From Candidatus Multivoradales bacterium (lineage in GTDB: Bacteria; Acidobacteriota; Thermoanaerobaculia; Multivoradales; JAHEKO01): 64,000 nt of DNA. The position numbers and the translations under genes are program-made. Each line of letters starts with the position of its first letter. Positions within the stretch are counted from its first letter, which is position 1. The stretch lies in assembly GCA_965248055.1 (NCBI GenBank), contig CBDFIJ010000004.1, forward strand, positions 2,304,001-2,368,000, written 5' to 3'. The notes below the pieces were generated by a model. The model had not been told where the DNA came from and searched no databases. It saw only the letters and a list, made by a program, of their open reading frames with translations. Below are positions 1 through 64,000 of the stretch, in pieces.

Positions 1-198
1 ATATTCCGTGCGCGGAAACTTCATTCGGAAGCTTTGGCCGCGCTGAGATTCTTGACAGAGGCGGTTGAAAAAGATCGAGCGGATGAAAAACTCTTAGCGT
101 ACGTTTACGAGTTCGTGAAGGCAGCTCAATCGAACACGAGTATGAAGTTCACCCCTCCCAGAGCTCGACCGAGTTTCCGGCGACTCGCTCATCGTTGA
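1..198 (+). CDS. 3' end of a helical/TPR-type protein (truncated by window edge)
   Basis: Frame 1 is open from base 1 to TGA at 196-198 (IFRARKLHSEALAALRFLTEAVEK...YEFVKAAQSNTSMKF). It resembles the C-terminus of TPR proteins recalled from Thermoanaerobaculia. Not in the ORF track because there is no start codon. Confidence 0.55.
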   Translation: MFRARKLHSEALAALRFLTEAVEKDRADEKLLAYVYEFVKAAQSNTSMKFTPPRARPSFRRLAHR

Positions 199-351
199 CG
201 GCGGCCGATTTCGTAGACCGACCAACCGTCTCAGATTAGGACGCCTGCCAATGGTGGTGAATAGGTCTGACAGATCGTCTCCAGCTAGGTGCGAATAGGA
301 CCGGGTTACCAGCTGTTGCTGGTGCCCGCACCGATAAGGGTTCAAAAAACC

Positions 352-504
352 CTAAAGTTCGATTGAGCCCTTGGCCGTTGACCCACCGTTGTAGGAACTA
401 GTACCCGAGTTGAAACTGAGCGATCCAGTATCGGAACTTTCGTCGCCACCGGATATACCGAGAAACCCAACCAGAGCGAGCAATAGGGCGATTAGATTCA
501 TCAT
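352..504 (-). CDS. small secreted peptide (50 aa)
   Basis: ATG at 504 with GGGAG RBS (511-515). Hydrophobic N-terminus MMNLIALLLALVGFLGISGG followed by a Ser/Gly-rich tail ending KGSIEL. Confidence 0.55.
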   Translation of the reverse strand: MMNLIALLLALVGFLGISGGDESSDTGSLSFNSGTSSYNGGSTAKGSIEL

Positions 505-605
505 AAGAGACTCCCGTCGTTCAGTGAAAGTGTTTACGAGGTATTTCGCAGCCACCTTCAAGAAATAACTCTTTGGAGTGTAGAACTCTTTGACCCCTAA
601 AGTGA

Positions 606-621
606 TGTGATTTCAGTCACA
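606..621. promoter_or_regulatory. CRP/FNR-family operator
   Basis: Perfect TGTGA-N6-TCACA (TGTGA TTTCAG TCACA) about 100 bp upstream of the small peptide gene. Confidence 0.6.
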
Positions 622-733
622 TAGCTCATTTCAAAGAGCCTTGATACGGTTACGCGTAGGCGGCGACAAGACCGGCGTTGGCCTGCGAAGCTGGTTTTTC
701 TGGTGGGCTCGGGTATTCCTGGGCAAGGGTTGT

Positions 734-1456
734 CTATTTCCGCCTGGAAGGTTTTGGCGGCTGGTCGAGCTGTTCTTGCACCAGCTGAAGCTGGCAGTCG
801 CGCTCGCCAGCTGAGGTCAATGTCTCGCGGTCGAGTAGCTCAAAACCGATGCCGATCTGAGAAAACGGCCACGGCACCCAAGTGCGATCCCAAGACGACA
901 AACGGGAAGAAGAACTGGCTGAGGCAGTGATGGCAACAATCGAGAGATCGGTCAACTGCGACAACATGACGACCCCAGGTGCAGCTTGGCGAGCCGGGCC
1001 CCGAGGTCCATCGGGGATCAAGACCGGGGATAAACCTTGGCTGCGAGATTCGCGAGCCAGTTGGCGAACCGCCGCCATCCCCCCTGAAGAACTCGAACCG
1101 CGCACAGTCTGAATCCCCCAACGCTTAAGAACTTTATCCCCGACGTCACCATCTTCGGAGCGAGAGATCAGCGCAATCAACGGCTTGCCTCGCCGGTGGA
1201 CCTTGCGAGCGAGGAAAGGCGCGACCAGAAATAAGGACTCATGCCAAGTGGCAAAGATCAAGGGATCGTTTGCGCCGCGCAACGCGGCCAGATGTTCCAT
1301 GCCAGAGACCACCCGATAGCGGCAGGTGTGAGCATAAAACTCCAGAAGTAGCCATCCAACCCAGGCGCTAAACGCAACCCGCCGATCACGGCGACGATCT
1401 GGATCGCGGTCGGTCGATGGATCATCGGTAGAAGATTCGGGTTGTGGTGCTGGCAT
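734..1456 (-). CDS. DUF374 / lysophospholipid acyltransferase family protein
   Basis: Motifs IFATWH, LISRSEDG, VRGSSS, PDGPRGP, LSSWDR..VPWPFS. Confidence 0.85.
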   Translation of the reverse strand: MPAPQPESSTDDPSTDRDPDRRRDRRVAFSAWVGWLLLEFYAHTCRYRVVSGMEHLAALRGANDPLIFATWHESLFLVAPFLARKVHRRGKPLIALISRSEDGDVGDKVLKRWGIQTVRGSSSSGGMAAVRQLARESRSQGLSPVLIPDGPRGPARQAAPGVVMLSQLTDLSIVAITASASSSSRLSSWDRTWVPWPFSQIGIGFELLDRETLTSAGERDCQLQLVQEQLDQPPKPSRRK

Positions 1457-1558
1457 GGTCGAACCGGAAGTGTAGCTGCCCGTAGCACCGTTAGCCCAGT
1501 GGTGATAGTTAGCCCCGCAAACCGAACCCCTGTAGAAGGCCTCCTCGCGATCCTCTGT

Positions 1559-2266
1559 TCAATTCAGGGTGAAGTGAATCAAGAGTTGATAGCGCACCGG
1601 TACTGGAGTGCCATCGAGCAGAGTTGCCGGCTGGAAGCGCCAATCACGCACTGCTTCGACAGCCGATTCGGCTAGCCCCATCGACAGAGATCGAATTACT
1701 TGGAGGTCGCGCACGTCTCCGGCTCGGTCGATGACCAACGCCAGTTCAACCACCCCCTCAATCCGAGTCCTTCTAGCGATCTCGGTGTATCCCGGCTGAG
1801 AGCCGAAGATCTTGACCGGCGCGGCGACCTCACCCCCAACTTCCAAGACCGTGTCGAGTTGCGGCAGCGGCGGAGCATCCGGAATTGCTAATTCGATCTC
1901 GTTGGCGGTGAAATGAGGGCTCGGTGGGAGCGCTTGTATGACTTGGATCGGTTCGGGGGCGATGTCGGGAGGGCCGGGAATCAACACCCTTGTTCCGGTC
2001 ATTTCGGGTTGCGGGGCAACTGGAGTTAGCGGTTTTGGCGCGAATTCAACAATCTGAAAGGGCCGAGGTCGAGGCGACATCTCGGTGCGAATGAACGGCA
2101 GTGGATCGGCCCAGCGCAGGAGAAACAAACCAACGTGCAAACTAATGGCAAACAGAACCGCGAATCGCAGTGCGAATTGCTCGGTAGCGTGTTCTTCGTT
2201 GGCGGATGCGCGATCGATGACGCCGAACCCGTGAATCGTTGAAGCGTTGTGTCTGCTCATGTTCAC
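1559..2266 (-). CDS. tonB: energy transducer TonB
   Basis: N-terminal TM with SxxxH-like motif (AISLH), Pro-rich linker, TonB C-domain (PGYTEIARR..IEGVV...AVRDWRFQPA). Confidence 0.85.
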   Translation of the reverse strand: MNMSRHNASTIHGFGVIDRASANEEHATEQFALRFAVLFAISLHVGLFLLRWADPLPFIRTEMSPRPRPFQIVEFAPKPLTPVAPQPEMTGTRVLIPGPPDIAPEPIQVIQALPPSPHFTANEIELAIPDAPPLPQLDTVLEVGGEVAAPVKIFGSQPGYTEIARRTRIEGVVELALVIDRAGDVRDLQVIRSLSMGLAESAVEAVRDWRFQPATLLDGTPVPVRYQLLIHFTLN

Positions 2267-2380
2267 TCCTCTGATGGGATAGACGGTTCAGCGACTTGAT
2301 GAGTTCCCGTAGCCAGAGAATCCGACCGGCTTGCAATGCGCTTCAGTTCATCAAGGTAAAATCTGCCAACGGACTGCGAT

Positions 2381-4312
2381 ATGGGCCAGCACGACGTAGA
2401 TCGCCACACCGACCCGGAACGTCTCAGGACGTTCACGCGCGAAGTATTGAAAGATCTCCGCGCTCTTCGACGCATGGAGCAAGAAGAGATGTTCGAGACC
2501 GGAGTTCGTCGAATCGGTGCTGAGCAGGAGATGTTTTTGGTTGACCCAAGGGGACATCCTGCACCGGTGGCGATGGAAGTGCTAGAGATCTCAGACGACC
2601 CCAACTTGACCACTGAGCTGGGCAAATTCAATCTGGAAATCAATCTTGAACCGGAGCTGTTTGTCGACCGGTGTTTGAATAACCTGGAGCAGCAGCTCAA
2701 TCAGCGGTTAGCGCGGGTGCGCGAGTCAGTTCACCAAGTTGGAGCCGAAGTCGCCCTGGTCGGTATCCTGCCGAGCCTGACCCCACGCCACTTGACCTTG
2801 GACTGGATGGCTCCGATTCCCCGCTACTACGCGCTCAACGAGGCTTTCCGGCGGCTGCGCAACGACCGACCGTTTCGATTTCGCATCACCGGGTGCGACG
2901 AGTTGATCGGCAAGCACGACAACGTGATGTTTGAGGCTTGCAACACCAGTTTTCAAATGCACCTGCAGGTCAGTCCCGCAGAATTTCCCAGGCTTTACAA
3001 CTTGGCCCAGTTAGTGGCTGGCCCGACATTGGCGGCAGCCACCAACTCCCCGCTGCTGTTCGGTCGGCAGCTATGGCGAGAAACCCGGATCGCGGTGTTT
3101 GAGCAATCGGTCGATACTCGGCATTCTAGCCACCTGCGGGAGCAAGCGGCCAGGGTGAGCTTTGGCCGCGACTGGATACGTTCCTCGGTTCGAGAGATTT
3201 ACCAAGAAGACATCGCCCGATTTCGCTCAATCTTGGCGATCGATGTGGCCGAGGACTCGCTAGAAATCCTAGAGCGTGGTGGAATCCCGAAACTCGAGGC
3301 GTTGTCTTTGTTCAACGGCACCGTCTATCGCTGGAATCGCCCCTGTTACGGGATTACCGAGGGCAAGCCCCATTTGCGCATTGAGAATCGGGTGCTGCCA
3401 TCTGGCCCGACCACTTTGGACGAAGTGGCCAACAGTGCATTTTGGCTGGGCGTGATGATCGAGTTGCCCGACCAGTTGGGAGAAATATCGGAAGAAATGG
3501 ACTTCCGCCATGTACGCGACAACTTTGTTGCTTGTGCACGGCGGGGATTGGGGGCGCAGATCGCGTGGCCAGGAATGGGAGAGATCTCGGTGGCGAACTT
3601 GATTCTGGAACACCTCCTGCCGGCAGCTCGTCGGGGCTTGCAACAGCGTCAAGTCGATGATGGAGATATAGACCGCTACCTCGCGGTCATCGAACAGAGA
3701 GTTCTCACTGGGCGCACCGGTTCCCAGTGGCAGATCGATGCTTTGGAGGCACTGGCACCGAAGGTTGACCGCGGGGCGGTTTTTGGTGCCCTGGTTCAAG
3801 GACTGGTCAATCGCCAGTGGCAGGGTGCCCCAGTGCATACCTGGCAATCGGTACAAATCGATGAAGGAGATGAATTGTCAACCCACGCGCAAGTTGAAGA
3901 CATCATGAGCACCGACCTGTTCACCATCAACGAGGAAGATGTAGTGGACGTCGCGGCGGCGATGATGAAATGGCGCCACATACGCCGAATTCCGGTCGAG
4001 GACGGGTCAGGGACCCTGGTGGGTTTGGTCACCTACCGAGGCCTGATACGTTTGCTAAGTCGAGGTGAGGCTGGCCGCATGAAACCGACTGCGGTTTCTT
4101 TGATTATGGAGACCGAAGTGGTTACGGTGACGCCCAACGTGCCGACATTGGACGCCGCCCGGTTGATGAGAAAACGCAAGATCGGTTGCTTACCGGTGGT
4201 CGACCAGGACAACCGTTTGGTTGGGATCGTCACCGAGAACGATCTGGTGCGAATCGCCTGGCCACTGCTTGAAGCACATCTCGCTTCGGCGTCAAGCGAC
4301 GACACGGTTTGA
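2381..4312 (+). CDS. glutamate-cysteine ligase family 2 protein with C-terminal CBS pair
   Basis: IGAEQE, TTELGKFNLE, EACNTSFQMHLQV, HLRIENRVLPSGPT motifs; two CBS domains at the C-terminus. Confidence 0.85.
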   Translation: MGQHDVDRHTDPERLRTFTREVLKDLRALRRMEQEEMFETGVRRIGAEQEMFLVDPRGHPAPVAMEVLEISDDPNLTTELGKFNLEINLEPELFVDRCLNNLEQQLNQRLARVRESVHQVGAEVALVGILPSLTPRHLTLDWMAPIPRYYALNEAFRRLRNDRPFRFRITGCDELIGKHDNVMFEACNTSFQMHLQVSPAEFPRLYNLAQLVAGPTLAAATNSPLLFGRQLWRETRIAVFEQSVDTRHSSHLREQAARVSFGRDWIRSSVREIYQEDIARFRSILAIDVAEDSLEILERGGIPKLEALSLFNGTVYRWNRPCYGITEGKPHLRIENRVLPSGPTTLDEVANSAFWLGVMIELPDQLGEISEEMDFRHVRDNFVACARRGLGAQIAWPGMGEISVANLILEHLLPAARRGLQQRQVDDGDIDRYLAVIEQRVLTGRTGSQWQIDALEALAPKVDRGAVFGALVQGLVNRQWQGAPVHTWQSVQIDEGDELSTHAQVEDIMSTDLFTINEEDVVDVAAAMMKWRHIRRIPVEDGSGTLVGLVTYRGLIRLLSRGEAGRMKPTAVSLIMETEVVTVTPNVPTLDAARLMRKRKIGCLPVVDQDNRLVGIVTENDLVRIAWPLLEAHLASASSDDTV

Positions 4313-4387
4313 TCTCTTGGCCTCAGTGTCGAGTCGACAACTGAGGCAGGAGTGCTCTCAACCAAAGACTCGCTACTATCTTCTACC

Positions 4388-5113
4388 ATGCGCACTGATC
4401 ACCTCCACACCAGCGAAGCAATCCGCCATCGACTGTCGGAGGGTCCCGAGGTCCACTACCTACGAGACTCCATCTACGGAGGTATCGATGGCGCGATTAC
4501 CACGTTTGCCATCGTGGCCGGTGCTGTGGGTGCCGAGCTATCTTCGGTCGTAGTGATCGTTCTTGGCGTCGCCAACCTATTAGCAGACGGGCTGTCGATG
4601 GCGGCAGGCAACTATTCTGCGACCCGAGCCGAAGTCGACGTTGAAGAACACCTGCGTGCGATCGAAAAACGCCACATTGAACTGCATCCAGAGGGAGAGC
4701 GCGAAGAGATTCGTCAAATCTTTGCCGCCAAAGGATTCTCTGGGGAACACCTGGAAAGTGTCGTCGAAGTGATCTCGGCCGACCACGGCCGTTGGATTCA
4801 AACCATGCTCACCGAAGAATACGGTCTGCCCCTGGAAGGCCGATCGCCGTGGCGGGCTGCATGGGCGACGTTCTCCGCGTTCTTGCTGTGCGGCGGCGTT
4901 CCCTTGATTCCCTATCTGCTCAAGGTGCCGCACGCGTTTGCTGCTGCATCGATCACCACTGCAGGAGTCTTCTTCGTCATCGGCTGCGCGCGAGCCCGCT
5001 GGTCCGTCGCCCCCTGGTGGAAGACCGGCCTCGGCACCCTCGGCATCGGAGGGTTAGCCGCCGCCGTGTCGTTCGCCGTTGGCCGTGGCTTGTCGATCTT
5101 GTTCGGCGTCTAA
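4388..5113 (+). CDS. VIT1/CCC1 family Fe/Mn transporter
   Basis: YLRDSIYGGIDG, GVANLLADGLSMAAGNY, HPEGEREEIRQIF and MLTEEYGL motifs. Start could be 4352. Confidence 0.9.
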   Translation: MRTDHLHTSEAIRHRLSEGPEVHYLRDSIYGGIDGAITTFAIVAGAVGAELSSVVVIVLGVANLLADGLSMAAGNYSATRAEVDVEEHLRAIEKRHIELHPEGEREEIRQIFAAKGFSGEHLESVVEVISADHGRWIQTMLTEEYGLPLEGRSPWRAAWATFSAFLLCGGVPLIPYLLKVPHAFAAASITTAGVFFVIGCARARWSVAPWWKTGLGTLGIGGLAAAVSFAVGRGLSILFGV

Positions 5114-5126
5114 CTACACGTTGTCC

Positions 5127-5184
5127 TTGAAAAGAATGGTGCACCGAGGAGAATTCGAATCCCCAACCTCCTGATCCGTAGTCA
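5127..5184. repeat. att site: 58-bp direct repeat of the tRNA-Arg 3' part plus 10 nt of downstream flank
   Basis: Identical to 45241-45298 (TTGAAAAGAATGGTGCACCGAGG...CGTAGTCA). Confidence 0.97.
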
Positions 5185-5289
5185 ATATTTTCGAGAGTGC
5201 TGCGCGTTGCTGTGGGGTGAATATATCAATAACTATAAGCGTTATGTCTTGACTCGGCCGGCTGTACTCTGCCACGATATGCACTGTTT

Positions 5290-5307
5290 TGATTACTATA
5301 CGATTAC
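5290..5307. promoter_or_regulatory. putative integrase arm-type binding sites (left)
   Basis: TGATTACTATACGATTAC matches TGATTACTATGTGATTAC at 45184-45201, just inside the other att site. Both are tandem GATTAC repeats. Confidence 0.6.
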
Positions 5308-5324
5308 TGTAGAGGTGCAAGGCG

Positions 5325-6554
5325 ATGAAACGCAAGCTCACCAAGCGCACAATTGACGCTCTGAAACCAAAGACTGGGGAGAACTTCGTCTGGGATACCG
5401 AAGTGACCGGTTTTGGGATCAAAGTGTTCCCTTCAGGCAGTAAGTCCTACGTCTTCCAGTACCGTGTCACGGTACGAGGCAAGAAGGGACCCGCACGCCG
5501 CATCACGCTCGCGCGAGTCGGTGAGGTGACGCTCGATCAGGCGCGAAGGACTGCAACAGATCATCTACAGGCGGCTCGTATGGGAGAAGATCCACGGGGT
5601 AGCCGAAAGGCGGTAGACAGTCCAACTGTCGCAGACTTGGTTAAGCGCTTTCTCGACAATTTCTTGCCGAACAAGAAACGCCCACCACGTCCCAAGACCA
5701 TGTCGTACTACGAGAGCTTGCTGCGATGTCATGTTGTGCCCGCGATAGGTGCCAAGCAAGTCGACGAGATCGAACGCGCTGACATCGAAGCGCTGCACAG
5801 CTCCATGCGCGACAAGCCGTATATGGGCAACCGCACCGTGACGGTCTTAGGGCAGGCCTTTGATTACGCGGAAGTCCTGGGTTGGCGGCAACAAGGCTCG
5901 AACCCGACTCGGCACATTGAGCGGTATCGTGAACTCAAGCGTGGCGCCAAGAAGGAAGTCATGCTTACACCAAAGCAAATGGGCGATCTCTTGAGGGCGA
6001 TTGACAAGGAAGAAGCGGATGGCGCAGACCCCACCTCCTGTGCTGCCATTCGCGTCGCCTTCTGGACCGGATGGCGGATCTCCGAAGTGCTCCGCCTTGA
6101 GTGGGAAAACGTCGACCTTGAGACGGGATCAACCAAGTTGCTTCTCACTAAAACCGCTGACGCGGAATACCGCCAGATGCCTACTCCTGCGATTGAGATT
6201 GTAAAGAATCAAAAGCAGCTCATTGGATGTCCCTACGTGTTCCCTGGCCGTTACAGTTACGGTCATCTCACCACGGTCAAAGGACCGTGGTTTCGGATTA
6301 GGAAACGAGCAGGACTAGACAATCTTGAAGGACTCGGTGGGTTGCGCCTCCACGACCTCAGGCATAACGTCGTGAGCTGGGATATCTCCCGAGGTGTTTC
6401 GTTGGAAATCGCCGGCAAGAACGTCGGTCACCGATCCCGTGATGCGACAGAAGTGTGCGCGCACTTTGCGCCGGATGCTTTGAAGCGAGCTGCTGATGCG
6501 CGGGCCGAAGCGATGCGGAAAGCAGTGGAGAGTGCCGATGCTCGCGCTACTTGA
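5325..6554 (+). CDS. tyrosine integrase (arm-binding domain + catalytic domain), catalytic Tyr apparently replaced by Cys
   Basis: WDTEVTGFGIKV arm-binding domain; TGWRISEV, LHDLRH and VGHRS motifs; TEVCAH where TxxYAH is expected. Confidence 0.9.
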   Translation: MKRKLTKRTIDALKPKTGENFVWDTEVTGFGIKVFPSGSKSYVFQYRVTVRGKKGPARRITLARVGEVTLDQARRTATDHLQAARMGEDPRGSRKAVDSPTVADLVKRFLDNFLPNKKRPPRPKTMSYYESLLRCHVVPAIGAKQVDEIERADIEALHSSMRDKPYMGNRTVTVLGQAFDYAEVLGWRQQGSNPTRHIERYRELKRGAKKEVMLTPKQMGDLLRAIDKEEADGADPTSCAAIRVAFWTGWRISEVLRLEWENVDLETGSTKLLLTKTADAEYRQMPTPAIEIVKNQKQLIGCPYVFPGRYSYGHLTTVKGPWFRIRKRAGLDNLEGLGGLRLHDLRHNVVSWDISRGVSLEIAGKNVGHRSRDATEVCAHFAPDALKRAADARAEAMRKAVESADARAT

Positions 6555-6579
6555 CTGGCATGACCGGCAAGTAAGGCAC

Positions 6580-6605
6580 AAAAAGGGCCACCAGAGTGGT
6601 GGCCC
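6580..6605 (-). terminator. intrinsic terminator
   Basis: GGGCCACCA-GAG-TGGTGGCCC hairpin with an A-run on its left (U-tail on the minus strand), between convergent genes. Confidence 0.7.
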
Positions 6606-6625
6606 GGAACTTAGGAGCTGACTAC

Positions 6626-6934
6626 TCAGCCTCGCTTAAGATAATACTGATCTTGAACGCTGCCTACGGGTTCGAGCGGATTGTACCTCGCCATCTTGGC
6701 GTCGAGCTTGCCCTCGATCTCTTGGATTGAGAAGGTCGCCGCCGATCGCACAAGCGAGCGGGTGTCCTTCTTGGCCTTTTGTAGCCTATTGAGTACTAAG
6801 CTTTGAAGCGCACCGTTCTTGGAGCGACCGATGTCGCCAAGCGTGCGAGCCGCAAAGAACCGCGTACCCGCGTGAGGTGAGTCCAACTCAGCCAGTACCT
6901 TTTCTATGCTCTCGCGATTACTCGTGCACATCAA
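6626..6934 (-). CDS. small HEAT-repeat-like protein
   Basis: TRFFAARTLGDIG and DTRSLVRSAATFSI helical repeats; AAGGAG RBS upstream of TTG. Confidence 0.6.
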   Translation of the reverse strand: MMCTSNRESIEKVLAELDSPHAGTRFFAARTLGDIGRSKNGALQSLVLNRLQKAKKDTRSLVRSAATFSIQEIEGKLDAKMARYNPLEPVGSVQDQYYLKRG

Positions 6935-7098
6935 ATTGTTCTCCTTGACCTTCTTTGGCCACGTCGGTTAGTAAACAAGCACCATCCGGTCAGTGTCAAC
7001 GTGGACACGTACCGGAACAAGTCTGCTATCCAGTGTGCCAACCGCAGGGGCGCCTGTCAAGTCCTTTATTCACAGTGGTTTGGATTGGGGCTAACTTA

Positions 7099-7156
7099 AT
7101 TTTAGTATAATTATTATTATTTTAGTATTGACATCAGGCTAATAGAATTCTAGAGT
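7099..7156 (+). promoter_or_regulatory. sigma70 promoter with AT-rich upstream element and direct-repeat operator
   Basis: TTGACA (7128-7133), 17-bp spacer, TAGAGT (7151-7156). ATTTTAGTAT occurs at 7099-7108 and 7119-7128. Confidence 0.7.
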
Positions 7157-7182
7157 CGGGGTTGGAAGGAGAAACGAGAAAC

Positions 7183-7569
7183 ATGAACGCAGAAACAGGT
7201 CGATCCCAAGGGCTAACTGTGGTGACTCCAGAGCAGCGCGAGACCGACAATGAACACGGCTTTGTCCGCGGCTGGGGTGTCTCAGCCAGTGCCTCGGGCA
7301 GTCACGACATCAGTATGGCATACGGCGAGCTGCCTCCCGGCATAAAGGCGGCAGCACATTGGCATCCTTTTGAAACGGCCATCTACATCGTTTCTGGGAA
7401 GGTGCGGGTCTACTACGGAGAAGATATGGCCGAGTACGTGGACGTTCGAGGTGGAGACTTCTTGACCATTCCCGCGGATGTCCCTCATGGCCCAGAGAAT
7501 CGGTCTGATACTCCAATGACCTACATCGTGGCCCGAGCTGCTGCGGCTGAGTCGGGGCACGAGATCTAA
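7183..7569 (+). CDS. cupin domain protein
   Basis: AHWHPFETAIY and IPADVPHGPEN cupin motifs; AAGGAG RBS. Confidence 0.88.
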   Translation: MNAETGRSQGLTVVTPEQRETDNEHGFVRGWGVSASASGSHDISMAYGELPPGIKAAAHWHPFETAIYIVSGKVRVYYGEDMAEYVDVRGGDFLTIPADVPHGPENRSDTPMTYIVARAAAAESGHEI

Positions 7570-7579
7570 CCGAACCTTC

Positions 7580-8749
7580 GTGTCTCTTGTGACTGCTCCC
7601 AACCCGTTAAGACTCGGCGCTCGCTCTGGGCTCACACTGATGTGTGCAGGGCCGGCTCAGGCTGAGAGGAGTGTTCTTGCTGAGCTTGGCTCGCCTGTTC
7701 TACCGCATTTCGGCCCATCATGGCTTCCCCTTTTCACTGAGACCACGGAACTACTGAAGCTCGTGTTCGGGACCGAACACGATGTGCTGCTCATCCCGGG
7801 CCCGGGCACCGCAGCACTCGAGTTGGTGCTGAATAGTCTGGTGCCGCGCGATCAAGCCGTTTGCGCGATCACGAACGGTTTTTTTGGCGGGAGGTTGGCA
7901 GAACAGACTCAAGGCCTAGGGCGACGGGTTCATCGGGTTGAGTTCCCAACCGGTGAGGCGGTAGATCCAGTCGTTTTCGCTAGTCGCCTGGGCGATATTG
8001 TCGAGCGAAGTCGGTCCGAGGGTATCCAACTGAGAGCGGTTACCTTGGTTCACCACGAGACAAGCACCGGCGTTCTTAATCCACTGCAGGAGATCGCATC
8101 TGTCGTTCGTTCGCATGATCTTCTTCTTATTGTCGACGCAGTCTCGTCTCTAGGGGGGGCAGAGTTTGCGATGGACGAGTGGAGTATCGATGCGTGCGTG
8201 TCTGTCCCCAATAAGTGCCTGGCGGCTCCCGCTGGAGTCGCTTTGGTAGCGCTAAGTCCTCGAGCTTGGGAGGCTGCGAGTGCAAACAGGACTGCGACAG
8301 GCTGGTACTGGAATTTGGAGACTTGGCGGTGGCACGGGCATCAACGGCCTGAGATGCCGTATCCGTCTACACAACCCACTAATGTGATCGTTGCTCTGCG
8401 TCGTGCCTTGCTGAACATGATGAACGAGGGTCCCGAGAACTATCGAACCCGGGTCAGGGAAGCGGCCCGTTCAATTCGGTCTAGATTATCTGCCTATGGT
8501 TTCCGCCTCTTTCCTCCAGCCGACGTAGCTGCCCCGATGCTGAGCGCTTTCAAGGTTCCGGCCGGTCTCACGGTACAGGAAATCACAACCTATCTGTTAC
8601 ATCGCCATCGGATAGTGGTCGCCGCCAACTTGGACGAAACAACGCCACCGCTCATTCGAGTTGGTCATATGGGGGCGTCTTTGGGGGACGACTATGTTGA
8701 GGCCCTTGCCGGAGCAGTTGAAGAACTCGTTGCTCCGAACTGCTCCTGA
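7580..8749 (+). CDS. PLP-dependent class V aminotransferase (alanine-glyoxylate/serine-pyruvate/AEP-transaminase-like)
   Basis: VHHETSTGVLNPL, VDAVSSLGG, PNKCL (PLP lysine) and IRVGHMG motifs. Confidence 0.9.
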   Translation: MSLVTAPNPLRLGARSGLTLMCAGPAQAERSVLAELGSPVLPHFGPSWLPLFTETTELLKLVFGTEHDVLLIPGPGTAALELVLNSLVPRDQAVCAITNGFFGGRLAEQTQGLGRRVHRVEFPTGEAVDPVVFASRLGDIVERSRSEGIQLRAVTLVHHETSTGVLNPLQEIASVVRSHDLLLIVDAVSSLGGAEFAMDEWSIDACVSVPNKCLAAPAGVALVALSPRAWEAASANRTATGWYWNLETWRWHGHQRPEMPYPSTQPTNVIVALRRALLNMMNEGPENYRTRVREAARSIRSRLSAYGFRLFPPADVAAPMLSAFKVPAGLTVQEITTYLLHRHRIVVAANLDETTPPLIRVGHMGASLGDDYVEALAGAVEELVAPNCS

Positions 8750-8751
8750 TT

Positions 8752-9705
8752 ATGGCAGCAGAGACGAGCGGCGAAGCGAGGGTCCGCCACCTAGCGCAAT
8801 ATTTTTACTCGCTTCGAATTCAGCGCGGCTATGAGACGGTCGCCGAATACTTACGATTCTATTCGCTGCCGATTAGCGAAGCCTATTATAGGGCTTTGGA
8901 GTCGGGGACGAAGACGGGGCGCGAGGTTGGCATCGAAACGGCTCTGCGCCTTTGCGACGCTTTGGATGCCGACGAAGAACAGTTTTTTCTTCATCTCTTG
9001 CGCGATCTCCTTCCCGTTGAACTCTTTGAGCGGCTTGTTCGACCAATCCCCCTTCGTTCGTTCAAATCCGTGGCCGAGCACCAGGCAGATCTCGAACATG
9101 ATGTGCAGATATATCGTCAGGCTATGGCACAAGCGCGAATGGCGGAGAGCTATTTCCCGTCTCTGGAGGCAGTGGACCATCTGGCTAAGAACACCTCACT
9201 GCTTTCCTATATTCACTTCATTTATCTCTCCGAGAGTTGTACTTTCTCGGAACTCAAAGCATTCCAGCAAGCTGCGAAGCTCGAAGACGATCTGGCCGAC
9301 GTGATTACGGTGTTCAAGGCACTTGACCTGATTGAATTGACCGAGGCTGAAGCGCCAAGCGGTCCAAGGGTTAGGAAAAAACGAGCACTCTTCAGGGTTC
9401 CGCATTCACCAAGCGGACAAACCCTGAAGGATCTTTTCCTAGCGCAAGAGATTCAGCGAAGCTTTACTTCCGAACGCGCCGCTTTGCCATTCCAAGCGGG
9501 CACGAACTCCTTTATTGAGTCGTTTGTCGCGGCCTACAGTGCAAATGCCCACGAGGGACTTCGCCGGCGAGTGCTCGACGTGTTGGCTGAGCTTGCTGCG
9601 CACTCAGAGGACGCGGAGCCGTCTAATGCGGAGCCCTACTTCGTGGCCCTGGTGTTTTCCCCTCGTCCGGAGTATGTTAAAGCTACTAGCAATTTAGGAG
9701 AGTAA
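8752..9705 (+). CDS. putative transcriptional regulator (N-terminal XRE-like HTH)
   Basis: LRIQRGY...ISEAYYRALESG...IETALRLCDAL HTH pattern, followed by a wHTH-like middle region and a C-terminal domain. Confidence 0.6.
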   Translation: MAAETSGEARVRHLAQYFYSLRIQRGYETVAEYLRFYSLPISEAYYRALESGTKTGREVGIETALRLCDALDADEEQFFLHLLRDLLPVELFERLVRPIPLRSFKSVAEHQADLEHDVQIYRQAMAQARMAESYFPSLEAVDHLAKNTSLLSYIHFIYLSESCTFSELKAFQQAAKLEDDLADVITVFKALDLIELTEAEAPSGPRVRKKRALFRVPHSPSGQTLKDLFLAQEIQRSFTSERAALPFQAGTNSFIESFVAAYSANAHEGLRRRVLDVLAELAAHSEDAEPSNAEPYFVALVFSPRPEYVKATSNLGE

Positions 9706-9713
9706 AAGGTTCT

Positions 9714-10427
9714 ATGACGACGGAATTGAAATACTACAGCGACCCATACTGCCAGGAGGTAGATACAATAGTCACCGCGATTGAAGACAAGGGGGGGCGT
9801 GCTGAGGTTGTGGTCGAGACAACTATTTTCTACCCCGAAGGCGGGGGGCAGCCAAGCGACAAGGGCGAGATCAAGGGACCGAACGGCACCCTCCGTGTGG
9901 ACAATGTTCGAGCCCAAGTAGGGGAAGTCACGCACGCTGGCGTGCTCGCTGGAAGGGTTGAAGTTGGCGATCCGGTACACCTCCACCTGAAGTGGAACTA
10001 CCGACTACGCAATATGCGAGTTCACGCTGCTGGTCACTTACTTCATGATGTACTCATGAGCTTGCAGGGAGGTCTCGAACCGCGCAAAGGTGCTCATGGC
10101 AAAAAAGCCTACCTTGAATACGCTGGCGAGATGACTACAGAGATTAAAGAGCAACTAGAAACGGCGATCGATGAGGCCATCAAGGCAGATCTGCCGATAT
10201 CGATGAGGGAGAGTTCCTACGAAGAGATCGTGGAGCAGTGTCGGTTCGTGCCGGATGGGCTTCCGCGAAACAAGCCACTCCGAGTACTCCAGATTGGCGA
10301 GTACGATCCCATGCCCGATGGAGGCGTGCATGTTGCGACAACGGGGGAGATCGGTGCGATAGTGATTCAGGACGTTCGTGTCGAGAATGGCGGGACATTC
10401 ATTCGCTACCGTGTCACAGGAGGGTAA
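9714..10427 (+). CDS. AlaX-type trans-editing aminoacyl-tRNA deacylase (Asp variant)
   Basis: TIFYPEGGGQPSDKG, MRVHAAGHLLH (HxxxH), and PDGGVHV in place of CGGTHV. Confidence 0.88.
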   Translation: MTTELKYYSDPYCQEVDTIVTAIEDKGGRAEVVVETTIFYPEGGGQPSDKGEIKGPNGTLRVDNVRAQVGEVTHAGVLAGRVEVGDPVHLHLKWNYRLRNMRVHAAGHLLHDVLMSLQGGLEPRKGAHGKKAYLEYAGEMTTEIKEQLETAIDEAIKADLPISMRESSYEEIVEQCRFVPDGLPRNKPLRVLQIGEYDPMPDGGVHVATTGEIGAIVIQDVRVENGGTFIRYRVTGG

Positions 10428-10513
10428 GCTGCCATGATCTTTTCTACCTCACAAGGCTCTACCTTCTCAATCCCCTAGCTGCCTTCCTTGGTTAGGTTGC
10501 TCAGTCTCGGACG

Positions 10514-12337
10514 ATGCTGAATGTGAGAGGTCCTCCAATGACTATGATTCCAAATGTCTCAGTTCTGAATAGGAAAAAGGTACTTGTGCTCGGTGGCTAC
10601 GGGATGGTGGGGAGAGCTATCTGCCGGCTTCTGTTGGATCGCGGGCCAGCGGAAATCATCGTGCACTCACAATGGGAGCAAGATGCACTCGCGACCGCAG
10701 AATACCTGCGCAAGATTAGGGACGAACAGACCGGCAGTGCTGGAGCTACTCCTAAGGTGATTCCCTGCCACGGAGATGTCTTTGTCCGAGAGAGCTTCAA
10801 AGATCGCCCTCAATCAGAACTTCTGGCAGATGCAGAAACGCGAGCCGGCTTAATCGAAGATCTACTTGAAGACGTTACTCGCCAGAACGCAGACCGCGGG
10901 GCACTCTGGCGTTTGTTTGAAAAACACCGGCCGAATATCGTTATCGACTGCATCAATACGGCTACTGTCCTGGCCTATGGCAACGTTCACAAGGAAATGC
11001 AGTCTGTCTACAACGCGGTGTCAGACTCGACCATTCTGAGAGAAGAGCTGAAAGAACGCCTGGAGCTTCTTCTCTACAGTCTTCCCGTACCTAGGTTGGT
11101 TAAGCATATGCAGGAGCTGAACCAAGCAGTTCGTGATTTCAAGACAGAGATCTACGTAAAAATCGGCACCACCGGCACCGGAGGAATGGGGATCAATATC
11201 CCCTACACGCATGGAGAAGTGAAGCCTTCCAAGCAATTGATGGGCAAGACAGCGATGGCGGGAGCACACTCGCTGCTGCTGTATCTTCTGTATGCGTCAC
11301 CGGACCCCCCTATCACGCGGGAGATCAAGCCCAGCGCAGCGATAGCGTGGAAGGACATTCAGTTCGGCCAAGTTCGACAGGGCAGAAGGGTGATCGAGTT
11401 AGTTGATTGCCCATGCCCACTAGGCTGTGAGCGCGGCGACCACCTCGAGCGCGTACTCGACGGAGAGGAGGTCGAAACGGTGGTTGATGATGAGGGAGAG
11501 CCCGAGACTCTGCAGGCCGTCTATATAGATACGGGGGAGAACGGCATGTTCTCGCTCGAGGAGTTCCAGGCTATTACCACGCAGCGCCAGATGGAGTTCA
11601 TAACGCCGGAAGAAATTGCAGCAACGGTTGTGGATGAGATCTCAGGTCGCAGCACGGGGCATGACGTCCTGAGTGCGATCCGAACGTCGTCCATGGGACC
11701 CTCGTATCGGGCTGGTTTTCTTCGAGACGTAGCTATTCGGAGAGCGAGAGACCTAGTTCGTAAACACGCAAAGGACGGCGTGGCCTTCGAGTTTCTTGGG
11801 CCGCCGAAGCTCTCGAAATGGCTCTTTGAAGCATACCTGCTGAAGAAAGCGTTCTCGACGTTAGGCAATGTCGTCAAGTCGGAGCCAAAAACGCTCGTAG
11901 AGCGGTGCCTTGACCTAATTGAGAATGATCGAGACTTGAGAGCTCATATTCTCTCGATCGGGCTTCCGATTCTCCTTCCTGACGGCAAGCGCTACCTCCG
12001 AGGGAGGTCCATTTGTCACCCTGATTTTGGAGTCGAGGCTCGGTTGCCCATCGAGCAAGAAGAGCAAGTGGGTCAGTGGGCCGTCGAGGGATGGGTGGAC
12101 CTCCGAGAGGTGAACCTGTCCTGGTGGCGATCGCAGCTTCTTGAGCTGGTCAGAGAGATCGAGTCGATTCCAGAGACGGATCAGCATGCAGCTACCTCTT
12201 TTCATACCAGGACCAACGTCTTCTGGGGTGCGACCGAGGACAAGAGCAAGCTCCACGAACTAGAGTTGGACATAGGAGAGATCGTAGGCTGGCTCTTTGT
12301 TCGACTCGAAGGTGCGCGGCCAGGGCATGAGGACTGA
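10514..12337 (+). CDS. large NAD(P)-binding Rossmann-fold oxidoreductase of unknown function
   Basis: KVLVLGGYGMVG dinucleotide-binding motif; KIGTTGTGGMG, IDTGENG and LGPPKLSK blocks. Start could be 10538. Confidence 0.65.
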   Translation: MLNVRGPPMTMIPNVSVLNRKKVLVLGGYGMVGRAICRLLLDRGPAEIIVHSQWEQDALATAEYLRKIRDEQTGSAGATPKVIPCHGDVFVRESFKDRPQSELLADAETRAGLIEDLLEDVTRQNADRGALWRLFEKHRPNIVIDCINTATVLAYGNVHKEMQSVYNAVSDSTILREELKERLELLLYSLPVPRLVKHMQELNQAVRDFKTEIYVKIGTTGTGGMGINIPYTHGEVKPSKQLMGKTAMAGAHSLLLYLLYASPDPPITREIKPSAAIAWKDIQFGQVRQGRRVIELVDCPCPLGCERGDHLERVLDGEEVETVVDDEGEPETLQAVYIDTGENGMFSLEEFQAITTQRQMEFITPEEIAATVVDEISGRSTGHDVLSAIRTSSMGPSYRAGFLRDVAIRRARDLVRKHAKDGVAFEFLGPPKLSKWLFEAYLLKKAFSTLGNVVKSEPKTLVERCLDLIENDRDLRAHILSIGLPILLPDGKRYLRGRSICHPDFGVEARLPIEQEEQVGQWAVEGWVDLREVNLSWWRSQLLELVREIESIPETDQHAATSFHTRTNVFWGATEDKSKLHELELDIGEIVGWLFVRLEGARPGHED

Positions 12338-12465
12338 GACACGACTGAATTCATCTAGACCGCCAGCGATGGGCGTGGAGAGAACGGGGATCGTCCAATC
12401 ACGGATTCAACGGCGAGAGAGATTGCTCCATGGCGCGTGCCGAAGACCGAAGAGGACCGAGGAAA

Positions 12466-13149
12466 ATGCCGACTGAGAGGCTCTTCTACGCTAGCCAGGC
12501 CATAGCCGGTGAAGCCGTAGTCACAGGTGTTGAAAGCGGAGGTGAGAATGCGAAGGTCTGGCTGAATGCGACCATATTCCATCCGCTCGGCGGCGGTCAG
12601 AGAGCGGATGAAGGACGGATTGGCGATGCTCAAGTCCTCCATGTCTGGGACGACGGAGACGACATCGTGCACGTTGTTGACTGTGTTCGTGATCTGAAGA
12701 TCGGAGATCGAGTACAGCTAGAGGTTGAGGAGGATGCGAGAAGGCTCCACGAGCGCCTTCACTCAGCCGGTCATCTACTGGCGGCGGTGACCAAGGATTT
12801 GATTCCTCATGCCAACACCGTCTGCAAGCACCATTGGCCGAAGGAGGCGTACATGGTGTTCGCCGTCGGCGAGTCCGTTCCCCAAGATAGCCTTAAGAGA
12901 AGACTGGAAGAGGCTCTTCTTGAGCAGATCGAGCAGGCACTGCCAATTCATGCGACTGGCGATGAGTCCACGACACGGGCGATTACGATTACCGGCTACT
13001 CCGCTGTTCTGTGTCGTGGGACACACGTTCAGGCGACCGATGCGCTGGTTCGCGTGAGCGTCCGTTCCATTGACCAGGGGAGCGGAGTGCTGTGCGTTGG
13101 ATACGACGTTCCGCTCGTGACTCCCTCGCGAGAACCCTGGTATGCGTAG
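12466..13149 (+). CDS. second AlaX-type trans-editing deacylase
   Basis: TIFHPLGGGQRADEG, RLHSAGHLL (HxxxH) and CRGTHV (CxxxH). Confidence 0.85.
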   Translation: MPTERLFYASQAIAGEAVVTGVESGGENAKVWLNATIFHPLGGGQRADEGRIGDAQVLHVWDDGDDIVHVVDCVRDLKIGDRVQLEVEEDARRLHERLHSAGHLLAAVTKDLIPHANTVCKHHWPKEAYMVFAVGESVPQDSLKRRLEEALLEQIEQALPIHATGDESTTRAITITGYSAVLCRGTHVQATDALVRVSVRSIDQGSGVLCVGYDVPLVTPSREPWYA

Positions 13150-13182
13150 CACCAGGTTCCGCAAGCCAGCACACGAGGCAAG

Positions 13183-14217
13183 ATGCACGATCTAGAAGAC
13201 ATACACGTCTCGGGGCTTGAGAGAGTGGCCGCGGCTGACTCCCCAGAGTCACTACAAGAAGTGCGATCGGCGCTGATCGGACCGAAGGGCGAGATCGCTG
13301 GTCTGTTTAAAGAGCTGTCTTCAGTGCCCGCTTCCGATCGCAAGTCTCTTGGACGATTACTCAACGAGACCAAGAAGAAATGGGAGGCTGCGATCGCGGA
13401 GCGGCGAGAGTCGATACTTGATGCAGCCTCGGTGATTTCCGAAGGCTTTGACGTCACTCAACCCGGACGACGCCCAGCAACGGGCGGGCTGCACCCGATT
13501 ATTCAGATCATCTACGACTTGAACGATGCTTTTCGTTCGCTTAACTTCGAGCTTTACGAAGGCCCGGAAATCTCGAGTGAGCTCTTCGCGTTCGACGTGC
13601 TTAACTTCCCACCCGATCACCCAGCACGTGAGAGCATGGACACCTATTGGCTTGACGGAGACTCGGATAAGCGCGGCGCAGAGCGGCTCTGTCTGCGACC
13701 ACACTTGACTGGCGGAAGTGTGCGCTATATGCGCACCCACACACCACCCTTTCGCTTTGTCTATCCGGGTCGCGTCTACCGAAATGAGTCGACCGATGCG
13801 AGCCACGAGCGTGCCTTCTTCCAGTATGAAGCTTTGATTGTTGATAGACGGGTTCCATTTTCGGCAGGCCAGGTCATGGTTAACGCGGTTCTTGAAACTG
13901 TCTTTGGCCGAGCAGTTAAGACACGACTGCGTACGGGGTTCTTTCCGTTTGTTGAGCCGGGCTTCGAAATCGATATGCAGTGCCTCGGTTGCGAAGGCTC
14001 CGGCTGCAGTATTTGCAAGCGTGTTGGTTGGTTAGAAGTCATGCCAGGTGGACCGCCACATCCCAATGTTCTCCGAAAGGGAGGCCTCGATCCCAGCAAG
14101 TGGGAAGGCTTCTACGTCAACGTCGGGCTCGATCGACTAGCGATGATGCGATACGGCATCAATGATGTGCGGCTTTTCCACAGTGCCGATTTACGTTTCC
14201 TCTCGCAGTTCAAATAG
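13183..14217 (+). CDS. pheS: phenylalanine-tRNA ligase alpha subunit paralog with remodelled amino-acid pocket
   Basis: GGLHP, HPARES, PGRVYRNE, FFPFVEPG, CxxCxxxGCxxC Zn ribbon, GLDRLAMMRYGI, DLRFLSQF. Pocket motifs are divergent. Confidence 0.9.
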   Translation: MHDLEDIHVSGLERVAAADSPESLQEVRSALIGPKGEIAGLFKELSSVPASDRKSLGRLLNETKKKWEAAIAERRESILDAASVISEGFDVTQPGRRPATGGLHPIIQIIYDLNDAFRSLNFELYEGPEISSELFAFDVLNFPPDHPARESMDTYWLDGDSDKRGAERLCLRPHLTGGSVRYMRTHTPPFRFVYPGRVYRNESTDASHERAFFQYEALIVDRRVPFSAGQVMVNAVLETVFGRAVKTRLRTGFFPFVEPGFEIDMQCLGCEGSGCSICKRVGWLEVMPGGPPHPNVLRKGGLDPSKWEGFYVNVGLDRLAMMRYGINDVRLFHSADLRFLSQFK

Positions 14218-14226
14218 GGCTGAACT

Positions 14227-16653
14227 TTGAGACTCTCTCTTGATTGGGTCGCGGATTATGTAGAGTTGCCTCCGGAACTGAGTGCGGAGGACATCGCGTA
14301 CGCTCTTACGATGGCGACAGTGGAAGTCGAGCAGATCGTCCGACTCGCCAAGCCGCTTGAGCACGTCCGTGTTGCACGGGTGGAGAGCGTCGAACGCCAT
14401 CCAAAAGCGGATCGGCTGTCTGTGGTGCGCTGCAGCATCGGAGACGGCAAAACCGTTGAAGTGGTCTGCGGCGGCACGAACTTGACGCGGCAACAGCTCG
14501 TCGCTCTCGCATTGCCTGGTGCGACAGTGCGCTCTCGCAGCGGCCACGACCAAGTCGCTGTGGTTGAGCGTGAGATCCACGGCGTGGTGAGCTCGGGGAT
14601 GGTGTGTGCCGCTTCCGAACTCGATCTTGAACAACTGTTCACGCCGGGCAGCGAGACCAACGTTATGGACCTTTCTGAACTCGACGTGCGGCCCGGTCAA
14701 GGTCTGGCCGCAGTGATCGGCTTTGACGACGTGGTCCTCGAGATCGACAATAGATCCCTCACTAACCGGCCCGACCTACTCGGACACCGCGGTCTGGCGC
14801 GCGAACTCGCAGCGATCTACGCGCGGCCTCTTGAGTCACTACCGAGGTTTCGGCCTCCCGGGATCGCAGGTGATCTCGCGGTCGACATCGAGGATCCAAG
14901 CCAATGCCGTCGCTACACCGCGACCTGGATCGAAGGTGTGACGGCTACGCCGTCGCCATTCTGGCTACGGAGCCGGCTTGTGCGGGCTGGTCAGCGCCCT
15001 ATCAATCTACCAGTCGATTTGACGAATTACGTCATGCTCGCGCTCGGCCAGCCGAGCCATGCTTTCGATACCGAGCAACTCCGCGGCGCGATCCAGGTTC
15101 GTCGAGCCCGGTACGGCGAGACGTTGGGGCTATTAGATGGTGGAGCGGTGGGGCTTGATGAAAACAGCTTGGTCATCGCTGACGAACGACGTCCAGTTGC
15201 ACTCGCTGGGGTGATGGGCGGTGTCGGCTCCTCAATTTCGAACAAGACGTTGCACATGGTTCTCGAAATAGCAAACTTCGAACCAAGTGGCATTCGGCGA
15301 ACAGCTTCCCGTATGAGCGTGCGTACTGAGAGTTCACGTCGCTTCGACAAAGGCCTCGACCCTAAGCTGGTAGAAGATGCGCTTGCTCTTTTTTTCGATG
15401 TCCTTTCACGAGCGCTACCGGACGCAAGGGCTACCGGATTTGTAGATAACTATCCGGCTCCGTTCGATCCTGTTTTAGTCGAGACGACGGTTGGTTTCAT
15501 TAATCGTCGTTTGGGAGCGTCGCATTCGCAGAGCGAGATTTGTGAAGTGCTTGGACGGCTGGGATTCGACGTGTCCGCAGAGGGTAGCAATCTAGCTGTT
15601 AACGTTCCGTCATGGAGGGCGACCGGAGACGTCTCGTTGCCGGAGGACCTTGTAGAAGAAGTTGGTCGGCTGTTCGGCTACGAGAACCTCGACTTCCAAC
15701 CTCCACAAGTCTATCTAGAGCGCGCAATCCGGCAACCAAAGCTGAGCCTTGATCGTCGCGTCCGAGAGTATCTTGCTGGCCCAGCGGCCATGCAGGAGAT
15801 CGCTAGCTATCCGTGGGTGGAGGATCGTTACCTAGATGCGGTTGGGGCAACGCCACCCCTCCGATTGGTTACCCCTCCAGCACCTACTGCTCATCGGCTG
15901 CAGTCGTCCTTAATTCCGCAGATGTTGTCTGCAGTTGTCTCGAATCTTCGCTTTCTACGGGAGTTTCGACTATTCGAGATGGCGCGGGTTTTTCCTACTC
16001 GGTCCATCGAGCGGCTTGACGAGCACGGAGAGAGACTGCCATATCAGCCCAAGTACGTTGCAGCTGCGCTAGTCGGCAACGACCCCGCCAGACTTTTCCT
16101 GGAAGCGAAAGGCGTCCTCGAGAGTCTTGGTAGGGAGGTGCAAATGGAGCCGCTCAGCCTGTCTACCGATTCTTGCAGTGCATCGTGGGCGGAGCTGACC
16201 GCTCAGATGACTATCAGCTTCGGCGAGCAAGTCATCGGGTGTATGGGTTTGGTCTCAGCGAGGACGATGCGTCTCTCAGGAATCAGGCGCGCACGGGCTG
16301 CGCTGTTTGAGTTTGGACTGGACCTCCTTCGACCGCATCCCTCCCGAGAAAACATCTTCGAACCGATTCCAACTTATCCCCAGAAGGAGTACGATCTCTC
16401 GCTACTCATCCCAGTACACGTCAAATGGACTGATCTTCATCGAACGATGACGGAGGCTCATGAGCTAGTACGGAGCGTTCGTCTAGTTGAGGAGTACGTC
16501 GGCGACCAGGTCCCAGCAGGCAAGAGGTCACTCCTCGTACGCGTAACGATGGGTGCTGCGACCCGCACCCTCGAAGCCAAAGACGTCGATATGGCTGCCT
16601 CTGCTATACTAAAGCGTGCGAATGAAGAATTTGGTGCGGAGCTTCGCAGCTAG
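14227..16653 (+). CDS. pheT: phenylalanine-tRNA ligase beta subunit paralog
   Basis: MRLSLDWV, HPKADRL, NRPDLLGHRGLARE, LAGVMGG, SSRRFDKG, EDLVEEVGRLFGY; C-terminal anticodon-binding domain ending ELRS. Confidence 0.92.
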   Translation: MRLSLDWVADYVELPPELSAEDIAYALTMATVEVEQIVRLAKPLEHVRVARVESVERHPKADRLSVVRCSIGDGKTVEVVCGGTNLTRQQLVALALPGATVRSRSGHDQVAVVEREIHGVVSSGMVCAASELDLEQLFTPGSETNVMDLSELDVRPGQGLAAVIGFDDVVLEIDNRSLTNRPDLLGHRGLARELAAIYARPLESLPRFRPPGIAGDLAVDIEDPSQCRRYTATWIEGVTATPSPFWLRSRLVRAGQRPINLPVDLTNYVMLALGQPSHAFDTEQLRGAIQVRRARYGETLGLLDGGAVGLDENSLVIADERRPVALAGVMGGVGSSISNKTLHMVLEIANFEPSGIRRTASRMSVRTESSRRFDKGLDPKLVEDALALFFDVLSRALPDARATGFVDNYPAPFDPVLVETTVGFINRRLGASHSQSEICEVLGRLGFDVSAEGSNLAVNVPSWRATGDVSLPEDLVEEVGRLFGYENLDFQPPQVYLERAIRQPKLSLDRRVREYLAGPAAMQEIASYPWVEDRYLDAVGATPPLRLVTPPAPTAHRLQSSLIPQMLSAVVSNLRFLREFRLFEMARVFPTRSIERLDEHGERLPYQPKYVAAALVGNDPARLFLEAKGVLESLGREVQMEPLSLSTDSCSASWAELTAQMTISFGEQVIGCMGLVSARTMRLSGIRRARAALFEFGLDLLRPHPSRENIFEPIPTYPQKEYDLSLLIPVHVKWTDLHRTMTEAHELVRSVRLVEEYVGDQVPAGKRSLLVRVTMGAATRTLEAKDVDMAASAILKRANEEFGAELRS

Positions 16654-16753
16654 CGCTTCGAGTTTGCTCAGTGGTGGCGGCTATGCTCCAATGCGATGGA
16701 TTGCCTAGGGAATTGAATGCAACTCCACATTTGGCGTAAGGGAGGAACCGGAG

Positions 16754-26738: not shown

Positions 26739-29423
26739 TCACCCCGTTCTTTTCCGCCTCGACATGGATTCAATCCAGTCCTTGAAACGCTTGACGTCTT
26801 TCTGCACATCATTTTCGAAGTCTGGAGTCTCCTCTTGCAACGGACCTGCCTCGTCATGAACGTAGAGAGAGCACTTCGCCATGGCTTCTGAAATCTCCTT
26901 GACATCGTCCTCGGTTATGTCGGTAAGACGTTTTAGTCGCTGGGTCTCGACGCCTCGACGAAAGCGCTGCACAACACCATTGAGAAGGCGCTCTTCAATT
27001 CCACGCTCCCACGAATTTCTGAGGAGCTTGTAGACGCGTTCTACGCCTTCTCTGTAGGCACTCTCATCGCCCGACTCCCAGGCCGGTCTAAGTTCACGAA
27101 CTCTGTGCTCCAAAAGTTTCACACGTGCGCTCACTCGCATTCCATCCCACGACGCACCGTCCACCACAACTCCGAAACCCTGACTCCCTCGTTCGAGGTG
27201 AACGACAGAAACGGGCTTACTAGCCGAGCTGTCTCCCTCGGTTAGCTGTGACAAGAACACGTTGTCGTGTGTGAAGACGATGACCTGCCTTTGCTCCGAT
27301 TCCTTCCGCAGTCGTCTTGCGACTTGCTTGCGCCACCTGTGGTCGAGAGAAGATACAGGATCATCGAAGACGAGTGCCGACCTATGTTGCGCTACCGCAA
27401 GCTCTGCGAGAAAACCGGCAAGCGCAACACACGTTTGTTCACCCTCGCTGAGGACGCGGCGAAGCTTCACATCCGGTTGAGCGACAAACTGTGCTCGGAA
27501 CTGTGGAGTCCCTTGACGAGACCCTGTCGGTGCTAGCTCAACCTGGGCTGTCCGTACCCGGAGCTCGACGAGTTCCTTGAAGAACTGCTCGCGTAAACGA
27601 TTCGTGACCTCCGATTCCGCCATCTTTGAACTCTTCCGACTGACCTTCGTCGTGCCAGCACTCTTGACGGCCCGGTCGATCCGAAACAGCCGATTTAGGT
27701 GCTGTACCTCGTCCTCGACGACGGGCAAGAACTTCCCTAACTCACGTCGGGCCTCTAGCTCCGCCTTTTCGGATTCATGCACCGCGCGCACCTCGGTCTG
27801 CGCGGACTTTTCGATTTCCTTGATGCGTGCGTCGAGCTTCGGAGTGCGCTTTTGAAGGTCCGCAACTGGGCCGGTACCGATGTCCTCGGTTGGAAAGCTC
27901 CCTCTCCCCTCACAGGCGCGCAACGCTGCCCGACGCTTTAACCGCGCACACACCACAAATCGCCTCACCGAGTCCGATAGCTGTTCGCCGACCGGCTGAA
28001 CCAGGCGCCTCGAACTCGACGGCATCTTCAGTTCTTCGAGCTTGCGTTTTTCCTGCTCGAAGCGCTGGCGTGCTGTCTGGGCTTCTTGCTCCGTGTTGGC
28101 ACGAACAAAGCTCTCGAATGCCTCAAGTCGTTCTTGAGCGTCAACAGCGAGCGGCTGCTGGCAAAGAACACACAAAGCCTCTTTCCCGACCACGGGAAAC
28201 TCGCTATCCGGATACGCTTTCTCCAACGAGAACCTACGCGCGGCTTTCCAGAGTTCTCTCCAGGGTGAACTACCGACACCCTCCAGAGGCTGCTCGGCGA
28301 ATAGGTTGGACGCAGCCAGACGAGCAGCTTCCGTCTTGGTTGCGGCGTCCCGCAGAGCTTCTTCAAGGGCCGCGATTCGGTGTGCCGAAACTCCCTTGGC
28401 GACAGCCTCCACCAGCTGAAGAACTTGGGTGAACTCACGCTTCCTCTGGCGAGACTCCGTCGCCGCCTTCGCTGAGTTCTGCGACAAGACCTCCTGAAGC
28501 CAGGTGAGACGCTCGGATTCTTCAGCCGACAGCGTTCCTAGTCGGCGCAGTGCAGCTAGGTCGCTGTCGTGTTTGAGGCTCGCCAAGCCACTACCCGCTT
28601 CGGTTTGTCGGCCCAGGTCGTCTATCTTGCGGCTTAACTCGTTGGAAGCTCTCGCTTCTTCTATAGTGCGTTCACTTTGGAGTTGCTGTTTGACGCGACT
28701 GCAGAGCTCTCCAAGCTGCTGCAGAATCTCGAGTACATAGGGAGTGAAGACGACGTCGTTTTTGTCCGTCACCTGGACCAACGCACATCTCGAGTCGAAG
28801 ACTTGTACGAATGGGAGCTCCGGCGCTGTCGGCTCTCCCTCTGCCCACTCAAGCGTCTTCTCTACATCTCCAACTCGAAAGTGGATGGTCGCTTTCGGTT
28901 GGGTCTCCTCTTCCGGGGCATCCTCAAAGGCGTTCGGAATCAGTTTTCCACCGCGGTCCCGAGCTCTACACACCCGCTTGAGAATACGAGCGTAGCCAGA
29001 TTTGCCGCTCGCGTTGTCGCCGTAGACGACAGTGAGCCCGGAAACCTCGAAGGAGAGAGTCTGGTCTCCGGCCAATGCGTCGACGCTCCGAACGCCTTCG
29101 ACCTTGATGAGTGTGACCGGAGCAGTGATCTCCTCGCCCCTCGGAAGGTCTTGAGCAGCAAGAGGAACGGCAACGGGCGGCTCCTTGCCTACCCGCGCCG
29201 GAACGGCTGTCGATCTGCCGAAAGGCAACCCGTGTTCGAGCCGACAGAGCTCAAGAATCTCGGCGAACTCTTCGTCAGTCAGGGTCTCTGTGACGATGCT
29301 CCGCAGGCCATGGCGCTGCCACTCCGGTAAGCTAATGGACCAGTTGAAGAGATCCTGTAGCGTCGTCGCACGGATTTTAGGGATTCTCTTGTTCATTCGA
29401 TAAAGGAATGCTGTGAGCGACAC
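26739..29423 (-). CDS. SMC/Rad50-like AAA ATPase with zinc hook (RloC-like, candidate defence protein)
   Basis: GDNASGKS, CVLCQQ hook in coiled coil, LSEGEQ, FDDPVSSLD, VFTHD, plus a C-terminal helical domain. ATG at 29396 is an alternative start. Confidence 0.8.
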   Translation of the reverse strand: MSLTAFLYRMNKRIPKIRATTLQDLFNWSISLPEWQRHGLRSIVTETLTDEEFAEILELCRLEHGLPFGRSTAVPARVGKEPPVAVPLAAQDLPRGEEITAPVTLIKVEGVRSVDALAGDQTLSFEVSGLTVVYGDNASGKSGYARILKRVCRARDRGGKLIPNAFEDAPEEETQPKATIHFRVGDVEKTLEWAEGEPTAPELPFVQVFDSRCALVQVTDKNDVVFTPYVLEILQQLGELCSRVKQQLQSERTIEEARASNELSRKIDDLGRQTEAGSGLASLKHDSDLAALRRLGTLSAEESERLTWLQEVLSQNSAKAATESRQRKREFTQVLQLVEAVAKGVSAHRIAALEEALRDAATKTEAARLAASNLFAEQPLEGVGSSPWRELWKAARRFSLEKAYPDSEFPVVGKEALCVLCQQPLAVDAQERLEAFESFVRANTEQEAQTARQRFEQEKRKLEELKMPSSSRRLVQPVGEQLSDSVRRFVVCARLKRRAALRACEGRGSFPTEDIGTGPVADLQKRTPKLDARIKEIEKSAQTEVRAVHESEKAELEARRELGKFLPVVEDEVQHLNRLFRIDRAVKSAGTTKVSRKSSKMAESEVTNRLREQFFKELVELRVRTAQVELAPTGSRQGTPQFRAQFVAQPDVKLRRVLSEGEQTCVALAGFLAELAVAQHRSALVFDDPVSSLDHRWRKQVARRLRKESEQRQVIVFTHDNVFLSQLTEGDSSASKPVSVVHLERGSQGFGVVVDGASWDGMRVSARVKLLEHRVRELRPAWESGDESAYREGVERVYKLLRNSWERGIEERLLNGVVQRFRRGVETQRLKRLTDITEDDVKEISEAMAKCSLYVHDEAGPLQEETPDFENDVQKDVKRFKDWIESMSRRKRTG

Positions 29424-29698
29424 CTCGAAGAGCTGTTGTGACAGTTGAAGCCGAACATGACGCCTACTATCGCATGGTAACGAAGTCCCTCAACCGGGAG
29501 TGAGAAACTAGACAGTTAAGGTTCGGAATTCGGTGTGACGCGGTTTTCAGGAGATAGCGGATACCAATTGCTCCGGCAGCGAAGCGACCCAGGCGAAGCT
29601 CCCCCATCTAACGGTCTGAATCGGAACGCTGTGCCAAGCGCTAACTTCTCCAGAGAATAGCGTGGCCCCCCTATCTACATTTGTGTCTGTACTTACTC

Positions 29699-30541
29699 CT
29701 ACAGAGTTTGTTTTTCGAAACTCCCGCCTTGCGTCGCTTTGTGGAACCAATCTTGCCAGGTTTGAATTGCCAATAGAGGAACCTGTCCATGAACGCCAGA
29801 GAGGAGGAAGGGTGACGACGGATGGTAGAGGCCTCGGAGGAGGAGTTCCACTACCGTAGGGGTGGCGAAACGCGGGGTAACGTACCAGGTATCTAGGTTT
29901 CGTTCCTTGAGGGCGTGCAGGAGTTGCCAGAGTTCCGCTGAAGGGCCATCGTAACCGCCCTCGCGCATTCCCTCTTTCGGCGAGACGTAAGTGTAGCCGT
30001 GAAAACGAACAACCGGCTGGGGCAGTTGTTGAGCGCGGTCATTGTGCATAACTAGCCAAGCCCTGCACTCTTCATCAATAAACAGAATCGGAGCATAGCC
30101 TTGGTCCAAGAGACGGCCAATCCTTTGCTGATCCCAGAGGAAGTATTCGAAAGCTGAGAGCGACCACGAGTCGTCAAGATCCGCTTCGATGAACTCAAGC
30201 CTAACCATTTGATCCTTGTGGAGCTTATCCATCCAGGGTCTTGGGAATGATGCCGTGCCATCCTCTACGCGAAGAATCCTTTCAATGTCGGTTTCGCCGT
30301 AAAAATCGGCCATCGCTCGTGGTGTGAGATTAAAGACAGACTTGCGAAGGAAAGCATGATTTTGGCCGAGGCATCTTCGGTAGGCGTTGACTTGGTCAGG
30401 GTGTTGCTGACCATGGTCGAACTCTTCGCGTTGTTCTTTTCGATGTTCTCTCCAGACGTGAAATACATTTCTTGCCAACATGACTAGGCCGGTGACACCG
30501 TCTAAAGCTTGCATAAATAGGCTCCTATGGTTGCTATCCAA
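29699..30541 (-). CDS. hypothetical protein
   Basis: 280-aa ORF; no recognisable motif apart from a possible HTH-like segment (LTPRAMADFYGE..IERILRVEDG). Confidence 0.5.
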   Translation of the reverse strand: MDSNHRSLFMQALDGVTGLVMLARNVFHVWREHRKEQREEFDHGQQHPDQVNAYRRCLGQNHAFLRKSVFNLTPRAMADFYGETDIERILRVEDGTASFPRPWMDKLHKDQMVRLEFIEADLDDSWSLSAFEYFLWDQQRIGRLLDQGYAPILFIDEECRAWLVMHNDRAQQLPQPVVRFHGYTYVSPKEGMREGGYDGPSAELWQLLHALKERNLDTWYVTPRFATPTVVELLLRGLYHPSSPFLLSGVHGQVPLLAIQTWQDWFHKATQGGSFEKQTL

Positions 30542-30900
30542 AGTTGTTCTTGACGAAGATTGAGACGGGTAGGGTTTTCGTTATTCTCTGTCAAGCAATC
30601 GAAACGCCCTCCAAATATTCGAGTGGCACCGAAGTCCGCTCCCATCTCTCGATAATAGCGTTACCGTTGACCGATCAGAATTTTCGACATCAGGGGAACA
30701 GCTTTGTTCTTGCCGAGGAAGTCGTGAGAGCTCGCGAAGTCCCCGACATTCGAGCCCCAGCTGGAAGCTCCTTCGGAGAAGGCGGATCGACACCGGGCAA
30801 GATCTTCCAGCCTGATTTCGGTGGATTACAGGAGTTCAAATTCGAGGCGTTGTCAACGTAGACAAAACTCAAGATCGCGCTACCCTGAAGAGATCTTCAT

Positions 30901-31368
30901 ATGCGCGATAGATATCTTAGAAAACTACAAATCAAGCTGGTGGATGGGGAGTTTGACAACCCCATAAACGAGCAGATCCGGGACCCGAGTCAGGTCTACG
31001 GGATTTTTCGAGACATCAAGGACAAGTCTCAAGAGACGCTCCTCGGGCTCTATTTGAGTGAGAACCAGAAAGCCAATGTGTACTCGGTGTTAAGCGTTGG
31101 CAGCAGCCATGAGGCGCTATGCTCACCTGAGGAGATTTTCAGACACGCGTACCTGACAAGTTCCAAGACGTTCGTCCTGATTCACAATCACCCGGGTGGC
31201 GATCCGTCACCGTCCGAAAACGACCGAGAAGTCATCCGCATTCTCGAACGCCAATCGAAGATACTGAACTTTCGTTTCCTCGATTTCATCATCGTTGGCA
31301 AAGACGTGTATTGGAGCCTCTTTGAGGAGACGATGGAGGGCGGTGAGTATGCGCTTGGGAGGATGTGA
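30901..31368 (+). CDS. second RadC-like JAB domain protein
   Basis: IHNHPGGDPSPSEND...FLDFIIVG. Confidence 0.85.
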   Translation: MRDRYLRKLQIKLVDGEFDNPINEQIRDPSQVYGIFRDIKDKSQETLLGLYLSENQKANVYSVLSVGSSHEALCSPEEIFRHAYLTSSKTFVLIHNHPGGDPSPSENDREVIRILERQSKILNFRFLDFIIVGKDVYWSLFEETMEGGEYALGRM

Positions 31369-31462
31369 GGAACGCGGTCGTGCTCCCAAGAATTGGTCAA
31401 TTAGTTTTGTTGACGAGTGCAACGCTACTCGCCAGTATATGGCTGTCCGCTAGCCTCGTGAT

Positions 31463-32020
31463 TCAGGATATTGGGCCCGTTTCAAAGCCCCACAGAATCC
31501 ACCGCCCTGGAATCCAGACTAGATCCAAGTAATCTTCCGAACCTCCAGCGGAATACTTATTGTAGAAGAGGCTGACTCGTGCTTTGAATGGGTTCGATCG
31601 GACAAAAGTTATGTCCAAGTGATAACAAGTTGCCCATTGCAAGGTCTCTCTTTTCGTTGGTTCGATGATGGACTTTGAACATGAGTGCAGATCTGGGCTC
31701 CATACTCCCAGTTTTTCCGCCTCTTGTTTTGGAAGGAGGGTTCCATTGTGACTCGCCAACCACTCTTCGTAGGCAGGCAGGTCGTCTGCCAGCAAACGTA
31801 CCGTCGACTCACCTAGTATTTCGACAAAAGGCTTCTGAATAACACCATCGTAGAAATTTCCGCGTGTAGCAGCATCTGCCAAGATTTTGGTCTCCACTTC
31901 CCTTAAAAGGCGCGGCAAATCACGGGCCAATGCTCGATCTTTGAGAATAACCCAAGATCCAGCTTGGACCACAACCATGATGGCAAAGATCCCGAAAGCG
32001 GCGAGTAATGGTTTGCGCAA
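31463..32020 (-). CDS. exported/membrane-anchored hypothetical protein
   Basis: Hydrophobic N-terminus; last gene of the Rhs-associated array. Confidence 0.55.
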   Translation of the reverse strand: MRKPLLAAFGIFAIMVVVQAGSWVILKDRALARDLPRLLREVETKILADAATRGNFYDGVIQKPFVEILGESTVRLLADDLPAYEEWLASHNGTLLPKQEAEKLGVWSPDLHSCSKSIIEPTKRETLQWATCYHLDITFVRSNPFKARVSLFYNKYSAGGSEDYLDLVWIPGRWILWGFETGPIS

Positions 32021-32096
32021 TGGTGGCTCCCATGACCAAAAAAACTGGCCCCGGCTTCGCAGCCATTCGTTGTTATGTGGCGAACCGTCGATGCAG

Positions 32097-32804
32097 CTAG
32101 TTCACTTCCTCGCATGACGGCAAACGAACATTCGCCGAGTCCAGCGAGATTCCGGTGGTGTGAGTAATTGTACCCTTGTACTCCGACCAATCCACTCTTA
32201 CGTTCTTGGCTTCGTACAGCCATAACAGTGAGCCTTTTTCCCCGAAACATTGCTTGAGGTCACATACGTCCACGCAATCTGGATCTCCAACTGGTTGACG
32301 AGCCTCAATGTAGTCTTCCCCGAGAAGAGCCACGACATGCTTTGGCAAGAACTTTGAGGCCTCATCTGGGCTCGCCATTATGTGATTAGCCACGCCGGGT
32401 GTTTGAGTCGTATGTGGAGTTTCTGAAGTGCTTTTGCCCCGAAGACTGAAGAAGATGTCGAGCCACATTAAAGGACAGTCAGAGCATCCTCCTGTAACGT
32501 GTCCCCTATAGGATTTGTATTGGAGTTGCAGGGTGTCGTGTTCTTGATAGGTCTCCTCGCCATGATGGCGATCTGTGTCCATCCTAAAGACATAGGCCGC
32601 GTCGGGATCTCCTAACGACCTAAGTGTTCCCGCGAGACTCGCACCAAGACGCGTACCAAAGATGAACTCTGTTCCCTGAGAGTTGGATGGCAAATCGGTT
32701 TCAAACGTTTCTGTAGATAGGGCCCCACCGCAACTCCCAGCAGCTACAATGAAACCGCAAAGACAATAACGCGTTAGCCAAATCTTCCGATAACGAGAGG
32801 TCAA
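32097..32804 (-). CDS. Cys-rich lipoprotein (candidate immunity family B); start uncertain
   Basis: AAGSC lipobox-like motif; paralog of 32857-33567 (DPDCVDxCDLxQCFG, WSEYxG.I, NVRLP.CE). Confidence 0.65.
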   Translation of the reverse strand: MTSRYRKIWLTRYCLCGFIVAAGSCGGALSTETFETDLPSNSQGTEFIFGTRLGASLAGTLRSLGDPDAAYVFRMDTDRHHGEETYQEHDTLQLQYKSYRGHVTGGCSDCPLMWLDIFFSLRGKSTSETPHTTQTPGVANHIMASPDEASKFLPKHVVALLGEDYIEARQPVGDPDCVDVCDLKQCFGEKGSLLWLYEAKNVRVDWSEYKGTITHTTGISLDSANVRLPSCEEVN

Positions 32805-32856
32805 TCGATTTCTCAAAACGGCCCTGGCACCAAGCAAACGACACCATGTTTCTAGT

Positions 32857-33567
32857 TTATTGCTCACACGGCGGCAATCGCACGTTGCTCCAGTCAACGG
32901 TGATCGCGCTGGCGCGTACGATTGAACCGTTGTACTCGGACCAGCCAACGGCTAGATGACGGTCTTCATACAACCAGGACAAGAATCCGCTATCTCCAAA
33001 ACATTGTTCGAGGTCACACGTATCGACACAGTCGGGATCCTCAACGTCCTGGCGAACCTCGATGTAGTTGTTACCCAGAAGCATCAAAACGTTTTCTTGC
33101 ACCAATCCTGGAGGTTCCAACGGATAAACGCGTATCCCGCTTACCACTCCTAATGGATGATTGCCGCCTAACGCGTGTGGAGCAACCTTGGCCCGAAGAT
33201 CAAAGAAAACATCCAAACGCATTGGCGGGCATTGCGGGCACTTCTCGAAATGCCCTTCATAAGACTCGTATGTGAGTTGCAGGGTGTCGGGATTCTCATA
33301 TGCCTCTAAGCTCGTTCCCTCCGTAGTAACCCCGCTAAACAAGAATGCCGCATCTGGACTGCCCAAAGAACCAAGAACTTCGACTAGGGTCGCACCGAGA
33401 TCCGTGCCGAAGACGGTCTCTGCTCCATGCGTGTCGGAGGTGGGGGTTAATTCGATTTCTCCAGTCGTCAAGACCTCATCGCAGCTCAGGGCGACAAGAA
33501 TAAAAAGAAGCACCTCACACCGCGTTCTGGAAACTTTTCTTTCGTGAATGACCGGTTGATGATTCAA
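32857..33567 (-). CDS. Cys-rich lipoprotein (candidate immunity family B)
   Basis: LVALSC lipobox; paralog of the downstream gene. Confidence 0.7.
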   Translation of the reverse strand: MNHQPVIHERKVSRTRCEVLLFILVALSCDEVLTTGEIELTPTSDTHGAETVFGTDLGATLVEVLGSLGSPDAAFLFSGVTTEGTSLEAYENPDTLQLTYESYEGHFEKCPQCPPMRLDVFFDLRAKVAPHALGGNHPLGVVSGIRVYPLEPPGLVQENVLMLLGNNYIEVRQDVEDPDCVDTCDLEQCFGDSGFLSWLYEDRHLAVGWSEYNGSIVRASAITVDWSNVRLPPCEQ

Positions 33568-33605
33568 AATGGCCCCGCCCGATTCGGAATTTGATTCGTC
33601 CCTTG

Positions 33606-34064
33606 TTAGTGTGCTGGCTGGCCCAAACCACGGTAGTTAGGAAAAGCTTCGTTAAAAGCAGTTTCCACAGCTGCCAAGAATTTTTCGCCACAACTCGCCG
33701 ATCCTGCTCTTGGAAGAGTGCTCTTGGCAACTCCGTGATACTCCACGCTGACAATGTCATTCCCCATTTCAGCTACGCAATCAAGTGAATGAACTTGACC
33801 TATTTCGTCGAACACAGCTTCAAAGAGATTAGTATCTGACTCGCGGCATACAGCCCTGACTCCGGTGGATGCCGGCATCACCATACATAGACGCCCATCT
33901 GTCCTAAAGCTTTCGGAGTTTACGATTCCACCTCGATCATAAACAATGACAAGTTTTTCGCTTTGAGAAAACAGCGCCAATTCGTGAACATGCCCCGACG
34001 CGCATCCCGCCATAAGCGCTGCCCAAAGAAGCTGCGAACTACTGCGCCGCATCGAGTCGTTCAT
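33606..34064 (-). CDS. lipoprotein, candidate immunity family A (orphan copy 3)
   Basis: LMAGC lipobox; DCV..MGNDI and CGE.FL motifs; ATGA overlap with a toxin-tip remnant. Confidence 0.75.
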   Translation of the reverse strand: MNDSMRRSSSQLLWAALMAGCASGHVHELALFSQSEKLVIVYDRGGIVNSESFRTDGRLCMVMPASTGVRAVCRESDTNLFEAVFDEIGQVHSLDCVAEMGNDIVSVEYHGVAKSTLPRAGSASCGEKFLAAVETAFNEAFPNYRGLGQPAH

Positions 34065-34272
34065 GGCCGGTCTCGCTTAACCTTGTATTCTTTGGTTGGT
34101 CTTTCTGGGTTTACTTGTGTAAAGGTCTGGCTCACCTATTGTTGAGGGTGCGGTCCACAGCACTGAAAAATCCGGTGCTCTGGAACACAGATCGACGCAG
34201 CCGTGTGAACCAAAACTAGCGCCCCCATGAATGGTAAAGCCGGAACTACAACTGGTCTCATCGAAACCGTGA
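34061..34272 (-). pseudogene. toxin-tip remnants: Tlde1/DUF2778-like fragment followed by the last residues of an HExxH tip
   Basis: Manual translation gives SGFTIHGGASFGSHGCVDL and, in another frame, QTFTQVNPERPTKEYKVKRDRP*. Confidence 0.6.
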
Positions 34273-34274
34273 AT

Positions 34275-34742
34275 TCAAAAACCCCATTGTCCCAAACCTT
34301 CGTAATCTGGGAATACCGCACCAAAGCCTCGCTCGACCGCATCGAGAACGTCCTGCCCACAATTCGCTTCGCCGAAAGATGGATTTCCGCCAAACTCTGT
34401 GCCCAAAAAGCTGCTGCCCGTAATATCGTTGCCCATTCCCTCTACACAGTCTTTGCTGTGCACAGCTTCAGCCTGGTGAAGAATCTCGATGAAATGCTTC
34501 GGGTCGGCCGTTTTACAACGCGTTTTTATGTAGTGGGGCCGACGAGCCACAGTTACGAGGCAGAACTGACCATCGTAAGTGAGTACTTCGCCGACCAGAA
34601 ATGCTCCATGGTCGTAGCTGATGTCGAACAATTTGCGCTCTTGGAATGGCTCGTAACCTACGACAGAACCAGTTGTACACCCAACCAGGGCAAACAAAGT
34701 CATCGCAAAAAGCATTCGGTTTGTCCCTCTGGCGGGTCTCAT
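34275..34742 (-). CDS. lipoprotein, candidate immunity family A (orphan copy 2)
   Basis: LVGC lipobox; DCVEGMGNDI and CGQDVL motifs; ATGA overlap with the orphan tip. Confidence 0.75.
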   Translation of the reverse strand: MRPARGTNRMLFAMTLFALVGCTTGSVVGYEPFQERKLFDISYDHGAFLVGEVLTYDGQFCLVTVARRPHYIKTRCKTADPKHFIEILHQAEAVHSKDCVEGMGNDITGSSFLGTEFGGNPSFGEANCGQDVLDAVERGFGAVFPDYEGLGQWGF

Positions 34743-35068
34743 GGTTTATCCCTCATCAGTTTGAATTTTTTGTTGGGTCTTTCGGGATTGACTTGATCGA
34801 ACAAGTGAATTCTCCTCCCGCGTACTTCGTCGACAGCGTAGTTGACCCGTTGGGGCAGTCCTCTTTCAGACCGAATCTGGTTGACAAAATTAACGATTGG
34901 GCCTGTATATCCTTTCTCACCTGCCGGGCGCCCGATTCCGTCGGGTGCATCCGTTAGGTTGGTGATAGCGTGCCGGAGTTCGTGGATAAGGAAGCTTCCC
35001 AGGTTAAGAGTTGTCAAATTGACGCGCTTGGATTGTGCAGTTTTGGCTTGAGCGAAGTTGAGATGCAC
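34739..35068 (-). pseudogene. orphan Rhs C-terminal HExxH metallopeptidase tip
   Basis: SKRVNLTTLNLGSFLIHELRH...TGPIVNFVNQIRSERGLPQRVNY...VNPERPNKK; paralog of the Rhs C-terminus without the Rhs core. Confidence 0.8.
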
Positions 35069-35183
35069 ATCATTTGTTCCGGGGGTTCTTCTGTTATGGC
35101 CTTCTGTACAGCTGTGCTATTGCTCAGCACCTCTTTTTCGGGCGCTCTGGGTTGACTCGGAAAGTTGAGCCTGGTCCCACCCC

Positions 35184-35618
35184 TTACCAATCACCAAGGC
35201 CCCTGTAGCTCACGAAGGCGCTACTGAATGTAGCCTCAAACTCTCGAAGGAAATCTTCACCACATTTGGAGGAGCCTGGTTTGGGGCTCGTACTTATAGC
35301 GCGCCCTAGATACCCCACAGTTGCAATATTGCGCCCCATCACATCGACACAGTCAGAGTCGTAGGCTTCCTCGGCCCCTTGAAGAATCTCTCGAATCCTA
35401 GTTGGGTCGCCTTGCTTGCAAGATACCCATTCTTTGCTTGGACTCTTCGGTCTGGATAGGCACAAGCGATTGTCATGGGTTATAAACTCTGAACTGACGA
35501 GTGAATCATGGTCAAGAATAATGACCAGGATCTGATCCTGGTCGTACGTCCCGTACGATCGCGAATGCAGGCAACCGGCCAGTAGCAAAAGAATGGTAGA
35601 TGCAAGAATTGGTTTCAC
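35184..35618 (-). CDS. lipoprotein, candidate cognate immunity protein (family A)
   Basis: LLAGC lipobox; GTGA overlap with the Rhs stop codon. Confidence 0.78.
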   Translation of the reverse strand: MKPILASTILLLLAGCLHSRSYGTYDQDQILVIILDHDSLVSSEFITHDNRLCLSRPKSPSKEWVSCKQGDPTRIREILQGAEEAYDSDCVDVMGRNIATVGYLGRAISTSPKPGSSKCGEDFLREFEATFSSAFVSYRGLGDW

Positions 35619-38600
35619 GGGTTACTCCGCCTTAGTTTGTACTGTTTTTTCGGACGCTCAGGATTTACGTTCCTGAAATAGTGTGTCTGCCGATCTCGGG
35701 TAGACCGAAAAGCAACGTAATTAACTCTCGTAGGAAGACCTCGCTCTTGGCGAATGGAGTTAACGAAATCAACGACTGGTCCGGTCAATCCAGGCTGCGT
35801 GATTAGCGGCGTCTGAAGCGTCCCGTCCCGAGTGTCCCGCAAACCGGTGCTTGTGTGATAAAGCTCGTGAGTCAATGTCGAACCCAAGTTAAACGTCGTT
35901 AAGTCAACGCGCTTCGATTCTGCCGACGTAACTTGCCCAAAATTGATCCCAATGGCCCCGGTTTCAGGGTTTCCATTGCTAGATCGACCTTCGATCGCTG
36001 TCACCTCAAAAACGCGGTCCATACCAATCGCGTCGTTGAAAAAATCAGTGGCCGTAGACGACGCGTCAGCCCCGACATCCACGAGCACCAGCTCTAGGTT
36101 CTTGTTGACATCGTAGGTATTGCCGGTGAAGTCGTTGAGAGCCTGGACGAGCTCGCCCCGCTGCTCTTTGGTCAGTTTGGAAAGGCTGATGGTCTCACCA
36201 GTCGGGTCGACATACTTCAAGGGATTGCCCGCGGCATAAGCGTAGAGATTCCAGGTCTGCGGTTGGCCCGGGTATCCCCAAGCCGGGTCGGTGGTCAAAA
36301 ACCTCCCCAGATACGGGCTGCAATAACGGGCATGCATGTAATCCAAATCCTGCCGATCGGATATCACGTTGCCGTCGATCTCAGCCACAAATACCGCTCC
36401 ATCGGCGACTACAAAGTTGTTTCCCAGCTCGATCGTCTCCCCAGCGATAAACCGCACTTCATCGGTTGAAGTGACGGTGGTGTTTTGTGAGGTGACGGCA
36501 TCACAGCCGATAAACTGCTGACCAGTGGAGATGGTTTGATTATCGACCACTGTGGTCCCTGATCCGCAGTTCCCAGAGGTGTGCTCATCCCTTTCATGGC
36601 CGGTGAATTGGAGTTGTTCCAGATCCACGCCCTCCGCCACTTCTTCGCCGAACGGCAGATAGTTGTGGCGGGCCGCGGGGCCTTTGGCGGAGTTGGTCCA
36701 GTAGCGGGGGGTGCCGAGATGGTCCAGGTGGGCGTGGGTAGTGCCTCCCGGCGTCACTTTGGCGAGCGTCTGGCCTTCTCGGCGGACGTAGTCTTTCTCC
36801 CAGGTCCAGGTGTTCGGATCGGCGTTGAAACCGCCTTCCACATAAGTACGAATGACTTGCCCGTCGAGGTCGCGGGTCATCCAGCGAGCCGAGGTTTGGG
36901 TGTTGCCGGCGTTGGCTTCGATGATCGCGATCCTCTCGTCGTCGCCGGTGTAGACGTAGGACTCGTTCTCGGCGCCATCTTTGAGCCTCACAGCCATGTG
37001 CAGTTCGTCGTAGGTATAGGTCGCCGTTCCCCAGGCCGTGACGCTGCCTGCGGTGTTGTAGGCAATCGGGCGGCTAGCGGTACCAAGCAGGCGGTTGGTG
37101 GTGGGGTCGGTGGGGTTGTTACGGTTTACATCTATCCCAGGGCCAATGACTCTGGCCCTAACACGGTTGCCAAAAGCATCGTAGGCGTTGTGCTCTGAAA
37201 ACTGCGCGCCTTGGGCGTTTCCCGCGGTGATTCTGGAGAGCGAGTCGTACTTAAAGTTGTCCGCGCCCATGGCGGTGATGTTTCCCGAACCATCGTAAGA
37301 ATAGGTACCAGTGTCGAAGTTCGTGGCGGTGGAGCCGGTGGTGCGGATTCTTGAAGGGCGGAGAATCCGGCTGGGGTCACTATCCCAAACGTCCGACACT
37401 CCGTTGCTGTGGACCACGGTGTTGAGCAGCAGGTTGCGGCGGTAGCTGATCGAAGTGGCGTAGCCCGGAACCGAAGTTAGGAATCCACGGGTGTAGTTGT
37501 AGGAGATCTCGGTTCCACCACCAGCGCAAACTTCCGGATAACAGATCTTGCTCGGCAGCCCCAGCCCGTTCCATTCAAACCCAGTGGTGTATAGGCTGAC
37601 GTTGCCGGTGCGGAAGGTCTCCCGTTCGCTCACCTGACCACCGAGACCTCGATAAGCGTACACCTCCTGAATGACCACCGTGGGTGAGCCACTTACGCCC
37701 GGCAGGCGGTTGTTACGCTTGGCTTTCTGGAGCTTGCCGCGCAGCCGGTTAGTGCCGACGTTGCTCTCCCAGTAGACGAACTCTTTGAGGATAATGCCGC
37801 CGGTTTCCTGGACTTTGGTTACACGCTCGGCTCGATCGTAGGTCAAGGTAAGGTCGGAAGGTCCGTCCTGTTTCCTGGTCGCGTGACCACGGGCATCATA
37901 GCTTGAGTAAGTCACTGCGCCGGTTTTCTCGGGATGGGTTTCCGACAATAGGAAGCCTCTGCCATCGTAGTTAAACGTGCGGGTCTGGGTGGTGGTGCCG
38001 TCGCTCATCGCAACCGAGATCAGGCGGTCAGCGGGATCGTAGCCATAAGTGGTCACTGTCCCGTTAGGTTCGGTGACTTGGTACAGACGACCCTGGCCAT
38101 CGTATTCCTCAGTGGTCGTTTGTGGGGTCTCGACGCCAACGTCGGTGCCAACATTGACGGTGCGATGGACCCGCCTAATGCCATCGTAGGCGAGCACCAC
38201 CGCGTTGCCGTCCGGAGCGGTGATCGCTGTCGGCCGACCCAACTGATCGTAAGTGTTGTTAGTCCAGGTGGTCGGCGCACCGTTCCAAGTGGTCGAAACT
38301 CGATCGACAATTCCACGCGCCGTGTACTCGGTGTCCCGCCGATTCCAAACCCCATCGGGCATTCTCCGTTCCTCGCGAATAACACGGCCGAACCCGTCAA
38401 ACTTGACGCGGTTTTCGGTTAAAGCGGTACCGCCGGTGTTGGGTCGCTCAACAGCATCCACCTGCGCGGGAGTTGTTCCTGAAGCAGCGGTATACGTGTA
38501 CTCGGTGCGCGCGCCGCCGTGGTCGGTATCCGGTTGCAACAGGGTTGGACGACCTAGAAGATCGTAGGTGTAGTCGATTCGTAGGCCGGAATCGGCGATG

Positions 38601-40837
38601 GTTTCGTCCGGAAGTCCGGTGTTGGGATCAATGTCTCGATGCACCGGTGCCACTCCGATCCAGGCGCCGCCGGTCGTGTCATAACGGACCCAGCGGACAG
38701 TGCCATAGCCATTGGTTGGGCTGCGCTGGATCTGGTAGGTCTCTGCTCCCGGAAGGGTCAGAGCACATAGATTCGATGAAGTGCTGACCGCTTGTGTGTC
38801 ACCTCCATAGTAACGCTCATATCGAACCATCCCGCCGGGGTTACCCGCTACCGCGTCAGGTTCGTACTCGACGATGAGATCTTTGGCCTGGCGCCCGGTG
38901 CCTGAGAGCGTGCCCGCCTGGGTGCGCTTGCGCTCCAAGAAGCCAGTCGAAGACTCGAAGCAGAACTGCTCCTTGTAGGTCGTTGCACCTTGGGTCACCG
39001 AGCGGTCGGTGAAGGTGCTGAGAATCCAAGGGTCGGTGGTCGCCGGAGGGGTGTAACCTGCGCTGGGATAACTTCCGTTGCCGGGGTTGTAGTTGGCGAA
39101 CGTCGAACGAACGTTGCCGGATGAGAAATTTCCGTGGGTGACAGCGTTGCGATAGTGGCCGAGTCCGTCGAAGTCCGAAAACACGCTCCCTGAATAGCGG
39201 TTGCCATCGTCCACAAACACCGTCCGCTGAGCACGCAGACGACGGTTGGTGTCATGCCAGATTTGGTAAGCGTTGGCGTTCCAGGTGGCATAGATCAAGT
39301 CTGGTAGGTCATCGTGCTCGTAGTCGACGTAACTGCGTCGCAGCGCAGTCCCAGAGCATGCAAAGCGGTTATTAAACGGGCGGCTGACGGCTGACGTAGA
39401 ATTCCACTCTTCCACCGACAGGTAATAGCCACCGCTCTTGGTGCTCTCTTCCGAAAACGGCAAGCCGTAAGCCCAGCCCGGATCGGTCTGTACCGCACCG
39501 ACGAGAAAACCGGGGTTGGCGTCGTGATAGTGGGTGGTGCAGCTTCCGTCCGGTTTCTTGACGTAGGTTCTAGTTTCCCTTGGTTTATCCTCGGGATCGT
39601 CATCAAAGAAAGGCCATAGCTCGTTTTCGTACTCCCAGGTGCCGATGAGCGTTCCGTTGGCGGTGAGTGTTCGTCGCTCGGTGACGCCGAGGGTAAGGGT
39701 TTGTGCCGGAGGGGGATTGTCTCCCCAAGTGGTCTCGTTGTTCTGGGTCATGTCCCAGACGCCGTAGTCCCATTCGATCTGTCCACGGGTGGGTAGTCGG
39801 ATGCCCTGCAAAGCCCCCGATTCTCCGTCAGTAGCGCAGTCCAAGCTGTAACGGGGAGAACCATCAGGGTTGGTCATCTGGTAGGGACCGTCCGCAGGTT
39901 GCGAAACTTGGGTCAACAGGGAGACATCGTAGAAGGTAGACAACACATCCGACTGACAGCCCTCACCGATCGATCTGGTGGCGTAGCTGAAGTTGTAGAC
40001 CGCACGCTGATTCTGGGCTGCGGCAAGGTCGACCGAACTGACCATGTACCCTCCCGATTCCCCGTACGGCTCCATATGGGCGTGGTAGGTGAAGTTGATG
40101 GTGTGCGAGCGACCGGTGCTGTCAGTGATCGTCCACTCCGTGTTGGTGTAGCTGATATCTACCGAGTTGCCGAATGGATCCTCCATCTTGGTCACTCGCC
40201 AGATGTCTCCGACAGGGCTGAACTCATGGACCTGACCGTTGGGAAACTCGACGGTGTAGAGCGAGGCCGACACTTGCTTGAGCCTCAAGTAATTATTGCT
40301 GCGCGTATACCACGTTGTAGAGCTTCCGTCCGTTTCACCGTCGTGCAGTTCGTCCCAAAAAAAATGCTGTCCTGAATCTGGCCCGATGTACCGCCAGTGG
40401 GTTCGGTCCCAAGGGTTGGTTCTGGTAAAGGGGGCGGTCGGGTCAGGAGCTATAAGCACTCCCCAGCTAAGCTGCCATCCAAATCCACTATTGAAGAGTC
40501 CGTCCGGTTCACCGACCGACAACATTTCTTGTTCTTGGCAGGGCGGATCTTCGCAATCGGCGAAAAGCTCCTTGTGGTACTTCCAGTTTTTTCCTGCGAA
40601 AGACAAAGTCAATCCGTACGACAAAGATTCACTGACAACATATTGTTGCCCAATCTGAACAGCGACAGTAAGTCCTCCATTAAAAAGACTTACCGAGTCG
40701 ACGTCGCCTACTTGGTAGGTCTTTTCCGGCGTAAATCCTCGCTGCTCTCCCTGGTTTTGTTGGGCCTGGACAACAGATGAGGCAGAAGCCGCAACCAACA
40801 GGACCAAACAACAAGTAACGTGCTTTTTTGTCTTCAA
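35615..40837 (-). CDS. Rhs/YD-repeat protein with signal peptide and C-terminal HExxH metallopeptidase toxin domain
   Basis: TTG start after GGAGG; signal peptide ending VQA; many YD repeats; core HLDHLGTPR, YLPFGE, FTGHERD, GRFLTTDP, GNPLKYVDPTG; tip with THELYH. The ORF extends to 40927. Confidence 0.9.
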   Translation of the reverse strand: MKTKKHVTCCLVLLVAASASSVVQAQQNQGEQRGFTPEKTYQVGDVDSVSLFNGGLTVAVQIGQQYVVSESLSYGLTLSFAGKNWKYHKELFADCEDPPCQEQEMLSVGEPDGLFNSGFGWQLSWGVLIAPDPTAPFTRTNPWDRTHWRYIGPDSGQHFFWDELHDGETDGSSTTWYTRSNNYLRLKQVSASLYTVEFPNGQVHEFSPVGDIWRVTKMEDPFGNSVDISYTNTEWTITDSTGRSHTINFTYHAHMEPYGESGGYMVSSVDLAAAQNQRAVYNFSYATRSIGEGCQSDVLSTFYDVSLLTQVSQPADGPYQMTNPDGSPRYSLDCATDGESGALQGIRLPTRGQIEWDYGVWDMTQNNETTWGDNPPPAQTLTLGVTERRTLTANGTLIGTWEYENELWPFFDDDPEDKPRETRTYVKKPDGSCTTHYHDANPGFLVGAVQTDPGWAYGLPFSEESTKSGGYYLSVEEWNSTSAVSRPFNNRFACSGTALRRSYVDYEHDDLPDLIYATWNANAYQIWHDTNRRLRAQRTVFVDDGNRYSGSVFSDFDGLGHYRNAVTHGNFSSGNVRSTFANYNPGNGSYPSAGYTPPATTDPWILSTFTDRSVTQGATTYKEQFCFESSTGFLERKRTQAGTLSGTGRQAKDLIVEYEPDAVAGNPGGMVRYERYYGGDTQAVSTSSNLCALTLPGAETYQIQRSPTNGYGTVRWVRYDTTGGAWIGVAPVHRDIDPNTGLPDETIADSGLRIDYTYDLLGRPTLLQPDTDHGGARTEYTYTAASGTTPAQVDAVERPNTGGTALTENRVKFDGFGRVIREERRMPDGVWNRRDTEYTARGIVDRVSTTWNGAPTTWTNNTYDQLGRPTAITAPDGNAVVLAYDGIRRVHRTVNVGTDVGVETPQTTTEEYDGQGRLYQVTEPNGTVTTYGYDPADRLISVAMSDGTTTQTRTFNYDGRGFLLSETHPEKTGAVTYSSYDARGHATRKQDGPSDLTLTYDRAERVTKVQETGGIILKEFVYWESNVGTNRLRGKLQKAKRNNRLPGVSGSPTVVIQEVYAYRGLGGQVSERETFRTGNVSLYTTGFEWNGLGLPSKICYPEVCAGGGTEISYNYTRGFLTSVPGYATSISYRRNLLLNTVVHSNGVSDVWDSDPSRILRPSRIRTTGSTATNFDTGTYSYDGSGNITAMGADNFKYDSLSRITAGNAQGAQFSEHNAYDAFGNRVRARVIGPGIDVNRNNPTDPTTNRLLGTASRPIAYNTAGSVTAWGTATYTYDELHMAVRLKDGAENESYVYTGDDERIAIIEANAGNTQTSARWMTRDLDGQVIRTYVEGGFNADPNTWTWEKDYVRREGQTLAKVTPGGTTHAHLDHLGTPRYWTNSAKGPAARHNYLPFGEEVAEGVDLEQLQFTGHERDEHTSGNCGSGTTVVDNQTISTGQQFIGCDAVTSQNTTVTSTDEVRFIAGETIELGNNFVVADGAVFVAEIDGNVISDRQDLDYMHARYCSPYLGRFLTTDPAWGYPGQPQTWNLYAYAAGNPLKYVDPTGETISLSKLTKEQRGELVQALNDFTGNTYDVNKNLELVLVDVGADASSTATDFFNDAIGMDRVFEVTAIEGRSSNGNPETGAIGINFGQVTSAESKRVDLTTFNLGSTLTHELYHTSTGLRDTRDGTLQTPLITQPGLTGPVVDFVNSIRQERGLPTRVNYVAFRSTRDRQTHYFRNVNPERPKKQYKLRRSNP

Positions 40838-41051
40838 TTTCCCAATCCTCCAAACACGAAACGTTGGCCCTCGGTTGGCCCCGCAGTAGCCCACAGGAAA
40901 ACTAACCGATCTCGATTCGCGACCCACCTAGGTTAGTCGAACGACGGGCTGAAGGACAAGTGACAGTCACACTTGCCCGATTTGCACGCTCGCTATCGGG
41001 TAATCGCAAAGTATGATGCCCTCGTTCAGTTGTTAAAGAAGGAGGTTTTTC

Positions 41052-41729
41052 ATGTCCGTGAACAATGCTATTTCGAGTTGGCATACCTTGATTGATGATT
41101 TTTCCGCTTCTGGCAAGGACTTCTTCTCCTCAGTCGAAGACGCGGTCAAGGCTCGTGAAGTTCCCGACATCGAGTTCTCGCGATTGCTGTTTAAGGAGGG
41201 CGGACTTGCTTCAGCCAAGCGCGAGTACCTTCGGATCGAACGAGGAAAGGTCGCATTCGACCTGACGGCGTTTCCGTACGGCACAGGGATGTACTTCGGT
41301 TGGTGGTTGCGCAGGATCGGACCCAAACATCCATGGTTGTGGTTGCTGGGCTTTTTCGCCGCAATCTTAATCTGGGCATTCATGCTGTTTGGATCGATGT
41401 TCGGTGCAGCATTGGGGAGTGACTCTGGTGGCTGCATGGTCTTCATCATGCTTTTCGGCATTCCCGCAGGACTCATTGCCCTCGGCTGGACAATCCAGGA
41501 GAACAAGGTCCCAATTGAGGAGGAGGCTGTCCTGGCACTTCCAGTCATCGGTTGGTTGTACGACAAGCTCTTCAGTCCAAACACGATGCATGCTCACGAT
41601 TCGGCACTCGCAATGCAGGAATCGGTGCGAAGAGCCGTGAACGATGTCCTCGACGATCTCTTGACCGGTCAGGGACTGCGAGCACTCACCGACGAAGCCA
41701 AAAAGCCATCGATCCGCTCCCTAGCTTGA
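41052..41729 (+). CDS. two-TM membrane protein (candidate anchor for the downstream coupling ATPase)
   Basis: AAGGAGG RBS; two hydrophobic helices; 10 bp upstream of the ATPase gene. Confidence 0.7.
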   Translation: MSVNNAISSWHTLIDDFSASGKDFFSSVEDAVKAREVPDIEFSRLLFKEGGLASAKREYLRIERGKVAFDLTAFPYGTGMYFGWWLRRIGPKHPWLWLLGFFAAILIWAFMLFGSMFGAALGSDSGGCMVFIMLFGIPAGLIALGWTIQENKVPIEEEAVLALPVIGWLYDKLFSPNTMHAHDSALAMQESVRRAVNDVLDDLLTGQGLRALTDEAKKPSIRSLA

Positions 41730-41739
41730 TCTTGACCGC

Positions 41740-44700
41740 GTGAGCGTTCCGAGGGCGGTTGAACTCACCGCCAGTTTCTACGAATGGGAACGGAGAGGTA
41801 GGGGGTGGGAGCGATACCCGTATCCTGTCTCGATTGAACCGCCTCTTGTTTGGCCCAACTTTCACCGCAGTACAGCACAAGCAGTCGACGACACATACCA
41901 AGAGACGTGGCGGTCGAGGCTGTTTGGAAAGCCTTCGTCGCAGGTTCCGGAAGTCGAAGAGGAAGTCGAGGCAGACCCACCGGACGCAGTTGATCCCGTG
42001 GACTATGAAAGTGTTTCAGTCATAGCACCCGAGAGACTTGAAGTACCAGCACGAGCGGCTACCGCGTGGCTTGCGAGCTTAGAGACGTGTCAGTACCCAG
42101 TAGCGTGGGAGATTGTCGGCATACGCGACCGCGTCGTGCAGCATGTCGCATGCGCACAAGCTGACCTCGATCTTGCGACCGGATCCCTGAAAGCACTGTT
42201 TCCAGATGTCGTCGTTCGTAAAGACGAGGAAACGCTTGAAGATCGGTGGATTGAGAATGAGGAACAATTCATCACCGGAGTTGAGTTTGGGCTGGGGAGC
42301 GAGTTCATGCTGCCATTGGCACAGGCTGCTTTCTTCAACACCGATCCCCTTGCCCCCATCGTTGCAGCACTTGGAAGCGTCGACGGCATTGCCGCCCTGC
42401 AGGTTCTCTTTAGCCATGTCGAGAATAACTGGCGAGATGCGACGCTGCGGGCGGTGACCACACCCAATGGTCAGCCGTTCTTTGCCGACGCGCCACACAT
42501 CACCACCCAAGCTCTGGAGAAGATCTCTACGCCACTGGTTGCGGCGACACTGCGACTATCGGTCAGTGCGAGTACAGAAACGCTGGCTTGGGATGTGGTG
42601 CGCGGTGTTGCCGGCGGACTTGCGCAACTCACGTCAGCGCGTGGCAATGACTTGATACCCGTCGGCATCGAATCTCCGAGTGCGTTGCGTGAGGATGTGT
42701 TGATGAGACAGACGCACCGCCACGGGATGATCCTCTCCATTGAGGAGCTTGCGGGACTCGTTCATCTTCCGAATCCTTCAGTTCGTGTCCCAGCACTTGT
42801 GCGGCTTGCGGAGGCAACCAAGGCGGCTCCGGAATCCGTCAAACGAGACGGGGTGTTGCTGGGGATCAACGAGCACCAAGGTCAAGAGTCTGAGGTGCAT
42901 CTGAGTACCAGTGATCGTCTACGCCACATACACGTAGTGGGAGCTTCCGGTACTGGCAAGTCAACGCTCTTGGTCAGCATGATGCTCGACGACATCGAAA
43001 AGGGACACGGGGTTGCGGTACTCGATCCCCACGGAGATCTGGTTGATGAGCTGTTGACGAGACTGCCCGAGTCACGGCTGGACGACGTAATCCTCTTTGA
43101 CCCTGCAGACACCGAGTTTGTCGTCGGGTGGAACATCCTGGGAGCCAATACCGAGCTTGAGAAAGAGTTGCTGGCATCTGACTTAACTGCGACGTTTGCT
43201 AGGCTCTCAACGTCCTGGGGTGACCAGATGTCGACCGTGCTCTCAAACGCGGTGCTTGCTTTCTTGAACTCAACTCGTGGTGGCACGATCCAAGATCTGC
43301 GGCAGTTTCTCGTCAATCCGCCGTTCCGCTCTGAGTTCTTGGAAACGGTCACCGACGACTACATCGTTGATTATTGGAACCAAGACTTCAAGCTGATTGA
43401 GAAGCGCAACCCGCAGGCATCGATTTTGACGAGGTTGAACAACTTCCTGCGCAACAAGCTGGTTCGTGCGGTTGTGACGCTCAAAGACCATCACGTTGAC
43501 TTTCGTAAAGTGTTGGACGAGAAGCGGATCTTCCTAGCCAGGCTCTCACAGGGAGCAATTGGAGAAGAAAACGCCAGTTTGCTGGGCAACTTGCTTGTCT
43601 CCAAGATTCATCAGGTGACGCTTTCTCGGCAAGACGTGGCTTCTGGAGAGCGGAGCCCGTACTTTCTATACTTGGACGAATTTCACGAAATGGCCACGGC
43701 ATCCATGGCGACGATGTTTTCTGGTGTAAGAAAATACGGTCTTTCTTTAACCGTCGCCCATCAGGATCTGTACCAATTGCGCCAGACCTTGCCGCAGGTG
43801 GAGCGGGCAGTGCTCTCAAACGCCCACACCAGAATTTGTTTTCGGGTTGGTGACGACGATGCCAAGAAGCTCTCCGATGGGTATTCAGAGTTTGACGCCA
43901 AGTCCTTGACCGATCTGGGGATCGGTCAAGCGATTGCCAGAGTTGGAAGGAGAACGGACGATTTCAACCTCAAGACCTTCGATCTCCACAAGATCGACCG
44001 CGAGGAAGCCGCAGAGACGCTGAGAGAGCGCAGGAAGGCTGTTCTTGAGCGCTGGGGTGTACCACGTGAAAAGCAAGAGAAAAAGGCCTCAGAGGACGAG
44101 CAGGAAAGAAAAATTGACGACGCAGGTGCCGAAATTAATCCTGCGAGCGAACCAAGCGAGTCTGATCCTAAAAAACACCCGGAGGGACCGGTTCCAGATG
44201 AGACAGCTACCCAAACAGAGGGAATCGCCGCCAAACCCAAGATCGACAAAGTTACTCTCGACTACCTCGAGCACGTAGCGCGCGAGCCGTTCCTTCCAGT
44301 CAGTGAGCGAAACGAATCTCTCGGCCTTTCAGCCTGGAAAGGGCAGGCGATCAAGACCGATATTGTTGAGAGTGGTTGCGCCAAGGAAGTCTCGATCAAT
44401 CCCGGTGGTCGAGGGAAGCAATTCAAGCTCTTGGAACTCACCACAGAAGGGAGAGCGTTGCTTGATGAGTTCGGAATCCCTGCGCCAGTGGGTCACGGTC
44501 GAGGCGGCATCGAGCATCAGTGGTGGGTGAACGAGATCTCGGAGTGGCTGAAATCTCAGGGAATCGATTCGAGGATTGAAGATGAATCAAGTGGAGCGAG
44601 AGTTGATCTTGTTTTTGAATCCGAGAGTAAGAAGATTGCTGTTGAAGTAGAGACGAGTTCTGGATACGAAATCGAGAATATTTCGAAAGATTTGGCGACT

Positions 44701-45171
44701 ACGAGTTTCGAGTATGTGGTGTCGTTACTCTCCCTGGAGTCTTCGATTCCGAAGCTCCAACAACGAATTGGCGGGGAACTTCCGGACGCGCGAAGCATCC
44801 GTCTAGTTCCCCTATCTGAATACAAAGAAGGCCTCGCACATCATATTAGTCCTCGGCCTTCTGCCTTAGGACCCCAGAATCAAAAGGAAGAAACAAAACG
44901 TACGCGGCGTAGACGCTCTCCGATATCTCGCTCGACCGAAGCTCCAGTTCCGAGCGAAGTGTTCTTCCCCGAACACGGCGTGATGACAACACCAGTTGCA
45001 GCGCAGTACCTTGGCCTGAGTCCAGCAACCCTTGAAACGAAGCGCGTTCGGGGTGGCGGCCCGGTCTTTGTGAAGCTCGGAAGACGAGTTGTCTATAGGA
45101 AGGAAGATCTTGATTCTTGGATCGAGGAGCACCGCCGTCATTCGACAAGCGATCCTGGGAAGGGCGCGTGA
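41740..45171 (+). CDS. VirD4/HerA-like ATPase fused to wHTH + PD-(D/E)XK-like domain + C-terminal excisionase-like HTH
   Basis: GASGTGKST, LDPHGDL, YLDEFH, AHQDLYQL; then IEHQWWV...RVDLVF...IAVEVET; then TTPVAAQYLGLSPATLETKRVRGGGPVFVKLGRRVVYRKEDLDSWI. Confidence 0.85.
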   Translation: MSVPRAVELTASFYEWERRGRGWERYPYPVSIEPPLVWPNFHRSTAQAVDDTYQETWRSRLFGKPSSQVPEVEEEVEADPPDAVDPVDYESVSVIAPERLEVPARAATAWLASLETCQYPVAWEIVGIRDRVVQHVACAQADLDLATGSLKALFPDVVVRKDEETLEDRWIENEEQFITGVEFGLGSEFMLPLAQAAFFNTDPLAPIVAALGSVDGIAALQVLFSHVENNWRDATLRAVTTPNGQPFFADAPHITTQALEKISTPLVAATLRLSVSASTETLAWDVVRGVAGGLAQLTSARGNDLIPVGIESPSALREDVLMRQTHRHGMILSIEELAGLVHLPNPSVRVPALVRLAEATKAAPESVKRDGVLLGINEHQGQESEVHLSTSDRLRHIHVVGASGTGKSTLLVSMMLDDIEKGHGVAVLDPHGDLVDELLTRLPESRLDDVILFDPADTEFVVGWNILGANTELEKELLASDLTATFARLSTSWGDQMSTVLSNAVLAFLNSTRGGTIQDLRQFLVNPPFRSEFLETVTDDYIVDYWNQDFKLIEKRNPQASILTRLNNFLRNKLVRAVVTLKDHHVDFRKVLDEKRIFLARLSQGAIGEENASLLGNLLVSKIHQVTLSRQDVASGERSPYFLYLDEFHEMATASMATMFSGVRKYGLSLTVAHQDLYQLRQTLPQVERAVLSNAHTRICFRVGDDDAKKLSDGYSEFDAKSLTDLGIGQAIARVGRRTDDFNLKTFDLHKIDREEAAETLRERRKAVLERWGVPREKQEKKASEDEQERKIDDAGAEINPASEPSESDPKKHPEGPVPDETATQTEGIAAKPKIDKVTLDYLEHVAREPFLPVSERNESLGLSAWKGQAIKTDIVESGCAKEVSINPGGRGKQFKLLELTTEGRALLDEFGIPAPVGHGRGGIEHQWWVNEISEWLKSQGIDSRIEDESSGARVDLVFESESKKIAVEVETSSGYEIENISKDLATTSFEYVVSLLSLESSIPKLQQRIGGELPDARSIRLVPLSEYKEGLAHHISPRPSALGPQNQKEETKRTRRRRSPISRSTEAPVPSEVFFPEHGVMTTPVAAQYLGLSPATLETKRVRGGGPVFVKLGRRVVYRKEDLDSWIEEHRRHSTSDPGKGA

Positions 45172-45183
45172 AACGGTATGTCG

Positions 45184-45201
45184 TGATTACTATGTGATTA
45201 C
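45184..45201. promoter_or_regulatory. putative integrase arm-type binding sites (right)
   Basis: TGATTACTATGTGATTAC, 16 of 18 identical to 5290-5307. Confidence 0.6.
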
Positions 45202-45240
45202 CAGCCGAGACGCTTACGGGCCAGGAACTCTCGTAAGTTG

Positions 45241-45298
45241 TTGAAAAGAATGGTGCACCGAGGAGAATTCGAATCCCCAACCTCCTGATCCGTAGTCA
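45241..45298. repeat. att site overlapping the intact tRNA-Arg
   Basis: Identical to 5127-5184. Confidence 0.97.
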
Positions 45299-45327
45299 GG
45301 TGCTCTATCCAATTGAGCTATCGGTGC
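45251..45327 (-). tRNA. tRNA-Arg(ACG)
   Basis: GCACCGA/TCGGTGC acceptor stem, TAGCTCAATTGGATAGAGC D-arm, CCTGA-CT-ACG-GA-TCAGG anticodon arm, TTCGAAT T-loop, encoded CCA. Confidence 0.97.
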
Positions 45328-45375
45328 ACGTTCCAAGAACGGCAGGGAGGCGAATTTTAGGCGAAGAATGGGTCA

Positions 45376-46431
45376 TCAGCAAGCTCGTGTATGCGTCCAT
45401 GACATATGGCACTGATCGGTATGTTCAGCTACGTATTGTAGCGGTGGTCTTTGTCCGTGGCTCCAGTGGGGCCTTTCGGCGTTAAACCAGAGCATCCAGT
45501 CGAAGAGTTTTTGGTTGAAAGCTTGGAGGTCAGTGAAGAGCAAGTCTTCGTTGTAGTCAACGAATTTCTCTTGGATGGTTCGATTGAATCTCTCGGCTTG
45601 GGCGTTCATCTTCGGGCACCTGGGGTAGGTGTATCAGCGTTTGATTCCAGCCTCAGCAGCTTTCTTGTCGAAGGCTCCTTGAAACTCACTACCGTTGTCT
45701 GAGAGCACGGTAGTAACAGCAAATGGCAAGACATCGAGGCTCAGGTCCAGAAAGTGGGCTGCCGTGCTCGAGGTGTGGGAGTTGGTAGCTATTGCCAGAC
45801 TCATGCTGCTGGCGGCATCGCTCAGAGTGATCAAGTACCGGCGTTGGCCATCACAGAATCGCTCGATGGTATCTACTGCCACCCACTGGCCAGGCGAGCA
45901 TGCCTTGGTTCCTTTGGGCTTGCGAGGCTTACGCTTTCGTTTTGCTTTCACTCGACCCAGGCGATCAATCCTTTGGGGCACCAAGCGCATCTTGTCGGGA
46001 GCGTCGGCAATGATACGGCCAATCGTGCTCACAGACGGGCAGTCAATCCCTAGCGCCTCGCACCAGGGTTTCAAGAGTGGGTAGATCTTGTCCTTGCCAA
46101 AGTTAGGCTCTTTGACCCGCAGTCGACGGATCTCGGCCACTACATCAGGAGGCCAAGCACGACGTCTTCTCTTCTTCGGAGCTGTTGATTGAGGGTTTAG
46201 AGAGGTTAGCTTTCCTTTGCACCTACGAAGACGAGACTTCCAGCGATACAGAGTCCTCCGGTTCACCGAAAATGCATCGATCGCTGCATCGATCCCATGC
46301 TCCTGCCAGAATCTCAATGCTCGGATACGTTTCTCAGCGCTATCTTGGGTCATGACCCAAGATACCCCTAGATGACGAAGATGTCCCAGGCCTTGGAAAC
46401 GCCCTCTGATCAACCTCATGCTCATCGACAC
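45376..46431 (-). pseudogene. IS481-like DDE transposase interrupted by in-frame TGA (45634-45636)
   Basis: HTH (NRRTLYRWK), VAVDT, VLSDNGSEF, then GIKR*YTYPRCPKMNAQAERFNRT continuing in frame. Confidence 0.85.
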
Positions 46432-46471
46432 TCCTCATTGAACGAGTGCCATTTGTTTCTGAACTTATGCA
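45388..46471 (-). mobile_element. IS481-like insertion sequence
   Basis: Imperfect terminal inverted repeats TGTATGCGTCCATGACATATGGCACT / TGCATAAGTTCAGAAACAAATGGCACT; no clear target duplication. Confidence 0.7.
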
Positions 46472-46526
46472 GCCTTGGGCCTGTGAAAGAAGGGGTTGTG
46501 ATGTTTGGTCGATCGTCGCGACTGAT

Positions 46527-46557
46527 AAAAAAGGGGCGGCTGAAGCCGCCCCTTTTT
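46527..46557. terminator. bidirectional intrinsic terminator after the TonB-dependent receptor
   Basis: AAAAAAGGGGCGGC-TGAA-GCCGCCCCTTTTT. Confidence 0.9.
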
Positions 46558-46582
46558 GGTTCGGTTGAGTCTCTGCGACTGG

Positions 46583-49489
46583 CTAGAACCTGAAACCAAC
46601 TGCAAAACGGTATTCGCGGGGTGTGACGAAGTCTGCGTTACCACGCGCAGATCCAAACGATGGTGACTGTACGAACTGCGTCGGTCGACCGAGTGAATCC
46701 AAGGGGCTCCCCGTAGCGGGTGCAACGTCGACGTCCCAAAAGACCTGCCTGTCCTCGTTGGTGAGGTTGAACAGTTCCGCCTTGAGATAGGCATCTAAAC
46801 GTCCAAACGTTGGGATACTGTAGTTGAGAGACAGATCAAAGGTGTTCCAGCTGGCGAAATCACCGATGCCGCGATCGCCAAACCACAGCGTTGGGGTTGC
46901 TGGAAGGGACGCGTAGCCAGGATCCAGCGCTATCTGTTGTGCGGTAAGACCCTGGCGATCAGCGAAGCTAAACACACCGCCGGACTCATAGTTCATCAAC
47001 AGACTGGTGGCAAGACTGCCTGCCCGACCAAAAGAGAAGTTGTAACGAGCCCAGACCCGGATCTTGTCCTCGACAAACTCATCGAGACGACCTAGAGGGG
47101 CGTTACGTCGATCCAGAAGCTCTGGATAATCGCCAAAGTTCGATGCTCCGAAGCTCTGTCCTGATTCACCCTCATAGTCGCCATCGTTTTTGAACTGATG
47201 GGTGACATGCCCTTCGATGGTCAGCTTGTCGGTAATACTGTACCTACCTTGGATGATTGCTGCCTGATACTCCCGCGTTGGCACATCTGTGTTGTCATAA
47301 ACAACGTTGTTGAGGTTGAGTGGGGCCAGCCCAAGGTCAGGACGGCTGACGATTGTGCTGCCGTTGGCAAACTGAACCAGGTCTTCTACGAAATTGCTGG
47401 TATCGCGATTGACCAGTGTGGCCTCAAGGTAGCCACCTTTTGGTAGTTCAAAACCACCCTGCAGTGTGAATTCTTGAACTGTTGGTGAGCTAACGTTGTT
47501 TCTAAAAAACACATTCGCCGACGGGAAGGATCCGGCTACCAACACGTAGTTGTTGGGATCAAAACCGGCCACCGGATCACCCGACGGACCGACATAGAAC
47601 CCGTAGGCATAGCTTGGGTTGCCGACGTTGGTTACCGATCCAAAGTTGTTGCCACCGAAGCCGTAACCTCCCGCGTACTCACCGAATGTAGCGGTAACTC
47701 GGTACTTGCCATCTCCTTTAACGTCATAGGTCGCAGCTAGGCGAGGAACGATCGCGTCGGTAGAGACCGGGTCGGCACCAGCGTTGGTGGAGCTGCTGAT
47801 ATCTTCATAACGGACGCCAATATTGAACGACCAATGGTCATCTAGCTGCCAACGGTCGTTGACATAGAACGATTGAGTCTGCAGCTGAAGCTCCGCACCA
47901 CGAAACGCCTCAAAGAAGACCCCTAAGCTTGAGAAAAATTGTGGATCGGGAATCAAATCCCCGTCAGAACCGATGACCACATTGCCAGCGGCATCCTTCA
48001 AAGGATCAATGAAAAACACCCAGTCGGTTGCTGATTGCGAATTTCCACCGACATTGACATTGGTGAAGTCTTCGAAACCAATCCGTAGGTCGTGTGTGCC
48101 TTTGTTGGTATCAGCGAAGTACGAGACACTCGCTGTCAGTTGCTCATTGTTGCGATCTTCGGGATCGGTCGGGTCGAAGTAAACGCCGTTGTAGTGGCAG
48201 TCCGACGCATCATTCCAGCAGCGAACCGGCGAGGCAGTGATGTCTGTGTTGATGCCACCCTGTAGTGGAATATGGCGAAAACCGAAGTTCTTCTCGGAAA
48301 ACTGAGCTTCGCCAAAGACAGACGGGGACCATACGCCGCTATAGCCGAGTTTGGTCAGTTCTTGGGGAAATTCAATGGTTTCGATGGTTTGCAAGGTTGA
48401 GCCAACGTTAGTGGACGGACGCAAGTTGGATTGTTCGCGCTCGGTATAGCCGAAAGTTGCCGTATGCTTTTCAGCAAATGTCGCAGTTAGCTTTCCTTCC
48501 AGGCGTTCGTCGTTGTTTTGCTGGTTAAAGGGGACCGCGGTACGGGCCAAAGTGATCTGCGTGGTTGCAGCAGTGTCTCGACCGGCGGCAAAAAACCATA
48601 GTTGGTCTTCGATGATCTTGCCGCCAAGGGTGGCCGTGAAAACTTCGTTTCGAGTATTGACCCGAGTAATACCCGAGGTTTCCTCGAAAGGCGTTTCATC
48701 TCGCCATGATGGGTTGGTTAAATCGACCCGGGCGCTTCCAGAGAACTGGTTACCTCCGCTCTTGGTGATTGCGTTCACCACGCCGCCGGAGAACCTGCCG
48801 TATTCGGCGGAGATTCCGGAAGTGAGTATCTGGGTTTCCTCGATCGCTTCCTCGATGAAGAGGTCGGTCGCGGTGGCAAAGACCGGGTCGGTAATGTCGA
48901 CGCCATCCAAAAGCCATACCGAATCGAACTGGAAACCGCCGCTGATCGAAACCTGACCGGGCACATTCGAGGTGCTACCTTGAGTTAGCCCGGGAGAAAG
49001 GTCGGCAATTGCTGCCATTCCTCGCCCTCCAAGTGGCAATGTGTCAACTTCTTCGGCGGTCAAGTTGATGCCCACAGTCGGTGTCTCCAGTGCGCTGACT
49101 GACTCCCCGGAGACCACGATAGTTTCCTCAAAGTTGGCTTGAAGCTGCGCGGAAACGTTGGCGCTTTGACCGAGGTCGAGCGTCTGTGTCACCTCGACGG
49201 TCGACATTCCATCTATGGTGAAAGTGACCGAATAGGCGCCCCGCGGAAGCCCACGAAGAACGTAGGCGCCGTTAGCTCCGGTTACGGTTTCACGTGCCCC
49301 CTGAAGAGTGCTTGCCGTTGCCGTTACCAACACACCCGGGAGTGCGTCACCTTTTTCGTCGGTTACCGTGCCTCGCACTGTCCCGGATTGGGTGCCCTGG
49401 GCAAGCATGGGTGCAACGAGCAGGAAGGTTGTCGCAAGCGCAAGTGCTACGACAATTCCCGTTTGCTTTCGGATCATCATTCTGTTCAT
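46583..49489 (-). CDS. TonB-dependent receptor (Oar-like, N-terminal carboxypeptidase-regulatory-like domain)
   Basis: Signal peptide, GTVTDEKGDALPGV, SAEYGRFSGGVVNAITKSG plug motif, C-terminal VGFRF. Confidence 0.92.
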   Translation of the reverse strand: MNRMMIRKQTGIVVALALATTFLLVAPMLAQGTQSGTVRGTVTDEKGDALPGVLVTATASTLQGARETVTGANGAYVLRGLPRGAYSVTFTIDGMSTVEVTQTLDLGQSANVSAQLQANFEETIVVSGESVSALETPTVGINLTAEEVDTLPLGGRGMAAIADLSPGLTQGSTSNVPGQVSISGGFQFDSVWLLDGVDITDPVFATATDLFIEEAIEETQILTSGISAEYGRFSGGVVNAITKSGGNQFSGSARVDLTNPSWRDETPFEETSGITRVNTRNEVFTATLGGKIIEDQLWFFAAGRDTAATTQITLARTAVPFNQQNNDERLEGKLTATFAEKHTATFGYTEREQSNLRPSTNVGSTLQTIETIEFPQELTKLGYSGVWSPSVFGEAQFSEKNFGFRHIPLQGGINTDITASPVRCWNDASDCHYNGVYFDPTDPEDRNNEQLTASVSYFADTNKGTHDLRIGFEDFTNVNVGGNSQSATDWVFFIDPLKDAAGNVVIGSDGDLIPDPQFFSSLGVFFEAFRGAELQLQTQSFYVNDRWQLDDHWSFNIGVRYEDISSSTNAGADPVSTDAIVPRLAATYDVKGDGKYRVTATFGEYAGGYGFGGNNFGSVTNVGNPSYAYGFYVGPSGDPVAGFDPNNYVLVAGSFPSANVFFRNNVSSPTVQEFTLQGGFELPKGGYLEATLVNRDTSNFVEDLVQFANGSTIVSRPDLGLAPLNLNNVVYDNTDVPTREYQAAIIQGRYSITDKLTIEGHVTHQFKNDGDYEGESGQSFGASNFGDYPELLDRRNAPLGRLDEFVEDKIRVWARYNFSFGRAGSLATSLLMNYESGGVFSFADRQGLTAQQIALDPGYASLPATPTLWFGDRGIGDFASWNTFDLSLNYSIPTFGRLDAYLKAELFNLTNEDRQVFWDVDVAPATGSPLDSLGRPTQFVQSPSFGSARGNADFVTPREYRFAVGFRF

Positions 49490-49877
49490 TCGAACTCCTT
49501 CTTGGTTCCGTTAGATAAATATCTGCGGCCACGGTGGCTGCCGATGTGTTGCCCAGATTGAGCAAGAGCAGTTCCCAACCCTTGGCCGAGAGCGTTTAGT
49601 GCGGCTATTTGTTGCGGAGGAGAGCCAAAAGAAACATCTGCATCGGCAATTCATCGGGGTCCTCAGGGATACCTCTGAACTAGTTCTTGAAAATTGGCCA
49701 ACCAGGAGTCCCTTTGCGCCGAATAAATGCAGATTCCCGGATTTGTGGTCAAAAAAATGGATCACGCGCAATCGAGCCGACTAGAAACGGGCTACGGGCT
49801 CGCTTCGATTCCCTATCTGCCAACGTAGCTGAGACACTTGGCCCCCTGATAATTAGAGGGCGGAAGGAGGTTTCAGT

Positions 49878-50399
49878 ATGTTTCAGAATCAGCCCATATT
49901 GCCCGTCTCGCCGAAGGCGACCGAGGAGCGTAGCGACGAGGGATCCGGAGGGGAGACGGCGCAGTTGTCCTCGACCCCCGAATCGGTACCCGACCCTGAG
50001 ATCGAGGCTCGACCCGCCAGACGGCGGTTTACGGCAAAGTACAAACTGGCGATCTTGGAGCAGGCCGACGCTTGCTCCAGCCGAGAGGAGGTCGGGTCCC
50101 TGTTGCGCCGGGAGGGTCTCTACTCATCTCATCTATCTAACTGGCGCCTAGCTCGGCGACGGGGATCGCTTGCCGCGCTCGGCAAGAGGCGCGGACGCAA
50201 ACCCAAAAGGCACCCGTTGGAAAGCAAGGTTGCTCGACTAGAGCGGGAGAAGACTCGACTAGAGCGGGAGAAGACTCGACTAGAGCGGGAGAAGACTCGG
50301 CTTGAGAACGAATTGCACAGGGCACAGCTGATCATCGATGTGCAAAGAAAAGTAGCCGGGCTGCTGGGTATCCCCTCAGAGGGCGAGAAGAACTCGTGA
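49878..50399 (+). CDS. IS3-family OrfA (HTH + leucine zipper)
   Basis: RRRFTAKYKLAIL, LLRREGLYSSHLSNWR; GTGA overlap with orfB. Confidence 0.85.
   Translation: MFQNQPILPVSPKATEERSDEGSGGETAQLSSTPESVPDPEIEARPARRRFTAKYKLAILEQADACSSREEVGSLLRREGLYSSHLSNWRLARRRGSLAALGKRRGRKPKRHPLESKVARLEREKTRLEREKTRLEREKTRLENELHRAQLIIDVQRKVAGLLGIPSEGEKNS
50233..50299 (+). repeat. 21-bp tandem repeat x3 (RLEREKT heptad) in OrfA
   Basis: CTCGACTAGAGCGGGAGAAGA repeated three times perfectly. Confidence 0.95.
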
Positions 50400-51409
50400 A
50401 AGCGGCCAGGACGCTGGCTCCGTGGGTCGGTATCGCACCGGCCTGCCGGAGCCTGAGCGTCAGTCGTGCAACGTTCTATCGTCGGCTTCGGCCGAGATCA
50501 ACCGAGCCTCAGCAGCCTCGACCGACTCCAGCTCGGGCACTGACAGTCAGCGAAAAACAACAGGTCCTTGACCTACTCAACGGGCCGCGCTTTGTCGACG
50601 CTGCACCGGCGGCCGTGGTGGCCACCCTTCTCGACGAAGAACGCTATCTGTGCTCGGAGCGCACCATGTACCGACTCCTGGCAGCTGAGAAGACGTTGCA
50701 GGAGAGACGGCGCCAACGCCGCCATCCGGTCTATACCAAGCCAGAGCTACTCGCCACAGCGGCAAACCAAGTCTGGAGCTGGGATATCACCCGGCTGCGA
50801 GGTCCGCAGCCGGGATGGTGGTTCTATCTCTACGTTGTCCTCGATATCTTCAGCCGCTATGTGGTCGGCTGGATGCTCGCCGAGCACGAACGCGAGGCCT
50901 TAGCCCAAAGGCTTCTCGAGGAGACCTCAACCAAGCAAGGCATTCCCAAGAATCAGCTAACCCTACACAGTGATCGGGGCTCGCCGATGACCGCCAAGGA
51001 CACCGGACGACTCCTCGTAAGGCTTGGTATCTCTCAGTCGTTCTCGCGGCCTCGCATCTCCAACGATAATCCCTTCTCCGAAGCACAATTCAAGACCCTC
51101 AAGTATCACCCGAGCTTTCCCGATCGGTTCGGCTCGATCGAGGACGCTATCGCCTTCTGCAGGTCGTTCTTTATCTGGTACAACACCCAGCACCGTCACG
51201 CCGGCATCGCCATGCTGACACCCGAAGATGTCCACTACGGCAAGGCCGACCACAAGCTCAAAATCCGTCAACTGGCCCTCGATGAAGCCTGGCGAAACAA
51301 CCCGCAGCGCTTTGTCCGAGGAAGACCGACCATTCAGCTACTACCCAGAGCCGTATGGATCAATCCACCCGAACGTCAACATGCCAAGGAGGTCGTCCCG
51401 ATACACTAA
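50396..51409 (+). CDS. IS3-family OrfB DDE transposase
   Basis: WSWDIT, LDIFSRYVVGW, HSDRGS, NDNPFSEAQFKTLKY. Confidence 0.92.
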   Translation: MKAARTLAPWVGIAPACRSLSVSRATFYRRLRPRSTEPQQPRPTPARALTVSEKQQVLDLLNGPRFVDAAPAAVVATLLDEERYLCSERTMYRLLAAEKTLQERRRQRRHPVYTKPELLATAANQVWSWDITRLRGPQPGWWFYLYVVLDIFSRYVVGWMLAEHEREALAQRLLEETSTKQGIPKNQLTLHSDRGSPMTAKDTGRLLVRLGISQSFSRPRISNDNPFSEAQFKTLKYHPSFPDRFGSIEDAIAFCRSFFIWYNTQHRHAGIAMLTPEDVHYGKADHKLKIRQLALDEAWRNNPQRFVRGRPTIQLLPRAVWINPPERQHAKEVVPIH

Positions 51410-51489
51410 TTAATTCTGCCAACTGTCTCAAAGTTGTTGACAGGTTCCGATTGCCGATTTTCTGGTACTCATGTCGCCAAGTCCCGTGT

Positions 51490-52920
51490 GAGTCAATCCC
51501 ATTCCTAGTTGAAACAATTCACGGCTCCGGTTGATTTAGGCCGCTCTTGCGGCCACTTCCTTGTTTTCGATCTTCAGTTTCCTCATCAAGGCTTCTCGTA
51601 GTTGCGGCAAGTGACGGTAGCCCATCACTCGTCTCAGCCGCGGTTCGATATCCAGCAGTGCGGTGACCAGCCAGCGTTGCCGTTGGTTGGAATTTTTCCA
51701 GTAGTCGATCTTGGCGCAGCGGGCCTCGACAGCTGCATTGATCGACTCAAGACAATTGGTAGTTTTAAACGAGCGACCCAGGACCCCGTAGAGTCCTAGT
51801 TGATGCAGCGTCAAGGTCTCTTCCAGCCCTTCTCGCAGGCTGGCCGCCGCTGACTGGTTGCGATCTTCCAGCTCGTGGCGGAGCTCCTCAAGCGCAGTCT
51901 TAGCCTCCTCGTATTCTGGTCGGTTGTAAGCTCGCTGCAACCTCTGGCGCCACAGCGCCTGTTCTCCCTTGGGTAAATAGCTGACCACGTTCTCACGCTT
52001 GTGCCACTGGCAGCGTTGCACCAGGGCTCGACCCTTAAACGCCTTGGCAACGGCCGAGCGTAATCCCTTGCCACCATCAATGATCACCAGCAAGCCCTGG
52101 GAAATGTCGAGACCTCGCTCGATGAGTGAGCGCAGAAAGGGCGTCAACACCTTCTCGTTCTCGGTACCCGTCTCGACAAAGCCCAGGAAGCGTTTATCTC
52201 CGCTGGCCGTGATGCCCAAAGCCACTACCATCGTGGTGTCAGCAAACGTCTTACCGTCCAAGAACAGAGCAACCACATCCTCTCCACCGAGGTCGCGTTG
52301 CTGAAACTCTTTGAGCTTGGCTGCGCTGGCCTCAATAAAGCCACGCGAGACCGTCGAGCTAGACAGCCCGATGGCACCTGGAATCGACTCCGCTGCCGCT
52401 TCGTAGTCACGGCATGAGATTCCGTAGAGCACCCGCCTTAGGAGTAGATCGTTGGCCTCCCGGTCGTTGCCCAGGGCTTCGTAGCTCGAGAGTGGAATCT
52501 CTCCCCCTGAAACACTGCGGACCCGAGGCACTTGGATCGGCACTCGTTGGCCAGCAAGGCCCACCGTGCCGGGGTTACTCCCGTGACGCCGACCTTGTGT
52601 TGATGACTCTTTGCGCGCGTATCGCTCCCCTGCTAGAGACGTCACTTCCTGGTTCAGCAACTCATGGATGTGCATCAAACCTATTGGCACCAAAGAGCGA
52701 ATTAGATCCACTTTGGTGTCCAGTTCAAGAGCAGCGTAGTGGCTGTGGCTCACGACTTCGACCTCACCCAGCTTGCGATTCTTCTTGCGTTTCTTGACTC
52801 TATGTAAAACACTCATCTATCGGCTCCTTTTCTCGTTGTGGCTTGATGGCCTCTTGGAAATTCCATCAAATCACGGGTTGAGGAGCCGTTTCAAATTTCA
52901 ACTAACTTTAGGACACACTC
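51490..52920 (-). mobile_element. IS256-family insertion sequence with 8-bp target duplication
   Basis: IRs GAGTCAATCCCATTCCTAGTTGAAA / GAGTGTGTCCTAAAGTTAGTTGAAA; TCCCGTGT at 51482-51489 and 52921-52928. Confidence 0.92.
51536..52816 (-). CDS. IS256-family transposase
   Basis: LFLDG, IIDGGKGL, QRCQWHKRENV, TTNCLESIN. Confidence 0.92.
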   Translation of the reverse strand: MSVLHRVKKRKKNRKLGEVEVVSHSHYAALELDTKVDLIRSLVPIGLMHIHELLNQEVTSLAGERYARKESSTQGRRHGSNPGTVGLAGQRVPIQVPRVRSVSGGEIPLSSYEALGNDREANDLLLRRVLYGISCRDYEAAAESIPGAIGLSSSTVSRGFIEASAAKLKEFQQRDLGGEDVVALFLDGKTFADTTMVVALGITASGDKRFLGFVETGTENEKVLTPFLRSLIERGLDISQGLLVIIDGGKGLRSAVAKAFKGRALVQRCQWHKRENVVSYLPKGEQALWRQRLQRAYNRPEYEEAKTALEELRHELEDRNQSAAASLREGLEETLTLHQLGLYGVLGRSFKTTNCLESINAAVEARCAKIDYWKNSNQRQRWLVTALLDIEPRLRRVMGYRHLPQLREALMRKLKIENKEVAARAA

Positions 52921-53192
52921 TCCCGTGTCTCTGAAACTTCTCAATGACTGTTCCTACTTTGCTCAGATCTCTGGAGACGCCTCACGTGCGGTGATTGCAT
53001 TGTAACTGGCCGCAAGATTTGGGTTGCTGATGGTTCGGGCTGTTGCGGTTCCAGTTCATTTGAGCCCAAAAGCAACCAGGCTCGACTTAGGTAGAAGAAG
53101 ATCGGCGAGAGTTCGGCGAAACATCAGGACACGCTAGTCAACAGTTGAGACTGTTCTGTATGGAGGACAGTGCAGCGCAACAAGGAGACGCA

Positions 53193-53615
53193 ATGCAGTC
53201 AATCAGGACACTGAGCCCAGTAGTTTCCCAATACCCCGAGGAGCCCAAACAAGTTGTCTATCGGTTCGCCGAGTTCGAGTTGTCTTCCTTGCCGATACGT
53301 CTGAGGTTGAATGGCGCGGAAGTTAAGGTCAGGCCGCAGGCTCTTCGCGTGCTTGAAATGCTACTCCGACATACCGGAAATACGGTCACCGCAGGTCAAC
53401 TAAAAGGCCAAATTTGGCCTGGCAGAGACCACGGAAGCTTCAAGTCAGCTGTACGAATTGCCGTTGTACACCTCAGAAAGGCCCTTGGAGACCAAGCACA
53501 AATGCCACTGTATGTAGAGACGGTACCGAGAATTGGATACCGGTTTGTCCATCCAGTGATGGTGACCGAGTCACTGTTGGTGCGTCGGAAGCAGTTGGAC
53601 AGAACCAGCTTCTAG
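53193..53615 (+). CDS. stand-alone CadC/OmpR-type winged-helix protein
   Basis: YRFAEFEL...LRKALGD...YVETVPRIGYRF; AAGGAG RBS. Confidence 0.8.
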   Translation: MQSIRTLSPVVSQYPEEPKQVVYRFAEFELSSLPIRLRLNGAEVKVRPQALRVLEMLLRHTGNTVTAGQLKGQIWPGRDHGSFKSAVRIAVVHLRKALGDQAQMPLYVETVPRIGYRFVHPVMVTESLLVRRKQLDRTSF

Positions 53616-53651
53616 TGAGTTGGTTACGTTCTTGCTACTCAGAGTCTCCGA

Positions 53652-55589
53652 GTGAGACCTGAGGCGACACAAGTCAACACGGATAATAGCGCTGAGTACT
53701 TAGGAGATCTTCCAACGGGAGATCTATTGGTCGGCACCAAGGTGGTGCGCCCGCTGGCGTTGGAGATCGCTGACGACATTGGAGTCGAACGCATCGAAGC
53801 GAAGACGATGCGGGTTCTCATGTGCTTGGCCCGCAAGGAAGGTGAACCGGTCACCCGCGAGGAGCTTCACAGTGCGGTGTGGTCTGACGTTGTCGTCACG
53901 GACGATGTCATTCATCGTGCGATATCGATTCTTCGCAAGGTATTTGGAGACAGCGCCACCGAGCAGCGGGTGATCGAGACGATCCCGCGGGTTGGCTATC
54001 GTCTTGGAGTTCCGGTTGAGTGGATTGCCGAGGATTCTGTATCGCCGCCAGGCCCACAATCGAAGAAAAAACGAAGCCAACTTGTCACCAGTTTTCTTGC
54101 AGTGCTGACCCTAGGAGCGGGAGTTGCTTTTTTGGATGGACGTGGCATGCGAAATGAACCACTGGTCGCTTCTGATCAGGTGGTGGGACCGATTGAACGC
54201 GCAGACGCTCTGGTCAAAAAGGGAGACTTACTGGCTGCTGAGAAAGAACTGCAGCGACTCTTAGATAGCGAGCCGGGTCAGTTAGCAAGTCGCACACGAT
54301 TGGCGACCATGCAGATTCGTCGAAAAGATAGTGCTGCAGCACTCAGGACCCTAGCGCAACGCCCTCAAGGACAACAAGACGATATCGACTTACTGACCTT
54401 GAAGTCTTACGCGTTGAATTTGGATGGAAAAAACGACGCAGCTAGGGAAATAGTGCAAAGTGTGCTCAGTCGATCCAATCGCAACATTGCTGCCCAACGC
54501 CTCTACGTCAACCTGATCAGGGATGTCGGCTGGCTAGTGCCGGAGCCATTGCAATTTCTGACGCCACCTGCTGCGGTCGAACAAGATATCGCGCTGATTT
54601 ACGCGCACTCGGCCGAGTGGGACGGGCGCCCAGACGTGGCGAATGAAGCTCTTGAGAGATTGCGTGAGAGCCTACCTGCTGGCAGCGACCGACAACGAGA
54701 AGCGACTTTGTTGTTGTCTAGATTCTATTTGCGTCACCGATCTTGGGGCAAGTTGATCGCCTTGGCTGAGCCTCAATTCCGGCAGCCCAGTTTGCCGACT
54801 CATATCGAGCTGCTTCGCCACTATTCCGAAGCGCTCTTTCAAGAACGCGGGTTGGCTGCTGCTGTGGCGTTGTTGGAGGGGGTTGCTAACTCGGGTCCGG
54901 CGGCCGCCAAACCCACCATGCTGCGTAAGGCAGAACTCCAATTCCGTGCGGGTCGGGTAGAGAACGGCGAGGCATCGCTTTCGCGATTGCGCGAACGGGC
55001 AGATGCGGATGGCCTCATTGCGGTCGCGCGGGTGTACGAACGCGTCGGTCGTTCGGAACAGGCCGTTTCGACCTCTTTTGAGGCTTTGGCCTTGAACCCA
55101 AGATCGGATCGCGGCCAGCTCTCATTGGCCTCGATCCTTCAGGATAACGGTCGCGAAGCGGAAGCTGAGGGCATCTATCGCACTGTTCTCGAACGTTCGC
55201 CGAGCTCCGCGTTCGCGCTCAACAACCTTGCATTTTTACTTGCTCGCAGCGGGCGGAAACTAGACGAGGCGCTCGAATTCGCGAATCGCGCAGTGGCATT
55301 GGCGGGCAATGACTTCGCCTTCTTGGACACTTTGGGTTGGGTTCACTTTCAGCTGGGCGATGGTCAGGCTGCGATCGAACTCCTGCAGCGCGCGATTCGC
55401 CAGAACCCATTCGATCCAGAGATTCTTCACCATGCTGGAGACATTGCTCGGAGCACCGGCGATAGCGAGCTTGCCCACGAGTACTATCAGCACTCTCTTG
55501 CACTTCCTGGAGCGCGCAAGGCTGACATTGAACGCAAACTGAGTGAGCTACCTCCTGCGCCTGCTGAGACAAAGAAGGAGCGCCAGTAG
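53652..55589 (+). CDS. CadC-like wHTH - TM - TPR one-component regulator
   Basis: [11 protein letters not shown] wHTH, one TM helix, TPRs (ALNNLAFLLA, FLDTLGWVHF). Confidence 0.85.
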   Translation: MRPEATQVNTDNSAEYLGDLPTGDLLVGTKVVRPLALEIADDIGVERIEAKTMRVLMCLARKEGEPVTREELHSAVWSDVVVTDDVIHRAISILRKVFGDSATEQRVIETIPRVGYRLGVPVEWIAEDSVSPPGPQSKKKRSQLVTSFLAVLTLGAGVAFLDGRGMRNEPLVASDQVVGPIERADALVKKGDLLAAEKELQRLLDSEPGQLASRTRLATMQIRRKDSAAALRTLAQRPQGQQDDIDLLTLKSYALNLDGKNDAAREIVQSVLSRSNRNIAAQRLYVNLIRDVGWLVPEPLQFLTPPAAVEQDIALIYAHSAEWDGRPDVANEALERLRESLPAGSDRQREATLLLSRFYLRHRSWGKLIALAEPQFRQPSLPTHIELLRHYSEALFQERGLAAAVALLEGVANSGPAAAKPTMLRKAELQFRAGRVENGEASLSRLRERADADGLIAVARVYERVGRSEQAVSTSFEALALNPRSDRGQLSLASILQDNGREAEAEGIYRTVLERSPSSAFALNNLAFLLARSGRKLDEALEFANRAVALAGNDFAFLDTLGWVHFQLGDGQAAIELLQRAIRQNPFDPEILHHAGDIARSTGDSELAHEYYQHSLALPGARKADIERKLSELPPAPAETKKERQ

Positions 55590-55980
55590 ACGCGCCATTG
55601 GCGGTGTATTTTCCGAGGTACACGGGCGGCCGCTGCCCTCGATCAGTACCGATTGTCTTCGGACCGAGACGGAAGACGGACATATCGGAGTTGCGCCTTG
55701 TGGCAGAAAATCAGGAATTTTGATCCCAAACCGCCTCTGGGGCGAAACCTAAGGAAATCCTAATGAACCTAAACGGTTGGTCATGCGTTGTTGTTTTATA
55801 GAAGAGGACAAATGCGAACTGACAGACAAAGTAATGACTTCGAAAGATTGAACCGAGATTCCATTGAATTGGACTAAGGGGATGAAGTTGATCGTCAACA
55901 ACCAATTGCAGCGCCACAACAACCTTCATTCGCTCCCCACGTACAAAGGGTAATGAGTGATGACAGACGAGGAGAACGAT

Positions 55981-56379
55981 ATGGGAACGATTGCCAACAT
56001 GAGAGACAGCGGAGAACAGTTTCGCCCCACGTCTGACAGACCCGTTCGTCGGGTCTACCGTTTCGGTGGTTACGATTTGACCACCTCGCCGCTACGCCTC
56101 GACCGCAATGGACAGCGAGTTGAGGTACGCCCGCAATCGCTGCGATTACTTGAGCGCTTGTTGAGTGAAATCGGCTCGGTGGTCGCCACCGATGATTTGT
56201 TTCCAGCGAGTCAGGACGCGAGAAGCCAAGCTCGAGTGGCGGTGGTTCACCTGCGTCGGGTGCTAGGAGATAGAAGTGGATCGCCACGTTTCGTCGAGAC
56301 GGTGCGCGGGCAGGGCTACCGGTTCGTCCATCCGGTCGAGGTTGTAGAAGAGCCGATGGTTCGTTGGCAAGTCCGTTAA
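55981..56379 (+). CDS. stand-alone CadC/OmpR-type winged-helix protein
   Basis: YRFGGYDL...HLRRVLGD...FVETVRGQGYRFVHPV; paralog of 53193-53615. Confidence 0.8.
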   Translation: MGTIANMRDSGEQFRPTSDRPVRRVYRFGGYDLTTSPLRLDRNGQRVEVRPQSLRLLERLLSEIGSVVATDDLFPASQDARSQARVAVVHLRRVLGDRSGSPRFVETVRGQGYRFVHPVEVVEEPMVRWQVR

Positions 56380-56429
56380 TCGCGGCACAGCTAAGAGTCG
56401 CGGCAAGTTGATTGCAAGAATCTGACGAA

Positions 56430-56945
56430 ATGGAGCCGTCTCTGCAAGTTCAATCACCTGAAACGGTGGTCAAGGAGTTGTTGTCACCGCCCCGCGAGCT
56501 AAGGCTTCCTGCGGGTAGATTTCGGGTTGGTGACTTTGAGGTCGAGCCTCGACGGCTTGAAATCGCCGGTCAGGATCGAGTGATCCAGGTGGAACCCAAG
56601 GTGATGGGTGTGTTCGTCGATCTGATTCAGTCAGCCGGGACACCCAGAACCAAGCGGGAAATCCTGCAAGCGGTTTGGCCCGATGTGATCGTTGGCGACG
56701 CGGTGTTGAGTCGAGCGATCTCCATACTGCGTCACTCACTCGGCGAGGATGCCAAGAACCCGCAATTTATTGAGACTATTCCTCGGGTCGGATACCGGTT
56801 CGTTGGCGAGGTTTCCCACTATACGGAAGAGATTATCGAAACCGTCAAGGCCGCAGAAGAGAAGTCGTTCAATTGGTGGATTGCTGCCCTGATTGGGATC
56901 TTGTTGATGGCGGCGTTTGTATTGGGTTTGCTAGTTAGCAGCTAA
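56430..56945 (+). CDS. CadC-like wHTH with C-terminal TM anchor
   Basis: VEPKVMGV...[12 protein letters not shown] followed by a terminal hydrophobic helix. Confidence 0.82.
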
Positions 56946-57766
56946 CCGATTAATCCGTCCCATGGACTCGACGCGGAAGCGTAGAGTTTCTTGCCTATCC
57001 GGCCAGCATTAGCCGCTAACCAACCAGCCTCTACCGCGTGTTTCATGGCTGCGGCCATGCGTACCGCGTCTTTCGCTCCAGCGATCGCGGTGTTCATAAG
57101 CACCGCATCACATCCGAGTTCCATTGCCAGGGCTGCGTCCGAGGCGGTACCGACACCGGCGTCGACAATTACTGGCACAGGGTTCTCACGGGCGTGGGCT
57201 TGTTCGACAATGATGCGGATATTGGCCGGGTTGCGAATGCCCAAGCCCGAGCCAATTGGTGCCCCTAGTGGCATTACCGCCGCAGCACCTAAGTCTTGAA
57301 GCTTGCGGCAGACGACGGGGTCGTCAGTGGTATAGGGAAGGACGATGAAGCCTTCGTCCACCAACACCCTGGTTGCTTGCAGCAGCTCTTCATTGTCGGG
57401 AAACAGGGTTTCCTTATCGCCAATCACCTCAAGCTTGACCCAGTTCCATCCACCAACTTCGCGCCCCAGACGAGCGGTGCGAATGGCTTCTTCCGCGGTA
57501 AAGCAAGCGGCGGTGTTCGGCAGCAGTAGGTACTTCTTGGGATCGATGTAATCGATCAACGACCCCTTACCGATGTTGTCCAGAGACACCCGCCTGAGCG
57601 CGACCGTGATCATTTCGGTTCCAGAAGCCTCGAACGAGGCCACCATGGTTTCGTGGTCGCTGTACTTGCCGGTGCCCAGGATCAATCTGGAGTGGAAGGT
57701 GTGGTCGGCAATGGTCAGGGAATCTATTTGGGTCGAGGGGTGTGCGGAGGTTGAGGAGTTATTCAT
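56942..57766 (-). CDS. thiG: thiazole synthase
   Basis: [48 protein letters not shown]. Confidence 0.97.
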
Positions 57767-57935
57767 GGGTTGGTGGATGTTACTACCGGAGTGTCTTCCC
57801 GGAGGGTGTTCGGCAGCGGGGCAGCTTCAGTTTGTCGTATTGAGGAAAGCCCCTGGCCCCCAAGCCTCCCCGCAGGGATGACGGTTTTTGGAAGGCCATT
57901 CTGAGGGCATGGAGTGTCGGCATTCCAGCGGTGAT

Positions 57936-58790
57936 TCAGGCCTTTGGCGATTCAACCAGTATGTTGTCGATCAATCGGGTGCTGCCGATGATGCCAGCGA
58001 TGGGCAATAGGACCGGTCCAGAGATCTCTCGAACCGGTGAGAACGAGCCAGGGTCAACCACCTCGGCATACTCAAGCGTCGCGAAGGGCTCTTGTCCGAC
58101 TACTTGCTTCATCACAGCGCGTACGCTGTCAGCGTCTGTGCTCCCTTTGGCGATCAATTCGGCTGCTCGGGTTAGTGCTCGGTGAAAAACCGCGGCTGCC
58201 TGCCGTTCAGCGGGCGACAAGAGAGCATTGCGCGACGACATCGCCAACCCATTGTCCTCACGAACAGTCGGATGGCCCAGGATCTCGACTCCGAGTTCCA
58301 GATCGGTGGTTAGGCGGCGAATGATCGCCAGTTGCTGAGCGTCTTTCTCTCCAAAAATGGCGACTTCTGGAGAGGCTATTAGCAGCAGACGGGTGACCAC
58401 GGTGGCGACGCCACGGAAATGCCCGGGTCGGAAGGCGCCTTCCAGCCGATCGGAAAGGCCATCAACGTTGATGTAGGTCGAGTAACCAGCAGGGTAGATC
58501 TCTTCACCGCTGGGCAGAAACAGCAGGTCACAGCCGTTGGCTTGCAGCAAATCGGCGTCAGTAGCGATATCCCGCGGGTAGTGATCGTAGTCCTTCGGGT
58601 CGTTGAACTGGGCGGGGTTGACGAAGATCGAAACCACTACCTTGTCAGCGACCCGGCCAGCCTCCCGGACCAGTGCGAGGTGGCCTTCATGCAACGACCC
58701 CATGGTCGGAACCAGTGCCACCCGCAGTTGCTGTGATTGCCAATCGCGCACCATCGCTCGCAGTTCATCAGCGGATTGACAGGAGCGCAC
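57936..58790 (-). CDS. panC: pantoate-beta-alanine ligase
   Basis: VPTMGSLHEGH, SIFVNPAQF, RPGHFRGV, FGEKDAQQ, GLAMSSRN, RLIDN. Confidence 0.97.
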   Translation of the reverse strand: MRSCQSADELRAMVRDWQSQQLRVALVPTMGSLHEGHLALVREAGRVADKVVVSIFVNPAQFNDPKDYDHYPRDIATDADLLQANGCDLLFLPSGEEIYPAGYSTYINVDGLSDRLEGAFRPGHFRGVATVVTRLLLIASPEVAIFGEKDAQQLAIIRRLTTDLELGVEILGHPTVREDNGLAMSSRNALLSPAERQAAAVFHRALTRAAELIAKGSTDADSVRAVMKQVVGQEPFATLEYAEVVDPGSFSPVREISGPVLLPIAGIIGSTRLIDNILVESPKA

Positions 58791-59659
58791 TAACCGTAAA
58801 CCTTGCGCAGCTTGGTCTCTTGGGCGAGCTCGGGTTTTGGGTTGTCGTAGCTCTCTTGATCGTTGGGAAAACGGCCGTTGTGGACGTCATCGACGTACTG
58901 AGAGATCGCTTCGGTGGCTTGGGCACCGAGATCGGCGTAGCGTCGGACGAACTTAGGAGACAGGCGGTCCTCAATGCCAAGTACGTCGTGGTAGACCAAA
59001 ACCTGTCCGTTACAGCTCGGTCCAGCGCCGATGCCAATGGTTGGGATCGAAAGTTCCGTGGTGACCCTGGCGGCGAGCTCGGCGGGCACGCATTCCAAGA
59101 CCAATGCGAAGGCACCAGCTGCCTCCAAATCCCGCGCGGCCTCGATCAGAGCACTGGCAGCGTCCTTGCCCCGACCTTGGACCCGATAACCACCCAGTTT
59201 GTGGACCGACTGGGGGGTCAGGCCGAGATGTACCATCACTGGAATCTCAGCATCGGTCAGGGCTTTGACGACGTCGGGTCGAGCGCCTTCGATCTTGACC
59301 GCCTGAGCGCCCCCTTCTTTGACGAAGCGCAGTGCGTTGTCGACGGTCTTAGTGAGTTCGCGATGAAATGAGCCATAGGGCATGTCTGCCACCAGCAGCG
59401 CCCGTTTGAGCCCACGGCGCACCGCTTTGACGTGATGCAGCATCTCGTCAACTGTCACCGACAGGGTGTCGTCGTGGCCGAGTACCACCATCGCCAAAGA
59501 ATCACCGACCAAGACCATGTCGACCCCGGCCTGATCGACAATCTTGGCTTGCGGATAGTCGTAGGCAGTAATCATGGTTAGCTTTTGGTCGCCAACCCCA
59601 GCCGCGGCAATCTTCGGTACCGTCATCGGTCGCCGGGTTGCCTTTTTTGGTTCGTTCAT
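58790..59659 (-). CDS. panB: 3-methyl-2-oxobutanoate hydroxymethyltransferase
   Basis: TAYDY, LVGDSL, ADMPYGS, VKIEG, HLGLTPQ, IGIGAG, GQVLV; ATG after GAGGAG. Confidence 0.97.
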   Translation of the reverse strand: MNEPKKATRRPMTVPKIAAAGVGDQKLTMITAYDYPQAKIVDQAGVDMVLVGDSLAMVVLGHDDTLSVTVDEMLHHVKAVRRGLKRALLVADMPYGSFHRELTKTVDNALRFVKEGGAQAVKIEGARPDVVKALTDAEIPVMVHLGLTPQSVHKLGGYRVQGRGKDAASALIEAARDLEAAGAFALVLECVPAELAARVTTELSIPTIGIGAGPSCNGQVLVYHDVLGIEDRLSPKFVRRYADLGAQATEAISQYVDDVHNGRFPNDQESYDNPKPELAQETKLRKVYG

Positions 59660-59676
59660 GGTGTCTCCTCGGAAAG

Positions 59677-59800
59677 CGAAAAACCCTTCCGCCTGAAAGA
59701 CGGAAGGGTCACAATTCGTGTCCCAGGGTTCTAAGCCGATCACATCACAGCGGCTTCAAACATGTTCCGTCTCGGTCCGTGATCGGATCCAAGCGGTGCC
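59677..59800 (-). ncRNA. pan RNA motif leader with intrinsic terminator
   Basis: Upstream of panB: ACCGCTTGGATCC..GGACCGAGACGG, a second GCTTAGAACC..GGGACAC stem, then ACCCTTCCGTC/GGCGGAAGGGT-TTTT terminator (59679-59709). Confidence 0.75.
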
Positions 59801-59929
59801 CCGAAGGGCTCACTCATTATAACGGCGCTGTTGAACGAACTATTCCAGAAGGACTGTGTACGGTCAGTTGGGGTCAAGTGTGTCGCAGGCGGTTCTCCTT
59901 GGACCGCAGTAACAGTTAGCGTTTCGGAG

Positions 59930-60736
59930 TCAGTCGATTGGCGCCGCCCGCACAGTGACCGATCCGTTGGTCGTCTCAGCGTGGATAGACGGTCCGCCGG
60001 AACCCAGCGTTGTGCGCAAGTTTTACCGATTTCCGTATTTTTCGGTCCGCTTTGGAGTTCCAACATCGCTCCGCAAACGACCGTTGGTGGTGGAAACGTT
60101 CAGTTCACCGTTGAAGTCTTCCGGAACCGTAAGCGATACTCCGCCATTGGTGGTTTCGACGAAGACCGGAGAGTTGCCGGTGTCTGAGTTGTCGAGGGAA
60201 ACGGAAACCCCGCCGTTGGTGGTGCGAGCGTTAATCGGTCCGCCGATGTGAGCCAACGAAAGACCTCCGTTGACGGCCCGAGCAGTGATCGCCCCAGATA
60301 CCCAGTCGACGCTGATACCACCGTTGTGGGTCTCCAGTTGGAAATCCGTAGAGTGCGGCCCTTGAAGTTGATAGCTGACCCCCCAGCTCTCGTGTCTGCC
60401 GGTGGCGGGGCCGGTGGCTCGAATCGTTGATCCGGTGCCGATGGAAATTCCCTGCATCAGTTCTTGGGCCCGAGCGTCGGTATCAGCTCACGCAGAAACC
60501 GCAGCCAGCAGAACAATGCGATCTTGATCCCACCCTTCGACCGAAACTCCACCGTTTTGCCCAGCATCCAAGTCCACTTCGTCTCGCATCGAGATTTCGA
60601 TCTCTCGAATCTCGCCAGACCAACCTCGCTTGTGATTCGACCCATCCTTACACATGTCTTTCTCATCGAAACTGCCAGCGGCGAGGGTTGAGGCACAAAG
60701 TGTTAGCAGTGCTAGGTTACTTACGAGTTTTCGCAT
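59930..60736 (-). pseudogene. DUF4097 beta-strand-repeat secreted protein with two in-frame stops
   Basis: Signal peptide and TxNGG repeats. One reading frame is broken by TGA (60488-60490) and TAA (60023-60025) and continues to LGSGGPSIHAETTNGSV. Confidence 0.85.
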
Positions 60737-60973
60737 ACCAATCTCCCGGTTGTCTATCAGTGGTTCGTTGGACAGCATTCTCCGCTTGAGAAGTCTCTGT
60801 TGGGACTATCGGAGTAAGGAAAAGGTTAAGTTGCTTGAGCCCACGCGGGCTAGATCGAAAAAGGGTGGATTGAAAAGGTCCTGGACCGAAGGATAAGGAT
60901 AAAGAGATCTGATCACCTTCGGTTCTAAACCGGACCGTGAGAAACGAGGATGAAGGCCATGAAGGCAGCCAGC

Positions 60974-61621
60974 CTAGCTGCGACCGCGGGGCACGTAGTA
61001 CTGAGTACCGCGGATCGGATGCGCCAAACGCTGAACCAAGTCTTCTAGATCCTCTTCCCGCGAGGTGAAGTCCAGATGACGGGTGTCGACCACCAAGAGC
61101 GGCGACTTGTTGTAGTAGTGGTAGTAGTGATTGTAGGCGTCGATCAGCTCCGCCAGGTAGTCCTCAGAGATGTTCTTCTCAAACTTCCAGCCTCGGTGTC
61201 GAATGCGCTCTTTACAGGTGGCCAAATCGGCGACCAGATAGACCACCAAGTCCGGCGTCGGCACTTGAGGTTCGAGCAAGCCATAGAGCTTGTCGAACAG
61301 CATTAATTCATCGTCAGAGAGGTTGAGATAGGCAAAAACACGGTTCTTAGGAAAGGTGTAGTCAGCGACCACCAACTCCTCGAACAGGCTCTGCTGGGCA
61401 ATCTCTTGCTGCTGTTTGTAGCGCGAGAGCAAGAAGTAAAGCTCGGTCTGAAACGCCGAACCCGGTCGATCGGAGTAGAAGTCCGACAGAAAGGGGTTCT
61501 CGATATCTTCCAGGATTTTTACCCCGTCGAAACGATCGGTGAGTAACTCCACCAAGGTGGTCTTGCCGACCCCGATCGGGCCGTCCACCGCTAGATTGCG
61601 AAATGGTAGCTGGTCTGCCAT
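60974..61621 (-). CDS. deoxynucleoside kinase
   Basis: DGPIGVGKTT, ENPFLSDFY, FLLSRYKQQ, PDLVVYL. Confidence 0.92.
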   Translation of the reverse strand: MADQLPFRNLAVDGPIGVGKTTLVELLTDRFDGVKILEDIENPFLSDFYSDRPGSAFQTELYFLLSRYKQQQEIAQQSLFEELVVADYTFPKNRVFAYLNLSDDELMLFDKLYGLLEPQVPTPDLVVYLVADLATCKERIRHRGWKFEKNISEDYLAELIDAYNHYYHYYNKSPLLVVDTRHLDFTSREEDLEDLVQRLAHPIRGTQYYVPRGRS

Positions 61622-62794
61622 CTAGGCCACCGCCTGACAAACCGGTTGATACAAAGTATCTCGCTCGACCGGCTCGAACCCAGCCTCGCGTACCACCCGT
61701 TCGAGTTCGCGTCGTGACAATGCTTGGCCCGAGTCAGCTCCCGCCATCTGGTAGATGTGCTCTTCCACCACCGTACCGTCGATATCGTCTGCGCCGAAAC
61801 TGAGAGCTACCTGCGCCAACTTGGGACCGATCATCACCCAATAAGCTTTGATGTGCGGGAAGTTATCCAGCACCAGTCGAGACACTGCGATATGGCGCAG
61901 GTCGTCAATCCCAGTGGTGTGGAACTGCAAGCCCATGTAGTTGTTTTCCGGATGGTAGGCGAGCGGAATGAAGGCGTTGAAGCCAGGCGCCTGGTCTTCC
62001 AGATCGCGCAGCTGCATCAAGTGATCGACCTTGTGCTCAATTCCCTCAACGTGGCCATAGAGCATGGTGGCGTTGGTGCGGATACCCATGTTGTGGGCGA
62101 CCCGATGCACCTCGATCCACTCCTCGGCGTCCAGCTTACCGTTGCAGATCTCAGCCCGTACGTCAGGATGGAAGATCTCGGCACCGCCACCCGGCAGCGA
62201 GCCTAAACCGGCGTCGCGAAGTTGCTCCAGAACCTGCTCGATCGACAGGTTGGCGATCTTGGCGAACCAACCGATTTCGATCGCGGTGAACGCTTTCAAA
62301 TGCACCGAAGGAAACCGCTGTTTCAAGCCGCGTATCATTTCCAGATACCACTCGAAGGAAAGATCGGGGTGCAGCCCACCGACGATGTGAAATTCGGTAA
62401 CCTGCTCGCCACCTTGCTTGGCGGCGTGCTCATAGACCTGATCGTGGGTCATTGCCCAGGCGTGGTCTTCGTCGTTGAGCGCTGCAAAACTGCAGAACTT
62501 ACAGTCGTAGGTGTAGACACAGACGTTGGTTGGGTTGATGTGCCGATTGATATTGAAATAGGCGTTGTTGCCGTGTCTCTGGCGGCGCACCGCGTCGGCG
62601 ATTCGCCCCAAAGCGAGCACGTTGGGTGTGGTCAGAGCCAGTGTAGCGTCCGCGGAATCGAGGCGCTCACCCGCCACAACCTTGGCAGCAATCGTTTGCA
62701 GATCCCTGGGGAAGTCTTGGGGTTTGATCTTGGGCTGCACGGTAGATTGAGCGGCGGTTGGCAATGGTCCAAATGGGGAGCCAGAGTATAGCAA
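61622..62794 (-). CDS. mqnE: aminofutalosine synthase (radical SAM)
   Basis: NRHINPTNVC, HIVGGLHP, KAFTAIEI, SLPGGGAEIF, NATMLYGH, HIKAYW, FGADDIDGTV, ERDTLY. Start uncertain. Confidence 0.9.
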   Translation of the reverse strand: MLYSGSPFGPLPTAAQSTVQPKIKPQDFPRDLQTIAAKVVAGERLDSADATLALTTPNVLALGRIADAVRRQRHGNNAYFNINRHINPTNVCVYTYDCKFCSFAALNDEDHAWAMTHDQVYEHAAKQGGEQVTEFHIVGGLHPDLSFEWYLEMIRGLKQRFPSVHLKAFTAIEIGWFAKIANLSIEQVLEQLRDAGLGSLPGGGAEIFHPDVRAEICNGKLDAEEWIEVHRVAHNMGIRTNATMLYGHVEGIEHKVDHLMQLRDLEDQAPGFNAFIPLAYHPENNYMGLQFHTTGIDDLRHIAVSRLVLDNFPHIKAYWVMIGPKLAQVALSFGADDIDGTVVEEHIYQMAGADSGQALSRRELERVVREAGFEPVERDTLYQPVCQAVA

Positions 62795-62865
62795 CGGTAA
62801 AGAGGCCGATTGTTTTTGAGATCTACTCTATGTCACGCTGTCGGCATTTGAAGCTAGGAGGTTAT

Positions 62866-63288
62866 GTGACGTCAACAATCCTGATGGCTACAAGTGCTGG
62901 GATCATTCTTACTCTCGGTCTTGTCCATCTGATCTACACTTTCTGGGGACCGAAACTTCGACCTCGCGACTCTGATCTTCAGCTCAAGATGAGCCAGGTC
63001 TCGCCTGTTATCACCCAGGAAACAACCATGTGGCGAGCCTGGGTTGGCTTCAATGCCAGTCATAGCATGGGTGCGATCTTGTTCGGGCTGGTTTACGGCG
63101 TTCTCGCTATTGGGCATGCTGACTTGCTATTCGGGTCTTCCTATTTACTTGTCGTTGGCTTGATCATGCTGATTGGCTATTGGGCGCTTGCCAAACGCTA
63201 TTGGTTTAGTGCGCCGTTTGTGGGAATTAGCATTGGGTTGGTCTGCTACGTGGCAAGCACTGTCTTTGCGACCCAAGGTAGATCTTGA
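62866..63288 (+). CDS. four-TM membrane protein
   Basis: AGGAGG RBS before GTG; WVGFNASHSMG and RYWFSAP motifs. Confidence 0.75.
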   Translation: MTSTILMATSAGIILTLGLVHLIYTFWGPKLRPRDSDLQLKMSQVSPVITQETTMWRAWVGFNASHSMGAILFGLVYGVLAIGHADLLFGSSYLLVVGLIMLIGYWALAKRYWFSAPFVGISIGLVCYVASTVFATQGRS

Positions 63289-63294
63289 GTTGAA

Positions 63295-63834
63295 ATGGCG
63301 ACGGCTTTCTCACATCCAGCTATTGCCTTGGCCTTGCGTTTGGTCGGCGGATCAAGGGTTGTTTCGCGGCGATTGTTGATCGCTGCTGCGATCTGTACCG
63401 TGTTGCCGGACGTTGATGCGATCGGATATTGGTTGGGCGTGCCCTACCAGCACCTGTTCGGTCACCGAGGGTTGACGCACTCTGTGTTTTTTGCGGTCGC
63501 AGTCGGTTGGGCGGCTTCTCGTTACTCGGCTTTTCTCGGGGTGACGCGCAAGGCGGCTTTTTGGGTGATCATGGTGGCTACCGCATCTCACGGTTTGCTC
63601 GATGCCTTCACCAATGGGGGGCTGGGAGTCGCGTTCTTGAGCCCGTTTTCCAACCAGCGATGGTTCTTTCCTTGGAAGCCGATTGTCGTGTCGCCGATCA
63701 GCATCAGTGGCTTTTTCGAACCGCGGTCCTGGTCGGTTTTGGCGTCGGAGTTGGCGTGGATATGGTTGCCCGCAGTTTCGATTGGATTGCTGCTGGGGGC
63801 GTTACGCTCTACGGGTTACCCGAGTTCGCGCTAG
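63295..63834 (+). CDS. YdjM-like membrane metal-dependent hydrolase
   Basis: LPDVD, GHRGLTHS, SHGLLDAFTNGGLGV. Confidence 0.88.
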   Translation: MATAFSHPAIALALRLVGGSRVVSRRLLIAAAICTVLPDVDAIGYWLGVPYQHLFGHRGLTHSVFFAVAVGWAASRYSAFLGVTRKAAFWVIMVATASHGLLDAFTNGGLGVAFLSPFSNQRWFFPWKPIVVSPISISGFFEPRSWSVLASELAWIWLPAVSIGLLLGALRSTGYPSSR

Positions 63835-64000
63835 CTCAAGAAGTGTGGTGTTGGGAGTTGGGGTAGCTACCAAACACTTTCGTAGCCGTCCGCGAGGAGG
63901 TCGAATCTTGAATTGAAGACGTGAACGCGCCTCGATTTCTCGCCATTCTTGTCGACAAAGGAACCCCCTGCGTGCGACCAAGAAAGAACAGAACCGGGCA

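What the first reader, a model, noticed from the sequence alone, without database searches (positions are those of the whole stretch)
13183..14217. PheS paralog with intact ATP motifs but a rebuilt substrate pocket
Compared with canonical bacterial PheS motifs recalled from E. coli and T. thermophilus: GFAFG becomes GFYVN (TAC at 14113, AAC at 14119), LGCGMVHP becomes MPGGPPHP, and RT(H/Q)TSxVQ becomes RPHLTGGS. The Ala in GFAFG (E. coli A294) is the established size gate for the phenyl ring, and the nearby Gly residues form the pocket floor. Tyr and Asn there should exclude Phe and make the pocket smaller and more polar. Motif 2 (VYRNE, FFQYE), FPF and motif 3 (GLDR) are kept, which argues for changed specificity rather than decay.
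Basis: partly seen in the sequence, partly recalled or inferred. Interest (0 to 1): 0.9.

Follow-up and report, generated by a model that had tools for sequence, protein, structure and literature searches.

The report
Second, divergent-type phenylalanyl-tRNA synthetase on island
This gene pair is a complete second phenylalanyl-tRNA synthetase of an unusual but widespread bacterial subtype with a rebuilt amino-acid pocket, carried here on a mobile genomic island; it most likely still charges phenylalanine rather than a new amino acid.

Summary
The gene is a second copy. The genome also holds a canonical rplT-pheS-pheT operon, 36% identical.

The substitutions are not private to this copy. They define a large, tightly conserved PheS clade, found in at least 582 species genomes, mainly Bacillota, Synergistota and Acidobacteriota. 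In 18 of 20 clade-bearing genomes tested, this type is the only PheS. In some it directly follows rplT. Its beta partner keeps the Tyr-specific editing residues. So it must work as a true Phe-tRNA(Phe) synthetase, and changed amino-acid specificity is unlikely.

None of 40 relatives of the host has this type. In the window it lies inside a roughly 40 kb element bounded by an exact 58-bp repeat of the tRNA-Arg 3' end, next to a tyrosine integrase. It is therefore a horizontally acquired xenolog.

Still open: how Tyr and Asn at the E. coli A294 and G296 positions accommodate Phe, and whether the type differs in analogue or inhibitor sensitivity. No solved structure has this pocket, and my searches found no paper describing it.

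The parts
13183..14217 (+). pheS' : alpha subunit (344 aa) of a GFY[VI]N-type PheRS
   Evidence: PF01409 240.5 bits, PF02912 56.3 bits. TIGR00468 222.6 bits, below its cut-off of 237.45.
14227..16653 (+). pheT' : beta subunit (808 aa, TTG start), full domain set
   Evidence: TIGR00472 562.4 bits (cut-off 402.65). tRNA_bind, B3_4, B5, tRNA_synthFbeta and FDX-ACB all above cut-off.
13696..13719 (+). RPHLTGGS (residues 172-179), in place of canonical R-T-H/Q-T-S-x-x-Q
   Evidence: RPHLTGxS in 163 of 163 clade sequences.
13942..13953 (+). FPFV (residues 254-257): the aromatic pair that recognises the Phe ring is kept; V257 = E. coli T251 = T. thermophilus V261
   Evidence: Role of these residues from PMC3275996.
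14041..14064 (+). MPGGPPHP (residues 287-294), in place of canonical (L/M)G(C/A/S)GMVHP
   Evidence: MPGGxxHP in 163 of 163.
14107..14121 (+). GFYVN (residues 309-313): Y311 = E. coli A294, N313 = E. coli G296
15022..15267 (+). PheT' editing-site residues T266, N267, H278, G328, E347 (= T. thermophilus beta T249, N250, H261, G315, E334)
   Evidence: Mapped by the alignment to 1b70_B. In 124 clade PheT sequences: N, H, G and E in 124 of 124; T in 117 with Ser in 7. Roles from PMC3275996.
5127..5184 (+). 58-bp exact direct repeat (att), a copy of the 3' part of tRNA-Arg plus 10 nt
   Evidence: Only two copies in the window.
45241..45298 (+). Second copy of the 58-bp repeat, overlapping the 3' end of the tRNA-Arg gene
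45251..45327 (-). tRNA-Arg (ACG), the integration site
5325..6554 (+). Tyrosine integrase (Arm-DNA-bind_3 + Phage_integrase)
7580..8749 (+). Class-V aminotransferase; first gene of the co-directional cluster that ends with pheS'T'
   Evidence: All NCBIfam hits are far below their cut-offs.
9714..10427 (+). AlaX-like trans-editing paralog 1 (237 aa)
   Evidence: AlaXM model 133 bits, cut-off 300.
10514..12337 (+). SDR-like protein of the PF27054 family (607 aa)
12430..13149 (+). AlaX-like trans-editing paralog 2 (239 aa); ends 33 nt before pheS'
16754..18418 (+). Unknown 554-aa protein downstream of pheT'
   Evidence: no family match.

Best explanation
Window 13183-16653 encodes both subunits of a complete, functional second phenylalanyl-tRNA synthetase, presumably (alpha-beta)2. 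It belongs to a distinct, strongly conserved bacterial subtype, here called the GFY[VI]N type. In this subtype the amino-acid pocket is rebuilt at about eight otherwise near-invariant positions: E. coli A294 to Tyr, G296 to Asn, HTSxxQ to HLTGxS, GxGMVHP to PGGxPHP, and QxEG to QYEA. The class II catalytic motifs, the FPF aromatic pair and the Tyr-directed editing site of the beta subunit are kept. The subtype is the housekeeping PheRS of many Bacillota, Synergistota and Acidobacteriota, so it activates Phe and charges tRNA(Phe). That step is inferred from sole-copy status, not assayed. In this genome it is a xenolog. It arrived on a roughly 40 kb element integrated into tRNA-Arg(ACG) and coexists with the native rplT-pheS-pheT operon. 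Why it is retained is not shown. The options are an advantage from different analogue or inhibitor sensitivity, or a neutral passenger caught part-way through replacement of the native enzyme.
For: 1. Family: PF01409, PF02912 and a full PheT.
2. Clade size and range: the best 120 of 7969 homologs are 62-100% identical, and all 120 carry Tyr at the A294 column. The 80 best genome loci are 49 Bacillota, 12 Synergistota, 10 Acidobacteriota and 9 others.
3. Pocket motifs are fixed in 163 locus-derived sequences: Y 163, N 161, RPHLTGxS 163, MPGGxxHP 163, FPFVEPG(F/Y)E 163.
4. Sole PheS: 18 of 20 genomes carrying the type have no other PF01409 match, including one 4.9 Mb assembly whose record title reads 'chromosome: 1'. 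The same search hits all 14 control genomes, archaea included.
5. Housekeeping context: rplT lies on the same strand within 4 kb upstream in 29 of 142 loci with enough upstream sequence, and within 900 nt in 13. pheT lies directly downstream in 156 of 165 loci.
6. Editing residues equivalent to T. thermophilus beta T249, N250, H261, G315 and E334 are kept in the window copy and in 117-124 of 124 clade partners.
7. The clade is monophyletic (SH-aLRT 99, stem length 0.56) and mixes phyla.
8. Intactness: the window copy differs from the clade consensus at 1 of 125 (PheS) and 3 of 93 (PheT) near-invariant columns.
9. Horizontal origin: 37 of 40 relatives have one PheS each, at 34-42% identity, and none has this type. 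The other 3 had no match and are 61-75% complete. There is an exact 58-bp att repeat at 5127 and 45241 on tRNA-Arg, with an integrase at 5325. The same-genus genome G006 matches the flanks but not pheS'T'.
10. Precedent: human cytosolic PheRS recognises Phe with a shifted aromatic triad (PMC3275996, section 3 read).
Against: 1. No enzymology exists for any member; Phe specificity is inferred.
2. The changed positions are the ones shown to gate the pocket. A294G relaxes para-position specificity, and the floor is described as 'invariant glycines' (PMC3275996). Tyr and Asn there would be expected to clash with Phe in the canonical geometry.
3. P0001 scores below NCBI's equivalog cut-off for PheS (222.6 against 237.45).
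4. Most sole-copy genomes are MAGs whose completeness the tool did not report, so a missed second PheS cannot be excluded genome by genome.
5. The context in this window is not housekeeping. pheS'T' ends a tight co-directional cluster with a class-V aminotransferase, two AlaX-like genes and a PF27054 SDR. None of these is seen beside the other clade loci, except for weak 28-29% AlaX hits in one locus and a 27% aminotransferase hit in another. A specialised role for this copy therefore stays open.
6. The window copy is only 59-69% identical to the loci I could read. Its closest relatives (77-83%) could not be placed in context.
Confidence: 0.8

Rival explanations
1. Target-replacement (resistance) copy. 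The island-borne GFY[VI]N-type PheRS is still Phe-specific. It is retained because its rebuilt pocket is insensitive to something that poisons the native PheRS: a natural PheRS inhibitor, or a toxic Phe analogue such as m-Tyr. The compound might even be made by the neighbouring cluster (PLP enzyme, SDR, AlaX-like genes). This would parallel horizontally transferred resistant IleRS, TrpRS and ThrRS copies; that parallel is recalled, not checked here.
For: The copy was acquired on a mobile island while the native operon is kept. The changes concentrate at the substrate pocket rather than the ATP site. The clade has a cross-phylum distribution with short internal branches. Dual-copy genomes exist (G048, and G046 which is unpublished). 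The gene sits in a tight co-directional cluster with enzymes of unknown role.
Against: No inhibitor, biosynthetic core enzyme or transporter was identified in the cluster. The neighbours are not conserved with the clade elsewhere. No clade member was found in the plasmid collection; the best identity there was 42.6%. The second dual-copy locus I read (L008) shows no mobile or biosynthetic genes. In most lineages the type is simply the housekeeping enzyme.
Confidence: 0.2
2. This is a neofunctionalised PheS/PheT pair that activates a smaller or more polar amino acid, or a non-proteinogenic one, for a tRNA-dependent side pathway. The neighbouring AlaX-like deacylases and the PLP enzyme might belong to that pathway.
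For: Tyr and Asn sit at the A294 and G296 positions, and the HTS..Q motif is altered. The TIGR00468 score is below its cut-off. The operon neighbours are unusual: two AlaX-like genes found nowhere else in the genome apart from AlaRS itself, and a class-V aminotransferase with a weak resemblance to SepCysS (E about 1e-4).
Against: The same pocket is found in the only PheS of 18 of 20 genomes and in rplT-pheST operons. The window copy is a normal clade member at 124 of 125 conserved columns. The beta subunit keeps the Tyr-specific editing residues and the FDX-ACB anticodon-binding domain. There is no extra tRNA in the island; the only tRNA in the window is the tRNA-Arg at its edge. The SrmL 'PheS-related mystery ligase' model scores 94.8 against a cut-off of 300.
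Confidence: 0.07
3. An inert passenger. The second operon is unexpressed or decaying cargo of the island with no function in this host.
For: The host already has a native PheRS. Other island cargo shows damage, namely a UvrD-like gene split into 19075-20175 and 20200-20994. Promoter-like and terminator-like sites around the cluster are not above chance.
Against: Both ORFs are full length with no stops. They match the clade consensus at 124 of 125 and 90 of 93 near-invariant columns. All catalytic and editing motifs are intact.
Confidence: 0.05

Closest known systems
Canonical bacterial PheRS (E. coli 3pco; T. thermophilus 1b70; P. aeruginosa 4p71, the best PDB match at E 4.6e-82)
   Same: The alpha and beta gene pair, all domains, class II motifs 1-3, the FPF aromatic pair, the Cys4 insertion also present in P. 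aeruginosa and S. haemolyticus, and the beta editing-site residues.
   Different: Identity is about 33-42%. Tyr replaces A294, Asn replaces G296, HLTGxS replaces HTSxxQ, PGGxPHP replaces GxGMVHP, QYEA replaces QxEG, and there is an extra DTYWLxG...RGAER insertion before the HLTG motif. None of the five solved bacterial alpha chains whose alignments were printed has this pocket.
Human and archaeal cytosolic PheRS, as described in PMC3275996
   Same: They show that Phe specificity can survive a rebuilt pocket. In the human enzyme the aromatic recognition triad is shifted: Asn410 and Tyr412 replace Phe258 and Phe260, and Phe438 replaces Val286.
   Different: It is a different lineage. The window protein is of bacterial type and keeps FPF. 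NCBIfam NF003210 (PRK04172, 'phenylalanine--tRNA ligase subunit alpha'), which I take from recall to be the archaeal/eukaryotic-type model, scores 131.9 against a cut-off of 350.
Horizontally transferred second aaRS copies that confer inhibitor resistance
   Same: A second, divergent synthetase for the same amino acid, carried on a mobile element alongside the native gene.
   Different: No inhibitor is known or implied here, and resistance has not been tested. In most lineages this type is the only, housekeeping enzyme.
SrmL, 'PheS-related mystery ligase' (NCBIfam NF051887)
   Same: A PheS-derived class II core.
   Different: P0001 scores 94.8 bits against a cut-off of 300 over part of the model, and it has a full PheT partner. 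It is not a member.

Membership tests
Bacterial PheRS alpha subunit (PheS) | Class II core domain tRNA-synt_2d plus the N-terminal coiled-coil domain | tested here: met
   PF01409 240.5 bits (cut-off 19.8) and PF02912 56.3 bits (cut-off 22.3).
Bacterial PheRS alpha subunit (PheS) | Score above the curated equivalog cut-off of TIGR00468 | tested here: not met
   222.6 bits against a cut-off of 237.45. It is still the best-scoring model by far.
Bacterial PheRS alpha subunit (PheS) | Adjacent full-length beta subunit with B3/4 editing, B5 and FDX-ACB anticodon-binding domains | tested here: met
   TIGR00472 562.4 bits (cut-off 402.65) and five Pfam domains. pheT is directly downstream in 156 of 165 clade loci.
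Bacterial PheRS alpha subunit (PheS) | Aromatic pair that stacks on the Phe ring (T. thermophilus F258 and F260, the FPF motif) | tested here: met
   F254-P255-F256 in the window copy; FPFVEPG(F/Y)E in 163 of 163 clade sequences. Role from PMC3275996.
Bacterial PheRS alpha subunit (PheS) | Small residues at the back and floor of the pocket (E. coli A294 and G296, the GFAFG motif) | tested here: not met
   Y311 and N313. Among 130 full-length representatives, Ala occurs in 129 and Gly in 127.
Bacterial PheRS alpha subunit (PheS) | The R-T-H/Q-T-S-x-x-Q motif after motif 1 | tested here: not met
   The window copy has RPHLTGGS. Canonical representatives have T in 123, S in 122 and Q in 120 of 130.
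Bacterial PheRS alpha subunit (PheS) | Acts as the cell's PheRS (essential, sole copy) in organisms that carry it | tested here: met
   For the clade, it is the only PF01409 match in 18 of 20 genomes. For this genome it is not the sole copy.
Bacterial PheRS alpha subunit (PheS) | Activates Phe and aminoacylates tRNA(Phe) | not testable with these tools
   Needs ATP-PPi exchange, aminoacylation or complementation assays.
Bacterial PheRS beta subunit editing site | Residues equivalent to T. thermophilus beta T249, N250, H261, G315 and E334 | tested here: met
   T266, N267, H278, G328 and E347, by alignment to 1b70_B. Conserved in 117-124 of 124 clade PheT sequences. The E323 equivalent is Ser here, and it is Gly in E. 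coli in the same alignment set.
tRNA-gene-integrated genomic island | Direct repeat of the tRNA 3' end at both borders, with an adjacent integrase | tested here: met
   An exact 58-bp repeat at 5127-5184 and 45241-45298 overlaps tRNA-Arg at 45251-45327. The tyrosine integrase is at 5325-6554.
tRNA-gene-integrated genomic island | Cargo absent from close relatives while the flanks are conserved | tested here: met
   G006 (same genus) matches window 2380-5083 and 56942-59590 at 70-79% identity but has no pheS'T'. It carries other DNA and at least 3 att copies at that site.
SrmL PheS-related ligase (NF051887) | Score above the model cut-off | tested here: not met
   94.8 bits against 300.

The most novel reading that the evidence does not exclude
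The GFY[VI]N-type enzyme is a mobile 'PheRS2'. On this reading, its rebuilt pocket (Tyr and Asn closing the para and floor side, with a re-made HLTG loop) changes discrimination against Tyr, m-Tyr, para-substituted analogues or natural PheRS-directed toxins. That property would have driven repeated cross-phylum replacement of the canonical enzyme. This window would then catch the vehicle in the act: a tRNA-Arg integrative island delivering pheS'T' into a genome that still keeps its native operon.
Probability: 0.2. Interest if true: 0.75.

Novelty: new variant of a known kind. Interest (0 to 1): 0.45.

Why it matters
PheRS pocket residues A294 and T251 are the textbook handles for engineering non-canonical amino-acid incorporation and pheS* counter-selection, and the pocket is an antibacterial drug target. 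A large natural clade of housekeeping PheRS breaks the 'invariant' Ala/Gly rule. It includes abundant gut Clostridia, Synergistota and soil Acidobacteriota.

This has three consequences. First, Phe can be recognised by a second bacterial pocket architecture that has no solved structure. Second, A294G-style engineering and pocket-directed inhibitors may behave differently in these organisms. Third, sequence rules that read 'pocket changed, so specificity changed' can mislead.

The island-borne copy also gives a concrete example of how an essential synthetase type can move between phyla.

Tried and rejected
Neighbourhood conservation. tblastn of 13 window proteins against 87 and then 174 fetched loci found no conserved neighbours other than pheT. 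The exceptions were weak AlaX-like hits (28-29%) in L157 and a 27% aminotransferase hit in L040. A conserved 'AlaX-PheRS module' is therefore rejected.

Defence-system reading of the cluster. PADLOC gave nothing for the AlaX-like genes, the SDR, unk317 or unk554. The aminotransferase had only weak SspA/DndA-like hits.

Plasmid and phage carriage. No clade member was found on plasmids; the best identity was 42.6%. One 13.7 kb 'Bacteriophage sp.' record at 59.5% identity is probably a bacterial contig.

Context of another dual-copy genome. L008 shows an MFS transporter, an amine oxidase, an acyltransferase, DUF1456 and a PhoD-like gene. None is mobile or biosynthetic.

Promoter and terminator scan of 6500-19200. 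Counts were not above the shuffled controls.

Expression. No RNA holder was listed, and read laying was not used.

Closest relatives. The 77-83% identical proteins could not be placed in context.

Structure. I did not run structure prediction or complex prediction. They return no coordinates and offer no Phe ligand, so they cannot show whether Tyr311 occludes the pocket.

dN/dS. Not computed, because the readable relatives are 69% identical or less in protein and synonymous sites would be saturated.

Literature. Five searches found no paper describing this PheS type. Only search listings were seen for those hits. I read passages and section 3 of PMC3275996.

The mapping of T. thermophilus Val286 onto the PGGxPHP loop could not be fixed from the alignments printed, so I make no claim about it.
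Full report
**What is there.**
The ORF at 13183-14217 (+) encodes a 344-aa protein (P0001). It has the class II PheS core (PF01409, 240.5 bits) and the PheS N-terminal domain (PF02912, 56.3 bits). Ten bases downstream, 14227-16653 encodes an 808-aa PheT with all five beta-subunit domains; TIGR00472 scores 562.4 bits against a cut-off of 402.65.

The protein reads WEGFYVNVGLDR, with TAC at 14113 and AAC at 14119. It also contains MPGGPPHP, RPHLTGGS, VYRNE, FFQYE and FPF. HMMER alignments to solved structures fix the numbering: Y311 = E. coli A294, N313 = G296, V257 = T251. The five solved bacterial alpha chains whose alignments were printed all read GFAFG, (H/Q)TSxxQ and GxGMVHP.

Among the best 150 representatives of 50%-identity clusters (9971 hits at E<=0.001), 130 are at least 320 aa long. 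Of these, 129 have Ala at the A294 column and 127 have Gly at the G296 column.

**It is a second copy, acquired horizontally.**
The genome (G000; 3.4 Mb, 97.7% complete) has another PheS and PheT at C4:2763173-2766126. They directly follow rplT and carry the canonical GFAFG, LGSGMVDP and RTHTSPVQ. Identity to the window pair is 36-37% (alpha) and 30% (beta).

I searched 40 relatives from the same genus, family and order. Of these, 37 have exactly one match, at 34-42% identity, which is the canonical type. The other three have no match and are 61-75% complete. None has the window's type (G007 in that set is unpublished).

The window copy lies inside an element bounded by an exact 58-bp direct repeat at 5127-5184 and 45241-45298. 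The second copy overlaps the 3' end of tRNA-Arg(ACG) at 45251-45327 (-). A tyrosine integrase sits at 5325-6554.

The same-genus genome G006 matches the flanks (window 2380-5083 and 56942-59590, 70-79% identity) but lacks pheS'T'. It carries at least three copies of the att repeat.

Other island cargo includes:
- a serine recombinase;
- two coupling-protein-like ATPases;
- a PDC-S06 defence-candidate ATPase (E 1e-205);
- an Rhs/YD-repeat protein;
- a split UvrD/GajB-like helicase.

**The pocket substitutions define a large housekeeping clade.**
A word-indexed search gave 7969 homologs. The best 120 are 62-100% identical, and all 120 have Tyr at the A294 column.

The best 80 genome loci are 49 Bacillota (Oscillospiraceae, Lachnospiraceae, Clostridiaceae), 12 Synergistota, 10 Acidobacteriota, and single or double cases from Planctomycetota, Pseudomonadota, Myxococcota, Bdellovibrionota and Actinomycetota.

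In 163 PheS sequences read from the loci (5 are re-fetches of the same places), the counts were:
- Tyr: 163 of 163;
- Asn: 161 of 163, with Asp in the other 2;
- RPHLTGxS: 163 of 163;
- MPGGxxHP: 163 of 163;
- FPFVEPG(F/Y)E: 163 of 163.

A quick IQ-TREE of 81 rows recovers the clade with SH-aLRT 99, on a long stem (0.56) with short internal branches and mixed phyla. Its sister is a single representative (P0127) that reads GVAIN and RPQITQTV.

Twenty-three positions are clade-diagnostic. They include T->L175, S->T176, Q->S179, G->A217, V->P292, A->Y311 and G->N313.

**Why it must still be a PheRS.**
I searched PF01409 across the whole genomes behind 20 clade loci. In 18 of them the clade gene is the only match. 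These include one 4.9 Mb assembly whose record title reads 'chromosome: 1'. Two genomes have a canonical copy as well (G048, and the unpublished G046). The same search finds PheS in all 14 control genomes, archaea included.

In Acidobacteriota and Synergistaceae loci the gene follows rplT. This holds within 4 kb in 29 of 142 loci with at least 1 kb of upstream sequence, and within 900 nt in 13. pheT follows directly in 156 of 165 loci.

[quoted passage not shown] By alignment to 1b70_B they are T266, N267, H278, G328 and E347. Asn, His, Gly and Glu are invariant in 124 of 124 clade PheT sequences, and Thr occurs in 117 with Ser in 7. An editing site built for Tyr makes sense only if the synthetic site handles aromatic substrates.

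The window copy is an ordinary clade member. It departs from the clade consensus at 1 of 125 near-invariant PheS columns and 3 of 93 PheT columns. The only tRNA in the window is the tRNA-Arg at the island's edge.

The same review notes that human cytosolic PheRS recognises Phe through a shifted aromatic triad, so a rebuilt pocket with retained specificity has precedent.

**What argues the other way.**
- No member has been assayed.
- A294 and the glycine floor are the experimentally established gates of the pocket, so the canonical geometry cannot hold here.
- P0001 falls below the TIGR00468 cut-off.
- Most sole-copy genomes are MAGs of unstated completeness.
- The local context in this window is peculiar. 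A tight co-directional run precedes pheS', with gaps of 2-92 nt. It comprises a class-V aminotransferase (7580), an unknown 317-aa protein (8752), an AlaX-like gene (9714), a PF27054 SDR (10514) and a second AlaX-like gene (12430).
- The two AlaX-like genes are the only ones in the genome besides AlaRS itself.
- None of these neighbours accompanies the clade in the other loci. I therefore read them as island-specific cargo, but a specialised role for this copy cannot be excluded.

**Verdict.**
The interpretation of changed amino-acid specificity is not supported.

The best explanation (confidence 0.8) is a functional xenologous PheRS of a distinct, structurally uncharacterised subtype, delivered by a tRNA-Arg integrative island.

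A resistance or target-replacement role for the extra copy is possible (0.2) but untested. Neofunctionalisation (0.07) and inert cargo (0.05) are unlikely.

In novelty terms it is a new variant of a known kind. Source records name the protein 'phenylalanyl-tRNA synthetase alpha chain' or 'phenylalanine--tRNA ligase subunit alpha'. I found no paper and no solved structure that describes its pocket.

The search of earlier findings and the listing of cluster members were closed, so no earlier notes or cluster names were used.

Noticed in passing
window 9714-10427 and 12430-13149: Two AlaX-like (AlaRS editing-domain) genes flank a PF27054 SDR just upstream of pheS'. The first has HAAGH but no Cys in the second zinc motif. 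The second has HSAGH and CRGTH. They are the only AlaX-like genes in the genome besides AlaRS itself.
   Followed up: partly
window 10514-12337; G000:C4:1624079-1625698: The island's 607-aa SDR-like protein belongs to the PF27054 (Beta_methylindole_red_C) family, which is widespread in Calditrichota, Ignavibacteria and Gemmatimonadota. The genome also has a native paralog (43% identity) that contains one in-frame TAG. The island therefore carries second copies of at least three host gene families.
   Followed up: partly
protein P0127 (representative library): The sister of the GFY[VI]N clade is a 343-aa PheS-like protein that reads GVAIN, FPGGPIHP and RPQITQTV, with no His in the HTS motif. 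It sits on a long branch (1.67). It could be a truly neofunctionalised relative.
   Followed up: no
G006:C2:1316574, 1349804, 1387661 (same-genus genome): At least three copies of the tRNA-Arg att repeat, 94-95% identical to the window's, lie over about 70 kb. This suggests tandem islands at the same integration site in the sister species.
   Followed up: no
window 26739-29423 (-), 35615-40927 (-), 19075-20994 (+): Other island cargo: a PDC-S06 candidate defence ATPase (E 1e-205), a 1770-aa Rhs/YD-repeat protein, and a UvrD/GajB-like helicase split into two ORFs.
   Followed up: partly
phage collection record MT836033.1 (hit H16): A 13.7 kb record labelled 'Bacteriophage sp.', from human faecal samples, encodes a clade-type PheS at 59.5% identity. 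It is probably a bacterial contig filed as phage.
   Followed up: no
representative library: The 50%-identity representative library lists only fragments of this clade (179-285 aa) and one aberrant 333-aa form. No full-length representative appears, so clade size cannot be read from that library.
   Followed up: no
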